This document shows positions 1 through 64,000 of a stretch of 64,000 bases of DNA, one piece after another. The position numbers were made by a program, and so were the translations under genes. Under the pieces are notes generated by a model that did no database searches, was not told the DNA's origin, and saw nothing but the letters and a program-made list of their open reading frames with translations. The stretch lies in NCBI GenBank assembly GCA_047967505.1, contig CM106538.1; one strand, 5' to 3'. The stretch is from Dipteris shenzhenensis. Lineage: Eukaryota. Position 1 is the first letter of the stretch; each line of letters starts with the position of its first letter.

Positions 1-300
1 ATGCATTGAACAAGATTTTGTAAATGCGTGTATGAATGCTTCTTTAAGTGCACATTTACATGCACCTTCAAAGAAGAACTATCTTGGGGAGGAGAGAGAA
101 TTGAACCTTGGAGCAAGAAAGTCCAAAAAGGCCAGGGAAAGGGTTCAAGAAATGTGGAGTGGTAGCATCGAGGACTTAGTAGTGGATATGATGGTTGCTA
201 TGTTAGCAAGAGATGATCCTAGTGGATTTCCTTTTTGAATTGCTAAATTTGTGAAAGTCAAAAAGGAAGGTTCAAACACCAAGTGAATAGAGGTGCATTG
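1..300 (+). pseudogene. Fragment of a C-terminal domain resembling the C-terminus of the Sola/DUF7869-like protein at 23511-24185; cut at 300 by an LTR
   Basis: Reading ORF 32..238 through its stops gives DLVVDMMVAMLARDDPSGFPF*IAKFVKVKKEG..*IEVH, which parallels DIEVDCFVVVRP..DD..KFWVAKVVDV...FTVVWY at 23.76-23.90 kb. Confidence 0.4.
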
Positions 301-647
301 TGTAGGATCTTGTAGGATAGAATAGATGCATCTTGCAAGAGGTGTGAGAGCACAATCATGAAAGCAATATGGTAGATCTCTATTATGATTGTGTGAGAGA
401 GGACTCTCTCTTATAAAAAGGGGGAGAAGGTAATACCTTCCCTACATAGTGCCAATCAGCCCCTACATCAGTGGGAGTCAATCCCTACATCAGTGGGATG
501 GCCTTTGTCTTACATCATCACTTAGGTCACACACTAGACACATCATAGCACTTGATGTGCATTTACAACACACACAAACACACATGTGACTCCCCTAGAT
601 GCACACATGCACCATAGAGCAAGCCCTTGATCATACTTACCCCAACA
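301..647 (-). mobile_element. 3' LTR of a minus-strand Ty1/copia element
   Basis: TG..CA ends (minus strand TGTTGGG...CCTACA). A polypurine tract lies directly adjacent at 648-660 (minus TTGAGAGGGAGTT), and a copia gag lies upstream on the minus strand. Confidence 0.7.
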
Positions 648-937
648 AACTCCCTCTCAAGGGGTTGCCTCTTGTAGTGTCAAGGATACATCTAGTCTCA
701 GTTTCTCATGCCATCTCATGGTGGTCAAGGATTAATCTATAGCTAGGATCTCATGCTACCAAGGGTTCCCAAGGGTGTGAGGTTCACAGAAATGGGATAG
801 TCAAAACACATATCACATGGCCTACATCATATGGTGACCAGAGGTGATTTACATAACACATTATTTTTGGAGTACTACTCCAGGTAGAGAACCTCAAAAT
901 TTGACCAAGTGATGATAAACAAAAAAAGACAAAGTGC

Positions 938-1330
938 CTAAAATTCATTTTCTTCATTTGCTGATGGAGTTCTTTTTTTAGCCAGATTTGCTTTGTTGTT
1001 GAAGTAGTCCTTCTTCATAAGAAATTCTTGATTCTCTTTGTTGTTCTTCATGGAATAACACATTCCCTTTTCCAATTGTAGGCAAAGGAACAAGATATAT
1101 TTGAAGCACTTCCCTTCATCAATGTGGTTAAAGTATGAGCCACTTAATCCCAAAGCTATGATAGCAAGAGCCTTCTTGTCTTTGATCAACCAATTAGCTT
1201 TTTCTTTTGTAGACTTCTTTCCATTCACAACATTCCATATCTTCTTTTTCATAAGCATAAACTCAGCTTTTGTTTGCCAAGTATGAAAACTAGTTCCATT
1301 AAACTTATCAAAAAAGGTCTTAGCTTCCAT
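938..1330 (-). pseudogene. Ty1/copia gag N-terminal fragment; pol is missing
   Basis: MEAKTFFDKFNGTSFHTWQTKAEFMLMKKKIWNVVNG...KDKKALAIIALGLS is a typical copia gag N-terminus. It sits only ~280 bp from the PPT and LTR. Confidence 0.75.
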
Positions 1331-1509
1331 GGCAAGGTCTTACCCGAGGTTAGTGTCTAGTGCCTTACAAGTGAAAATATGAGCAATAAAAAATATTCCT
1401 TCAAAGTACAAGCATTTAGTGTAGCAAAGGCTTGCAACCAAATTCCATACTACAAAACATAATGGAAATGATGCTTTCACTTGCATGCTTCATAAAGGTG
1501 GCTAAATGA

Positions 1510-2208
1510 AAGTATTCCAAGCTTGTCCAAATGGCTATCAAATCTCATGACCGAATCTCCTTCTGCAATATCTTTCTTCTGCCGTAATTTAGTGTCAAAA
1601 CGGGCCTTGCGCCTTTTTTGAGAAGCTTCCAAGTTTTGTAAGGCCTGTAATCTGCATTCATCCAAGGCTTCTAGCTATACCAAGCATTGAGCATAGGCAT
1701 CCTCCTGTCCTTCTATTCTTGCAACAGTAGTGCGAACACTATGTATCTCTAATTCAATGGGCAAAATGGCTTCTATTCCATACACCAGTTCAATCGTATA
1801 AACCCAATAGCTAGCTAGCATATGGTTCTATAAGCCTATAAAACTTCTACCAAGTGCCTATCCCAATGCCTTTTCCAAAGGACACCCAAAGCGTGAACAA
1901 ATTTGATCAAAGAGAAATTTTGCAACTATGCTTGCCTTGCTATTGACTGTGGCCTTAGCCTTTGCCCACCGAGTCACATAATCTGTGGCTACCACTAAAT
2001 CATGCTTACCCTGAGATGATCGAGGGAGTGGTCTCATAAAGTCCAACCCCCACATCTCAAATGGTCGATATGCTGGAATAGGCTTCAAGGGCCCAAGAAT
2101 CAACTGTCGCCTTCCAAACTTTTGACATACTTTACAATTTTGACACCATTTATATACATCCTTATGGAGGCTTGGCCAAAAGTAACCTGCATTAAGAATT
2201 TTCCTAGC
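1510..2208 (-). pseudogene. Duplicated Ty3/gypsy integrase fragment (diverged copy of ~3480-4340 with an internal deletion)
   Basis: AGYFWPSLHKDVYKWCQNCKVCQ, PFEMWGLDF, VVATDYVTRWAKA and MDECRLQALQ match the ORFs at 3319-4497 closely. About 170 bp are missing at ~1875. Confidence 0.85.
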
Positions 2209-2244
2209 ATAGAGGTTGCCTACGAGGAAAAAAAGAGCCCCTTT

Positions 2245-3264
2245 TGTGGCTTGGGAAATAGATAAACCACGTATGCACAATGAGCAGCTGAATAGACAAC
2301 ACTTCTAAGCTTTTTGGAAGAGAAAACACGGAAAAAAAGGGAAGAGACACTTAAGAGAGAGAACCTGAAGTGACCTTCATTATCAATAGAGTGAGACTCC
2401 ACTCTAATGCAACTCAAAATACTACAACCACAAGGGAGAAGAAGAGGTTTCATATGTACAAGAGGGAGCGAAAGCTCCAAGACTACTCGTAGAGAGAGAA
2501 TGAACTAGAGAGAGATGGACTCAAGAGTCTACATAAGAGAATTTCTACAAGAGGGAGAGAAGGTTCATGGAAGAGGCTTAAGGAGACTAGAGCTACAACA
2601 ACATGACACCTTATGGTGGAAGAGATGATGAACAAGGGAGAGGAGGGCTCCTTTTATAGAGAATTTGTCACCCTCCTTCACCCATTTACAATTGTTGCTT
2701 GTAGATTCCTTTCCCCATCAATCACATAAGCCTGTATGTCACCATCCATGTCCTTTTTGGCTTCTCATGCCATGTGTTCCATTAAAAGATGCTCAAGACT
2801 CTTAAAATATTGAGAAAGTCAAGAGTCTCCTACATGGAGCCCATATCGATGCTCTCTTCTCCATATGTCCACATCCTCCTTATTCCACATGGGAATTCTA
2901 GAAGGATTCCTCTTTACTCCACACTCCTCCACATGCCTTTCACATGCTTGGCATGTGGCATCTCTTATAGTATTGGAACACATGGACATGAGCCACCTCT
3001 TTATATGACTCACTCTTCCTATTTTTAAAAAACCCCATAATATCCCATACACAAATAACTCTCACCCCATACCAAGGTATTTATAATTCATACCTATGGT
3101 ATTTACAATGATCCATTCCACTCATCCTCTCAATCCCATACAATATCTTAGAAAATAGAAATAAGTGAGAGCTGCTAGGCTATCACTTGATACTCAAACT
3201 CTTATCAAACATAGAAGAAAACAATACCAATGCCAAATAAGAAATATCAATTTTGGGCATCACA
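2245..3264 (-). mobile_element. Probable 3' LTR of the gypsy element (left boundary approximate)
   Basis: Starts TGTGATG on the minus strand at 3264, right after PPT TTGGGATGGGAAAGA (3265-3279), which follows the integrase stop. TATA-like TATAAAA on the minus strand near 2655. Confidence 0.55.
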
Positions 3265-3318
3265 TCTTTCCCATCCCAATAGATCCTCTCTACTGAGACA
3301 GAGAGGGTGTGCTAGCTC

Positions 3319-6300
3319 TCAAGGTGGTCGAGCATAGAAGAATTTAAGGTGATACTCATTGGTGCATCCGGGTATCACCATGCCATCAACATCCTCAAGC
3401 TGCTGATAGGTTCCATTTATGAACTTCTTTTTGACTTGATATGGTCCCTCCCATTGGCCGATAAACTTTCTATTTAGCCACTTGTCTAGACAGCTATCAA
3501 ATCTCATGACCAAATTTCCTTCTATAATATCTTTCTTCTTTCGTAATTTGGTGTCAAAATGGGCCTTGCGCCTTTTTTGAGAAGCTTCCAAGTCTTGTAA
3601 GGCCTGTAATCTACATTCATCCAAGGCTTCTAGCTATACCAAGTATTGAGCATAGGCATCCTCCTGTCCTTCTATTCTTGCAACAGCAGTGCGAACGCTA
3701 TGTATCTCCAATTCACTGAGCAAAATGGTTTCTATTCCACACACTAGTTGGAATGGTGTAAACCCAATAGCTAGCTTTTGTGTGGTTCTTTAAGCCCATA
3801 AAACTTCTACCAAGTGCCTATCCCAATGCCTTTTCTTGGTGTCTACAAGCTTTCCCATTGAATTGCACAACAATCCATTTGTTTTCTCACCCAAGCCATT
3901 ACATTGGGGATAGTATGGCATGGACATGCTATGATTTATCTTTAGCTTATTCACCACATCTTCAATTATTTCATTTCTAAAAGAGGTTCCTCCATCAATG
4001 AGAATTTCCAAAGGACAACCAAAGCATGAACAAATTTGATCAAAGAGAAATTTTGCAACTATGCTTGCCTTGCTATTGACTGTGGCCTTGGCCTCTGCCC
4101 ACCGAGTCTCATAATTTGTGGCCACCAATAAATAATGCTTGCCCTGAGATGAGCGAGGGAGTGGTCCCACAAAGTCCAACCTCCACATCTCAAATGGTCC
4201 ATATGCTGGAATAGGCTTCAAGGGCCTAGGAATCAAATATCATCTTCCAAACTTTTGGTATACTTTACAACTTTGACACCATTCATATACATCCTTATGG
4301 AGGTGTGGCCAAAAGTAACCTGCATTAAGAATTCTCCTAGCTGTGCTCGCTAAAGCAAAATGACCGGAGCATTCATGACACATTTCTAGGATTCTCCTAG
4401 TCTCCATGGGATGGACCACCTGACGAAGCACCTTGTCTTTTCCCAATTTATAAAGAATTTCATCAACAATAGTATAGGGACAAGCCTTCCTTACCAATCT
4501 CTGCTTCTATTGTGGAGTTATCCCTCAAGGAAATGTGTCTTCTTCTACATATTGCTGAACATCTTGCAGTTCTGGCCATCCAGTGTCTACCAAAGAAACC
4601 ACCCCTCGGTCTTATATTACAATGGCTTGAGTAGCTAGCTCATCTGCCCTTTGATTTTCTTTTCTATTTATATGAACAAACTTGCAAAAATCAAATTGAC
4701 TACATAGTGCCATAGAATTTTGATTAAGCTTCTTCAAATGAGGACTTCCTGTCTTGCAATGCCCTTGCATTTGCTTTATAATAAGCTAAGAATCTCCTCT
4801 TAGTTCCAATTCTTTAACTTGACTTTGAAGACAACCCTCCAAACCAAGAATCAAAGCATTATACTCAATTGCATTATTAGTTGTGATATCTGGAAGCTCT
4901 TGTCCTCTTGCCCACACCTCTTGACCTTCAAAATTCATCAAGACTATCCCCCCGGCTCCTTGTTGGCATGAAGGACTTAAAGCCCCATCAAAATGCAAGA
5001 CAAAAGCTGTTGGTGGTGTCTCCCTTTCATCATTAATGTCCTCCTTATATTTCTTTTCTTCTCTTAGATCTTGCCATCCTGTGAGCAAATTCGCGATAGT
5101 GGACCTAGTGGTATTTTCAGTGACAAAAGAGAAAGAGAACTCTTGAAGCTCTAACAACCATTTTGCAAGTCTCCCCCCAGGATTAGGCTTGCAAACTAGA
5201 TATGCTAATACAGATTGAGAGGTAAGGAAGAAAAATGGCTGAGGTAATAAATAGGAGTGAAACTATATGATTGAAAACACCAAAGAGAGGGCTTGCTGCT
5301 CCATTTCTTCATACCTTGTTTCCACCTCTATAAGCTATCAGCTGGCATAATAGATGGGTTACATTCTACTTGCCTCTCCTTTTTGTAGCAATGTAGCACC
5401 AAACGAATGCAAAGATATACTTGGATTTACATAAAAATCTTAAGACCAATCAGGGGCCTTCAATATTGGGCCCTTACTCATGGCCTCCTTAAGTTGCTGA
5501 AAAGACTCTTGTTGCTCCACACCCCATTGGAAAGAAACTCCTTTTATTATCAACAAGATCATGGGATGCACTGTCTTTGTGAAATCATCACAAAAGCATT
5601 GATAATACTTGCTTTTTCCTATAATTCTGTGAACACCAATGACACTCTCAGGACTTGGCAATGCCATGATTTCTTGAACCTTGTTAGGATCCATTTGCAG
5701 GCCTTCTTCAGACATGATATGCCCCAATAAGACTACTTTTGTTTGAGCCAAATGACACTTGCTAGGATTTAGACACCCTTTTGCTTCATTAATCCTAGCT
5801 AAGGCCATCTTTAACTTCTCCATGTGATCTATGTGCTGAGAATAAATGCAAAAATCATCCAAAATCACCCTAAGTATGAACTTTCCCAAGTAAGGCTCAA
5901 GCACTTGACTCATGAACCTTTGAAATATAGCTGGTGCATTGGTCAAGCCAAAAGGCATCACTCTATAAGCAAAAACTCCCGAAGGTGTGACAAATGATGT
6001 TTTCTTCTGATCTTCCTCGCGAATATGAATTTGAAAGTACCCAAAATACCCATCACATACATACATCTCATGCCCTGCTACTTGGTCTAGTATTTTATCT
6101 TGGAATGGAAAAGGAAAATGATCCCTCTTAGTGTATGCATTCAAAGGACGAAAGTCCACACAAACCCACCACGTATTTCCTTTCTTTGGTGTGACAACTA
6201 CAAGAGATATCAATTATGAATCATCAATAGGAAAGATGAATCCTGCCTCAAGTAGTTGTGTTACCTCTTTCTTTAGTGCCTCAACTTGGATCACCCCAAA

Positions 6301-8296
6301 TCACCTTAAGCGTTGCACAACTAGCTTGCTTTCTGCTTCAACTCAATCTTATGCTCCACAAGAGAGACTAGTCAAACCTGTGAATACCTTGTTGCAAAGA
6401 GACATGGAAAATCATCTAACATATCCAAGTACTAGAGCTTCTCACTACCTTATAGAGAATAACCAAGAAGCTCTTCATTGCATTGGTGTCATTTAGTGTG
6501 CTCCATATCCTCCACATGAAGTGTCTCTACAGGATCTTCTTATGCCACCACCTTGCTCCCTCCTGACTCAAATCCCGATTAGCACCAAGACAAAGACCAA
6601 AGGCCACTCCTTCCACCTCACCCTCTGAGCTGGACTCCTCGGAGCTACACCCTCTCTTCTTCTTCATCGGCTAAGTCAGAGCTCCAACTCTCTGATGTTG
6701 AAGAATCCTCCTTGACAACTTCCTTTTTGTGACTTTTGATGTTGTAGCACACCTTCTTATCATTTCCCTGCTACAAAATCAATTATCCAGTATCCCACTT
6801 TTGAATAGCCTTCACCTTGCATAGCGAAGGCCTTTCCAAAATCAATGGATAGGCACGTGCATCTGGCTTGGTAGGGATCACCTAAAAAGTAGTCGGCGCA
6901 TAAATTCCATATACATTTACTTCTAGATTCTTCACAACTCCCAAGGTCTTAACCCTAGTGTTGTCAGCCAATTTGATGTGATAAGGAGAGGTAGTACTAG
7001 AGTATTTTAAATCAGCATCTATCATGGTCTTCTCACTCATGAAATTAATTGATGCACCTCCATGAATGTACACATTAGAAGTCACGTGACCATAAATATC
7101 ACATCAACCACAGGTACATCATCACCAACATCTATATCTACCTTTTGAACAATAAGAATGGCACTTTTCTTTTTTGACACTCTTATGCTTGCTAGCTTTC
7201 CCCATTCTTTCCATAGTTTTGGAGACAAAGCAAGAAATTGACCAAAGGTGATATAAGCTTCCTTTTCTTTAAGGTTGGACAACAAGTCATAGCTTCCAAT
7301 GCCGTGTCCTAAAGGAAACTCTGACTCGCTAATTCTCCTTCTAGATGCCCTCTTTTTCTTACTACGGTGTTCCTCTTCTTGATGTTCCTCATCTACTTCT
7401 TCCTTGCTTTCTTCTTCTTCTTTTGCTTTACCACGCCCCCGTTTAGCTCATTACCTCTCTTTCCTCATCCCCTGAAGAAGCTTCTAACAAGGATACTTGT
7501 TTTTCTTCTTTCTTTCTCAATCTAGGACACTGAAGGTGACAGTGACCTTTTTCATTACATTCATAGCAAGTGATCCCACTCTTATCTCGAGGCCTATCCT
7601 CACTCTTTGGTGCTCTAGGTTGTCGTGCATTAACCAAATGCAATTTCAAAATAGCAAACTCTGTGATCAATTGGAGATATTATGATCTAACTCAAAGGAC
7701 TTTGGTACCTGAGGAGTGCCCATTACATCCACCTTAGAAGTTGAAGCTATTGAAGACACAAAAGAGGATTCGATCTTTAGAGAAGCTTCTTTCTTGGTTG
7801 CAATGTGAAGTGCCTCCACGTATGTTGTTGGATATTTACTCATTGTTTTTGAGTGAAGACGAGGCTCCAAAGCCATAACAAATTTTCCCATTTTTAAGTG
7901 CTCCATCCCTATGAGACTTTGAGGGGCCGATGATGCAGATGCCATAGCTCACAAAGCTACACTTTCATACTTTGTCAATAAAGTTTCATATCGGATTGCC
8001 AACATAGAGACGATCTCACCCTCTCCTTGATAGAATCGATCCAACTGCAACATCAAAGCATTTGGTGACTCCACTATCCCAAATCTCTGCTTCATTATAG
8101 CTATCACTTGGTCCCAGTCCTCCTTGGTAGAGTCTGGCAAGGCCTCATGCCAACTCAAGGCTAAACCTTCAAGAAAATCAGGCAAAATCTCTGCCCATGG
8201 ACCATCTAGAAATTTGGCATCCTCATACAAAATCCCGAAGATAAGACTTCGGGTCTTCCCCTTGGGTCCCTCAAAACACTGGAATCTTCACCATGA
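3319..8296 (-). pseudogene. Ty3/gypsy gag-pol (gag, zinc knuckle, protease, RT, RNase H, additional archaeal-type RNase H, integrase); Tat/Ogre-like; many stops and frameshifts
   Basis: gag FLEGLALSW; CYECNEKGH zinc knuckle; protease-like YIHGGASINF; RT WWVCVDFRPLN, VMPFGLTNAPA, ILDDF; aRH FVLHFDGA...TNNAIEYNALILGL...LRGDS; integrase GHF..AGYFWP, YYPQCNGL, WEGPYQV (GPY/F motif). Confidence 0.93.
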
Positions 8297-8932
8297 TGAA
8301 ACACAAAATGGAAACACCAAGATCTAAATAATATCCCAAACAAGATCCCACAGAGCCTTAGTATACCAAGACCAACTTATTATGCATAACCACTTGTTGA
8401 AAACCCTCCACAATGTGATCCTCAATAAAATCTTTAAAAATAAGTGACCAACCAACACCACAAAAACATTGTGTGTACATGCATTCAAGAATCACCCTTC
8501 TCACAATTGGAAGTGCACATAAGAGCTTCAAGATATTGTACTCTTCATCATTTGCATAGAAAAAGAAGTTGAAAGCATTGAGAATCACCACTCCACTATT
8601 ATAGTCAGACTACCTAATGACTCAACTCTTCTTCACACCAAGCTGCTGGTGCATGAAACAATCTCCAATCTATCATTGTGCCTATTGTCAATTCACCAAC
8701 ATATTCAAGAGTGCAAACATAAAGGATATGATCATGATGACCGTGCAAATAGCTTGAGAATTACCTTCATAATCTTCTAGTTCTCTTAAATGGGATGCAA
8801 TCTCTTCTAACGGAGTTCTTCCAGGCATCTTCCTTATTACATCAGAAAACACATGCCTATACTAGGAATAACATGCAATCAAGTACACCCAAGACCGTTT
8901 AGTAAGTTGGGATGAATCCAATACCAAACATA

Positions 8933-8948
8933 CCCAGCGTCTCCACCA
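8933..8948 (-). promoter_or_regulatory. Primer-binding site of the gypsy element, probably tRNA-Ala-like
   Basis: Minus strand TGGTGGAGACGCTGGG, 6 bp after an LTR-like end ...GTCACA (plus-strand 8955). Confidence 0.6.
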
Positions 8949-9317
8949 AAAAGATGTGACATGAAGTTGGGGGTAATAAACTTCACCCACCTCTTCACTT
9001 CTTGCTGCTTTTGAACTGAGTGATAGAGATATTCATCACTTGGAAAGGGACATTAAAAAGAAGCTTTTAGCCGACTGGCCAATGTTACTATATAGCAACG
9101 CCTAGGGCTAAAACCCAAAACCTTGTGCGATGCAATCTTTCACAACTCTATTGTGGGAAAAGCAAAAATCTCTCCTTCAACCTTATATTTGATGACCTTG
9201 CTTTCCTCTTGTTGTCTCTGTGCCAACGTGGACTTAGGTAGAACAAAATGTGTGTATAGAGTAGCGGCAAAGCTTCGCTTGTACTTACATAAGGCTAAAA
9301 ATAATCCCTCTTAGAAA

Positions 9318-9800
9318 TGTAACTTGCATGTTCTACATGCAAGTTTTACATACAATTCCTACATGTGATTTCTATATGCAAGTTCTACATGCAAATCCTA
9401 CATGCGAGTTCTACATGCAACTCATACATGCAACTCGTACATGCGAGTTCTACATGCGAGTTATACATTCAACTTTTACATGCGAGTTCTACATGTGAGT
9501 TCTACATGCAACTCCTACATGCGAGTCCTACATGCGAGTGCTACATACAACTCCTAAATGCAACTCCTATATGCAAGTTCTACATGCAACTCCCACATGC
9601 GAGTTCTACATGCAAATCCTACATGTGAGTTCTACATGCAACTCCTACATGCAAGTTCTACATACGAGTTCTACATGCAACTCTTACATGCAACTCCTAC
9701 ATGTGAGTTCTACATACAACTCTACATGCAACTCCTACATGCAACTTCTATATGCAAGTTCTACATGGAAAGAGAGAATGTCTTACAATTCCTACATGTA
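9318..9800. repeat. 13-bp minisatellite (CTACATGCAACTC / CTACATGCGAGTT variants), probably in the U3 of a plus-strand LTR starting TGTAAC at 9318
   Basis: Roughly 35 tandem 13-mers are visible, followed by TATAAATA at ~9823. The overlapping ORFs here are repeat artefacts. Confidence 0.85.
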
Positions 9801-10417
9801 GAGAGAGAAGCTCTCCAACTTGTATAAATACCCCATAATGGAATGAAGCCCACACTCTTTGGGGCATTGTGTTAAGTTCTACTTTGGTATTCTAAGTAAT
9901 TGTCTCAAGTGTCCATGCTTCCTTGCACTCCACGTCCAAAAGCATGTCCTAACATTGCAACTCCTCCTCCCCTCTCCTCCAACCTTGCAACCCATCCTCT
10001 CCCTCTCCTCCCCCCTCCTCCTGCTTCCTTCTTCTCCTCCTCCTCCCTCATCCTCCTCCTCACTATAAGGCATAGGCCCTTTTAAATGTCGCTATATAGC
10101 GACGATTAAAAGAACTAAAAAAAAGGCATTAGTGGGGCTAAATAGGGCCATAGCAAGCCCTATTTTGCCCCACTAATGTTTTTTTTTTTGTAATTACAAA
10201 AAAAAGTTTTTAATGACAAAATTTCCCTTGCAAAAAGGGTGATACAAAATCGCTCAAATGAAATGATCGAGCAACAAAAGCATATACATGTCGAACATAT
10301 ACAACATTGTTTGTTACAAAATTACAATTTCGAAATGGGTGATACAAAATTGCTTAAACGAACGGATATATAAAATGACATACATGGTGAAGTATATGGA
10401 AACTACTACTACTACTA

Positions 10418-11994
10418 CTACTCATTCGAATCGTCCTCGTCAACCTTGTCCTCGTCCGCATCTTGTTGGCCTGATCCTTGGTCCTCATGAGCTGCACCTT
10501 CTCCTTGATCCTCGTCACGTGTGTTTGATCCTTGGCCCTAGTGATCGCTTGCCTCCGGTGATGGGATGCTCGAGCTTTGACCCTAAGAGTGAACTGTATA
10601 AACTGAAAATTAAATTGGAACTTAAAGAATAAAACAATTTAAAAAGTGAGATTACAAGTAGGAGTAGACTTATACCGTGCGAGCAGCCACCTCAGCCCAA
10701 TCAACCATCGCTCCCATTGCCTCTTGCTCAATACACCACAGCTTTGTTCCTATGCGAAATGCGTATCGTGTCTCTGCATCTGTAGGAAGATGACCCATCA
10801 CAGCTTGCTGTGGATCCAATTTATGAGAGTTAGAGTTAGATAAAGTGCATGTAATATGTAGTAAAACAAATAGAATAATACATTAAATGAGAAGAAGTAG
10901 ACTTACCATGGTTGCCTTGAATGCCAACCGTTCGCTTGCACCAAAGTGCGAAGTACCTACGATGTCCAGCCATCTCTTCGCAGCCCTCCTCTAACCCTCG
11001 AACATTTCGGGATGGTCCCTATTCTGCTTCTTGAAGAACTTCCACTCAGCTTTGTTTACCCAGTTGGGTTTAGCCATTCCCTTTGCGATGGAAGTATGCA
11101 AGGTTGATCTACGATGCTTCAAGACCAAACCCATGCGCTCTCACATATAATTCTCATTAAACTCCCAATTTGGCAGGTTAGGGTATTTTTGTTTTAATTC
11201 ATCGATGATCGCCTGCTTCTTTTGGTCATCTTGATACCGCCAATTGGCAGCAATGCTGCTCTTGAAGCGATGGCTCATCAACCACCTCATGGTGGCCATC
11301 ACTGCTTTATCCTTTCTATCTTCTATTACCTCTCCGACAGTCGTGATTTGATAGGAGAGATCCTCTGATGAGTAAGGAGGACTAATGGTAGCAGAGTCAA
11401 AAGGAGTGGAAGCTATGTGAGCGCTTCCGGAGCGAGGAGTGGTAGTGGGAGTAGGAGAGGGCAAGAGACCTGAGTGATACTATGTCTCCGGACCAAGTGG
11501 AGACCTGTAGGATATGAGTGTGCTAACTCATCTACATCTCCCGAGTCAGCACAACATAAGCGACCCCTCCTACGCTTCCTTCCCTTACGAGAGGTACGCG
11601 CAGGTGATGACCCCTCGGTTGAAGGGGCACGAGGGGACGGCTGGGTAGTAGGTCCAGCCGTCGATATAGGGGAGGGAATTGCTGAGGTCCTCTGAGATAG
11701 CAGAGAGAAGAATCTTGTTGCCTCTTCATCGGTCATCTGCACTACAAACTCATTGGGACTCCTGACAAAGCCATGTGCGGCTAGCAAAGGAGTCCCCCGA
11801 GGGGTAGTCATAGTGCTACATCCGAGAGGAGTGGGACCAGGGGTAGTCGCAGTGCTAGGTCCGAGAGGAGTCAGACCATGGGTCATCCCCTCAGGTGTCT
11901 CTTGAGAGGAATCAAAGTCCTCTGGAGCATATAGATCGTGATCTCTCCTCCTGCAAGGCTGTCCATACTCATCAGACATGCGACATGATCCCAT
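10418..11994 (-). pseudogene. TnpA/ORF2-like gene of CACTA copy 1 (three coding exons, disrupted)
   Basis: MGSCRMSDEYGQP...WRYQDDQKKQAIIDELKQKYPN...KPNWVNKAEW...GTSHFG. GT-AG introns are conserved with copy 2. Resembles Ptta/En/Spm-type TnpA. Confidence 0.7.
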
Positions 11995-12039
11995 GTCTAA
12001 CATAGACACAAACACAAAAAAAAAAAACAAAAAACAAAC

Positions 12040-14965
12040 ATAAGCATAGGCATAGGCATAGGCATAGGCAAAGGAAAAGAGGAAGAAGAGGGAAAGGAAA
12101 ATAGATTGGAAGAGGGGAAAGAGAGAAGAAGAGGGAAAGGAAAGAGGAAGAAGAGGAAAAGAAGAAGAAGAGGGAAAGGAAAAGAGATTGGAAGAGGGGA
12201 AAGAGAGAAGAAGAGGAAAAGAGGAAGAAGAGGGAAAAGAGGAAGAAGAGGGAAAAGAAGAGGGAAAGAAGAGAAAGAAGAGGGAAAAGAGGAGGAAGAG
12301 GAAAAGAGGAAGAAGAGGGAAAGGAAAAGAGATTGGAAGAGGGGAAAGAGAGAAGAAGAGGGAAAGGAAAGAGGGAAAGAAGAGAGAATAAGAGGGAAAG
12401 AAGAGGGAAAGAGAGAAAAAGAGACATATGCTCATGCATAAGCATAAGCATAAGCATGAGCATATATCTCCTCTTATGCATATGCATAAGCATAAGAGCA
12501 TAAGAGCATGAGCATAAAAGAGGGGAAAGAGGGAAGAAGAGGGAAAGGAAAAGAGGGAGGAAAAGAGGAAGAAGAGGGAAAGGAAAAGAGATTGGAAGAG
12601 GGGAAAGAGAGAAAAAGAGGGAAAGGAAAGAGGGAAAGAAGAGAGAAGAAGAGGGAAAGAAGAGGAAAAGAAGAGGAGAGAAGAGGGAAACGAGAAAGAA
12701 GAGGAGAAGAGGAAGAATAGGGAAAGGAAAAGAGATTGGAAGAGGGGAAAGAGAGAAGAAGAGGGAAAGGAAAGAGCGAAATAAGAGAGAAGAAGAGGGA
12801 AAGAAGAGGAAGAAGAGGAAAGGAGAAAGAAGAGGAAAAGAAGAGAGAAAAGAGAAGAGGAGGGAAAAGAGGAGGGAAAAGAGGAGAAGAGGAGGAAAAG
12901 AGGAGGGAAAAGAGGAGGGAAAAGAGGGGGGAAAAGAGGAGAACAGAGAAAAAGAGGGAAAGGAAAGAGAGATTGGAAAAGGGAAAAGAGGGAAAGAAAG
13001 AGAGAAGAAGAGAGAAAGGAAAGAGGGAAAAAGAGACATATGCTCATGCTTATGCATGAGCATATGTCTCCTTCTCTTATCCTCATGCATAAGCATAAGC
13101 ATGAGCATATGTCTCCTTCTCTTATGCTCATGCATAAGCATAAGCACGAGCATATGTCTCCTTCTCTTATGCTTATGCTTATGCTTATGCATAAGACTCC
13201 TCTTATGCATAAGCATAAGAGAAGGAGACATATGCTCGTGCTTATGCTTATGCATGAGCGTAATAACATGAGCATGAAAGAGGGAAAAGAGGGGGGGAAA
13301 GAGAAGAAGAGAGAAGAAGAAGGAAAGGAAAGAGAGATTGGAAAAGGGGAAAGAGGGAAAGAAAGAGAGAAGAAGAGGGAAAGGAAAGAGGGAAAAAGAG
13401 ACATATGCTCATGCTTATGCATGAGCATATGTCTCCTTCTCTTATGCTTATTCTTATGCTTATGCATAAGACTCCTCTTATGCATAAGCATAATCTCCTT
13501 CTCTTATGCTCATGCATAAGCATAAGCATGAGCATATGTCTCCTTCTCTTATGCTTATGCTTATGCTTATGCATAAGAGGAGTCTTATACATAAGCATAA
13601 GAGAAGGAGACATATGCTCATGCTTATGCTTATGCATGAGCATAAGAGCATGAGCATGAAAGAGGGAAAAGAGGGGGGAACAGAGGAGAAGAGAGAAGAA
13701 GAGGGAAAGGAAAGAGATATTGGAAAAGGGGAAAGAGGGAAAGAAAGAGAGAAGAAGAGGGAAAAAGAGACATATGCTCATGCTTATGCATAAGCATGAG
13801 CATATGTCTCCTTCTCTTATGCTTATGCTTATGCATAAGAGTCTTATGCATAAGCATAAGCATAAGAGAAGGAGACATATGCTCATGCTTATGCTTATGC
13901 ATGAGGATAAGAGCATGAGCATGAAAGAGGGAAAAGAGGGGGGAAAGAGGAGAAGAGAGAAGAAGAGGGAAAGGAAAGAGAGATTGGAAAAGGGGAAAGA
14001 GGGAAAGAAAGAGAGAAGAAGAGGGAAAGGAAAGAGGGAAAAAGAGAGAAGAAGAGGGAAAGAAGAGGGAAAGAAAAGAGGGAAAAGAGAAAGAAGAGGA
14101 GAAGAGGAAGAAGAGGGAAAGGAAAAGAGATTGGAAGAGGGGAAAGAGAGAAGAAGAGGGAAAGAAGAGGAAGAAGAGGGAAAAGAGAAAGAAGAGGAGA
14201 AGAGGAAGAAGAGGGAAAGGAAAAGAGATTGGAAGAGGGGAAAGAGAGAAGAAGAGGGAAAGGAAAGAGAGATTGGAAAAGGGGAAATAGGGAAAGAAAG
14301 AGAGAAGAAGAGGGAAAGGAAAGAGGGAAAAAGAGACATATGCTCATGCTTATGCATGAGCATATGTCTCCTTCTCTTATGCTCATGCATAAGCATAAGC
14401 ATGAGCATATGTCTCCTTCTCTTATGCTTATGGTTATGCTTATGCATAAGACTCCTCTTATGCATAAGCATAAGAGAAGGAGACATATGGTCATGCTTAT
14501 GCTTATGCATGAGCATAAGAGCATGAGCATGAAAGAGGGAAAAAGAGGGGGGGAAAGAGGAGAAGAGAGAAGAAGAGGGAAAGGAAAGAGATATTGGAAA
14601 AGGGGAAAGAGGGAAAGAAAGAGAGAAGAAGAAGGAAAAGAGGGGGGGAAAGAGGAGAAGAGAGAAGAAGAGGAAAAGAGAAGCACGAGCATATGTCTCC
14701 TTCTCTTATGCTCATGCATAAGCATAAGCATAAGCATGAGCATATGTCTCCTTCTCTTATGCTTATGCTTATGCTTATGCAACAGAAGGAGACATATGCT
14801 CATGCTTATGCTTATGCATGAGCATAAGAGAAGGGGGAAAGAGAGAAGAAGAGGGAAAGGAAAGAGTGAAAAAGAGGGGGAAAGAGATTGAAAGATTGAA
14901 GGAGAAGGAGAAGGAAAGGAGGGAAAGAAGAGAAGAGAAGAGGGAAAGAAGAGGGAAGAGAGGGG
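12040..14965. repeat. Compound low-complexity array: purine-only GAAGAGGGAAA modules interleaved with (GCATAA)n/(TTATGC)n inverted modules; lies in the TnpA-like leader intron
   Basis: Seen directly in the sequence. It explains the long spurious ORFs on both strands. Confidence 0.9.
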
Positions 14966-15619
14966 AAAAGAGGGTTCCTACACCCATCACTGTAGCTAGT
15001 GCTTAAGGTGCTAGCTGTAGGCCAATGCAAATAACAAAAATAACAAATGGAAAAAAGAGGAAGCACTTACTTGGAATAGTACATCCCGCTCGGTGTTTTG
15101 TGGACTGGCCCTACAAAAGAGAGAAAACATACCATTTTCAAATAAGATGTTAGAGGAAGGAGGAGATTACAAAAGCAACTTCTCAAAGAGATTGGATTGA
15201 GGAGACAAGGAGAAAGAGAAGGAAGAGAAATACAAAAAAGACTAGAAGAGGTGAGTCTTCTTTCTTTCTTGAAATCTCATTTTTTGTTTCAATCCTTTGA
15301 AATCAAGCATGAAAACTAGTACACAGCTTTAGCAATATAAGAAGAAGCACTCACAAAACGAAATCTCACAAAAAACTACATACATTGTTCAAAGAGACTC
15401 ACCTTCTTGAAAAACTTCCTTTCAAGAAACCAAAGAGGGAGAAGGGTGCAGAGGGAGCACAAGTACTAGGAGAGGGGTGAGTAGTGGTGAGGAGTAAAGA
15501 ATAGAGTGGGAGGTCATTGGAAATAGGTGGGAGGAGAGATTGCTTTGCTTGCAATAGAGATTAGAGAGTGTTAAAGAAAGCGCCATGCATCGCATCGAGT
15601 TTCAGTTTTAACCCACAGC

Positions 15620-15692
15620 ATCGCTATATAGCGACACTATTCTGTTGCTATATAGCGTTGGAATAGAGCCAAACATCACCATATAGCGACGC
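15620..15692. promoter_or_regulatory. Internal cluster of (G)TCGCTATATAGCGA(C) palindromes between the divergent CACTA genes
   Basis: Three perfect or near-perfect copies ~110-180 bp upstream of the TnpD ATG at 15797. The same position is occupied in copies 2 and 3. Confidence 0.65.
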
Positions 15693-15837
15693 TTTAAGAC
15701 ATTTTATGTTTGAAGTTAAAAAAGAAGCTCATAGATCATATTTTATAACTGTTAATATATTTCCTTGCAACTTATGCTGTGATTTTATAAGTGTAGATGG
15801 AAGGGACGAGTTTGATGATGCACCAACGCTTGAAAGC

Positions 15838-18800
15838 ACATAAGTGCTTGATTGGATAACATACCTAGCAACGTGTTTTTTGACGGATGTGCATGACACT
15901 AGAGCAAAAATAGTATTTAATGCTCGATCGACCATGCAAAGCATATCTGATGGGCACAATACTTTGCACAGACCTTCAACTAGGTGGAATTTACTTACAT
16001 GCAAAGTGGCACGCCCATCGCATAAGTGCTTGATCAGATAACACACATAGCAGTGTGTTTTTTTACGGATGTGCATGGCACTAAGGCAAAAATTGTATTT
16101 AATGCTCGATCGACCATGCAAAGCATATCCGATGGTCACGATACTTTGCACACACTTTCAACTAGGTGTAATTGACTTACATGCAAAGTGGCATTCCCAT
16201 CGCATAAGTGCTTGATCGGATAACACACCTAAGAGCGTGTTTTTTTACGGATGTGCATGGCACTAAGGCAAAAATGGTATTTAATGCTCGATCGACCATG
16301 CAAAGCATATCCGATGGGCATAATACTTTTCTCATACCTCAACCTAGGTGGTATTAAAATGTTGTCAAAGAGGCACACCCATCCGATAAGTACTTGGTCA
16401 GATAACATACCTAAGGGCGTGTTTTTTTGCGGATGTGCATACCACTAGGAAAAAAACGGTGTATAATGCGTGATCGACCATGCAAATCATATCCGATGGT
16501 GACAATACTTTGCGCACACCTCAACCTAGTAGAAACGGACTTGTGTGCAAACTGGAGCCCCCATTCGATAAGTACTAGTTTGAATAATACACCTAGGACC
16601 GTGTTTTTTCATGGTTGTGCATGACACCAAGGCAAAAACGGTGTTTTATGCTTGATCGACAATGCAAAGCATATCCGATGGGCACAATACTTTGCACACA
16701 CCCTCAACTAGGTGGAATCGACTTACATGCAAAGTGGCACGCCCATCCCATAAGTTCTTGATCGGATAACATACCTAGCAGCGTGTTTTTTGACGGATGT
16801 GCATGACACTAGAGCAAAAATAGTATTTAATGTTCGATCGACCATGCAAAGCATATCCGATGGACACAAAACTTTTCGTATGCCTCAACCTAGGTGGTAT
16901 TGAAATGTTCGCAAGGAGGCACACCCATCCGATAAGTAATTAGTCAGATAACACACCTACCAGCGTGTTTTTTTACGAATGTGCATGGCACTAAGGCAAA
17001 AATGGTATTTAAAGCTCAATCCACCATGCAAAGCATATCTGATGGGCACGATACTTTGCACACACCTTCAACTAGGTGGAATAGACTTATATGCAAAGCG
17101 GCATGTGCATCCTGTAAGTGCTTGATTGGATAACATACCTAGCAGCGTGTTTTTTGACGGATGTGCAAGACACTAGAGCAAAAATAGTATTTAATGCTCA
17201 ATCGACCATGCAAAGCATATCCGATGGGCACAAAACTTTTCGTACACCTTAACCTAGGAGGTATTGAGATGTTCTCAATGAGGCACACCCATTAGATAAG
17301 TACTTGGTCAGATAACACACCTAATGGCGTGTTTTTTTGCGGATGTGCATATCATTAGGAAAAAAATTGTGTATAATGCGTGATCGACCATGCAAATCAT
17401 ATCCGATGGTGACAATACTTTGCACTCACCGCAATGTAGTTAAAACGGACTTGTGTGCAAAGTGGAGCCCCGATCTGATAAGTACTTATTTGAATAACAC
17501 ACCTATGGCCGTGTTTTTATATGGTTGTGCATGACACTAAGGCAAAAACGGTGTGTTATGCTTGATCGACAATGCAAAGCATATCCGATGGGCACAATAC
17601 TTTGCACACACCTTCAACTAGGTGGATTTGACTTACATGCAAAGTGGCACGCCCATCGCATAAGTGCTTGATTAGATAACATACCTAGCAGCGTGTTTTT
17701 TTACGGATGTGCATGGCACTAAGGCAAAAATGGTATTTAATGCTCGATCAACCATGCAAAGCATATCCGATGGGCACGATACTTTGCACACACCTTCAAA
17801 TAGGTGGAATTGACTTACATGCAAATGTCATTCCCATCGCATAAGTGCTTGATCGGATAACACACCTAGCAGCGTGTTTTTTTACGGATGTGCATGGCAC
17901 TAAGGCGCAAATGGTATTTAACGCTCGATCGACCATGAAAAGCATATCCGATGGGCATGATACTTTGCACACACCTTCAATCAGGTGGAATTGACTTACA
18001 TGCAAAGTGGCACGCCCATCACATAAGTGCTTGACCAGATAACACACCTAGCAGCGTGTTTTTTTACGGATGTGCATGGCACTAAGGAAAAAATGGTATT
18101 TAATGCTCGATCGACCATGCAAAGCATATCCGATGGGCACGATACTTTGGACACACCTTCAACTAGGTGGAATAGACTTACATGCAAAGTGGCACGCCCA
18201 TCCCATAAGTGCTTGATCGGATAACATACCTAGCAGCGTGTTTTTTGACGGATGTGCATGACACTAGAGTAAAAAAAGTATTTAATGCTCGATCGACCAT
18301 GCAAATGATATCCGATGGGCACAAAACTTTTTGTACGCCTCAACCTAGTGGTATTGAAATGTTCTCAATGAGGCACACCCATCCGATAAGAACTTGGTCA
18401 GATAACACACCTAATGGCGTGCTTTTTTGCGGATGTGCATATCATTAGGGAAAAAATGGTGTATAATGCGTGATCGACCATGCAAATCATATCCGATGGT
18501 GACAATACGTTGCATGCACCTCAACGTAGTTGAAACGAACTTGCGTGCAAAGTGGATCCCCCATCTGATAAGTACTTATTTGAATAACACACCTATGGCC
18601 GTGTTTTTATATGGTTGTGCATGACACTAAGGCAGAAACGGTGTGTTATGCTTGATCGACAATGCAAAGCATATCCGATGAACACATAACTTTGCACACA
18701 CCTTCAACTAGGTGTAATTGACTTACATGCAAAGTGGCACGCCCATCGCATAAGTGCTTGATCAGATAACACACCTAGCAGCATGTTTTTTTACGGATGT

Positions 18801-20330
18801 GCATGGCACTAAGGCAAAAATGGTATTTAATGCTCGATCAACCATGCAAAGCATATCGGATGGGCATGATACTTTGCACACACCTTCAACTAGGTGTAAT
18901 TGACTTAGATGCAAAGTGGCATTCCCATCGCATAAGTTCTTGATCGGATAACACACCTAGCAGCGTGTTTTTTTACGGATGTGCATGGCACTAAGGCAAA
19001 AATGGTATTTAATGCTCGATCGACCATGCAAAGCATATCCGATGGGCATAATACTTTTCTTATACCTCAACCTAGGTGGTATTAAAATTTTGTCAAAGAG
19101 GCACACCCATCCGATAAGTACTTGGTCAGATAACATACCTAAGGGCGTGTTTTTTTGCGGATGTGCATACCACTAGGGAAAAAACGGTGTATAATGCGTG
19201 ATCGACCATGCAAATCATATCCGATGGTGACAATACTTTGCACACACCTCAACCTAGTTGAAAGAGACTTGTGTGCAAACTGGATACCCCATCCGATAAG
19301 TACTAGTTTGAATAACACATCTAGGACTGCGTTTTTTGATGAATGTGCATGACACTAAGACAAAAACGGTGTTTTATGCTTGATCGACAATGCAAAGCAT
19401 ATCCGATGGGCACAATACTTTGCACACACCTTCAACTAGGTAGAATCGACTTACATGCAAAGTGGCACGCCCATCCCATAAGTGCTTAATCGGATAAGAT
19501 ACCTAGCAGCGTGTTTTTTGACAGATGTGCGTGACACTAGAGTAAAAATAGTATTTAATGCTCGATTGACCATGCAAAGGATATCCGATGGGCACAAAAA
19601 TTTTTGTACGCCTCAACCTAGGTGGTATTAAAATGTTCTCAATGAGGCACACCCATCCGCTGATAAGTACTTGGTCAGATAACACACCTAATGGCGTGTT
19701 TTTGTGCGAATGTGCATATCATTAGGGAAAAAATGATGTATAATGCGTGATTCAAATCATATCCGATGGTGACAATACTTTGCACGCACCTCAATGTAGT
19801 TAAAAAAGACTTGCGTGCAAAGTGGAGCCCCCATCTGATAAGTACTTATTTGAATAACACACCTATGGCCGTGTTTTTATATGGTTGTGCATGACAGTAA
19901 GGCAGAAACAGTGTGTTATGCTTGATCGACAATGCAAAGCATATTGGATGGGCACAATACTTTGCACACACCTTCAACTAGGTGGAATTGACTTACATGC
20001 AAAGTGGCATTCCCATCGCATAAGTACTTGAGCAGATAACACACCTAGCAGCGTGTTTTTTTTACGGATGTGCATGACAGGAGAAAAAATAGTATTTAAT
20101 GCTCGATGGACCATGCAAAGCATATCCGATGGGCACAACACTTTTTGTACACCTCAACTAGGTGGAATTGACTTACATGCAAAGTGGCACCCGCATCCCA
20201 TTAGTGCTTGATTGGATAACATACCTAGTAGGCTCATGTTTTTTTACGGATGTGCATGACACTAGAGCAAAAATAGTATTTAATGCTTGATTGACCATGC
20301 AAAGGATAACTTGGCATGATCGGATAACTT
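15838..20330. repeat. ~182-bp satellite array, ~25 units, with variant monomers and higher-order organisation
   Basis: A TAAGTRCTTG-like anchor recurs at 15841, 16023, 16205, 16387, 16569, 16751 and onward, with period 182. Confidence 0.95.
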
Positions 20331-20453
20331 CTCCCACCAATAAATTAAGTACTAATTAAAAATTATAATAAATGAGTAGATTATTAAAAAGAGACTAATA
20401 TTTATGTAATTGTTGCTACTGCAGCTTGCTTGCGAAGGACTCTCACAAAGGAG

Positions 20454-23400
20454 ATGGCTATAGATTTTGTTTCAGGGATGGATGTGATTTTATGTAGCAA
20501 AAGAGAAGTAGTTGCATTTGCTACAATCCATGATAGTGATCCCAATTCACTTTGCCACTTTTGAAGACTTGGCGAAGATAAGGTGGCAGTTACTGTATCA
20601 AAGATTCTTAGCGCACATGTTGACCTAAAGTATAAATGTGGAGATATGGAAACACTTGGAGATGTTATGCCCTACAATACATCCAACAAATCATTTATAG
20701 CATGGGACAAAGATGAGACTTATGCAACAGACATTAATATCAAGAATACAAAGTGCACCACCTTGGATTTTACTATAGGGGACATTTTACAAATGAGATC
20801 ATTTGCAAATAAGATTGTAGCAGAAGGTGAAGTATTGGGATTTGAACAAGTGGAGCAATGGTCATTTGCGCAGATGAGGATTCTAAAAGTCACTGATGAT
20901 GGTATGGTTGATAACATAACATCCTTATGTGATCCCTACTATGAGGTAGGCAAGAATATGAGATGGAGCATGCAATTTTTAAACATGAGAAAGAGGCACA
21001 TGGTTTTCAATGATAAAGACAACGTATACTACAATATCAAAGGACCTAAAAAGCGTGCCCATGTGCCAGGCTCTATCACTTCAAATGGGGATGATTTCAA
21101 TATACTCAATTATAGAAGTGACATCTTATCTGGAGTGGATGAGTTCATTGGTTCCAAGAAACAAAATGATTTTAGAAGCGAAGCCTTATCTGGGGTGGAT
21201 GAATTCTTGCACAGTGAGAAAGGCAAAGGTTTCAATAGCGATGTCTTGTTAAGTGTGGATGAGTTCATGCATATTAACAAACCTGGTGTCAATCAAGGTT
21301 GTGGATTTGTGAAAGCCATGCAAGATGTCCCAATGAGTGATGTTCTCTCAGGAGTGGAAGAGTTTCAAGGTTCTCAATACTCTCGTAGAATATTGAATTC
21401 ATTGAATGGTCCTAAGAGTATGTTAAAAACGAGGATGAGATCAACAGAGGATTATTCAGTATCTAACTTTGATTGTGATATGAACAAGGATGCAACGACC
21501 AATCATGGATGCTTGGTTACAAACAAATGTGAGGAGAAGAAGTGCATAAATACAGATAACAACGTGCACGAGGAACGAAAATGGTCATACATATGCATGA
21601 AGAGAAAGAGAATCCAGGCAGATCCACAAAAGCAACCAAAGAGGAAGAGAGTAATGAAGGAGGAGAACATGTTAAATGCATTGGGATATCTATGTTGCAA
21701 GCGAAGATGTATGCACTTCATTGATCTTGCAGACATCAGGGAATGTAGAGGACATGTGTGGCAAAGAAGGGGAAGCGAAAGAAATGAATACCTTCTCACA
21801 AGTCTCTCTTGCTTTCTTCAGAATGGCAATAAAAGGCTAAGTTCAAGACAAAAGGTAAAACCTCTCGTAAATGGAAAAAGGATTTGCAATAAGGCATATT
21901 GCAATATTACTGGATTATCCCATGGTACATATTGGGATTTAGTCACCAAGGCAAAGGGCGGCAACAAATTTAGCATTCACGGTAATAGAAAAAGGTCCAA
22001 ATCAAGAATCTCAACTGTCAGGGCAGCATCAATTTTGCAAGACTTCATACATGAAAATGCTTTGCCTCAACCCCATATATCTACCAAACTCCCTAACGGT
22101 GATGCGATCACTGAAATGCACCTTCCAATGGGCTTGACAAAGCTCGAAGTATTTGACTCTATTGCAGAAAAGCAAAGGCAAAGAGGGGATGTCGTAGCTT
22201 CTTCTCATACTTTGTATACTCTTTGGAAGAAGAACTTTGGATATGTTAAAATCCCAAGGAGGCAAAAAATGTCAAAGTGCAATGTCTGTGATGATTTAAA
22301 GCGAGCGATTGAGAGTGCAACATGTCCAAATCAAAGGGAATTATACAAAAAAAACTGAAAATCTCATCATGACCTTATTCGACATTCCAGACAAAAATAT
22401 GCATTTTGGAAGGAGCAAGCTATCTCGCATCCTGATGACTACATGTGCCTTATTGTAGATGGCATGGATCAGAATACAACAACATTGCCTCGTTTTGTTG
22501 CCACTCCACCTAAATTACAAGGAAAGCACTTTCTAAAGACACATCTATGTGGAGTGTTAGTGCATGGAATTAAGTTCTTTGCAGATATATGGATTGATTC
22601 CTTGCATGTACATGATAGCAATCAAGTTGTAACATCTATTATGAAGGCAATTCGCAATGTACATGCAGAAAAAGGTCGCCTGCCACCGACTTTGAGAATA
22701 CAAGCTGATAATTGCTGGCGAGAAAATAAGAATGTACTCATGTTTGCATTCTGCTCCATGCTAGTTGCTCATCGAATCTTCAATGAGGTCGAATGTGGAT
22801 TTTTGTATGTTGGGCATACATATGAGGATATCGATCAGGTTTTTAGCACAATCTCAAGGGAGCTTAAATGCTCGGGGGGGTCACTCATCATATGTAACTC
22901 TATCACGTGAGTTTAACAAAAGGATATTTTTTATTTCTAAAATTTACAGAAATAAATATACATAAGGGACTATTTTAAATAGTTTTGGAAAAAAATTACA
23001 GATTTGTATAGAAAAGGGGTACATTTTATTAATGAAAAATTTTACAAATAAGGGATTTTAAATATAGGCCTTGAACGCACGTGATATAGAGGGTTTGTAC
23101 ATAGTGACCCCCCCGAGATTAGATGCAAGGATGTGGAGACAATAGATGACTTGGTAAGAAGATGTGGCAGGCAAGTTGGTGGTCGTAAGGAAAGTACAGT
23201 ATGTGAGAGGCTCGAAAGAATGTATGATTGGAAGAGCTTCATTCTACCTTTCATACAAACGGGTGGTGATGCATTGACAGGTCATACCAATCCACACTAC
23301 TTTCGTTTTTTTTTAAAAGATGAAAAACCCGTAATGCAATGGCAATAGTATTCTCATGATACAAAATGGGAACGTGAAGAACCTTACAGTCTCTTAACTT

Positions 23401-24185
23401 CAATTCCCAGCAAGGAAAGGTATCCAACATGGGCTCCTATACAAGAATTTAATGAGAGGTCTAATTGTGAAATAGATGGATTAAAAGCATTTATTACATA
23501 CAAAGAGGAAATGCTCCGGAGATATCCTGATTCGAAGCCTACTTGGAGAGAACACACTACCACTGTGATTAACAAGACACGAAATTTAATAAAGGACCTT
23601 GAGAGAATGCGAGGCTCAAAGGATGTCAAGGAAGAATGCAATATGTTTTGGCCAAATGTTCATAACGATTTGCGCCCAGCTCCAGTCTTTGAAAATGAAT
23701 TTGTATCATTACTCGCACGTCCATATTGTGGACCAAAGAAGAGAGAGTTTATGCCACAAGTAGATATAGAGGTCGATTGTTTTGTTGTGGTTCGGCCATC
23801 GGCGGATGATGAATATGAGAATGTGAAGTTTTGGGTTGCAAAAGTAGTTGATGTGCAAAGAGATGACCAAGGGAGAGCTACAACATTTACAGTGGTATGG
23901 TATGAGCCAAAGGGCAGGAAGGAGAATATGGATAACAACACATTATATACTAATTGTATAATGAAGGAGTGGGTCCCAAATGATGAAGTGATCTCTCAAG
24001 TTTTGACGGAGACAATCATAGTGTCTTGGCATTCAAGGGCAAAGAAATCAAAGAAGCACATGGGATATGAGGTAGAAGGAAAAATAAAAATACCACAGCA
24101 AACTATTTTGCATATACACGAATTTTTAAGGATGCTCGCCATGGAGGAAGTAGAAGGAGATAGTGCAAATGAAGAATGTCCATGA
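20454..24185 (+). pseudogene. Large Sola-like / DUF7869-type DDD transposase; a single reading frame broken by three stops and a MITE
   Basis: ORFs starting at 20454, 20583, 22443, 23133 and 23511 are all in one frame. Motifs: CCKRRC, NGKRICNKAYCNITGLS, KMSKCNVC, CLIVDGMDQ, LRIQADNCWRENKN, FLYVGHTYEDIDQVFS, HTNPHYFRF. Confidence 0.75.
22871..23117. mobile_element. MITE inserted in the transposase
   Basis: Perfect 15-bp TIR CTCGGGGGGGTCACT/AGTGACCCCCCCGAG, flanked by CTTAAATG/ATTAGATG (8 bp, 6/8 match). Removing the element and one flank restores ELKCKDVETIDDL. Confidence 0.9.
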
Positions 24186-24244
24186 TTAAAGCTTTGTATT
24201 GAAGTCCATTGAAGGATTTTATTTGGGTACTAGGTAAGGAGCCA

Positions 24245-24710
24245 ATCCAAGACAATTATAATCAGAGTCATCACCTCCTATGTCAAATGAGAGTCAAAAT
24301 ATGCACTGGATGTCACCCAAGGGTCAAGGCTTGCCAAGACAATAGGGAGTTAATGCAGATGGCACCTGGCAAGGGACTATCACATTGAGCAATAAGACAA
24401 TGGGGAGTCAATGCACCCAAGGGGCAAGGCTTGGCAAGATAACTTGTGGGAGTTAATGCAGATGGCACTTGTATTTTGCACTAGATGTCACCCAAGGGTC
24501 AAGGCTTGGCAAGACAACAGGGAGTTAATGCAGATGGCACCTGGCAAGGGACTATCGCATTGAGCAATAAGACAATGGGGAGTCAATGCACCCAAGGGGC
24601 AAGGCTTGGCAAGACAAGCCTAGGTCAAATTATGCAGATGGCAACTGGCAAGGGACTGTCGTGACATTGAGCAATAAGACAATGGGGTGTCAAATTATGC
24701 AGATGGCACG
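24245..24710. repeat. Degenerate tandem repeats (~175-bp duplication built from ~45-bp CAAGACAA-GGGAGT-AATGCA subunits) just 3' of the transposase
   Basis: GCACTRGATGTCACCCAAGGGTCAAGGCTTG at ~24303 and ~24478; repeated GCAGATGGCAC. Confidence 0.8.
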
Positions 24711-25005
24711 AATTGAGGCTCTTTAAGAGCAACAATTTAAATTGTAAACATATGTTCAATCTATATCATTTTGGATATAAAGACTCTAGCTAAGAGCAAC
24801 GTCTCTCAATGTAATCATATACATAAAGCTATAATTGCTATTATCCTTCTTTGGATCAATACAAAACTTGGGTCTTATGGCATCATGTCTTCTTTCTATT
24901 TATTAAAAGTTTTGTTAAATTTTGTGCATATTGCCGAGTGACAATGTTATTTTCATGAAATATTTAAGTCTCCTTTCATGGATTTATAAATTTATCACGT
25001 CAACA

Positions 25006-25361
25006 AAAAACGTCAAGGAAAAATATTAAAAATAATTAAATTAACAAATAACTTAGATATATCTAGAATTTCTAATATAGGATTATTTCAAATTCTTGCA
25101 TGTTGGTGCAAAAGTATAGATTGAAAAAACAATATTTTTATGTGAATATGATAGAGCCACAAAGTGAACTTTTGATTTGGAAAGGAAAAACGTCAAGGAA
25201 AAATATTAAAAATAATTAAATTAACAAATAACTTAGATATAGCTAGAATTTCTAATATAGGATTATTTCAAATTCTTGCATGTTGGTGCAAAAGTATAGA
25301 TTGAAAAAACAATATTTTTATGTGAATATGATAGTGCCACAAAGTGAACTTTTGATTTGGG
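25006..25361. repeat. Near-perfect 180-bp tandem duplication
   Basis: AAAAACGTCAAGGAAAAATATT at 25006 and 25186, with only a few mismatches across the unit. Confidence 0.9.
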
Positions 25362-25489
25362 AAGAAACTATTTAGAAAGTAAAATTTTGATTTGGAAAGG
25401 ATATCATAAAGTAAAGTTTTCATTTGGGATTTTTGGGCTTCGTCCAAAAACAACACAAAAAGTCCAAAATTAATGAAATAGGTGTTGAT

Positions 25490-26600
25490 ACGCTATAAAA
25501 GACGAACAGGAAAAAATATATATATAACAACAATCACAATGTAATGAACCAAGATGATCTAGATCAACATTGTGTGATCACACATCTTGAGCTCATTGGG
25601 AAGGTCATCGTCGAGATACCTACATACAATATATATGAATATATGATAGTAGACCAAAGTGAGGTGAATTCAAATGGCTGAAGCGAGCCATCACTTGGCC
25701 TTGATCATAATACTACCTAATATAACATCACTCGAGGCAATATGAATCCAATCATCATCCGGCCCCAAGTGATACACACATTTAAATACATAGAAGCATG
25801 CATAAATAAGCATCATACATATTCTTGTCTCTATATTCCTCTCTCAATTGGGACGAGATGAATCTAGCCAGCCAAAGGGAGCCATCACCTGACCTTAATC
25901 CTGATACTACTAGAACATCACTTGAGGCGAGATGAATCCAACCAACTAAAGTGAGTCATCATCTGGCCTCGATTGAAACACATCATGCAATCACACACAT
26001 AGAAGCAAGCAAGCACAATCATATGACATATTTCTCTCTCTTTTCTCTCAACTAAGGTGAGGTGAATCTAGCCAGCTGAAGCAAGCCATCACCCAGCCCT
26101 AACTAAGAATAATAGCGAGGTTACTTGTAGGAGAGTGGAAAACAACGAACACACTAAAAACTACAAAAAATTCCGATGAATTTAAGTGAACTGTAGAAAA
26201 AAATAACGCAGAGGGGGCCTTTTATAGAATCCAATTCGACTACCGGCTGATATGTCCACACACCGGTCGATTTTTGTGGCCAATGCATGCATGCCATGTG
26301 TTCGGTCTATGCACACCGATCGGTGTCACACTACACCAACTAGTATTTTCCTGAGTATATCGATCGGTGTGGTGATTCACCGACCGGTTTATTTGCACCG
26401 ACCAGTAAATCCCAACATCGATTAGTATTTTTTGAAAAATACCGGTCGATGTTGGGATTTACCATTTGTTATATAGCCAGTCAACTGGTGCACGTTGACC
26501 GGTTGTAAAAAATGCATTTTTTGTGTTTTGAACATCCACCTACGTTTTTGATTCGAAAAACGTTCTTTTCTTCTAAAAAATTTACTAAAAAAATCCCAGC
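25490..26600 (-). mobile_element. Terminal ~1.1 kb of an unclassified (possibly Mutator-like) repeat, copy A
   Basis: Its reverse complement matches 41542-41769 joined to 53129-54155. Shared end (G/A)GGATWTTTTTAGTA and repeated ACCGGTCG/ACCGATCG motifs. Confidence 0.55.
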
Positions 26601-27459
26601 CCATAACGAATCCATTCATCTTGTAATAATAAAAGAAAACCACTGCGCTGGTGGCTACTCATATTCTAGTGCAACCAACCACCATGCTGGTGATAACTTA
26701 TCCTGCACTAATCCTACACTACTATCGTGCTATCCCTATGCTACTACCATGCTATCCTAAAATTTGTTGCATAGTGCTAGTTCCCTTTAGACTCGGTATA
26801 GTTAACCATCAGATTTCAACCACCGGGCTAGTTAAATCATTTAAGTACTAACATGAAATCACATATTACGAGCACCATGAGAATATCCACAAGTCCAATA
26901 AATTTTTGCAAGATTTTTATTATTTCAAGGAAATTCCAAACTCCCAACCATCTTATCAACCTCTCTATAGCAAGCATCCCCTAGCTTTGGAGGCCAATCT
27001 CCTGCACTATGGCAGACCTCTTCACACACTGCTTACTTGACTCTGCTGACTTATATGCCCATAGTAACTCCTCCTTTCGCTGGGGGTCCTCTTCATCGTA
27101 CTCTTTGCACTTTATACATCTTTAAGCCTCCTTCATGTCCTGCCAAAAGAAACCTACAACATGAGATTGACAGGTACCTTAAAGGAGCAAAAAAAACAAT
27201 AGCCAGGTAAATTAATAATCACCATCTGTGCCGACTCCAAGTAATACACCCACCACTAAAGCATGTCCTCCTTGCAGGCTATTTTCCTCCTTGTCCGAGT
27301 CTGATTCTGCGACGATGCCATCCAACATCATTTTCAGATAGAACAAAAGCATTCCAAAGTCTTTTGGGTATGCCATAGATTCACAATAGGTGGATCAATG
27401 TATAGATTTTGGATCAGTGTACAAAGTTTCGGGGCTAGATTTCGTCTGATTATTCAAAT

Positions 27460-29160
27460 ATCTTACATGGACATGTGAAATAGGTGGATATCTCAAAAAT
27501 AGATCTCCATATCAAGCATCGAGAAGGCTAGGGTGGAATCCATCAAAGCCATATGCTTGCTTGAGAAGCACTTTCCCTCGAGCATTATGACAACTCAAGT
27601 CCACTTGCTTGTGCACATAGTTGATGAGGTGGCTATTGCAGGTACCGTTCATAGTCAATGGATGTTTTTCCTCGAGTGCTTTATGAAAACTTTGAAGGGA
27701 TTTGTAAGAAAAAGAGCAAGACCAGAAGCAAGCATGGCAGAGGGATGGCTTGTGCAAGTCATTAGTATATATCACGGACCATGGATCCCGATATGCTACA
27801 GGCTTGGCATAACAAGGATGATGGTCGCATCGTTGGCGAGGTTTCCCAAGGAAAAGGGATCGAAAGAAAGATGAGCGAAGAGCAAATGGAGAAATTCAAT
27901 AAGTTTTGTATCCTCAATAACCCTGAGATGCAGAAGTGGATCGAGAGATATGAAGTGACCAAAGTAGAAAGAATAAATGCAAGACGAGATTCAGAGTAAT
28001 GTACAGGCCATCGCAACCATATCCATGGGATTTGGCTCTTCTCCCCACTCACATTCACTTGATTGGCTACAACTGGCTCTATGTAAAGCCGAATGCGATG
28101 GAGAGGCAATAAACGAGCACGAGCGAGAGTTATCATCTAGGTGTATGATGCATGTAAGTTTCTTACCTTTTGACATAGTTAAGTAATTATTTGTGGCAAT
28201 ATACACTATAAAATAGATGCATCTTCATTGTTTTAATGATGCTCTTTTATAGTACAAAAAGTACAGTGCATTATGGTCATATGGATGACATTTTCACGTG
28301 GAACGCATCGATTCAAAGAGAGTCACGTATGATTGTGGAGTCATGGCTAACTTCACACAAGATAGCCGAGCAAGTGCTTCGGATACCAATTTTCTCTCCT
28401 CATAATTGGATTATTGTGGAACCATATGCAAAATCTATGAAGTTGATTTTAGACCATTTAGTATTTTCATTCTTGATGTAAAATGGTTTAGAACTATTTA
28501 CAACGATCCCCATGCGACAGTGAGAAAAGATAGTAGCGGTTTCTTTGCAATAGACTCCACCAAACATTGGATTGATGAAAGTGATACTTTTGTTCTTCTC
28601 GAGCACTGTGACCAGGTGCATACTAATGATTTAATTAACCAAAGCTTTCGTCTTTAAAGATCCATTGATACATGTACTTGAGCATAATTTCATATATATA
28701 ATTGACGACATCTGGCACCCATCTTCAATATAGGTGGTTTTTCATTTGGATCATTCCGATCCAAGATGGTGGTACGTGATCCAAGTTGCACCATGAAGTA
28801 AGCAAAATTTTGAAGATAGAGATGTGGATATGGAGATGCCACTACCAATTCCGGATCCAATTGATCTTGATGAATCTAGCGAAGAAGATGAAGATCACAA
28901 TATGAGCCAAAAGGAAGATGCGCATAATGACATCACATAGAAGGAAGATGGAGATCACAATATTGAGGAAGAAGACAACGATCATCAAGAATCACCGCAC
29001 TTTATTGAAGAAGATGATCAAGTACTTTTAGGTGAATGTACGATGCTAGAGTACGATGATGATATAGGAGATCAACTCAGTATAGAGTTGGAGATAGACT
29101 TGTTTGGCATCTTAGACTTGGCTCAAGATGAAACAGTTGATGTAAATGCTCTTCATTGAT
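27460..29160 (+). pseudogene. 3' half of TnpD of CACTA copy 1 (DUF4218- and DUF4216-like exons)
   Basis: HLLVHIVDEVAIAGTVHSQWMF...RARPEASMAEG and YCGTICKIYE...DVKWF. Collinear with 51080-52790. Confidence 0.9.
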
Positions 29161-29669
29161 TTTTTTCATCTCAAACTTGGACATGAATATATGAGCTTCA
29201 AAGGCTTGATGTACATGCTCTCATATTTTTATTCTCTCAAAAGATCGAACATGTATGAAAATTTAAAAAAAAAATTCATTGGAAAAAACTAACTTTTAAG
29301 GCCTATATGAGTAAAAAACCTCTCTGAAAAATGTCACTTTTATAATAGTCGCTATATAGTGACGTTTGCCTAAAGACACTATATAGTGATGCTTTACGGG
29401 ATGTGCTTTTCATATCGATGATTAGCACCCCGTACGCACTAAATGTTGGTACTTAAACGGTCCAATAGGATCCATGTGTAGTAGTGCCTCCTCCTCCTCC
29501 TCCCTCCTCTCTCTTCTTTCCCTCATGCTGTTACACCTTCTTCCTCTCCCACTCCTATACTCCCCCTAAACCCTTAGCTCCTCAACCCTTAATCTCCATG
29601 ATCTACGAGGGAGACAAGGAGGAGACAAGTTCTCCACCATGTACTCTACCATGAACCTTGAATCCTTCT

Positions 29670-29790
29670 TCTAACTCTGGAACCTCTCTCTAAACCTTGG
29701 AACCTCCTTCTAACCCTTGAACCTCTTCTAAACTCTGGAACATCCTTCTAAACCTTGGAACCTCCTTCTAGCCCTTAAACTCCTAAACCT
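29670..29790. repeat. ~19-20 bp minisatellite (AAACCTTGGAACCTCCTTCT), about 6 copies
   Basis: Seen directly in the sequence. Confidence 0.7.
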
Positions 29791-30130
29791 TGCAACCCCC
29801 AATGAAGGTGAAAGCCTTCATTACCTCAACCATGATGATACATGTTCCTTTTACACATGCATGCACTATGTTTGCTCACTACATTTAAGCCTACGTCTGT
29901 CACCAGAATATGACTCGAGGTCCTAAGCCACACATATACTATAAATGACAACCCCAATATATCTGTAGGTGACAAAAAGCCTCAAAGCCCTGCATACTGA
30001 GAATACCCTGCTCTTCCCATAGAAGCTGTGGAATAGAGCCAATACCTCCTCTCTCTTTCCCACACTCCTCACCCCTTTCTAAACCCTCTCCCAACACATG
30101 TTCCCTCTCCATCCTTCTCCCTCTTTGCTC

Positions 30131-33100
30131 GTGTGAAAGAGGGGAAAAGAGAAGGAAAAAATAAAGGGGAAAAGAAGAAAAGAGAGGAAAAAAGAGAAAG
30201 AATATGCTTATGCATGAGCATATGAGCATATGCTCATGCATAAGCATAGGCAAATGCATATGCTTATGAAGAAAGGAGAAAAGAATATGATGAAAGAGAG
30301 GAAATAAGAGAGGGGAAAAGAAGACAAAGAAGAGGAAAAAAGAGAAGAAAAAAGAGAGGGGAAAAGCATATGAGCATATGAGCATATGCTCATGCATAAG
30401 CATAGGCAAATGCATATTCTTATGAAAAGAAGAGAAAAGAGGATGAAAGAGAGGAAATAAGAGAGGGGAAAAGAAGAGAAGGAAGAGGAATGAAGAGGGG
30501 AAAAGAGAATGAAAAAAGAGAGGGGAAAAGAAGAGAAGAGAGGAAGAAGAGGAAATAACAAAGGGAGGGAACGAGGGGAGAAAGAGGGAGGAAAAGAGGG
30601 AAAGAAGAGGTAATAAGAGAAGAGAGAGGAAGAAAGGGTTCCTACACCCATCTCTGCACTAGCTACAGACCAACGCAAATAACGGAAACAAAAAAAGGAA
30701 AAAAGAGGAAATACTTTCTTACGTGGAAAAGTCCTGCTCGGTGTTTCGTGGACTAGCCCTACAAAAGAGAGGAAACATACCATTTTTTAGATAACTAGTT
30801 AGAGGAAGGAGGAGTTTGGAGAAGCAACTTTCCAAAGGGATTGGATTGAGGGGACAAGCATAAGCCTACAAACAAGGAGAAAGCACGAAAGGAAGGGAAA
30901 GAGGAGGAAGAGAAATACCAAAAAGAGAAGAGCAAATCTCGTTTTTTGTCCTTAATCTTTGAAAGTCAAGCATGAAAATTAGCACATAGGCTTAGCAAAG
31001 CAAGGAGAAACATGCTTCGACTCTCAAAAAATGAAATCTCACAAAAAATGAACCTACATTGGTTAAAGAAACACACCTTCTTGAAAAACTTCCTTTCACA
31101 CAAGTAGAGAGGGAGAAGGGTGGAGAGGGAGTACAAGTGTCAATGGGAGAGGGGCTTGATAGGAGTGAGGAGTGTGGGGAATAGAGGAGGAAAGAGAGAT
31201 CACCAAATAGAGAAGGAAAACATGGGAGGAGAGATTTTTGCTTTTCTTGCAATAGAGTTGTGAAAGATGGCATCGTGCGGTGTTTCGGGTTTTAGACTCC
31301 CAGCATCGCTATATAGCGACACTGGTCATTTGTTATATAGCGACACTTATACCCTAAAAGTATTGCTAGGTAGCAACACTCATACCCTAAAAGTATCGCT
31401 ATATAGCGATACTTATAGCGATCTTTAACCCTAAGTATCACTATATAGCGACACTTATACCCTAAAAGTATCACTATTTACTTATACTCCTAAAGCATCG
31501 CTATATAGCGACAAAACAGAGCAAAGCGTCGCTATATAGTGACAATTCAGGGCACTTGATCTGGAAAGGAGCTCATGGGTGGCTATTTTTTGGATCTTTA
31601 TGGATTTCCTTACATTTTGTGTTGTGACTTTGGAGGTGTGTAGATGGAAGGGACGAGTGAAAGCTTGTCAGATGATGCACCGAGCATAGTGGCTTACGGA
31701 GAGGTTGTATTGTCATTGCACTCATTGCAAGCGAAAAGTATGACATCAATGCCGTATTGTCATGCGCCACTTGAGGATGTATGGGGAGGAGCCCAAACCA
31801 GTACCCACCATTGGTGGTGCACATGGTGATAGATCATCAGAAAGTCAATGCTATTTGAGTTCGTGATTCATATTGCATGCGTACACGACACGAAATCTTG
31901 AGACAAGATCTTATATTTACACAAAACCTTGAGACAGGATGAGGAGGGTGGTGTCCGTATACCTTCACACTTTGAGAAGGAGTATAGTCTCCCGGATGTG
32001 CTAAATGATAACGAGGGTATTGTGGACATGATGGATTCTATTTTTAGGGGCAATGCAACTGATGTCTGAGTATGAGGCTGTGTACATGGTAACTTTGATA
32101 GAGGAGTTATAGATCTTAGGGATAAGAGTGCGGGTCTTTGATATTTCTAGAGCTCCTAGACATACCAATGACATTTTTGTGTAGAACACATCGATTCAAA
32201 GAGAGTCGCGTATGATTGTGGAGTCATGGCTAACTTCACACAAGATAGCCGAGCAAGTGCTTTGGATACCAATTTTCTCTCCTCGTAGTTGGATTATTAT
32301 GGGACCATACACAAAATCTATGAAATTAATTTCAGATGATTTAGTATTTTCATATGTATAAAATGGTTTAGAACTATTTATGATGGTCTTTGTTCTTCCT
32401 GAGCATTGTGAGCAGGTGCATACTAATGATTTAATTAATTGAATCTTTCGTTTTTATATATTAATTGTTACATGTACTTAAGCATAGTTTCATATAATTG
32501 ATGGCATTTGGCACCCATCTTCAATATAGGTGGTTTTGTCATGTAGATCATTCTGATCCAAGATGGTGGTATGTGATCCAAGTTGCATCACCAAGTAAGC
32601 ATATTTTTGAAGATAGAGACGTGGATATGGAAGTGCCACTACCAATGCCAGATCCAATTGATCCAGATGAATTTAGAGAAGAAGATGAAGATCACAATAT
32701 GAGCCAAGAGAAAGATGTGCATAATGACATCATATGGGAGAAAGATGGAGATCACGATATTGAGGAAGAAGAAGACGATCATCAAGAATAACCCGACTTT
32801 ATTGAAGAAGATAATCAAGTCTATGGTGAACGTACGATGCTAGAGTACGATGATGACATAGGAGATCAACTTAGTATAGAGTTGTAGATATACTTGTTTG
32901 GCACACTAGACTTGGCTCAGGATGAAGCCAAGTCTCAAACGTGGACATGAATATATGAGCTTCAAACTTGATGTACATGCTCTTGTACTTTTATTCTTTC
33001 AAAGGATCAAACATGTATGAAAAGAAATCTTTTTGTCATTGGGTAAAACTACCTTTAAAGGTTGGTATGGGGAAAAACACTCTGTAAAACATCGCTATAT

Positions 33101-33292
33101 AATGACCTTATACAAGTTTGGCAATTATTGCTATATAGCGATACTTTATAAACGTCGCTATATAGCGACGTTTATAAAAGTGTCGCTACATAGCGATACT
33201 TTTTAAGCCCACTTTGCATACCGATGATTTGCGCCCCATGCATGCTAAACGTCAGTGCGTAACCATCGGAAAAGGGCCTATGCCTTGTAGTG
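30131..33292. mobile_element. CACTA copy 3: left-truncated, multiply deleted non-autonomous derivative
   Basis: Contains the microsatellite remnant, the leader exon block, a palindrome cluster at 31305-31545, TnpD exon 1 (MEGTSESLSDD at 31644) and joined TnpD pieces. Ends GGCCTATGCCTTGTAGTG. Confidence 0.85.
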
Positions 33293-33449
33293 TTTTACCT
33301 TTTGGGATTTACAAAAACAATTTAATAAAACCAACACGGTTGTTGTTTGGGATATACTAAAAAGAAGCAATCTCAATACAAATTCCATTTTGTAGGATAA
33401 GTAGACATATTACTTCCTTGCAATGAGATTACATACATTTTCTTAGTAC

Positions 33450-34133
33450 TATCTCACTCATCCTCGTTCATCGCTCCAAGACAACCCAAGATGTGCTCAT
33501 GTGTGTCTAAATCCAATTTGAAGACACTCTTGTCCTTCTTTCATTGTGTCACAGGTTGCATCTAGACATCATCTTTAGCCTTTTCTCACTGCAATCTCTG
33601 GCAATTCGTTGCCACTGCTCCTCATGCATTTTTAACTTCCGCATGAGACCACCCTCTTTGTGGCATTGATCAAAAGTAGCCTTGCACATGTACAAAATCT
33701 CAACATCCTCTATAGACCAAATCATTTTTCCATCCCCATCACTCTCCTTTAGTACTTTTGATGTTCTGACTTTGGATTTTGCACTCATCTCGCTTGTTTG
33801 TGGCACTTCCGAAATGATGGAATTGGATCTTAGAATGGTTGGAGTAGTAGAACAAGGCTATGGCGGAGGTTCCAATTCCTCAATTTGGGATGATGGCACT
33901 ATGTCCATGAAGGATTCTTGTGAATCCATGTTAAGATTGACAATTGGAAGCCGCAGAAGGTTTGACATTTGGGGAGGCATTAAGCACAAGATTGAAGAGG
34001 GAGTTTGTGAGGCCATGGCACTTTGCAAGGGTAGTGATTGGTTATGAAAATGGGGAGGACCATTAACTTGAAATCCATGGAAGGAGAAAGGAAAATAATA
34101 CGCCATAGATGGACCTACATGATGGATGCTCAC
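33450..34133 (-). pseudogene. Degraded Myb/SANT (trihelix-like) DNA-binding protein, possibly a PIF/Harbinger ORF1 remnant
   Basis: ORFs 33858-34133 and 33549-33806 are in one frame. WSIEDVEILYMCK...KLKMHEEQWQRIARDC has the spacing of a Myb/SANT domain. Confidence 0.4.
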
Positions 34134-36791
34134 AACAACCCATTAGGATGGTATATGACGAATAGATTAGTGCGCACAAGAAATGATAACTTGCTATGCA
34201 TTGGAGATATGCCATTTGAACATGAAGGACGTTGTGCATTATTACTTTTACTCGTACGAATCTAAGTATGTCAAAGTAATGCATGTGTACATGAATGTGC
34301 ATGCGTAACAAAGAAGCATCTAAAACATATCATAATCTAAAGGAAATCATTGAAAATCATGTATTTCTCTTTCGAACATAACAAAACATAAAGTATTTTT
34401 GAAACAAGACTAAGATCAGAGTACTCCGCATGTTGCATTGCAGCAGGTGAGGAACATGTAGGCCACAATCCTTGGCCTCGATTCTAGCATTTCTCTGCAA
34501 TGGGAGCTTCGAGACCAAAAAACATGGCCTACGTGGTTCGACTCGGCAAAGCAACTATTAGGAGCTACCATCCGAGAGGAAGAAAAGCTCTACGAAAGTA
34601 TTCAATTCACAATGAAAGAATAATTTATGTACCGGTAGAGGCTTTCCCGTCGGTTAATGCTGAGAGAGGCAATCCCTGTTTTTGTATTCCAACCTGATAA
34701 AAACAAAAGCAGAAGTGGCACTTATTGGACTGACTGAAGCAAGAACCCAACTACAAAACTTGCATACCCAACCATAGAACCTTTAATATTGTATTTAAAT
34801 GGGCCACAAAACCGATTAACTTCAGACTGTATGAAGTGTTTTAACATATTTACGAAATGATGAACTCAGAGTAGAGCAGAGGCCATGAGATGAGAGTTCA
34901 AGGAACAAAAAAAACGTGTATAGTATAGCAACTCACCACCTGGAGTTACGAATGAAAGGTGACCTTAAAGGATTGGGCTGGTACATCAGAACTTAGCTAC
35001 AGCTTACCAATGGGGAAACAAGGAAAACGTTGACAAGGGACTGATTTGAGCGACTCCTACAACTCGGATTAAAAGTACTGAAAAATTACAACTCGCAGCA
35101 TAATCGACATACAAACTCAGCTCGCCATTGGGAATTGTGATCATAGCAATGCGCAAGAACTCGTCGAGCAGGGGCCAAGCGAAGTTGGTTGGAGGAATTT
35201 TGTGCAGGAGCCGGCGAGCAAGGGGACGATGATTGGAGAAGGTGTGAGCCACAAACTAGCAATGGCTACGCGCAGGATTAATGCAGCGGAGCAAAACAGT
35301 AGAAGTAGCGAAGTCCTTGAAGGTGGAGAAAACTATCATGCTCGATTTTCAGTGCATGCAGAATGACGTTAAAAGAGGCAACGTGCCTCTACGCTTAGCT
35401 CATTTATCCACAAGCCGAAACGATGGAGGCAATATTACTACTGCTATTGCAGCAGTTGTAGCGGCTGCAATCAGCGAAGAGAGATGAGATGTGGGCCGAT
35501 GGACTCGTTGTACAGGAGCAATGAAAGAGTGTTTGCTCAAACTTTGACGCATGAAATTACAATTGACGTAATTACTGCAAGCACTGGTATTTTGACAGCG
35601 ATACGATTGTGAAGAATTGCTTGCACTGTCGATGGAATGAGAGAGTCATACCTGAAGGCAGCCAGCACCACCTGCTCGCTCAAACTCGCATGGGCTAAAG
35701 AAGTATCAGCATACGCAGGTTCAAGTTGCACGCCATCAGCATATGCAGGGACGAAGCTCCAAGAGGGAGTGAGAGCAGGACGCAGAATGACGGTAGTCTT
35801 TGCGTAAGGACGAAGCTCCAAGAGGGAGTGAGAGCAGGACGAGGAACGACAGTGGTCGAAGGCTGGCGGGTGGAGTGCTTATCAATTAGGCAGAATGGCG
35901 CGGATTTTTTAGCGAGAGAACGCTGCCATCAGTGATGATGGCAGCGATTTTTGGCTTGCAGTGATTCCAACACCTATATGCTCGGGTGTAAAAGCCATAT
36001 TCCCGTCTCCATCGGGGTCCAGATTTGCCAGGATGCAGCATCGAAGATTACGGCGCGAAGCCTGGCAAATTTGTTGGGCTGGGCCGACGCGGGCACTGAC
36101 TCTAAGAGAGCATTTCCGTGATGGAGGGCTCAAGGGGTGTGAGTTTTCAAGCTGAAAGATAGCAAGGAGGAGCGTGAGATCAATGCAAAATTTGTAGGTG
36201 AAACACTATGATTACTTTGGATAGGATCTGCCAAAAACTGGGGAAAACCGCATTTCACACTTATTTACTCCAAAACTTCCGATGTTAGTGCTTCAACCTA
36301 GAAGGATGGCGAGAACTATGAAGAGTACAAATTAAGGTAAGCTAATAGTTTGGAACCCTTCATTCGGGGACGCGGGAATGCCCTTTTCTCCTTAAACTCT
36401 CACGACCATAGGCCTTACATTATATGGAAGAAGTTTGAACCATGGGATGCAATTCATGAGAGCCCATTCTTCGATCCCTCCTGTTGGTATCTTTAGAGCA
36501 ATCTAGCACAATCAGTTCTTTGTTCAAGCTTCTTGGTATGTTCGAGCTTCTTGATGTCCAAGGTAATTGCATTAAGTGCAAGTGCTTGTGAGTGGATCCT
36601 AGTCGTAAATAAAGGCATCTTTTAATGGGACCAATGTGATTCAAAAGGTTGTGTGAATTGTAAGAGATGAAAGAGTAGTCTTTGTAGATACGGTAAACAA
36701 TGAAGAGAAGAGATGCCAAGAGCAAGTGGTTCATACGTTTTGGCCTTCAATGTTAAGATAGATATTATATGGAATGTTGTGCCTATGCTTC

Positions 36792-36793
<2 letters not shown>

Positions 36794-36829
<36 letters not shown>
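36794..36829. repeat. (GA)n microsatellite
   Basis: About 18 AG dinucleotides. Confidence 0.95.
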
Positions 36830-36835
<6 letters not shown>

Positions 36836-37290
36836 TTTCCTTTTGGGCTTTGCCATAAGTACATGACAAGTCATATACTAGTTGTGCACCCGTTCATCCC
36901 ATGGGCTTTAATAGACCTCATCTTTGAAGTTTTCCAAAAACATGAAGTCCTCCAAGGCCTCATCTTTGTATTATATACACAGATGAGGTGCCTCTATGCA
37001 AAAGCAATACTTCGAGCTCCGAGGCATTAGGCCTTAATTTGACTCATGCTATCCATCTAAAAACATCCAAAGCTAATCCAAAAATAGTGATAGGGAAACT
37101 ATGGGCTCAAAAAAGGTCTTCTTACATTAGGACCTTGATTTTTTGGATTAGGGCATTGGCCAATAGGAAGGCTTAATTAAAAAAGATACTCAAGAATGAA
37201 GTCACATATTCATAAAACATTTCTTGGACCATTCTTTGAAATGATACAGGAGCATACACCCCATTCTATAATGAACGTTATCTTCTCATT

Positions 37291-37532
37291 ACTAAGAAAT
37301 CCTAGGTGTCACGTGCATTCAAGTGGTATTTAAAAAACCCCTCAACTAAAATTTTTTCCCCAATAAAACCACCCCTCTTTACTTATGAACTAACAGATTT
37401 TTTTCTAAAGTTGAATTAAAAGACCCCTCCTATTATTATAATCCTGTTAAATTTTTTCCAAAAATGGGATTAAAATACCCCTCCTTTTGAATGCACGTGG
37501 TACACTAAAATTTTTGGAGGTGAACCCCTGAG
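37291..37532. mobile_element. MITE (CTCG/GAG family), left end eroded
   Basis: Highly similar to 39686-39940. Inner inverted repeat CACGTGCATTCAA/TTGAATGCACGTG; right end GTGAACCCCTGAG. Confidence 0.75.
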
Positions 37533-37740
37533 CATGTGGCAAAGGTTAGTATTACATGTGGCAAATGTTAGCATTGCATGTGGAAATATAAAGGCTACGA
37601 GATGCATGCCTATAATTTTGCCATTACTACTGCTCACTCTCAGGTTTGATAGCCATGGATGATATGAGAGGTGGTTTATTCTAAACTAACAAAGATGGCT
37701 CATTGATATGATATCGGTGTGAACCACAGTAGTCTATGTA

Positions 37741-37928
37741 CTCGGGAGGAGAAGGGGGGGGACAAGGAGAGGGGCATTCACTCATAAATACATAAGCATA
37801 GCACATAAGTTTAACAAAAGGGATTAGAGTGTGCATTTCATTCATGAAAAATTAATAGATGACAGACTTTTAAATTAGGCCTTGAACGCATGTGATAGAG
37901 AGGATTTACATATAGTGACCCCCTTGAG
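37741..37928. mobile_element. MITE (CTCG/GAG family), related to 22871-23117
   Basis: Starts CTCGGG and ends AGTGACCCCCTTGAG. Shares GTTTAACAAAAGG and TAGGCCTTGAACGCA with the 22.9-kb copy. Flanks TCTATGTA/TCTCTGCG. Confidence 0.7.
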
Positions 37929-38139
37929 TCTCTGCGATCAATTTAGTAGATGTTTTTAGCATGTAACTTGCTTTTGGTCCTCCAACAAGCTCCGTAGGGA
38001 TGAGGAGGACCTGATATGGTCTTTGTATCAAAGTTGTTTACGTGCAGCAAAGGATTTGGGTTTGTTTCCAAATTTGGATTTCATCTTATATGATTGTTGT
38101 ACTTGTAGATGTAGGAGTGGTCTTTAGTTTGTATCAAAG

Positions 38140-38630
38140 CTATTGAAGCGATGGAAGGAAAGTAAAAGTTTGCAAAATGTTTGTGATCTTCAACGAGATG
38201 AATTTCCCTACATAATGCATGGTAGCTCAGTCTACAACTAGGCCTGTGGGGCATGGCTTTGGGCATTGATAAGAAGACGAACCGAGAAAGGCTAGTCAAG
38301 ATGCTCCCAAGAAAGTCACGACATGGGAAGCCAAAAATGGCAAAGCTCTGGGAATACTAGGCAGTGCTTTAGGGATAAAGTTTCATCACCAAGACAATAT
38401 GTGAAAATTTGATTGCTATTGAGAATATGCTTAGTGCATGCTCAAGAACTCAAAGGTTCTTCTCAAGAAATAATCCTTCATCTTGCAAATGAAGGATAAT
38501 GCAACACTCGAAGAGCACTTAAACTCGATGAAGAAAATCTTGCAACAACTATGATCTTAGGGTACAACTTAGAGAAGATGAATATTCAAAGGCAGTCTTG
38601 CTCACAAGTCTTCCCCCAGCATACAGTGAT
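38140..38630 (+). pseudogene. Highly degraded copia gag fragment
   Basis: My translation across frames gives WEAKNGKALGILGSAL...LQMKDNATLEEHLNSMKKILQQL...AVLLTSLPPAYS. Confidence 0.6.
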
Positions 38631-39685
38631 GAGGGTCATTGTTTGCTTGGATGTAGCCATTTTTGGTGAGATTCAGGGAATTTTCTGTATATAGGTACCT
38701 TGCATGACTCTTGACTAATGCATTGCTCAACGGAATTCTGCAAACTTTGTCTTCAAGTTGTAGGACACATTCCAAAATTCAACATGAGACCAAAAGATAA
38801 TGGAATAAGGATTTGGAATGAGACCATCAAAGAATTACAAGTGCTATGTTGCTTGTGAATCATGCATCCTGAAGACTATGTGATATAGCAATTTATTCAA
38901 AAACATCAAATTTTTGTTTTGCACATACATGCAATGTCCATGTCACTCACTGAAAAGTAAACTACCCTTACACTATGTGAGCTTCTTCTCAACCCAAGGA
39001 CACACCTAAATGAGAACATTAGGAATGGGTTAATGGGCCTCCAATGTTGTGCTAAAGTGATGTACACCTATTTTAGGGCACGCTCCATAGCTTTTATTTA
39101 TTTATTGAAAATAAAAACACATTGAAAATTTAGAATCCAAACTAGTGGGACTATTGCATAATGATCTTAAAACATTGACAGTTGTTGATATTGGTATCTA
39201 GATTCACCTTAAAATGGAAGAAGTTGAAAATGTGAAATTTGTGCATATGCAAAGATCTTTTAATAAATCCAACACTATTTACAATTTTGGATTGTTTCTT
39301 TTTTCATGCACTTGCTTGCTATATGGCTCATAATCATGCCAAAGACCATTGCATTTCATAATATAAGGCATCAAACCCGATAGCATGCCATTTGTCCTAT
39401 TTGTGTTTTGAAACATTTTAGGCCACATTATAGTTGTTTGGGATATCCAATTCTGGTGAGGTGTAGTGCCATTGGGGGGGGAAATCATGTAGCTGAAAAT
39501 TTTTCTAATCCCATGAATTTTGAATTTTCACACCTCCTACCCATCGAATCTTTGAATATTAAATAGCTGCGACCTACCCCAGCCCTGCAACCTACACGCA
39601 CCTCAATGTGACCTTGTGTAGACTTTGGTTTGGCATTGTCTTCTATTCTTTGCTCACCTCATAAGCTAGCTTCTCTAGTCTATTC

Positions 39686-39940
39686 CTCGCGGGGTGCACT
39701 ACCTAGAAACCCTATGTCACGTGCATTCAAGGGGTATTTAAAAAAACCCTCAACTAAATTTTTAGCCCCAATAAAAACACCACTCTTTACTTATGAACTA
39801 AATGATTTTTTTCTAAATGTGAATTAGAAAACCCCTCCTGTTATTTAAACCTGTTAAAATTTTCCAAAAAGTTAAATTCAAATAGCCCTCCTTTTGAATG
39901 CACGTGGTACACTAAAATTTCATGAGGTGAATCCCCCAAG
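39686..39940. mobile_element. MITE (CTCG/GAG family) with 8-bp TSD
   Basis: CTCGCGGGGTGCACT...GTGAATCCCCCAAG; TSD GTCTATTC/GTCTATTT; inner inverted repeat CACGTGCATTCAA. Confidence 0.85.
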
Positions 39941-40879
39941 GTCTATTTTGGACTATTCATGGCCATGGCATCAATTGCAACATGTAGCTCGCCATGGCTT
40001 GCAAGAGAAGCAGATAGAGGCTATGATATCACACGAAATATGAAAAGCCTAATCAAGGCACAAGGAACTAAGAGGAAAGCAATGACATGGTATCGAAATG
40101 GCAACGGAAGAAACTTACATTTTCAAAGGGAGACACAATGAGAAGAAAGAAGAATCCTTGCAAAGTAGCACTAGGAAGCAGTTTGTAGAGGCACGAATTT
40201 GATCATTGCCATCCTCGTTTCCATCGAAGTGAAGAACACGAGTTGTGGAGTCACAATTGGTGGGAACATTCAAGACAACAACATCAGGCCATCCAACTGA
40301 ATAATAGTCTTGAGTCTTCACAAGCTTTATCATGCACCCTAAAGTTCATAGAATAACGACCCTTCCAATACCCTGGGAGATGCACGCCCAAGAGGTGATG
40401 CTCTCTAGCTTGAGAAATGGTCTATAGACAGTGAAAGGGCTACACATCTTAGATCAACTAGTGGCAAAGAGAGTGACATTAGCTATGTTGGTGTCCCATT
40501 GAAACAAAGGAGAAACCGCTTCGGCGCACAATGTCGAAGATGTTGTTAATCAAAAGGTGTCACGTGGCTCTAGCAGTGGTTAAACATAGAGTAGAAGCAA
40601 TGCATGATCATGCCCATTCGAGAAGTCTGTGGGCTTCAATAGAACACAAGAAAGGGATAGATAGCCTAAGTGCAGCAGGAGTCATTGCTAGAGTGATGAA
40701 GTTTTGGCACAAAAATATGAGAGTTTCTCCCAAAAGAAAGGACATATGTTAAAAGTAGATGAGACGCAAGGTGTTTGACGAGCACATCATACACATGCTT
40801 GATACAACGTAGGTCAGTGGTGCCTAAACCAGTCTGGTGGGTGTTTGTGATTAAGCTTTGGGATAGTTTACTTGTTTCA

Positions 40880-41540
40880 TTTCTTAAACTAGGCTTGGAA
40901 TAAATGTGATTGTTCTAAACGAGCCCCTGGTTGGAACATCATGCAACCATTGGCTGGTTCAGTTAAAACACCAGTTATGTGAATGTCCTGAACTAGCATG
41001 GCTAAATAGACATTATGTGTTGACCAACCCAGTGGCGTGGTTGAGCAAAAATTAACAGCAATATATTTTGCAATAGAATGGCAATATATTGTTATTTTAC
41101 TAAACCATCCTAGTGGTTGAAACATCATGCAACCGTGGCTACTTTAGCTCAATCACCAATTATGTGATTGTCTTAACCCAACGTGGTTGAATAGACATTG
41201 GTTGAAATTACTGTGTTGTACTTAAATTAGTTAAATTTAATTTCCTACTATTCGGTTCATATACCACTTAATTTCTAGACTAGGATGGCTTGGACTTATG
41301 TGAATGTTCTAAACGAGCCCACTGTTGGTTCAAGATACAAACATATTTTATTGATTGAAATTGTGAAATTCAAAAATGAAAAGTAATATATAATTATTTT
41401 ATAATTGAGAAAGTTATTTTCTAATAGTGAAATTCAGAAATGAAAAGTAATATGCTTGTTATTGTCTAATATGTGAAGTTGAGACTATTAGGCTAAACCA
41501 GCCCGGTGGTTGAAATTGTGACATTGTCCTAAACCAATCC
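40880..41540. repeat. Degenerate short tandem repeats (TAAACCANCC..GTGGTTGAA), with a ~180-bp duplication
   Basis: GGTTGRAACATCATGCAACC at ~40929 and ~41115; recurrent TTATGTGAATGT. Confidence 0.5.
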
Positions 41541-41869
41541 ACTAGGATATTTTTAGTACGTTTTTTTAAAGAAAAGTACGTTTTTTTAATTTTAAAACGC
41601 TTGTGGACATTCAAAATGCATTAAAAAAATGTTTTTATATAACCAGCGGTTGATTGGCTAAATACCACTCGATGTATCATAACACTGTGCAGTTTTAGGC
41701 TGAATATACCGCACAATGTAATACAACACTGCACGGTGAATAAAATACCAATCGATGAGCCCTTGCACTCACTACAAGGCATAGGCCATTTTTCGATGGA
41801 AATACCGACGCTTTTTACATTAAAATTTTTTTTTTTCACAGGTGCAAATCTCACTATAAGTGTCGCTAA

Positions 41870-42020
41870 AAGCGTCGGAAAAGGACCATCGCTATAAAGC
41901 ATCGCTATATAGCGACACTAGCAAACGTCGCTATATAGCGACACTAAAAACGTCGCTATATAGCGACACTGTTAATCGTCGCTATATAGCGACACTGGTA
42001 AACGTCGCTATATAGCGACG
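41870..42020. repeat. Left subterminal array of GTCGCTATATAGCGAC palindromes, ~25-26 bp spacing
   Basis: Five copies with the full TCGCTATATAGCGAC core between 41901 and 42020, plus degenerate ones. Confidence 0.9.
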
Positions 42021-42299
42021 ATTAACAGAAGTAAAAAAAAGGGTTAGTGGGGCTAAACAAGGCTACCTTTTGGCCCTGTTTAGCCCCACTAATCCTTTTT
42101 TTTTTTGTAATTAGAAAAGAAAGTTTTTTATAACAAAATTTCCCTTGCTTGCAGGGTGATACAAAATTGTTCTTGTGAAATGATGAGTAACAAATGCATA
42201 TACATGTCAGACATATACAACAGTGTTTGTAACAAAATTACCCTGTCCAAAGGGCGATACAAAATTGCTCAAACAAGCGGATATACAAAATGCTACTAC

Positions 42300-43849
42300 C
42301 ACTACTCATCCGAATCCGAATCATCTTCATCTTGTTGGTTCCTTGGTCCTCGACACTTGTGTCTTCTCCCTCATCCTCGCCACCTGCGTTGGATCCTTGG
42401 CCCTGTTGATCGCTCGCCTCCGATGATGGGACGCTTGAGCTTTGACCCTAAGAGTGAACCATATAAATAGAAAATTAGATTGGAACTTAAATTAAAAAGT
42501 GAGATTACAAGTAGGAGTAAACTTATACCGTACGAGTAGCCACCTCAGCCCAATCGACTGTCGCTCCCACTGCCTCTTGCTCAATGAACCACGGCTTTGT
42601 TCCTATCCAAAATGTGCATCATGTCTCTGCATTTGTAGGAAGATGACCCATCGCAGCTTGCTGTGGATCCAATTTACGAGAGTTAGAGTTAGCTAAAGTG
42701 CATGTAATATGTAAGTAAAACAAATAGAACAATACATTAAATGAGAAGAAGTAGACTTACCACGGTTACCTCGAACGTATACCGTCCGCCTGCACCAAAG
42801 TGCGAAGTACCTACGACGTCCAGCCGTCTCTTCGCAACCCTCCTCTGACCCTCGAACATTTTGGAATGGTCCCTATGTTGCTTCTTGAAGTACTTCCAAT
42901 CAGCTTTGTCTGCCCAGCTGGGTTTAGCCAACCCCTTTGTAATGGAAGTACGCAAGGTTGATCTACGATGCTTCAGGACCAAACCCATGCGCTCTCGCAT
43001 ATAATCATCATTAAACTCCACATTTGGTGGATTAGGGTATCTTTGTTTTAACTCATCGATCACCACCTGCTTCTTTTGGGCATCTTGATACCGCCAATCG
43101 GTATTTATGCCGCTCTTGAAGTGATGACTCATCAACCTCCTCATGGCGGCCATCACTGCTTTGCCCTTTTTATCTTCTATTATCTCTCCGGCAAATGTGA
43201 TTTGATAGGAGAGATCCCCTGATGAGTAAGGGGGACTGACGGTAGCAGAGTCTGAAGGAGTGGAAGCTGCGCGAGCGCTTCCGGAGCGAGGAGTAGCAGT
43301 GGGAGTAGGAGAGGGAAAGGGACCTGATTGATATTGTGTCTCCGAACCAAGTGGAGACCTAAAGGAGCATGAGTGTGCTGACTCGTCTACATCTCCCGAG
43401 TTAGCACCACATGAGCCGCCCGTCCTACTCTTCCTTCCCTTGCGAGAGGCATGCGCAGGTGATGATCCCGTGGTCGAAGGGGCGCAAGGGGATAGCTGGG
43501 TAGTACGTCCACCCGTCGGTGTATGGGAAGGAATTGCTGAGGTCCTTTGAGAGAGCAGAGAGAAGAATCTCGCTACCTCCTCATCGCTCATCTACGCTAC
43601 AAACTTGTCGGGACTCCCGACAAAGCCATGCGCAGCTAGCAAAGGAGTTCCCCGAGGGGTAGTCGTAGTGCTACATGGAAGAGGAGTCGGACCAGGGGTA
43701 GTTGTAGTGCTAGGTCCGAGAGGAGTCGGACCAGGGGTAGTCCTCGGGGTAGTCGCCTGAGAGGAATCAAAGTCCTCTGGAGCATATAGATCGTGAGCTC
43801 TCCTCTTGCGAGGCTGTCCGTACTCGTCGAATGAGCGACATGATCCCAT
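42300..43849 (-). pseudogene. TnpA/ORF2-like gene of CACTA copy 2; exons ~43849-42761, 42660-42529, 42447-~42300
   Basis: DWRYQDAQKKQVVIDELKQRYPN...KPSWADKADW...GTSHFGAGG. Canonical splice sites. Premature stops at 43592 (CAG in copy 1) and in exon 2 (CGA in copy 1). Confidence 0.75.
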
Positions 43850-43894
43850 GTCTACCATAGACACAAACACGAAAACAGAAAACAAAAAAACAAA

Positions 43895-46800
43895 CATAAG
43901 CATAGGCATAGGCATAGGCATAGGCAAGAAGAAAGAAGAGGGAAAGGAAAGAGAAGAGGAAGAAAAGGGAAATAGAGAATAAGAGTTAGAGAGAATAAGC
44001 TCATGCTTATGCTTATGCGGAAATAGAGAATGAGAGAAGGGGGAAATAGAGAAGGGGAAAGAGATGAGGGGGAATGAGAGAAGCATAAGCATAAGCTTAT
44101 GCGGAAATAGAGAATGAGCTTATGCGGAAATTGAGAATGAGAGAAGCATAAGCTCATGCTTATGCTTCTCTCATTCTCTATTTCCGCATAAGCTCATGCA
44201 TAAGCATAAGCTTATGCGGAAATAGAGAATGAGCTTATGCAAAAATAGAGAATGAGAGAAGCTTCTCTCATTCTCTATTTCCGCATAAGCTTATGCATAA
44301 GAGAAAGCTTGTGCGAAAATAGAGAAGGGGGAAAGCTTATGTGAATGAGAGAAGGGGCAAAGAGATGAGGGGGAATGAGAGAAACATAAGCATAAGCTTA
44401 TGCAGAAATAGAGAATGAGCTTATGCGGAAATAGAGAATGAGAGAAGCATAAGCTTATGCTTATGCTTCTCTCATTCTCTATTATGCTTCTCTCCTTCTC
44501 TATTTCCGCATAAGCATAAGCATGAGCTTATGCGGAAATAGAGAAGGAGAGAAGGGGGAAATGAGAGAAGGGGGAAATAGAGTGGGAAATAGAGAATGAG
44601 CTTATGCGAAAATAGAGAATGAGAGAAGCATAAGCTTCTCTCATTCTCTATTTCCACATAAGCTCATGCATAAGCATAAGCTTATGCGGAAACTTAAGCA
44701 TAAGCTCATGCTCATGCATGAGCATAAGCTCATGCTTATGCTCATGTGGAAATAGAGAAGGAGCTTATGCGGGAATAGAGAATGAGCTTATGCTTCTCTC
44801 ATTCTCTATTTCCGCATAAGCTCATGCATAAGCATAAGCTTATGCGGAAACTTAAGCATAAGCTCATGCTCATGCATGAGCATAAGCATGAGCTTATGCT
44901 TATGCTTATGCTTAAGCATAAGCATCGGAAATAAAGAAGGAGCTTATGCGAAAATAGAGAATGAGTTTCCGCATAAGCTTCTCTCATTCTCTATTTCCGC
45001 ATAAGCTCATGCTTATGCTCATGCGGAAATAGAGAATGAGTTTCCACATAAGCTTCTCTCATTCTCTATTTCCGCATAAGCTCATGCATAAGCATGAGCT
45101 TATGCAAAAATAGAGAATGAGAGAAGCATAAGCATGAGCATGAGCTTATGCTTCTCTCATTCTCTATTTCCGCATAAGCTCATGCATAAGCATAAGCTTA
45201 TAAGCATGAGCTTATGCAAAAATAGAGAATGAGAGAAGCATAAGCATGAGCATGAGCTTATGCTTCTCTCATTCTCTATTTCCGCATAAGCTTATGCATA
45301 AGCATAAGCTTATGCGGAAATAGAAGCATAAGCTCATGCTTATGCTCATGTGGAAAAAGAGAAGGAGCTTACGTGGAAATAGAGAATGAGTTTCCGCATA
45401 AGCTTCTCTCATTCTCTATTTCTGCACATGCATAAGCATTAGCTTATGCGGAAACTTAAGCATAAGCTCATGCTCATGCATGAGCATAAGCATAAGGAGC
45501 TCATGCTTATGCTCATGCGGAAAAAGAGAAGAAGCTTATGCGGAAATAGAGAATGAGGTTCCGCATAAGCTTCTCTCATTCTCTATTTCCGCATAAGCTC
45601 ATGCATAAGCATGAGCTTATGTGGAAACTTAAACATAAACTCATGCTCATGCATGAGCACAAGCATGAGCTTATGCTTATGCTTATGCTTAATGCTTATG
45701 CTTATGCGGAAAAAGAGAAGGAGCTTATGCGGAAATAGAGAATGAGTTTCCGCATAAGCTTCTCTCATTCTCTATTTTCGCATAAGCTCATGCATGAGCA
45801 TAAGCATGAGCTTATGCTTATGCTTATGCTTGCTTAAGCATAAGCATAAGCTTCTCTCATTCTCTATTTCTGCATAAGCTTCTCTCATTCTCTATTTCCG
45901 CATAAGCTCATGCATGAGCATAAGCATGAGCTTATGCTCATGCGAAAATAGAGAAGGAGCTTATGCGGAAATAGAGAATGAGTTTCCGCATAAGCTTCTC
46001 TCATTCTCTATTTCCGCATAAGCTCATGCATAAGCATGAGCTTATGCGGAAACTTAAGCATAAGCTCATTCTCATGCATGAGCATAAGCATAAGCTCATG
46101 CTTATGCTCATGTGGAAAAAGAGAAGGAGCTTATGCGGAAATAGAGAATGAGTTTCCACATAAGCTTCTCTCATTCTCTATTTCCGCATAAGCTCATGCA
46201 TAAGCATGAGCTTATGCAGAAACTTAAGTATAAGCTCATGCTCATGCATGAGCATAAGCATGAGCTTATGCTCATGCAGAAAAAGAGAAGGAGCTTATGC
46301 GGAAATAGAGAATGAGTTTCCGCATAAGCTTCTCTCATTCTCTATTTCCACATAAGCTCATGCATGAGCATAAGCTCATGTTTATGCTCATGCGAAAATA
46401 GAGAAGGAGCTTATGCGGAAATAGAGAATGAGTTTCCGCATAAGCTTCTCTCATTCTCTATTTCTGCATAAGCTCATGCATAAGCATAAGCTTATGCGGA
46501 AACTTAAGCATAAGCTCATGCTCATGCATGAGCATAAGCATGAGCTTATGCTTATGCTTATGCATAAGCATAAGCATAAGCATAAGCTCATGCTTATGCT
46601 CATGCGGAAAAAGGGAAGGAGCTTATGCGGAAATAGAGAATGAGTTTCCACATAAGCTTCTCTCATTCTCTATTTCCGTATAAGCTCATGCATAAGCATG
46701 AGCTTATGCGGAAACTTAAGCATAAGCTCATGCTCATGCATGAGCATAAGCATAAGCATAAGCTCATGCTTATGCTCATGCGGAAATAGAGAAGGAGGTT

Positions 46801-47870
46801 ATGCGGAAATAGAGAATAAGTTTCCGCATAAGCTTCTCTCATTCTCTATTTCTGCATAAGCTCATGCTCATGCTTATGCGGAAACTTAAGCATAAGCATA
46901 AGCATAAGCTCATGCTTATGCTCATGCGGAAATAGAGAAGGAGCTTATGCGAAAATAGAGAATGAGTTTCCGCATAAGCTTCTCTCATTCTCTATTTCCG
47001 CATAAGCTCATGCATAAGCATGAGCTTATGTAGAAACTTAAGCATAAGCTCATGCTCATGCATGAGCATAAGCATAAGCTTATGCTTATGCTTATTCTTA
47101 AGCATAAGCATAAGCATAAGCTCATGCTTATGCTCATGCAGAAATAGAGAAGGAGCTTATGCGGAAATAGAGAATGAGTTTCCGCATAAGCTTCTCTCAT
47201 TCTCTATTTCCGCATAAGCTCATGCATAAGCATAAGCTTATGCGGAAACTTAAGCATAAGCTCATGCTCATGCATAAGCATAAGCATGAGCTTATGCTTA
47301 TGCTTATGCATAAGCATAAGCATAAGCATAAGCTCATGCTTATGCTCATGCAGAAATAGAGAATAAGCTTATGCGGAAATAGAGAATGAGTTTCCGCATA
47401 AGCTTCTCTCATTCTCGATTTCCACATGAGCTTATGTGGAAATAGAGAATGAGAGAAGCATAAGCATGACCTTATGCTTCTCTCATTCTCTATTTCCGCA
47501 TAAGGTCATGCATAAGCATAAGCTTATGTGGAAATAGAAGCATAAAGAAGAGGGAAACTTAAGCATAAGCTCATGCTCATGCTTATGCTCATGCATGAGC
47601 ATGAGCTTATGCGAATGAGAGAAGGGGGAAATAGAGAAGGGGGAAAGAGAGAAGGGGGAATGAGAGAAGCATAAGCATAAGAGAATAAGAGGGAAAGGAA
47701 ATAGAGAATAAGAGGGAAAGGAAAGAGAGAAGGGAAAAGAGATGAGGGGGAAATAGAGAAGGGGGAAAGAGAGAATAAGAGAAGAGGGAAAAAAGAGAAG
47801 GGGGAAAAAGGAGAAGGGGGAAAAAAGAGAATAAGAGAAGGGGGAAGAAGGAAAGAGTGGGAGGGGAAGA
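43895..47870. repeat. Hairpin-rich compound array of GCATAAGCTTATGC palindromes and GGAAATAGAGAATGAG / CTCATTCTCTATTTCC inverted modules
   Basis: Seen directly; dozens of alternating direct and inverted modules. Confidence 0.95.
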
Positions 47871-48550
47871 GAGGGTTCCTACGCCCATCACTGCAGCTAG
47901 CACTTAAGGCGCTAGCTGTAGGCCAATGCAAATAACAAAAATAATAAATGGAAAAAAGAGGAAGCACTTACCTGAAATAGTATGTCCCGCTCGGTGTAGT
48001 GGACTGGCCCTACAAAAGAGAGAAAACAACCCATTTTTTTAAATAAGATGTTAGTGGAAGGAGGAGATTACGAAAGCAACTTCTTGAAGGGAGGAGATTG
48101 AGGAGACAAGGAAAGGAGGAGATTGAGGAGACAAGGAGAAAGAGAAGGAAGAGAAATACAGAAAAAAGAGGTGAGTTTTCTTTCTTTCTTGAAATCTCGT
48201 TTTTTATTTCAATCCTTTCAAAACAAGCATGAAAACTAGTTTACAGGTTTAGCAATACAAGAAGAAACACTCACAAAACTAAAGCTAACAAACAAACAAC
48301 CTACATTGTTGAAACAAACTCACCTCTTGAAGAACTTCCTTTCAAGAAACCAAAGAGGGAAAAGAATAGAAAGGGAGTACAAGAGGTAGGAGAAGGGTGA
48401 GGAGTGGAAAATAGAGTGGGAGGTTGCTTGGAATAGGTGGGAGGTCGTCGAAAATAAGTGGGAGGAGATTTTGGGTTGCTTACTTGAGAGATTAGGGAAT
48501 AGTATGAACAAAACGCCGCGCGTTTAGCATTTCGGGTTTTAACCCACAGC

Positions 48551-48630
48551 ATCGCTATATAGCGACGCTTATTCGTCGCTATATAGCGACGTTTTTAATT
48601 ACAGAGAAAAGCGTCGCTATATAGCGACAC
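48551..48630. promoter_or_regulatory. Internal palindrome cluster (3 copies) between the divergent TnpA-like and TnpD genes
   Basis: TCGCTATATAGCGAC at ~48552, ~48576 and ~48614. Confidence 0.7.
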
Positions 48631-48734
48631 TTACTGTCACTTTTTTGATGTGGCATCTAGAGAAGCTCAAACATGCTATTTTATAATTGTCAATATCTCC
48701 TCTTCATGCTTATGTTGTGGTTTTATAAGTGTAG

Positions 48735-51700
48735 ATGGAAGGGACGAGTGGAAGCTCGTCCGATGATGCGCCAACGCCCGGGAGCACGAAGTGGCTTACG
48801 GAGAGGTTATACTGTCATTGCACTCATTGCAAGCGAGAAGTACGACATCAACGTCGTATTATCATGTGCCACTTGCTGATGTATGGGGAGGAGCCAGAAC
48901 CAGTACCCCCCATTGGTGTTGCATATGTTGATGGATCATCGGTAAGTCAAAGCTATTGAAGTTCGCAATCTTATTGTATACCAGGAAATAGAAGATCTTA
49001 TATTTACATGAAATCTTAAAACAGGATGAGGAGGGTGACGAGGGTACACATATACCTTCTCACTTTCAACAAGACTATAGTCTCCCAGATGACGACGAGG
49101 GTATGGTCGACATGATGGATTCCATTTTTAGGGGCACTACATCCCACGTACACGTAATGTCAGAGTCTGAGGTCAAAATGCGAGAGTTGCAATCAACACA
49201 ATTGTACGAGGGTGCTAGGATGTCTAAACTACATGCTTGTCTCTCAATCTTGAATCTACAAGTACAGTATGGGTGGTCGGATACAAGTGTCTCAGCCTTA
49301 ATGAGGTTAGCCCTTGCATTAATTTGACTCACTATTTGGATATTGTTTGTTTTGAGAATCATCATTTGGATAGTGTCTTTGTCATAGGTTGCTCCAGAAG
49401 ATGTTGCCTGCACCAAATACCATGCTCGCATCAAGAGATGAAGCAAAAAAGATGCTAACAACGGTGGGTATGGATTATGATACCATCCATGCTTGCCGTA
49501 ATGATTGTATTCCCTTTCGTCGTGAGCATGGAGATTTGGCTAGTTGTCCAAAGTGTGGGGAACAACGATATAGAGATGACTTGTAGGGTGAGCGGATACC
49601 GGTAAAGGTCTTAAGACACTTTCCCATCATTGCAAGAATACAACACATGTTTCGATGCAAATCCATAGCAGAGTTGATGACATGGCATGCATCTCATCGG
49701 TCCACTGATCACACATTGAGGATTCCCGCAGATTGTGCAGCTTGGACGCACATAGATAATCAGTGACCGGACTTTGCGAGGGAGCCACGCAACTTACATC
49801 TTGGGCTAGCCATGGATGGCGTGAATCCTTTCGGATTACGCTCGACATCTTGGTCGACATGGCCCATAGTCGTGGTGAATTACAATATCCCACCATCGCT
49901 AACAATAAAAAAGGGACACCTCATGCTTGCACTACTTGTGCCAGGAAAGTACAAGGCAAAAAACATGGACGTGTACATGGCACCTTTGATAGAGGAGTTA
50001 TAGATATTATGGAGAGGAGTGCAGGTCTTTGATATTTCCAGAGCTCCTAGACATACCAATGATATTTTGGTCAGGGGTATCTTGATGTGGACCATGCATG
50101 ACTACCCAGGATATGGAGAGTGCGCAGGTACGTGGTTGTGTCTTTACATGTACAATGAGGGATTATGCTTTTTTTACTCTCTTTTGCACGCATGTCTTGT
50201 ACTAACACATTCATGCATGCGTGCAAGACTTGTTACAAGTGGGTACCATGCTTGTCCTGTTTGTGGACCAGCTCTGAAATCGCTTGCACGCTACTCCAAA
50301 CATATGAGGAAAAATGTTTATGAAGGTCATGCTCGATACCTTCCGCTCGACCATCTCGCACGTGGAGGTCAGCTTGATCCACCACCATCATATTTGAAGG
50401 CAAGTGACTGGATTCAAGCTTGGAGGGCGAATGGAGAGGAACCTTCTCCTGGTATGAAGAGGCTATCGATCTTTCACGAGCTTCCTTATTGGGGTCAGTT
50501 ACAAATCAATCATCTCTTGGATCCCATGCATATCTTCAAGAATGTGGGGGCTACTATTTGGGCACACTTGGTTGGTTCCAAGGACTCGAGAGGAGTGCGA
50601 TAAGACTTGCGTGCTATGAATAGGATGTCTCGTTTGTGGCCCCAAGTACATGCTTCGGGAAAAGTTATCCTCCCAAAAGCAATGTGGATCCTCTCTACGG
50701 GGGAGGAGGCAGTGGTCAAGGCAGACATTACCTCTTTTCAAACACTGATAGGGTACATGCGTTGCTTGAAAGGAGCATTTTCAAAGGACAATAAGCTTAG
50801 TGGCCTCAAGTCCCATGATTGGCACAAGGTCTTAGAGGTATTCTAAGTAGAATTAGTGTACCGATAATAGCGATGCGTTAGCGTAATTATTATTATGTTA
50901 TATTGTTGACATGACTTCATTGTTGCTTTGATAGTTCATGCTCCCAATTACAATAAAAGGGTGCTTACAAGAAGATGTTAGAAATGCTATATTCAAGATC
51001 TGTGGTATTGTGAGGTATGCTTACTATCAAATCGCATTATGTATTTTCTTAATGGACATGTGAAATAGGTGGATATCTCAAATATCTTACATATGCATGG
51101 ACATGTGAAATAGGTGGATATCTCAAAAATAGATCTCTATATCGAGCATCGAGAAGGCTAGGGTGGAATCCATCGAAGCCGTATGCTTGCTTGAGAAGCA
51201 CTTTCCCTCCAGCATTATGACAACTCAAGTCCACTTGCTTGTGCACATAGTTGATGAGGTGGCTATAGCAGGTACCGTTCATAGTCGATGGATGTTTTTT
51301 TTCGAGCTTTTTATGAAAACTTTAAAGGGGTTTGTAAGACAAAGAGCAAGACCGGAAGCAAGCATGGCAGAGGGATGGCTTGTGCAAGAGTCATTAGTAT
51401 ATATCACAGAGTTTCTTGCATCCACGGATCCTGATATGCCACAAGCTTGGCACAACAAGGATGATGATCACATCGTTGGTGAGGTTCCCCAAGGAAAAGG
51501 GATTGAAAGAAAGATGAGCGAAGAGAAAATGGAGAAATTCAATAAGTTTTGTATCCTCAATAGCCCTGAGATGCAGAAGTGGATTGAGAGATATGAAGTG
51601 GCCAAAGCAGAAAGAATAAATGCAAGGACGAGATTCAGAGTAATGTACAGGCGATCACAACCATATCCACAAGATCTGTCTCTTCTCCCTACTCACATGT

Positions 51701-52749
51701 CACTTGATTGGCTACAACTGGTCTACGTAAAGCCGAACGTGATGGAGAGACAATAAACGAGTGCGAGCGAGAGTTATCATCTGGATGTATGGTGCATGTA
51801 AGTTTCTTACCTCTTGACGTAATTAAGTAATTATTTGTGGCAATATATGCTATAAAATAGGTGCATCTTCATTGTTTTAATGATGCTCTTTTACAGTACA
51901 AAAAGTACAGTGCATTATGGTCATATGGACGACATTTTCACATGGAATGCATCGATTCAAAGAGAGTCACGTATGATTGTGGAGTCATGGCTAACTTCAC
52001 ACAAGATAGCTGAGCAAGTGCTTCGGATACCAATCTTCTCTCCTCACAGTTGGATTCTTGTGGAACCATACGCGACATCTATGAAATTGATTTACAATTT
52101 ACTATTTTCATTCTTGATGTAAAATGGTTTAGAACTACTTACAACGATCCCCATGCAACAGTGAGAAAAGATAGTAGCAGTCTCTTTGCAATAGACTCCA
52201 CCAAACATTGGACCAATGAAAGTGATACTTTTGTTCTTCCCGAGCACTGTGAGCAGGTGCATACTAATGATTTAATTAGTCGAAGCTTTCGTTTTTAAAG
52301 TCCATTGATATATATATAATTGACGACATTTGGCACCCATCTTCAATATAGGTGGTTTTTCATCCGGATCGTTCTAATCCAAGATGGTGGTATGTGATCC
52401 AAGTTGCACCACGAAGTAAGAAAATTTTTGAAGATCGAGATGTGGATATGGAGATGCCACTACCAATGCCGGATCCAATTGATGAATCTAGCGAAGAAGA
52501 TGTAGATCACCATATGAGCCAAGAGGAAGATGCGCATAATGACATCGCACGAGAGGAGGATGGAGATCACGATATTGAGGAAGAAGACAACAATCATCAA
52601 GATCAATCACCACAATCAATCACCACACTTAAGCTTTATTGAAGAAAATGATCAAATACTTTTAGGTGAACGTACGATGCTAGAGTACGATGATGATATA
52701 GGAGATCAACTCGGTATAGAGTTGGAGATAGACTTGCTTACGCCTTAGA
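48735..52749 (+). pseudogene. CACTA TnpD transposase (transposase-associated domain, Transposase_21 core, DUF4218- and DUF4216-like regions); multi-exon, several stops
   Basis: RLYCHCTHC; IHACRNDC..CPKCG; DGVNPF..STWP; LVPG..NMDVYMAPLIEEL; TMHDYPG; LLDPMHIFKNV; GLKSHDWH; RARPEASMAEG; GT-AG introns. Confidence 0.95.
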
Positions 52750-53128
52750 CTTGGCTCAAGATGAAACAGTTGATGTAAATGCTCTTATTTGATTTTTCTC
52801 ATCTCAAACTTGGACATGAATATATGAGCTTCAAAGGCTTGATGTACATGCTCTCATTTTTTTATTCTCTATGAGCTCAAACATGTATGAAAATTTAAAA
52901 AAATTTATCATTGGAAAAAACTAACTTTTAAGGCCTATTAAAAAAAAAAACCTCTCTGTAAAAACGTCGCTATAATATTTTGTATCAGTGTCGCTATATA
53001 GCGACTTTCAGCAACAGTCGCTATATAGCGATGATTTATGGAACCCGCTTTTCATACCGACGATTAACTCTAAGCGGGCGCTAAACGTCGGTACGTAAAC
53101 ATCGCAATAGGATCCGTGTGTAGTAGTG

Positions 53129-54155
53129 ACTGATCAATATCAAATACACCAATCGGCGAACCCCTACACCGGGCGGTGTAATAGGATTATACCAGTCGGT
53201 GTAGTGTTACACTAGTCGGTGTAGTCAATTGGGACACGTGGTGCACATGCGTTGGCTGAATACACCGATTGGTGTTTTGAGTTGGGTCTTTAAAAGGTGA
53301 GGTTCCCGGCATTTTTTTCACTTTCACCAGAATCTTCCGCTATTTTTTGTTGTTTTTTGCTATTTCCCACTGTTTTCCGTTGCTTCTCGCCTTTCACTTC
53401 TGGCGAGCTTTTAGTTCTGGTTTGTTTTCCGTTAGGGCCGGTGATGGCTCCCCTCAGCCAGCTTGATTCACCTCATAGGAATATGTGATATGTTTATGTT
53501 TGCCTACTTTTGCATGTGTGCATGTATGATGTGTATCACTTGGGATCGGATAATGACTCGCGGTCGGATGATGACTCGCAGTCGGATGATGACTCGCAAT
53601 AAGCAGATGATGACTCACTTCAGCCAGTTCGATTCATCTCGCCTTGAATGATGTTCTATTAGGTATCATGATGATGGATTGCTTCGGCCGGCTGGATGGA
53701 CCTCGTCCCAGCTAAGAGAGGGAAAGAGAGAGAGGGCAAGCAAGAGAGGAATATGTGTGATGCTAATGTATGCTTGCTTCTATGTGAGTGCATGTATGAT
53801 GTCTATCACTTGGGTCTGGATCATGACTTGCTAATTCAGTAGGTTGGATTCATCTCGCCTCGAGTGATGTTCTATTAGGTAGTAACGTGATCAAGGCCGG
53901 GTGACAGTTCGCTTCGGCCGGCTAGATTCACCTTGTTTTGGTCTACTATCATATATTCATATATATTGTACATAGATGTTAATAGAGTTGGTTATTGTCT
54001 AGATGATAGCTTGCTTTGGCCGGTAGATTCATCTCGATGCTGACCTTTCCAACAACCTCAAGATGTGTGATCACACAATGCTGATCTAGATCATCTTGGT
54101 TCATTGAATCATGATTGCTATTATATGTTTTCCTGTTTCATCTTTTAAAGCCTAT
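53129..54155 (+). mobile_element. Copy B of the unclassified repeat (continues 41542-41769), split by CACTA copy 2
   Basis: For example, CTCAAGATGTGTGATCACACAATG at ~54057 is the reverse complement of ~25568-25591. Confidence 0.7.
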
Positions 54156-54664
54156 CCTCCTTTGATAGGGTTTCTTGGACCAATTACAGCTTACCTACAT
54201 TTTGCTTGCACCTCGATCATTTGTATGAGCTATGCTATTGCTTGTAGGGTCCATGTCATAGTTATCTATTAGAAATTCATGTTAGATTAGGTGCGTAGAT
54301 ATTGATTTCATTTCTAAATAAATGTCTTTGTATGTACAATTTGTTTTTTTGCTTCCATCGTATCACAGCAAAGATTGTTGTGTTGTTTACGTGATTTTTT
54401 TGCTTTTGTTTTTGTAATGATTGTTGAGTGTTAATGTAATGCATTATGATTGGGCCTAGATGTGTGAATTACTTAATTGCTTCTGCATTGGTTTTCGTAT
54501 GTGCACGTTGTCATGGTAGCAGAACCGAGGGAGTGCTTACGTAATGATTGTTGTGTGAATTAGTTCTATACCTCTGCTTTCCTTATGCCAGCCACCCCTT
54601 CAAAGAGAGAGAGAGAGAGACACTTGGACAATCTATTGAGAGAGAAGAAGAAGAGAGAATAGAC

Positions 54665-54965
54665 TGTTGAGATATCAAGCTCTACCCCCGATATATCTCC
54701 TGGATGACTATCATTTATGTCATCGCCTATGTTAGTTGTACTCGTGGTGTAGTTAGACTACCACGTATGTTTTTGGTTTGGGTTCACATATGAACCACGT
54801 ATTCTAGGTTTTGACATATAGGGTATTTCCCTCTTCTATTGTATTGTTGTTGTTGTGTGCAAAAGTGAAGAAAGGCTTCACCCTCCAACCTTGTGTTCTC
54901 TCTCTTTTGTGTGTTGTGAAGAAAGCTGAACTTGAGTCTCCTATCTCTCTCCCTCTTTCTTTACA
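54665..54965 (+). mobile_element. Solo LTR (copia-like) with 5-bp TSD
   Basis: TGTTGAGA...TTTACA flanked by TAGAC/TAGAC. Its termini resemble the LTR at 55122. It sits inside an older minus-strand LTR whose PPT is at 55073-55083. Confidence 0.9.
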
Positions 54966-55121
54966 TAGACACACCAAATAGACTCCCAAAGACTGATTCA
55001 TATTGATCACTAGTTACACATATATAGGTGAGACATAGTTCAAGTTATTGCGAGCAATATATAGCTCTAACACCCCCACTCAATTAAAGGTCTCTAGCTA
55101 TGGATGAAAAAACCCTTAGGG

Positions 55122-58100
55122 TGTTGAGATATCGAGCTCCACTCGTGATATGCCAGGGTGACCATTGTGCATTTATGTTACCGACTTGTTAGCTGCAGAT
55201 GCGCTTGGTACACCGCCCATGAATAATAGCTAGATGACAGCTATCTTTATGTACTCTAGTTAGTGGCTTAGTTAGTATGCCACCTAGGTTAGCTGAGTTT
55301 GGTTTGAGACCCACATATAGGGTTCACCTATTCCTTTTGTACTTAGAGAGAGTTCTTTTGGCTTACACAACTAAGAAGAGGAAAACTGTTTTCAGCCTCC
55401 ACCTTTGTGTGTATTCCCCCATTGTGTATGTGAGAAAGCTGCAAGTGAGACTCCTTACTTCTCTCCCGCTCTCTTTACATGGTATTAGAACTCGGTTCAT
55501 GGTAATGAGCTCAAGAAAGCAAACCAAGTTCACAGTGTCTTGGTAAGAGGATCAGTGTTGCTGTCCTTTTTCAAGTTTAGGAGCAAATCTCTATAGGTAG
55601 CACAGCCAAAAAGTGGAAGAGTGCACTGTCTCAGATTGAGACAGCCTTCGCAATGTGACGAGAGGGCAGTATATGCTGCGGGCGAGGGCAACGCCCTCGG
55701 TGACATTGTTTTTTTTATTTGAGCCATTTTGGGACCCGTTTTAGTGGCGAAAGTTTTCCACAGGCACTCAGAAAAGTACCCTATTTTTGCTGTGCGACCA
55801 TTGTTCTACAAGTTAGTGAAAATTTGTGCAAAAATTGCATCGTATGCTTGTGCACAAAGATACTGGGGGTGACAAAATCATTCTTGTTGCTTGTTGATGA
55901 AAAATCGTCACTAGAAAGTGACTGTGTCATCACTAGAAAGTGACTATGTGGCCAAATACCACTTTCGTCAGTTTTGCAGATTTGCCCTTGTGAGGCAGAA
56001 GTTGTGTTTTTTGCAGTGTTCTGTAATGGCATCTGATGCTCTTTCATAGATAGCCACTGAAAAGTTTGACAAGAACAACTTCCAAGCATGGAAGTCTAGA
56101 ATGACGAATTGCCTTAAGGGAAAAGACTATTGGGATTTCATTACTAGAGTTGAATAAAAACCAGTTATTCCTAATGTTCCCAATCAACAGGAGTTGCGGG
56201 CATTTAAAGGATGGCATGAGAGAGCGAGAAGAGTTATTTACTGGTTGTCTATCAGTATTTCAAATTCTATGATTATGCATATTCAGGATGCAAGCACGCC
56301 GAAGGAGGCGTGGGATACTTTGACAAAAATGTATAGCACAAATATGCAAGCCAGGAAATTGCTGCTCAAGCGGGAGTTGCATAATGTGCAGAGAGAAAAT
56401 ATGAGCATCAATGACTACCACATGAAGGTGAAGAAGATTGCAGATGCACTTGCTTCCATTGGGTCGCCAGTGGAAGATGATGATTTAGTTTCTGTGACCT
56501 TGAGTGGTCTAGGAAAGGGTTATGCACAATTCCGGACATCCATTGCCGTGTGTGAAAAATTTCTTGATTTTGAGGAGTTGATTCCTCTTCTAATTTCTAA
56601 AGAGTAGAGAAATGGTGGTTCATCTTCTTCAGGAGGAACTTCAAAAGAAGTTGTCTTCTACTCAAATGTTGGAAGAGGTAGAGCAGGCCGATCTGGAGGC
56701 CATGGCACAAATCAAAATATGTAGCAAATTCAAGAAAACCAGTCCTATGGAGGAGGACATGGTAACTTTAGAGGTAGGGGGAGCCAAAGAGGTCATGGTG
56801 GCTGGCAGAGAGGCCAAAATGCAAACAGCAATGTTGAATGCTACTTCTGTGGTAAAATGGCTCATATGGTGAAAGACTACTATAAAAACCAGAATGACAT
56901 CATGATCGGAAAATTGCAGTAAGGCAATTATGAATCCTCTAGTAGACAGGGTGATGATAGAAGTGAGCATCTTTTTATGGTGCAGCACATGACCAATTTT
57001 GTTACAAGTGCAGAAGATGGTATGTTGACTCAGGTGCGTCAAACCACATGACACATCATGCAAAATGGATGCAGGATGCAAGGAAAATGGAAAGACTAGG
57101 ATTTGTGGAGATTGGTGATGATACTATACATCCTATTGTGCAGATTGGTAAAATTTTTTTGTCTATGCAGGATGGGAAAAAGAAAGACCCGTCTGATCTA
57201 TTTCATGTCCCGAATATCACCAAGAACCTGGTTTTTGTTGGTCAAATGGTTGAGCAGGGCTTGTAGGTCAGATTTAATCCTCATGGATGCTTTGTTGAGG
57301 ATATGAAAAATAAAGGTCGCTTGATAGCAAAAGGGAAGAAGAAGGGCAGGATGTTTATGTTGGATGTGGACATGCCTGAATTGAGTGCAGTAATGTTTGC
57401 ACATGGGACCGATGTAGTTGCATATACTGATATCTGGCATAAACGCATTGGTCATGTTAATGTACAATGACTTAAATTAATGCAGGCCCAAAATATTATT
57501 ATAGGATTGCCTAAGTTCAAGGTTGTAGAAATATAGAAGGTGTGTGAAGCCTGTCAATTTGCAAAACAAGCAAGGAAACCATTTCCTAGACATGTTCAAG
57601 GGAGTAAGAGGCCATTGGAATTAATCCACTCTGATGTGTGGACTACTAAAGCTGCATTTATAGGAGGCTATCATTATTTTGTCACTTTTATTGATGACTA
57701 AAGCAGAAAAGTTTGGGTGTATTTTATGAAAAAGAAAAGTGAAGTGTTTGGGCATTTCAAACCTTTTAAAGCTATGGTTGAAAAAGAAACAGGCTTGCAA
57801 ATAAAATGCCTAAGGTCAGATGGAGGGGGCTCGAGTACCTCTCAAATGAGTTTGCAAGGTTCCTGCAGGAGCATGGCATAAAGCAATAATATTCATGCAG
57901 TCATACCCCATAGCAAAATGGACTTGTAGAAAGGAAAAATAGGCATATATATTGGAGAGGTATCTCATGCTATGCTCAACAAAAAAGACCTACCAGATTA
58001 TTATTGGGTTGAAGCAGTTGCTACAGCAATCTACATAATGAACATGACTCCCATTGTAACAATACATGGCATGATGCCAGAGAAGAGGTATACTGGTAGG

Positions 58101-58285
58101 AAACCAGATATTTCTCATTTGAATATTTTTGGTTGCATTGCCTATGTTCATGTGCCAGATGAGTTGAGATCCAAGTTGATTCCAAAAGCTGAGAAGTGCA
58201 TCTTTATTGGTTATTCTTTGCAGCAGAAAGGCTATAGATGCTATAAGGCTTCTACTCGTAAGTTTACAATGAGCAGAGATGTTCT
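55122..58285 (+). mobile_element. 3'-truncated Ty1/copia element: 5' LTR 55122-55479, Met-type PBS at 55480, gag-protease-integrase from ~56027; RT and RNase H absent
   Basis: TG..CA LTR followed by TGGTATTAGAAC; EKFDKNNFQAWK; CYFCGKMAH; DSGASNHMT; WHKRIGHVN; IHSDVW; LRSDGGG; KCIFIGYS..KGYRCY; ends after SRDV. Confidence 0.92.
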
Positions 58286-58839
58286 GCATCAACCTCAAGC
58301 TTGACTCCCTCACACAAGCCCTTCTTCAGCAGTTGCCTCTATTGCTCCAAGTGAGAACCGGCTCCTTGAAAGCGACACAACTCCCTCTCCTTAGGCTAGC
58401 CAATGGACTGCATTTTCACCATAGCTCTAGTTGATGCAGCCGCACAAATGCTAACCTTCTCAATATAGCACCAGTGGGCAGCAACGATCTCCAACACATA
58501 GGCTGATCTTCCACAAAACTACGAGCAGCTTCTGGCATCTTCAGGAGCTTCAGATCTGCAAGAGCGTGCCTCTTTCCAAAGCAGCTCCCATGACCTACAG
58601 TGACTCTAGACAGTCACATTAGAGCTCCAGCATCATCTTCGAGCAACATCTCCTTCTGTCACTCTAATTCAAAGAATGCAGAAGTCTGTAAATGTTTACT
58701 CAATGTTAGGCTGTAGGATTCTAAGCTTGTTCAATGTCTTACAGGTATTCTAAGCTGTACGATTAGTGATCTGACTTCTTTGTTGCTTTGAAAAGAGGGG
58801 AAAAGAGAAAGAAAAGGGGAAAAGAGAGGTGAGAATCAT

Positions 58840-60045
58840 CATTATTTGAAGCCTATGTATGTTTGAATTGTGATAGGTTGCTCCAAAAGATGTTGCCTGC
58901 ACCAAATACCATGCCAACATCAAGAGAGAAGCGAAGAAGATGCTAACAACAGTGGGTATGGATTATGATACCATCCATGCTTGTCGTAATGACTGTATTC
59001 TTTTTCATCGTGAGCATGGAGATTTGGTTAGTTGTCCGAAGTGTGGGAAATAACGATATAGAGATGACTTGCAGGGTGAGCAGATATCGGTAAAGGTCTT
59101 GAGACACTTTCCCATCATTGCAAGAATATAGCACATGTTCCGATGCAAATCCATAGCGGAGATGATGACTTGGCATGCATCTCATCGGTCCACTGATGAC
59201 ACATTGAGGATTCCCGTAGATTGTGCAGCTTGGAAGCACATAGACAATCAATGGCCGGGACTTTGTGAGGGAGCCATTCAACTTATATCTTGGGCTTGCC
59301 ATGGAGGCGTGAATCCTTTTGGGTTATGCTCGACATCTTGGTCGACATGGCCCATAGTCTTGGTGAATTACAATATCCCACCATGGCTAACAATAAAGAA
59401 TGGACACCTCATGCTTGCACTACTTGTGCCAGGAAAGTACAAGGCCAAAAATATGGACGTGTACATGGCACCTTTGATAGAGGAGTTACAGATCTTATGG
59501 AGAGGAGTGTGGGTCTTTGATATTTCTAGAGCTCCTAGACATACCAATGATCTTTTGGTTAGGGGTATCTTGATGTGGACCATGCATGATTACCCAGGAT
59601 ATGGAGAGTGCGTAGGTACATGGTTGTGTCTTTACATGTATAATATAGCATTATGCTTGGATGACTCTCTTTTTCATGCATGTCTTATACTAACACATTC
59701 ATGCACGCGTGCAGGACTTGTTACAAGTGGGTACCATGCTTGTCCTATTTGTGGACCGGGTTTGAAATCACTTGCATGATACTCCAAACATATGACGAAA
59801 AATGTTTATGAAGGTCATGCTCGATACCTTCTGCTGGGCCATCTTGCACGTGGACGTCAGCTTGATCCACCACCACCATATTTGAAGGCAAGTGATTGGA
59901 TTCAGGCTTGGAGGGCGAATGGAGAGGAACCTCCTCATGGTATGAAGAGGCTATCGACCTTTCATGAGCTTCCTTATTGGGGTCAGTTACAAATCAATCA
60001 TCTCTTGGATCCCATGCATATCTTTAAGAATGTGGGGGTTACTAT
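58840..60045 (+). pseudogene. TnpD core fragment of the same CACTA family (matches ~49350-50555)
   Basis: WHASHRSTDDTLRIP, GVNPF..STWP, TMHDYPG, LLDPMHIFKNV. Confidence 0.9.
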
Positions 60046-60965
60046 TCTATATCTTGCCTCTCCACAAGTAGGATACTCTCTTGCATCCTTATGTGATCCA
60101 TGAAACAAAATGCAATCATTGATGCATGCATGGATGCGCTTGTAATCTAATACTCCAAGAGAGGTCACATGTTGCCTTGCCATATCTCTTGAGGTTGGTA
60201 ATTTATTCTCCCTTGGAAGCATTTTACACAATAGCCTACACGTGAAGACCACAAATGAGAAAAAGCATTCGAGTAATTGACCCACTAGCATAATTCACCA
60301 TGTTTGCAAAATAGACTTTAAAGCTTACTTGAGTAATGCATTAAAACTTGCATTTCTCCATCCATAATTGGTCTGCAAGTTTAGTAACTCAAGGGAGGCA
60401 TGTAGAACAGAGCATGTGCATCCCTCAAATAGTGGAGTCGATGCTGTAGTAAAAAGATTGTCCTACTCCATGCTATTATCCCTACTTAAGGACTAATGGA
60501 CATATAAATCCCGCACCATATCATCAAACACCTCCTCCTGCACGGCCTCATGAGGTAATGGCAGAGGGCTACTATCACCATCACTCCATGCATCCGTAAC
60601 GGTTTCTCCTGAAGATCCCACTTCATATCGCCGATGTTTCGTCTCCTCACGATGACTCACGAGCATAGGGAAGCATATGTGGGTGTGGCACTACATCCTG
60701 TATCAAATTAACAAAAGAGTTTATATCAAACACATGAACAACCATAGGTATCTCAATCAACCTTAACTCTAACACTTACCATGTTTACGGTCGCATCCCA
60801 TTCTTCATACTTTGAGACATGATTGAGTGTAATTATGCATGCACGATACATGTTTCCTCGACATCGATCACACATACATTTGATTTTTTGCTCCAACCAC
60901 ATCTCGCGATGGTGGATATAGAGGGATTCATCCTCACTGGAGCTACTTGTTGAAGATGAAGACAT
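60046..60965 (-). pseudogene. 5' part of TnpD from a second, divergent CACTA family
   Basis: Exon 1 MSSSST..KIKCMCDRC..NHVSKY, then LLCKMLPRENKLP..LDYKRIHACINDCILF..PTCGEARYR. Intron layout is similar to family 1. Confidence 0.85.
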
Positions 60966-63867
60966 CCTACAGATAAACAACCCAAAAAATTGTGTTCTTG
61001 CATGAGTTGTAAATGTCAAAACTCTGTGTAGCATCTAAAAGTGCATCTAACACCATGTATGTACTGTGGAATGTGTCTATAGGCACGTCTAAAACACAGT
61101 TTAGATGTGCTCATAGACATGCTTTTAGACGTTGGATGGACAAAAGTAGTAGAGCCCAATCCACCTTCACAGCCAACCTCATCCACATTTAAAACAACCA
61201 AACAACACAATCACAAGGTAAAAGGCATTCATTCAACATCCTTGTCTCTACACCCCTCTACATTTAGCACACACACTAGCCACATTTCCTCTGGAAGCCT
61301 AACAACCTCAAAAGGAAACCCAATGGACTACACAGCCCAACACAAGCCCCTACGAACTGAGCTCGAGGTCAAGCTCACAAAGCACACAAAGACACATGAA
61401 ACATAAATTCATCTCTGCAAGCATACTCCACAAGTGCAATTATTCACTATGCTCAACCACTGAAGGTCTTCACCCATCTCATATACAAGTTATTTGCTAT
61501 CCATGAGCTCTCATCAAAATTCTTTGAGTCCGAAGTAAATCAAGCTCTCCTACAAAAGCTTGCTATCCTTTGAGTTCATCACAACTAGGATTTCATCTTC
61601 TTCCCTTCCTTCACGTTTATCCACTAAATTACCAACCACCTATTGGCAATACTATCTATACCAATCACAAGCTTCCAGAGGGATTCATGGAAGTTTGTGA
61701 TGTGCTAAGCTTTTGTATCATAGCTTGCCATCCCTCTTCACACTATGATAATCCTTCATAGCTGCTCCAAGCTTAGTGTAGTAGAAATGCCCATATCCAA
61801 AAGTGCCCTATAAAGGCAACAATCCACATCCATATTGTATGGTTTGACCAGCACATGACTGCTCGTCATCATCCTCGTAGTGTGTGCATGATGTTCAACT
61901 AGCTTGCACTACTTCACTCCTCTCACAAAGCATCTAGAGCCATGGTCCTCCAGCCTTCTACAGAGAGGTCACCCATTCCCACAAACTCTCATATCACAGC
62001 CGTGCTAATGGACTCGCCATCACCTACCTATCCTATACAGAGAAGTATCACCACCAACAGCCCATAGCTTATATTCTTGCTTCAGTGCTCCCATCACCTC
62101 TGGTCCATGTAGAAAAGTCACCTCTCAAGATCTCTCTTCCTCGTAATTCTCCTACAAGCCCACGTCTGCCTAGTTAGTAGTCGCAATCCCTTGTTCTCAG
62201 AGCTCACGAAGCTCCCATCTCGTCTAAGGTGATTCCACCCGCAATCAAGATCCACACACCAACCAAAGTTCCCCGTCCCTGAGCTCGCATATCACCCCCA
62301 CTTATGGCTCTCCTCCTCCTTGCCATTTCCAAGGTCCTTTGGCTCCTCAGCTGCCACCGACTTCTCCAGTAAAACCTCCTATTGCTCAAGATACTCCCTG
62401 CTTCTCCTACTGATGGTGCACCTCTTAGCGACCCCCAACTCTTGGATAAGCAACCATTTGTCCCTCACTCCTTCCTTCTTAGAGATCCCCAGTCTCTTAT
62501 CGCCCACTATCCTCCCTGCACTCCATCGTATCTGTCCTCTAGCTACAGTCTCGCGATGTGCGCTCCACTCTCCAGCCACCTAAGGCAATAGCTCCATCAT
62601 CCTCACCCTTCTCATATACACCTACAATTTGCAATCCTTCCTCTTGGTCCTGCCTTCTGCCTAGTTGTGTTTCCCAACCCAGTAGCCCTCCACGAGCTCC
62701 CCTACTTCTATCAAGAAGAGTCCCCCTGTCTCCTTATCCTTGTGCAATCCTTCTCTATTCATAGAGCTCCTTCCTGTGGTCGTTTAGCTCATATATTAGT
62801 GACCCCCAGGAGCCTCCTGCAATCTTATCAAGTCGCATCGAATCCTCTTCCCTCCAAAAGCCACCATGGACCTCCCCTTTCAGCAACCATCACGTTCCCC
62901 AGTTCCCAGCTACCACCTCACCTTTAGAAGTTTGTCCTTCAACCTCACGTAGCCACAATTTATGCATGCCTTTTTTATTATAGCCATGTCATCACCTTAT
63001 TTTCCACCACTCTTCCACCCTTCAAACTTTATACCAAGGCCCTTATTGCTCAAATCATTGACTATGTGCACACAAATGCATGCCACCAACATTTAGTGCC
63101 ATATTGCCCATACTACCACATATGGTGAACACCATCCTGACACAATGGATTTACAAGACAACCACGACAGAAAAATGCTCATGCCCTCATACAAAAAGCA
63201 CTCGGGACAACCATGAAAGCACATGTCATCCCTCAACAAAACACCATCACACTTTGGATGCCATGCTCTGGATTAGCCTGCTGCAACCTACACTGCATTT
63301 AATTATCTCCCAGGAGTCCTTGGAGAAGCATCTGCCATCTCAAGAAAGTATATCATCAATGTGGAGTCTTTCATGAGAGTGTCCATGGCTCATTTCCACT
63401 ACCAACTAGCTATGTACATAGCTATGCACTCACCTAGCAACATGCAACAAGTGAAAAACATTTTTTCATTTTTATCCACACAACGTGCTTTTAGACACAC
63501 AGACTATGAGCTGATTTTCGAGCCTACTTTTAGCACACTTGCTTTTCTCCACATTCTTTTAGTGTTGCGGCTTGCTTTCCTATTAACAAACACAACTCTA
63601 GGCATCCACACTCATCTCCAGGCTTACATTGTCATCCCCAAGCATACAAGAGAAGAGGGTGAACAAGGAAGAGAAGAAGGAGAAATAGCTTTGAAGAAGA
63701 ACAAGAAGCTTCCATAACTCTATCCAAGGTAAGTCTCTTGGCGGTTCGTCTTCTTTGGAAGTTGCTCTCCTTGGATTCGTCTTTTATCGTATGCAAGGAA
63801 GGGATGCTTTTGATACTAGTGTTGTTCCTTTTGGGGTCGGGCACATTCCTTTTTAGCTTCTTTTAAA

Positions 63868-63980
63868 AGGCGTCTATTGCAGCACGTCTATAGATGCGTC
63901 TAATAGTGCATAGAATTTTTGGAGAAATAGGAAGCCACGCCTGTAGATGCACTCTTAGATGCATCTATAGATGCGCTATG
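63868..63980. repeat. Cluster of GCATCTA/TAGATGC half-sites, including the palindrome GCATCTATAGATGC; probably subterminal or internal motifs of a CACTA element
   Basis: Several copies here; weaker copies at 61030-61130, upstream of the second-family TnpD. Confidence 0.5.
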
Positions 63981-64000
63981 ATAGTTTTCTTATGTTTTCT

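Follow-up and report, generated by a model that had tools for sequence, protein, structure and literature searches.

Captured satellite arrays and gene fragments have already been reported in CACTA elements, and a link between CACTA elements and satellites is described in PMC7320549. The route proposed in published accounts for the capture of genes and satellites is gap repair or template switching. The captured gene fragments in the published CACTA case are short, one being of 80 bp and two of about 110 and 200 bp. In the Chenopodium CACTA element, as far as its description goes, these fragments lie 5′ of ORF1 and satellite arrays are found in the 3′ region, and the generation of an array inside a CACTA element has been reported for Chenopodium Jozin.

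Sola transposons form another superfamily. In the account given in PMC10741241, Sola1, Sola2, and Sola3 (Bao et al., 2009) have a DDD triad, terminal inverted repeats (TIRs) of 11–1124 bp and 4-bp target-site duplications (TSDs). The distribution given in the same source includes a moss and is rare in flowering plants (PMC10741241).

Here, we analyze a 64-kb stretch of DNA from Dipteris shenzhenensis (contig CM106538.1), hereafter the window, that holds both a satellite array and a transposase gene of the little-studied DUF7869 type. A sequence-only reading had taken array and gene for a composite transposase carrying, and possibly binding, its own satellite. We find instead that they sit in a block replacing part of a CACTA (En/Spm) element. 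Since array and gene are probably passengers inside this larger CACTA, a self-contained new mobile element is unsupported. As in Chenopodium, the host element has recognizable ends and a foreign interior that includes a satellite array. Unlike the Chenopodium case, the foreign block measures 11.6 kb, stands in for the 5′ half of Tnp2 and holds an almost complete transposase gene of another superfamily.

The Host CACTA Element and Its Siblings

The host element (CACTA copy 1; 10061..29486, plus strand; 19,426 bp) is delimited by its termini and by its collinearity with a second copy. Its 5′ end reads CACTATAAGGCATAGGCC... and its 3′ end ...GTGTAGTAGTG; termini of the CACTA.../...TAGTG type are found at 10061 and 29486 in copy 1 and at 41770 and 53128 in copy 2, and a TAGTG-type 3′ end of a third copy is found at 33292. 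CCT stands at either flank of copy 1, which is weak TSD evidence by itself as the tract there is CCT-rich. Copy 2 has a 3-bp TSD, ACT/ACT, and its insertion is confirmed by a paralogous, empty site in another copy of the flanking repeat, designated repeat F. A subterminal palindromic 12-mer, CGCTATATAGCG, occurs 22 times in the 64-kb window, for 0.08 occurrences expected.

Copy 1 and copy 2 (41770–53128) are collinear both to the left and to the right of the foreign block, in four segments (10083–12133, 12039–15000, 14816–15811, and 27454–29489 in copy 1). One of these corresponds to GA-rich and CATAAG-palindrome tandem arrays (12039..15000, plus strand), which belong to the CACTA itself and have counterparts in copy 2 at 43991–47680. 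The sibling copies encode a Tnp2-type transposase with Transposase_21 and DUF4218 domains, matched by Pfam in copy 2 at 50004–50600 and 51133–51753, respectively. The only Tnp2 domain kept in copy 1 is a DUF4218 remnant (27503–27871), carried by the 3′ part of the element (27454..29486, plus strand).

The Foreign Block and Its Junctions

Homology between copies 1 and 2 ends at 15811–15849 (about 48749–48765 in copy 2) and restarts only at 27454 (51078 in copy 2). From this comparison of sequences, the foreign block (15850..27453, plus strand; 11,604 bp) is therefore a replacement of CACTA sequence, rather than an insertion. The displaced stretch, of about 2.3 kb, corresponds to 48750–51077 of copy 2 and holds the 5′ half of Transposase_21.

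At the left junction (15839..15849, plus strand), the sequence CATAAGTGCTT is approximately common to the CACTA copies and to the satellite monomer. In a four-way alignment, copy 1 tracks copies 2 and 3 up to ...AGTG(G)CTT and then continues as satellite, GATTGGATAAC.... The microhomology of about 11 bp is approximate, with 10 of 11 positions matching the satellite and one indel or mismatch relative to the CACTA copies, and it could be coincidental. No inverted repeats flanking the ORF, the array plus the ORF or the whole foreign block were found with seeds of 9–10 nt at this single copy, a search that short Sola-type terminal repeats or degraded ends could escape. Likewise, no TSD, including one of 4 bp, was found around the DUF7869 ORF at this copy.

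The part of the block lying 3′ of the gene is filled by about 3.3 kb of non-coding repeats, and no Pfam domain was found in the six frames of 24186–27452. The second repeat block noticed earlier after the gene is present at 24302..24693; it has about 2.2 copies of a unit of about 175 bp and is unrelated to the 182-bp satellite. It is followed by a further tandem repeat (25006–25364, two copies of 180 bp) and by a copy of repeat F (25487..26599, minus strand), an unrelated repeat. The other copy of repeat F (53141–54156 plus 41542–41644) was the insertion target of CACTA copy 2.

The 182-bp Satellite Array

The sequence-only reading had placed a 182-bp array of about 4.5 kb before the gene, and Tandem Repeats Finder indeed delimits one at 15839..20308 (period 182, 24.6 copies, 78% matches, score 4815). 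The array breaks off within a monomer, leaving 145 bp up to the ATG of the DUF7869 gene. Cutting it into units gives 25 monomers of about five subtypes, arranged in a higher-order structure: five monomers at 16021–16930 (pattern ABCDE) come back at 18749–19661 with 91–97% identity, monomer by monomer. Monomers repeated head to tail over such a length, in a higher-order arrangement, make the array a satellite, and this arrangement together with a monomer divergence of about 20% is typical of free satellite DNA. The window contains one such array and one copy of the DUF7869 gene; elsewhere in the window, including the 3′ side of the gene, the 182-bp consensus has only chance matches of 11–21 nt.

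The DUF7869 Transposase Pseudogene

The DDD-type DUF7869 transposase pseudogene (20454..24185, plus strand) comprises about 1159 codons after subtraction of a MITE and of one target-site copy, close to the approximately 1150 codons first claimed. Its frame is open from 20400 and the region upstream is AT-rich. Three in-frame stops (TGA at 20562, TGA at 22356, and TAG at 23346) lie at exactly the positions given earlier; there is no frameshift in 20454–24185, all four open pieces being in one phase. The MITE reported within the gene is confirmed at 22871..23117 (247 bp), with perfect 15-bp TIRs; its flanks, CTTAAATG and ATTAGATG, are identical at six of eight positions, and pieces related to it are found at 37778–37923 and 39686–39750.

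The assignment of the core to DUF7869 is upheld by Pfam (PF25273), with 164.7 bits for a gathering cut-off of 26 and E = 2.5e-48. The match comes in two stretches around the MITE, which interrupts the profile at about position 119/118. Part 1 (22515..22870, plus strand; profile positions 3–120) contains IVDGMDQ, QADNCWRENKN, and GHTYEDIDQ, and part 2 (23118..23336, plus strand) covers profile positions 118–184. The three-Asp RNase H-like pattern and the Cys motifs that had been pointed out correspond to columns conserved among homologues. The D column of IVDGMDQ is D in all 165 aligned homologues and that of QADNC in 163 of 166, while the two D columns of GHTYEDID are D in 146 and 154 of 159 homologues. 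All these acidic residues of the core are present in the window's protein. A neighbouring column, H in 157 of 160 homologues, is Y here, corresponding to a GHTH-to-GHTY change. Upstream of the catalytic core, a Cys-rich region (21696..22289, plus strand; CCKRRC ... C ... KCNVC) bears the conserved Cys columns C415, C419, C478, C609, and C612. Judged from its three stops, its MITE and the GHTH-to-GHTY change, this copy of the gene is nearly full-length yet inactive.

Protein Family and Domain Architecture

A phmmer search against 1.84 billion representatives returned 4072 relatives at E ≤ 1e-3, and by homology the gene is a member of a large eukaryotic family. The closest full-length relatives are just 33–44% identical across the core; a 243-residue fragment (P0002) has 75% identity over the N-terminus. 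Precomputed annotation assigns PF25273 plus PF26133 to three relatives (P0029, P0082, and P0152). Our literature search for DUF7869, PF25273, PF26133, and DUF8039 found no mention of them. In a plant-type subfamily, one or more small TNP1-like beta-barrel domains at the N-terminus are followed by a Cys-rich region, then by the DDD core of RNase H-like type and, at the C-terminus, by a barrel that looks BAH-like. A birth of this architecture at the present locus was considered and rejected, the architecture being family-wide among homologues. If intact, such a protein would perform cut-and-paste transposition of its own element, its N-terminal domains and Cys region presumably ensuring DNA recognition and its BAH-like domain possibly chromatin reading.

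The N-terminus had been compared with the Tnp1/En/Spm accessory domain and thought to contain a weaker second copy near IVAEGEVLG. Only the first domain stands, as a remote relative. This beta-rich domain (20466..20756, plus strand; residues 5–101; profile match, alignment A3) occupies the N-terminal position in 8 of the 150 homologues listed. Profile A3 retrieves a protein of the liverwort Riccia sorocarpa annotated PF03017+PF26133 (E = 7.4e-7), and hhalign against a set of PF03017-type domains gives a probability of 84% (E = 7.7e-6). The window's own domain has no match in Pfam, including PF03017 (Transposase_23), even at E ≤ 10, and when nine aligned members of the domain were searched against Pfam, only one reached E = 0.12. 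Its AF2 model (pLDDT 63.7) gives only weak SH3-like barrel matches with Foldseek. The profile comparisons point to a genuine recurrent module, remotely related to TNP1/En/Spm domains. For the supposed second copy, there is no profile match at E ≤ 1 and the hhalign probability is at most 3.7%.

The C-terminal barrel (23778..24089, plus strand; FWVAKVVDV ... TVVWY; alignment A4) is common to 20 of the 150 homologues listed and is modelled by AF2 with a pLDDT of 79.3. A PDB profile search leads to the SHL BAH-PHD protein (5znp, E = 0.036). With Foldseek, 31 of the 35 matches listed are BAH-containing, all with E ≥ 0.045, none ≤ 0.001, and TM-scores of 0.21–0.36; no Pfam BAH match was obtained for the C-terminus. 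These weak but consistent matches agree with the earlier suggestion, and the predicted fold of the C-terminus is a BAH-like barrel whose nearest counterparts are the BAH domains of the plant chromatin readers SHL, EBS, and AIPP3.

Origin of the Block

We consider it fairly probable that a CACTA element hosts the region as a block of passenger DNA, and that satellite and transposase do not make up a self-contained element. The 19.4-kb CACTA copy would have lost 2.3 kb, with the 5′ half of its own Tnp2 gene, and would have received in exchange 11.6 kb of foreign DNA made up of the 4.5-kb satellite, the dead DUF7869 gene and 3.3 kb of repeats. Most likely, after CACTA excision, repair of the double-strand gap or template switching captured genomic DNA as filler. 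Satellite and gene would then be adjacent because they were already neighbours, or nested, in the donor DNA, and their association may predate the capture. However, a filler of 11.6 kb is long by comparison with the short fragments published. An autonomous DUF7869 (Sola-type) transposon devoid of satellite could also have entered the CACTA, or landed beside a resident satellite, before later deletions stripped it of its ends and the CACTA of 2.3 kb. Nesting is the rule in the window (MITE in gene, CACTA in CACTA and in repeat F), and a nearly complete ORF with an AT-rich upstream region is what a once-autonomous copy would leave. Nevertheless, we hold this course of events to be unlikely: neither TIR nor TSD was found around the ORF, and the exact replacement of CACTA sequence, together with the microhomology at the satellite side, would require several independent deletions.

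The two remaining explanations concern the array itself. It could have grown from CACTA sequence at the break, the DUF7869 gene having come separately. The first monomer does coincide with CACTA sequence over its initial 11 bp and this CACTA family already has 3 kb of internal tandem arrays, but past those 11 bp the 182-bp consensus resembles no CACTA copy in the window, which makes such a birth improbable. The array could also, as the sequence-only reading had it, consist of binding sites for the TNP1-like N-terminal domain, the whole having moved as a composite. Favouring this are the binding of subterminal repeats by the En/Spm accessory protein, the remote kinship of the N-terminal domain with TNP1/En/Spm domains and the short distance, 145 bp, from the array to the ATG. 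We regard this model as very improbable, however. The far end of the array is joined to the CACTA via microhomology and not at an element terminus, there are no related repeats or inverted copies 3′ of the gene, and the higher-order structure and divergence of the monomers are those of free satellite DNA. In addition, no 4.5-kb array shows up with relatives of the same architecture, although their contigs, of 3–5 kb, are too short to show or exclude one.

Possible Relationship With Sola Transposases and CACTA Accessory Proteins

A transposase swap comes into consideration because the DUF7869 gene has the same orientation as the CACTA's Tnp2 and stands exactly where the 5′ half of Tnp2 should be. 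That the locus combines such a swap with a plant lineage of Sola-like DDD transposases not described so far, having a TNP1-like N-terminus and a BAH-like C-terminus, is in our view highly improbable. If the swap were true, the capture would not have been accidental: the element would be a hybrid bounded by CACTA ends, and its TNP1-like domains could recognize the subterminal repeats of the CACTA or the satellite next to the gene. If the lineage were true, a DNA- or chromatin-binding module would be common to DUF7869 proteins and CACTA accessory proteins.

DUF7869 proteins may be Sola-type, as proposed in the sequence-only reading. The present copy differs from Sola elements in that terminal inverted repeats and 4-bp duplications were not found. 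It resembles them by its large transposase and its D/D/D columns, a pattern that fits Sola without being peculiar to it. Finally, as regards distribution, one of the N-terminal relatives of the window's protein is from a liverwort.

The CACTA Elements of the Window

Self-comparison of the window reveals a repeat family with four or more copies, of which two are complete, and Pfam matches identify it as CACTA/En-Spm. The Transposase_21 domain is found at 50004-50600, in copy 2, and at 59132-59776 (E=4.7e-38), within a CACTA fragment at 58868-60046, and DUF4218 is found at 27503-27871 in copy 1 and at 51133-51753 in copy 2. Copy 2, a complete element of 11.4 kb (41770-53128), starts with CACTACAAGGCATAGGCC, ends with GTGTAGTAGTG and is bordered by a perfect ACT/ACT target duplication. 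It sits in an unrelated repeat, hereafter repeat F, the flanking parts of which are at 41542-41644 and 53141-54156. An uninterrupted, inverted paralogue of repeat F at 25487-26599 provides an empty-site control for this insertion. Copy 1 (10061-29486) starts with CACTATAAGGCATAGGCC, ends with GTGTAGTAGTG and has CCT on either flank, a duplication that is weak by itself because the flanks are CCT-rich. Finally, the 3' end of copy 3 (30135-33292) is an exact inverted version of the 5' terminus of copy 2, CACTACAAGGCATAGGCC.

A Foreign Block within Copy 1

Copies 1 and 2 are collinear, in copy 1 coordinates, over 10083-12133 (83.6% identity), over the internal GA-rich arrays at 12039-15000, over 14816-15811 (76.7%) and again over 27454-29489 (87.5%). 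The interval 15850-27453 of copy 1 has no equivalent in copy 2, where its place is taken by 2.3 kb (48750-51077) that include the 5' half of the Tnp2 gene. Hence, CACTA sequence has been replaced, inside the element, by the satellite array, the DUF7869 gene and another 3.3 kb of repeats. At the left junction, copy 1 matches copies 2 and 3 through CATAAGTGCTT (15839-15849), from which point on it is satellite. Because the satellite monomer has CAT(T/A)AGTGCTT in the same register, this join falls within some 11 bp of approximate microhomology. At the right junction, homology with copy 2 begins abruptly at 27454. The 3.3-kb tail of the block contains the uninterrupted copy of repeat F, and a six-frame Pfam search of this tail returned nothing at E<=0.1.

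The satellite was placed correctly by the earlier sequence-only reading: Tandem Repeats Finder locates an array with a 182-bp period at 15839-20308, with 24.6 copies, 78% matches and a score of 4815. When cut, the array yields 25 monomers of about five subtypes with higher-order structure. Monomers of different subtypes are only 66-80% alike; in the run 16021-16930, which recurs at 18749-19661, corresponding monomers are 91-97% identical. On the 3' side of the gene, in the CACTA copies and in the rest of the window outside the array, the 182-bp consensus finds only chance matches of 11-21 nt.

The DUF7869 Pseudogene and Its Core

Frame, stop, repeat and Pfam checks confirmed the coordinates and motifs already given for the reading frame, its stops and the repeat block that follows. 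The gene occupies a single frame of the + strand (20454-24185), open from 20400 and interrupted by in-frame stops at 20562 (TGA), 22356 (TGA) and 23346 (TAG); no frameshift was found in it. A MITE of 247 bp (22871-23117), with perfect 15-bp terminal inverted repeats and bordering 8-mers identical at 6 of 8 positions, interrupts the Pfam DUF7869 profile at profile position 119/118. Partial relatives of this MITE, 76-81% identical to it, lie at 37778-37923 and 39686-39750. On the 3' side, the gene is followed by a second tandem block (24302-24693), unrelated to the 182-bp satellite, and by a 180-bp doublet (25006-25364). Six-frame searches of the window detected no other copy of DUF7869 or of the N-terminal or C-terminal domain, and Rfam and tRNA scans of the window gave no matches.

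For the Pfam scan, the protein was translated through the stops with an X at each. DUF7869 (PF25273) is the sole family matched; its score of 164.7 bits (E=2.5e-48) exceeds the cut-off of 26. Residues 1-805 served as query for an exhaustive phmmer search of 1.84 billion representatives, which retrieved 4072 relatives at E<=1e-3; of these, 1507 reach E<=1e-10 and 105 reach E<=1e-30. In 149 of the 150 homologues listed from these 4072, the best stretch begins at query residue 340 or later, and thus covers the Cys region and the core. One relative of 243 aa (P0002), the lone such case in this list, is 75% identical to residues 1-225. A word-index search with the N-terminal 634 residues found no homologues among 4832 candidates. 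Identity to the nearest full-length relatives is 33-44% over the core, and every one of them is either unnamed or labelled "hypothetical."

The conserved acidic columns of the core form a D/D/D pattern. Indeed, the D of IVDGMDQ is D in 165 of 165 aligned homologues, that of QADN is conserved in 163 of 166, and the two D's of the E-D-I-D stretch in 146 and 154 of 159. The K of ENKN (166/166) and the GHT columns (159-160 of 160) are also kept, as are five Cys columns upstream, and the window copy has Y at a column occupied by H in 157 of 160 homologues. A whole-family profile (A5) had no match among PDB sequences at E<=10. In the linker of the protein (21126-21443, residues ~225-330), four tandem peptide repeats S-[DE]-x-L-[SL]-[GS]-V-[DE]-E-F are present; the distant relatives inspected showed none of them.

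Domains Flanking the Core

The N-terminus had been read as Tnp1/En/Spm-like, and this assignment holds as remote homology. Scanning the 150 listed homologues with a profile seeded from the first ~90 residues plus five similar N-termini located the domain at the N-terminus of eight, including four outside the seed (E=1.5e-20 to 1.4e-6). The N-terminal alignment gave seven matches in a set of 5.8 billion proteins. Three of these (P0029, P0082, and P0152) carry PF25273 and PF26133 in their precomputed annotation. Another, a 302-aa protein of Riccia sorocarpa (E=7.4e-7), carries PF03017, the TNP1/En/Spm domain, together with PF26133, and its UniRef name is "Transposase Tnp1/En/Spm-like domain." We take PF26133 to be the family named DUF8039. 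A local Pfam scan locates PF03017 in a second barrel of the liverwort protein (residues 131-173, E=1.7e-8), and this second type of domain is present in further DUF7869 relatives as well. Profile-profile comparison of the two types of domain gives a probability of 84% (E=7.7e-6) over 48 columns. Within the first type, one of nine aligned members matches PF03017 directly (E=0.12), and Pfam gives no match for the window's own domain even at E<=10. Profile and profile-profile comparisons led to rejection of the second copy that had been proposed at IVAEGEVLG.

The AlphaFold model of the N-terminal domain is of low confidence (pLDDT 63.7), and Foldseek finds only weak matches to it (best E=0.076, none at E<=0.001). 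As a lead, these would suggest SH3-like barrels, among them PWWP, the KOW region of NusG and Tudor. The N-terminal profile found a chance-level match only among PDB sequences (E=0.68), and the best ESM Atlas score for this domain, 0.81, is within the tool's stated noise range.

The C-terminal FWVAKV...VVWY region, previously read as a barrel, is probably BAH-like, an assignment of moderate confidence. It has matches in 20 of the 150 listed homologues at E<=1e-2. A 17-sequence alignment of the region matches the BAH-PHD protein SHL in the PDB (5znp residues 16-112, E=0.036). With the AlphaFold model (pLDDT 79.3), BAH-containing proteins make up the first 22 and a total of 31 of the 35 listed Foldseek rows (AIPP3, EBS, SHL, polybromo, DNMT1, BAHCC1, Rsc2, ORC1, ZMET2, MTA1, and DIM2), all at E>=0.045 and with TM-scores of 0.21-0.36. 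Several of these proteins are presumed to carry a BAH domain.

The domain architecture is therefore a property of the family and is not local to this locus. As a side result, the family-wide arrangement is a TNP1-like barrel, a Cys region, a DDD core and a BAH-like barrel, for which the literature library searched contained no description.

Origin of the Foreign Block

The simplest account, which we consider probable, is that repeat-rich genomic DNA was taken up into the CACTA element and replaced part of its interior. In the donor stretch, the satellite would then have been the chance neighbour of a DUF7869 transposon that was dead or dying, and the uptake would likely have proceeded by error-prone gap repair. 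The sequence-only reading had instead joined the 182-bp satellite and the transposase in one composite mobile element. Its observation of the locus is confirmed and its protein annotation largely supported; the composite element itself is not supported, since array and gene lie inside a CACTA element, inverted repeats were found neither around the ORF, with or without the array, nor around the whole block, and the 182-bp consensus has no match 3' of the gene or elsewhere in the window. We regard it as very improbable. A satellite born in the CACTA element is hardly more plausible; a satellite starting from a tnp2 fragment has been described (PMC7320549). Nested insertion into copy 1 followed by deletions is unlikely, although less so than either of these.

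Relationship to Known Systems

The locus adds a further instance to known phenomena: CACTA elements with foreign DNA are already described. Capture of gene fragments and satDNA arrays is documented for Chenopodium and other angiosperms (PMC8978399). The present case is a clean example, in which a CACTA transposase gene is partly replaced by a satellite array and the transposase gene of another superfamily, and shows how an unrelated element can carry satellites and dead transposase genes along together. Sola elements, according to a review (PMC10741241), encode DDD transposases, duplicate 4 bp of target sequence and have terminal inverted repeats of 11-1124 bp; they occur in the moss Physcomitrella and are uncommon in flowering plants. 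The D/D/D pattern of the window gene fits Sola, but no inverted-repeat ends were found for the ORF, for array and ORF together or for the whole block. The gene is thus filed under DUF7869, with "Sola" as a lead only. Neither DUF7869, PF25273, PF26133, nor DUF8039 is mentioned in the literature library searched. The domain arrangement of the family suggests chromatin-guided targeting, and a domain that a second transposon superfamily has in common with CACTA accessory proteins. This lead, which is not specific to this locus, is testable by transposon specialists.

Other Features of the Window

Both complete CACTA copies contain an internal array of ~3 kb (12039-15000 in copy 1, 43991-47680 in copy 2), in which GA-rich 43-50-bp units are interleaved with CATAAG/CTTATG palindromic units; a shorter version is present at 30135-30640. 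The palindromic 12-mer CGCTATATAGCG occurs 22 times in the window, vs. 0.08 expected, and clusters near CACTA ends and in the internal region (for example, 41903-42017, 48553-48626, and 31307-31541). It is a candidate binding motif of a CACTA accessory protein. Each flank of copy 1 carries an inverted piece of the CACTA internal region (9076-9208 and 30047-30139), and these pieces adjoin each other in copy 3 coordinates (31187/31191). From this arrangement, copy 1 and ~1.4 kb of CT-rich flank appear to be nested inside another, inverted CACTA element. Two LTR-retrotransposon remnants are also present, one at 941-8287 (-) with gag, reverse transcriptase, RNase H and integrase pieces, and one at 56158-58301 (+) with a copia-type gag and an SH3-like polymerase domain.
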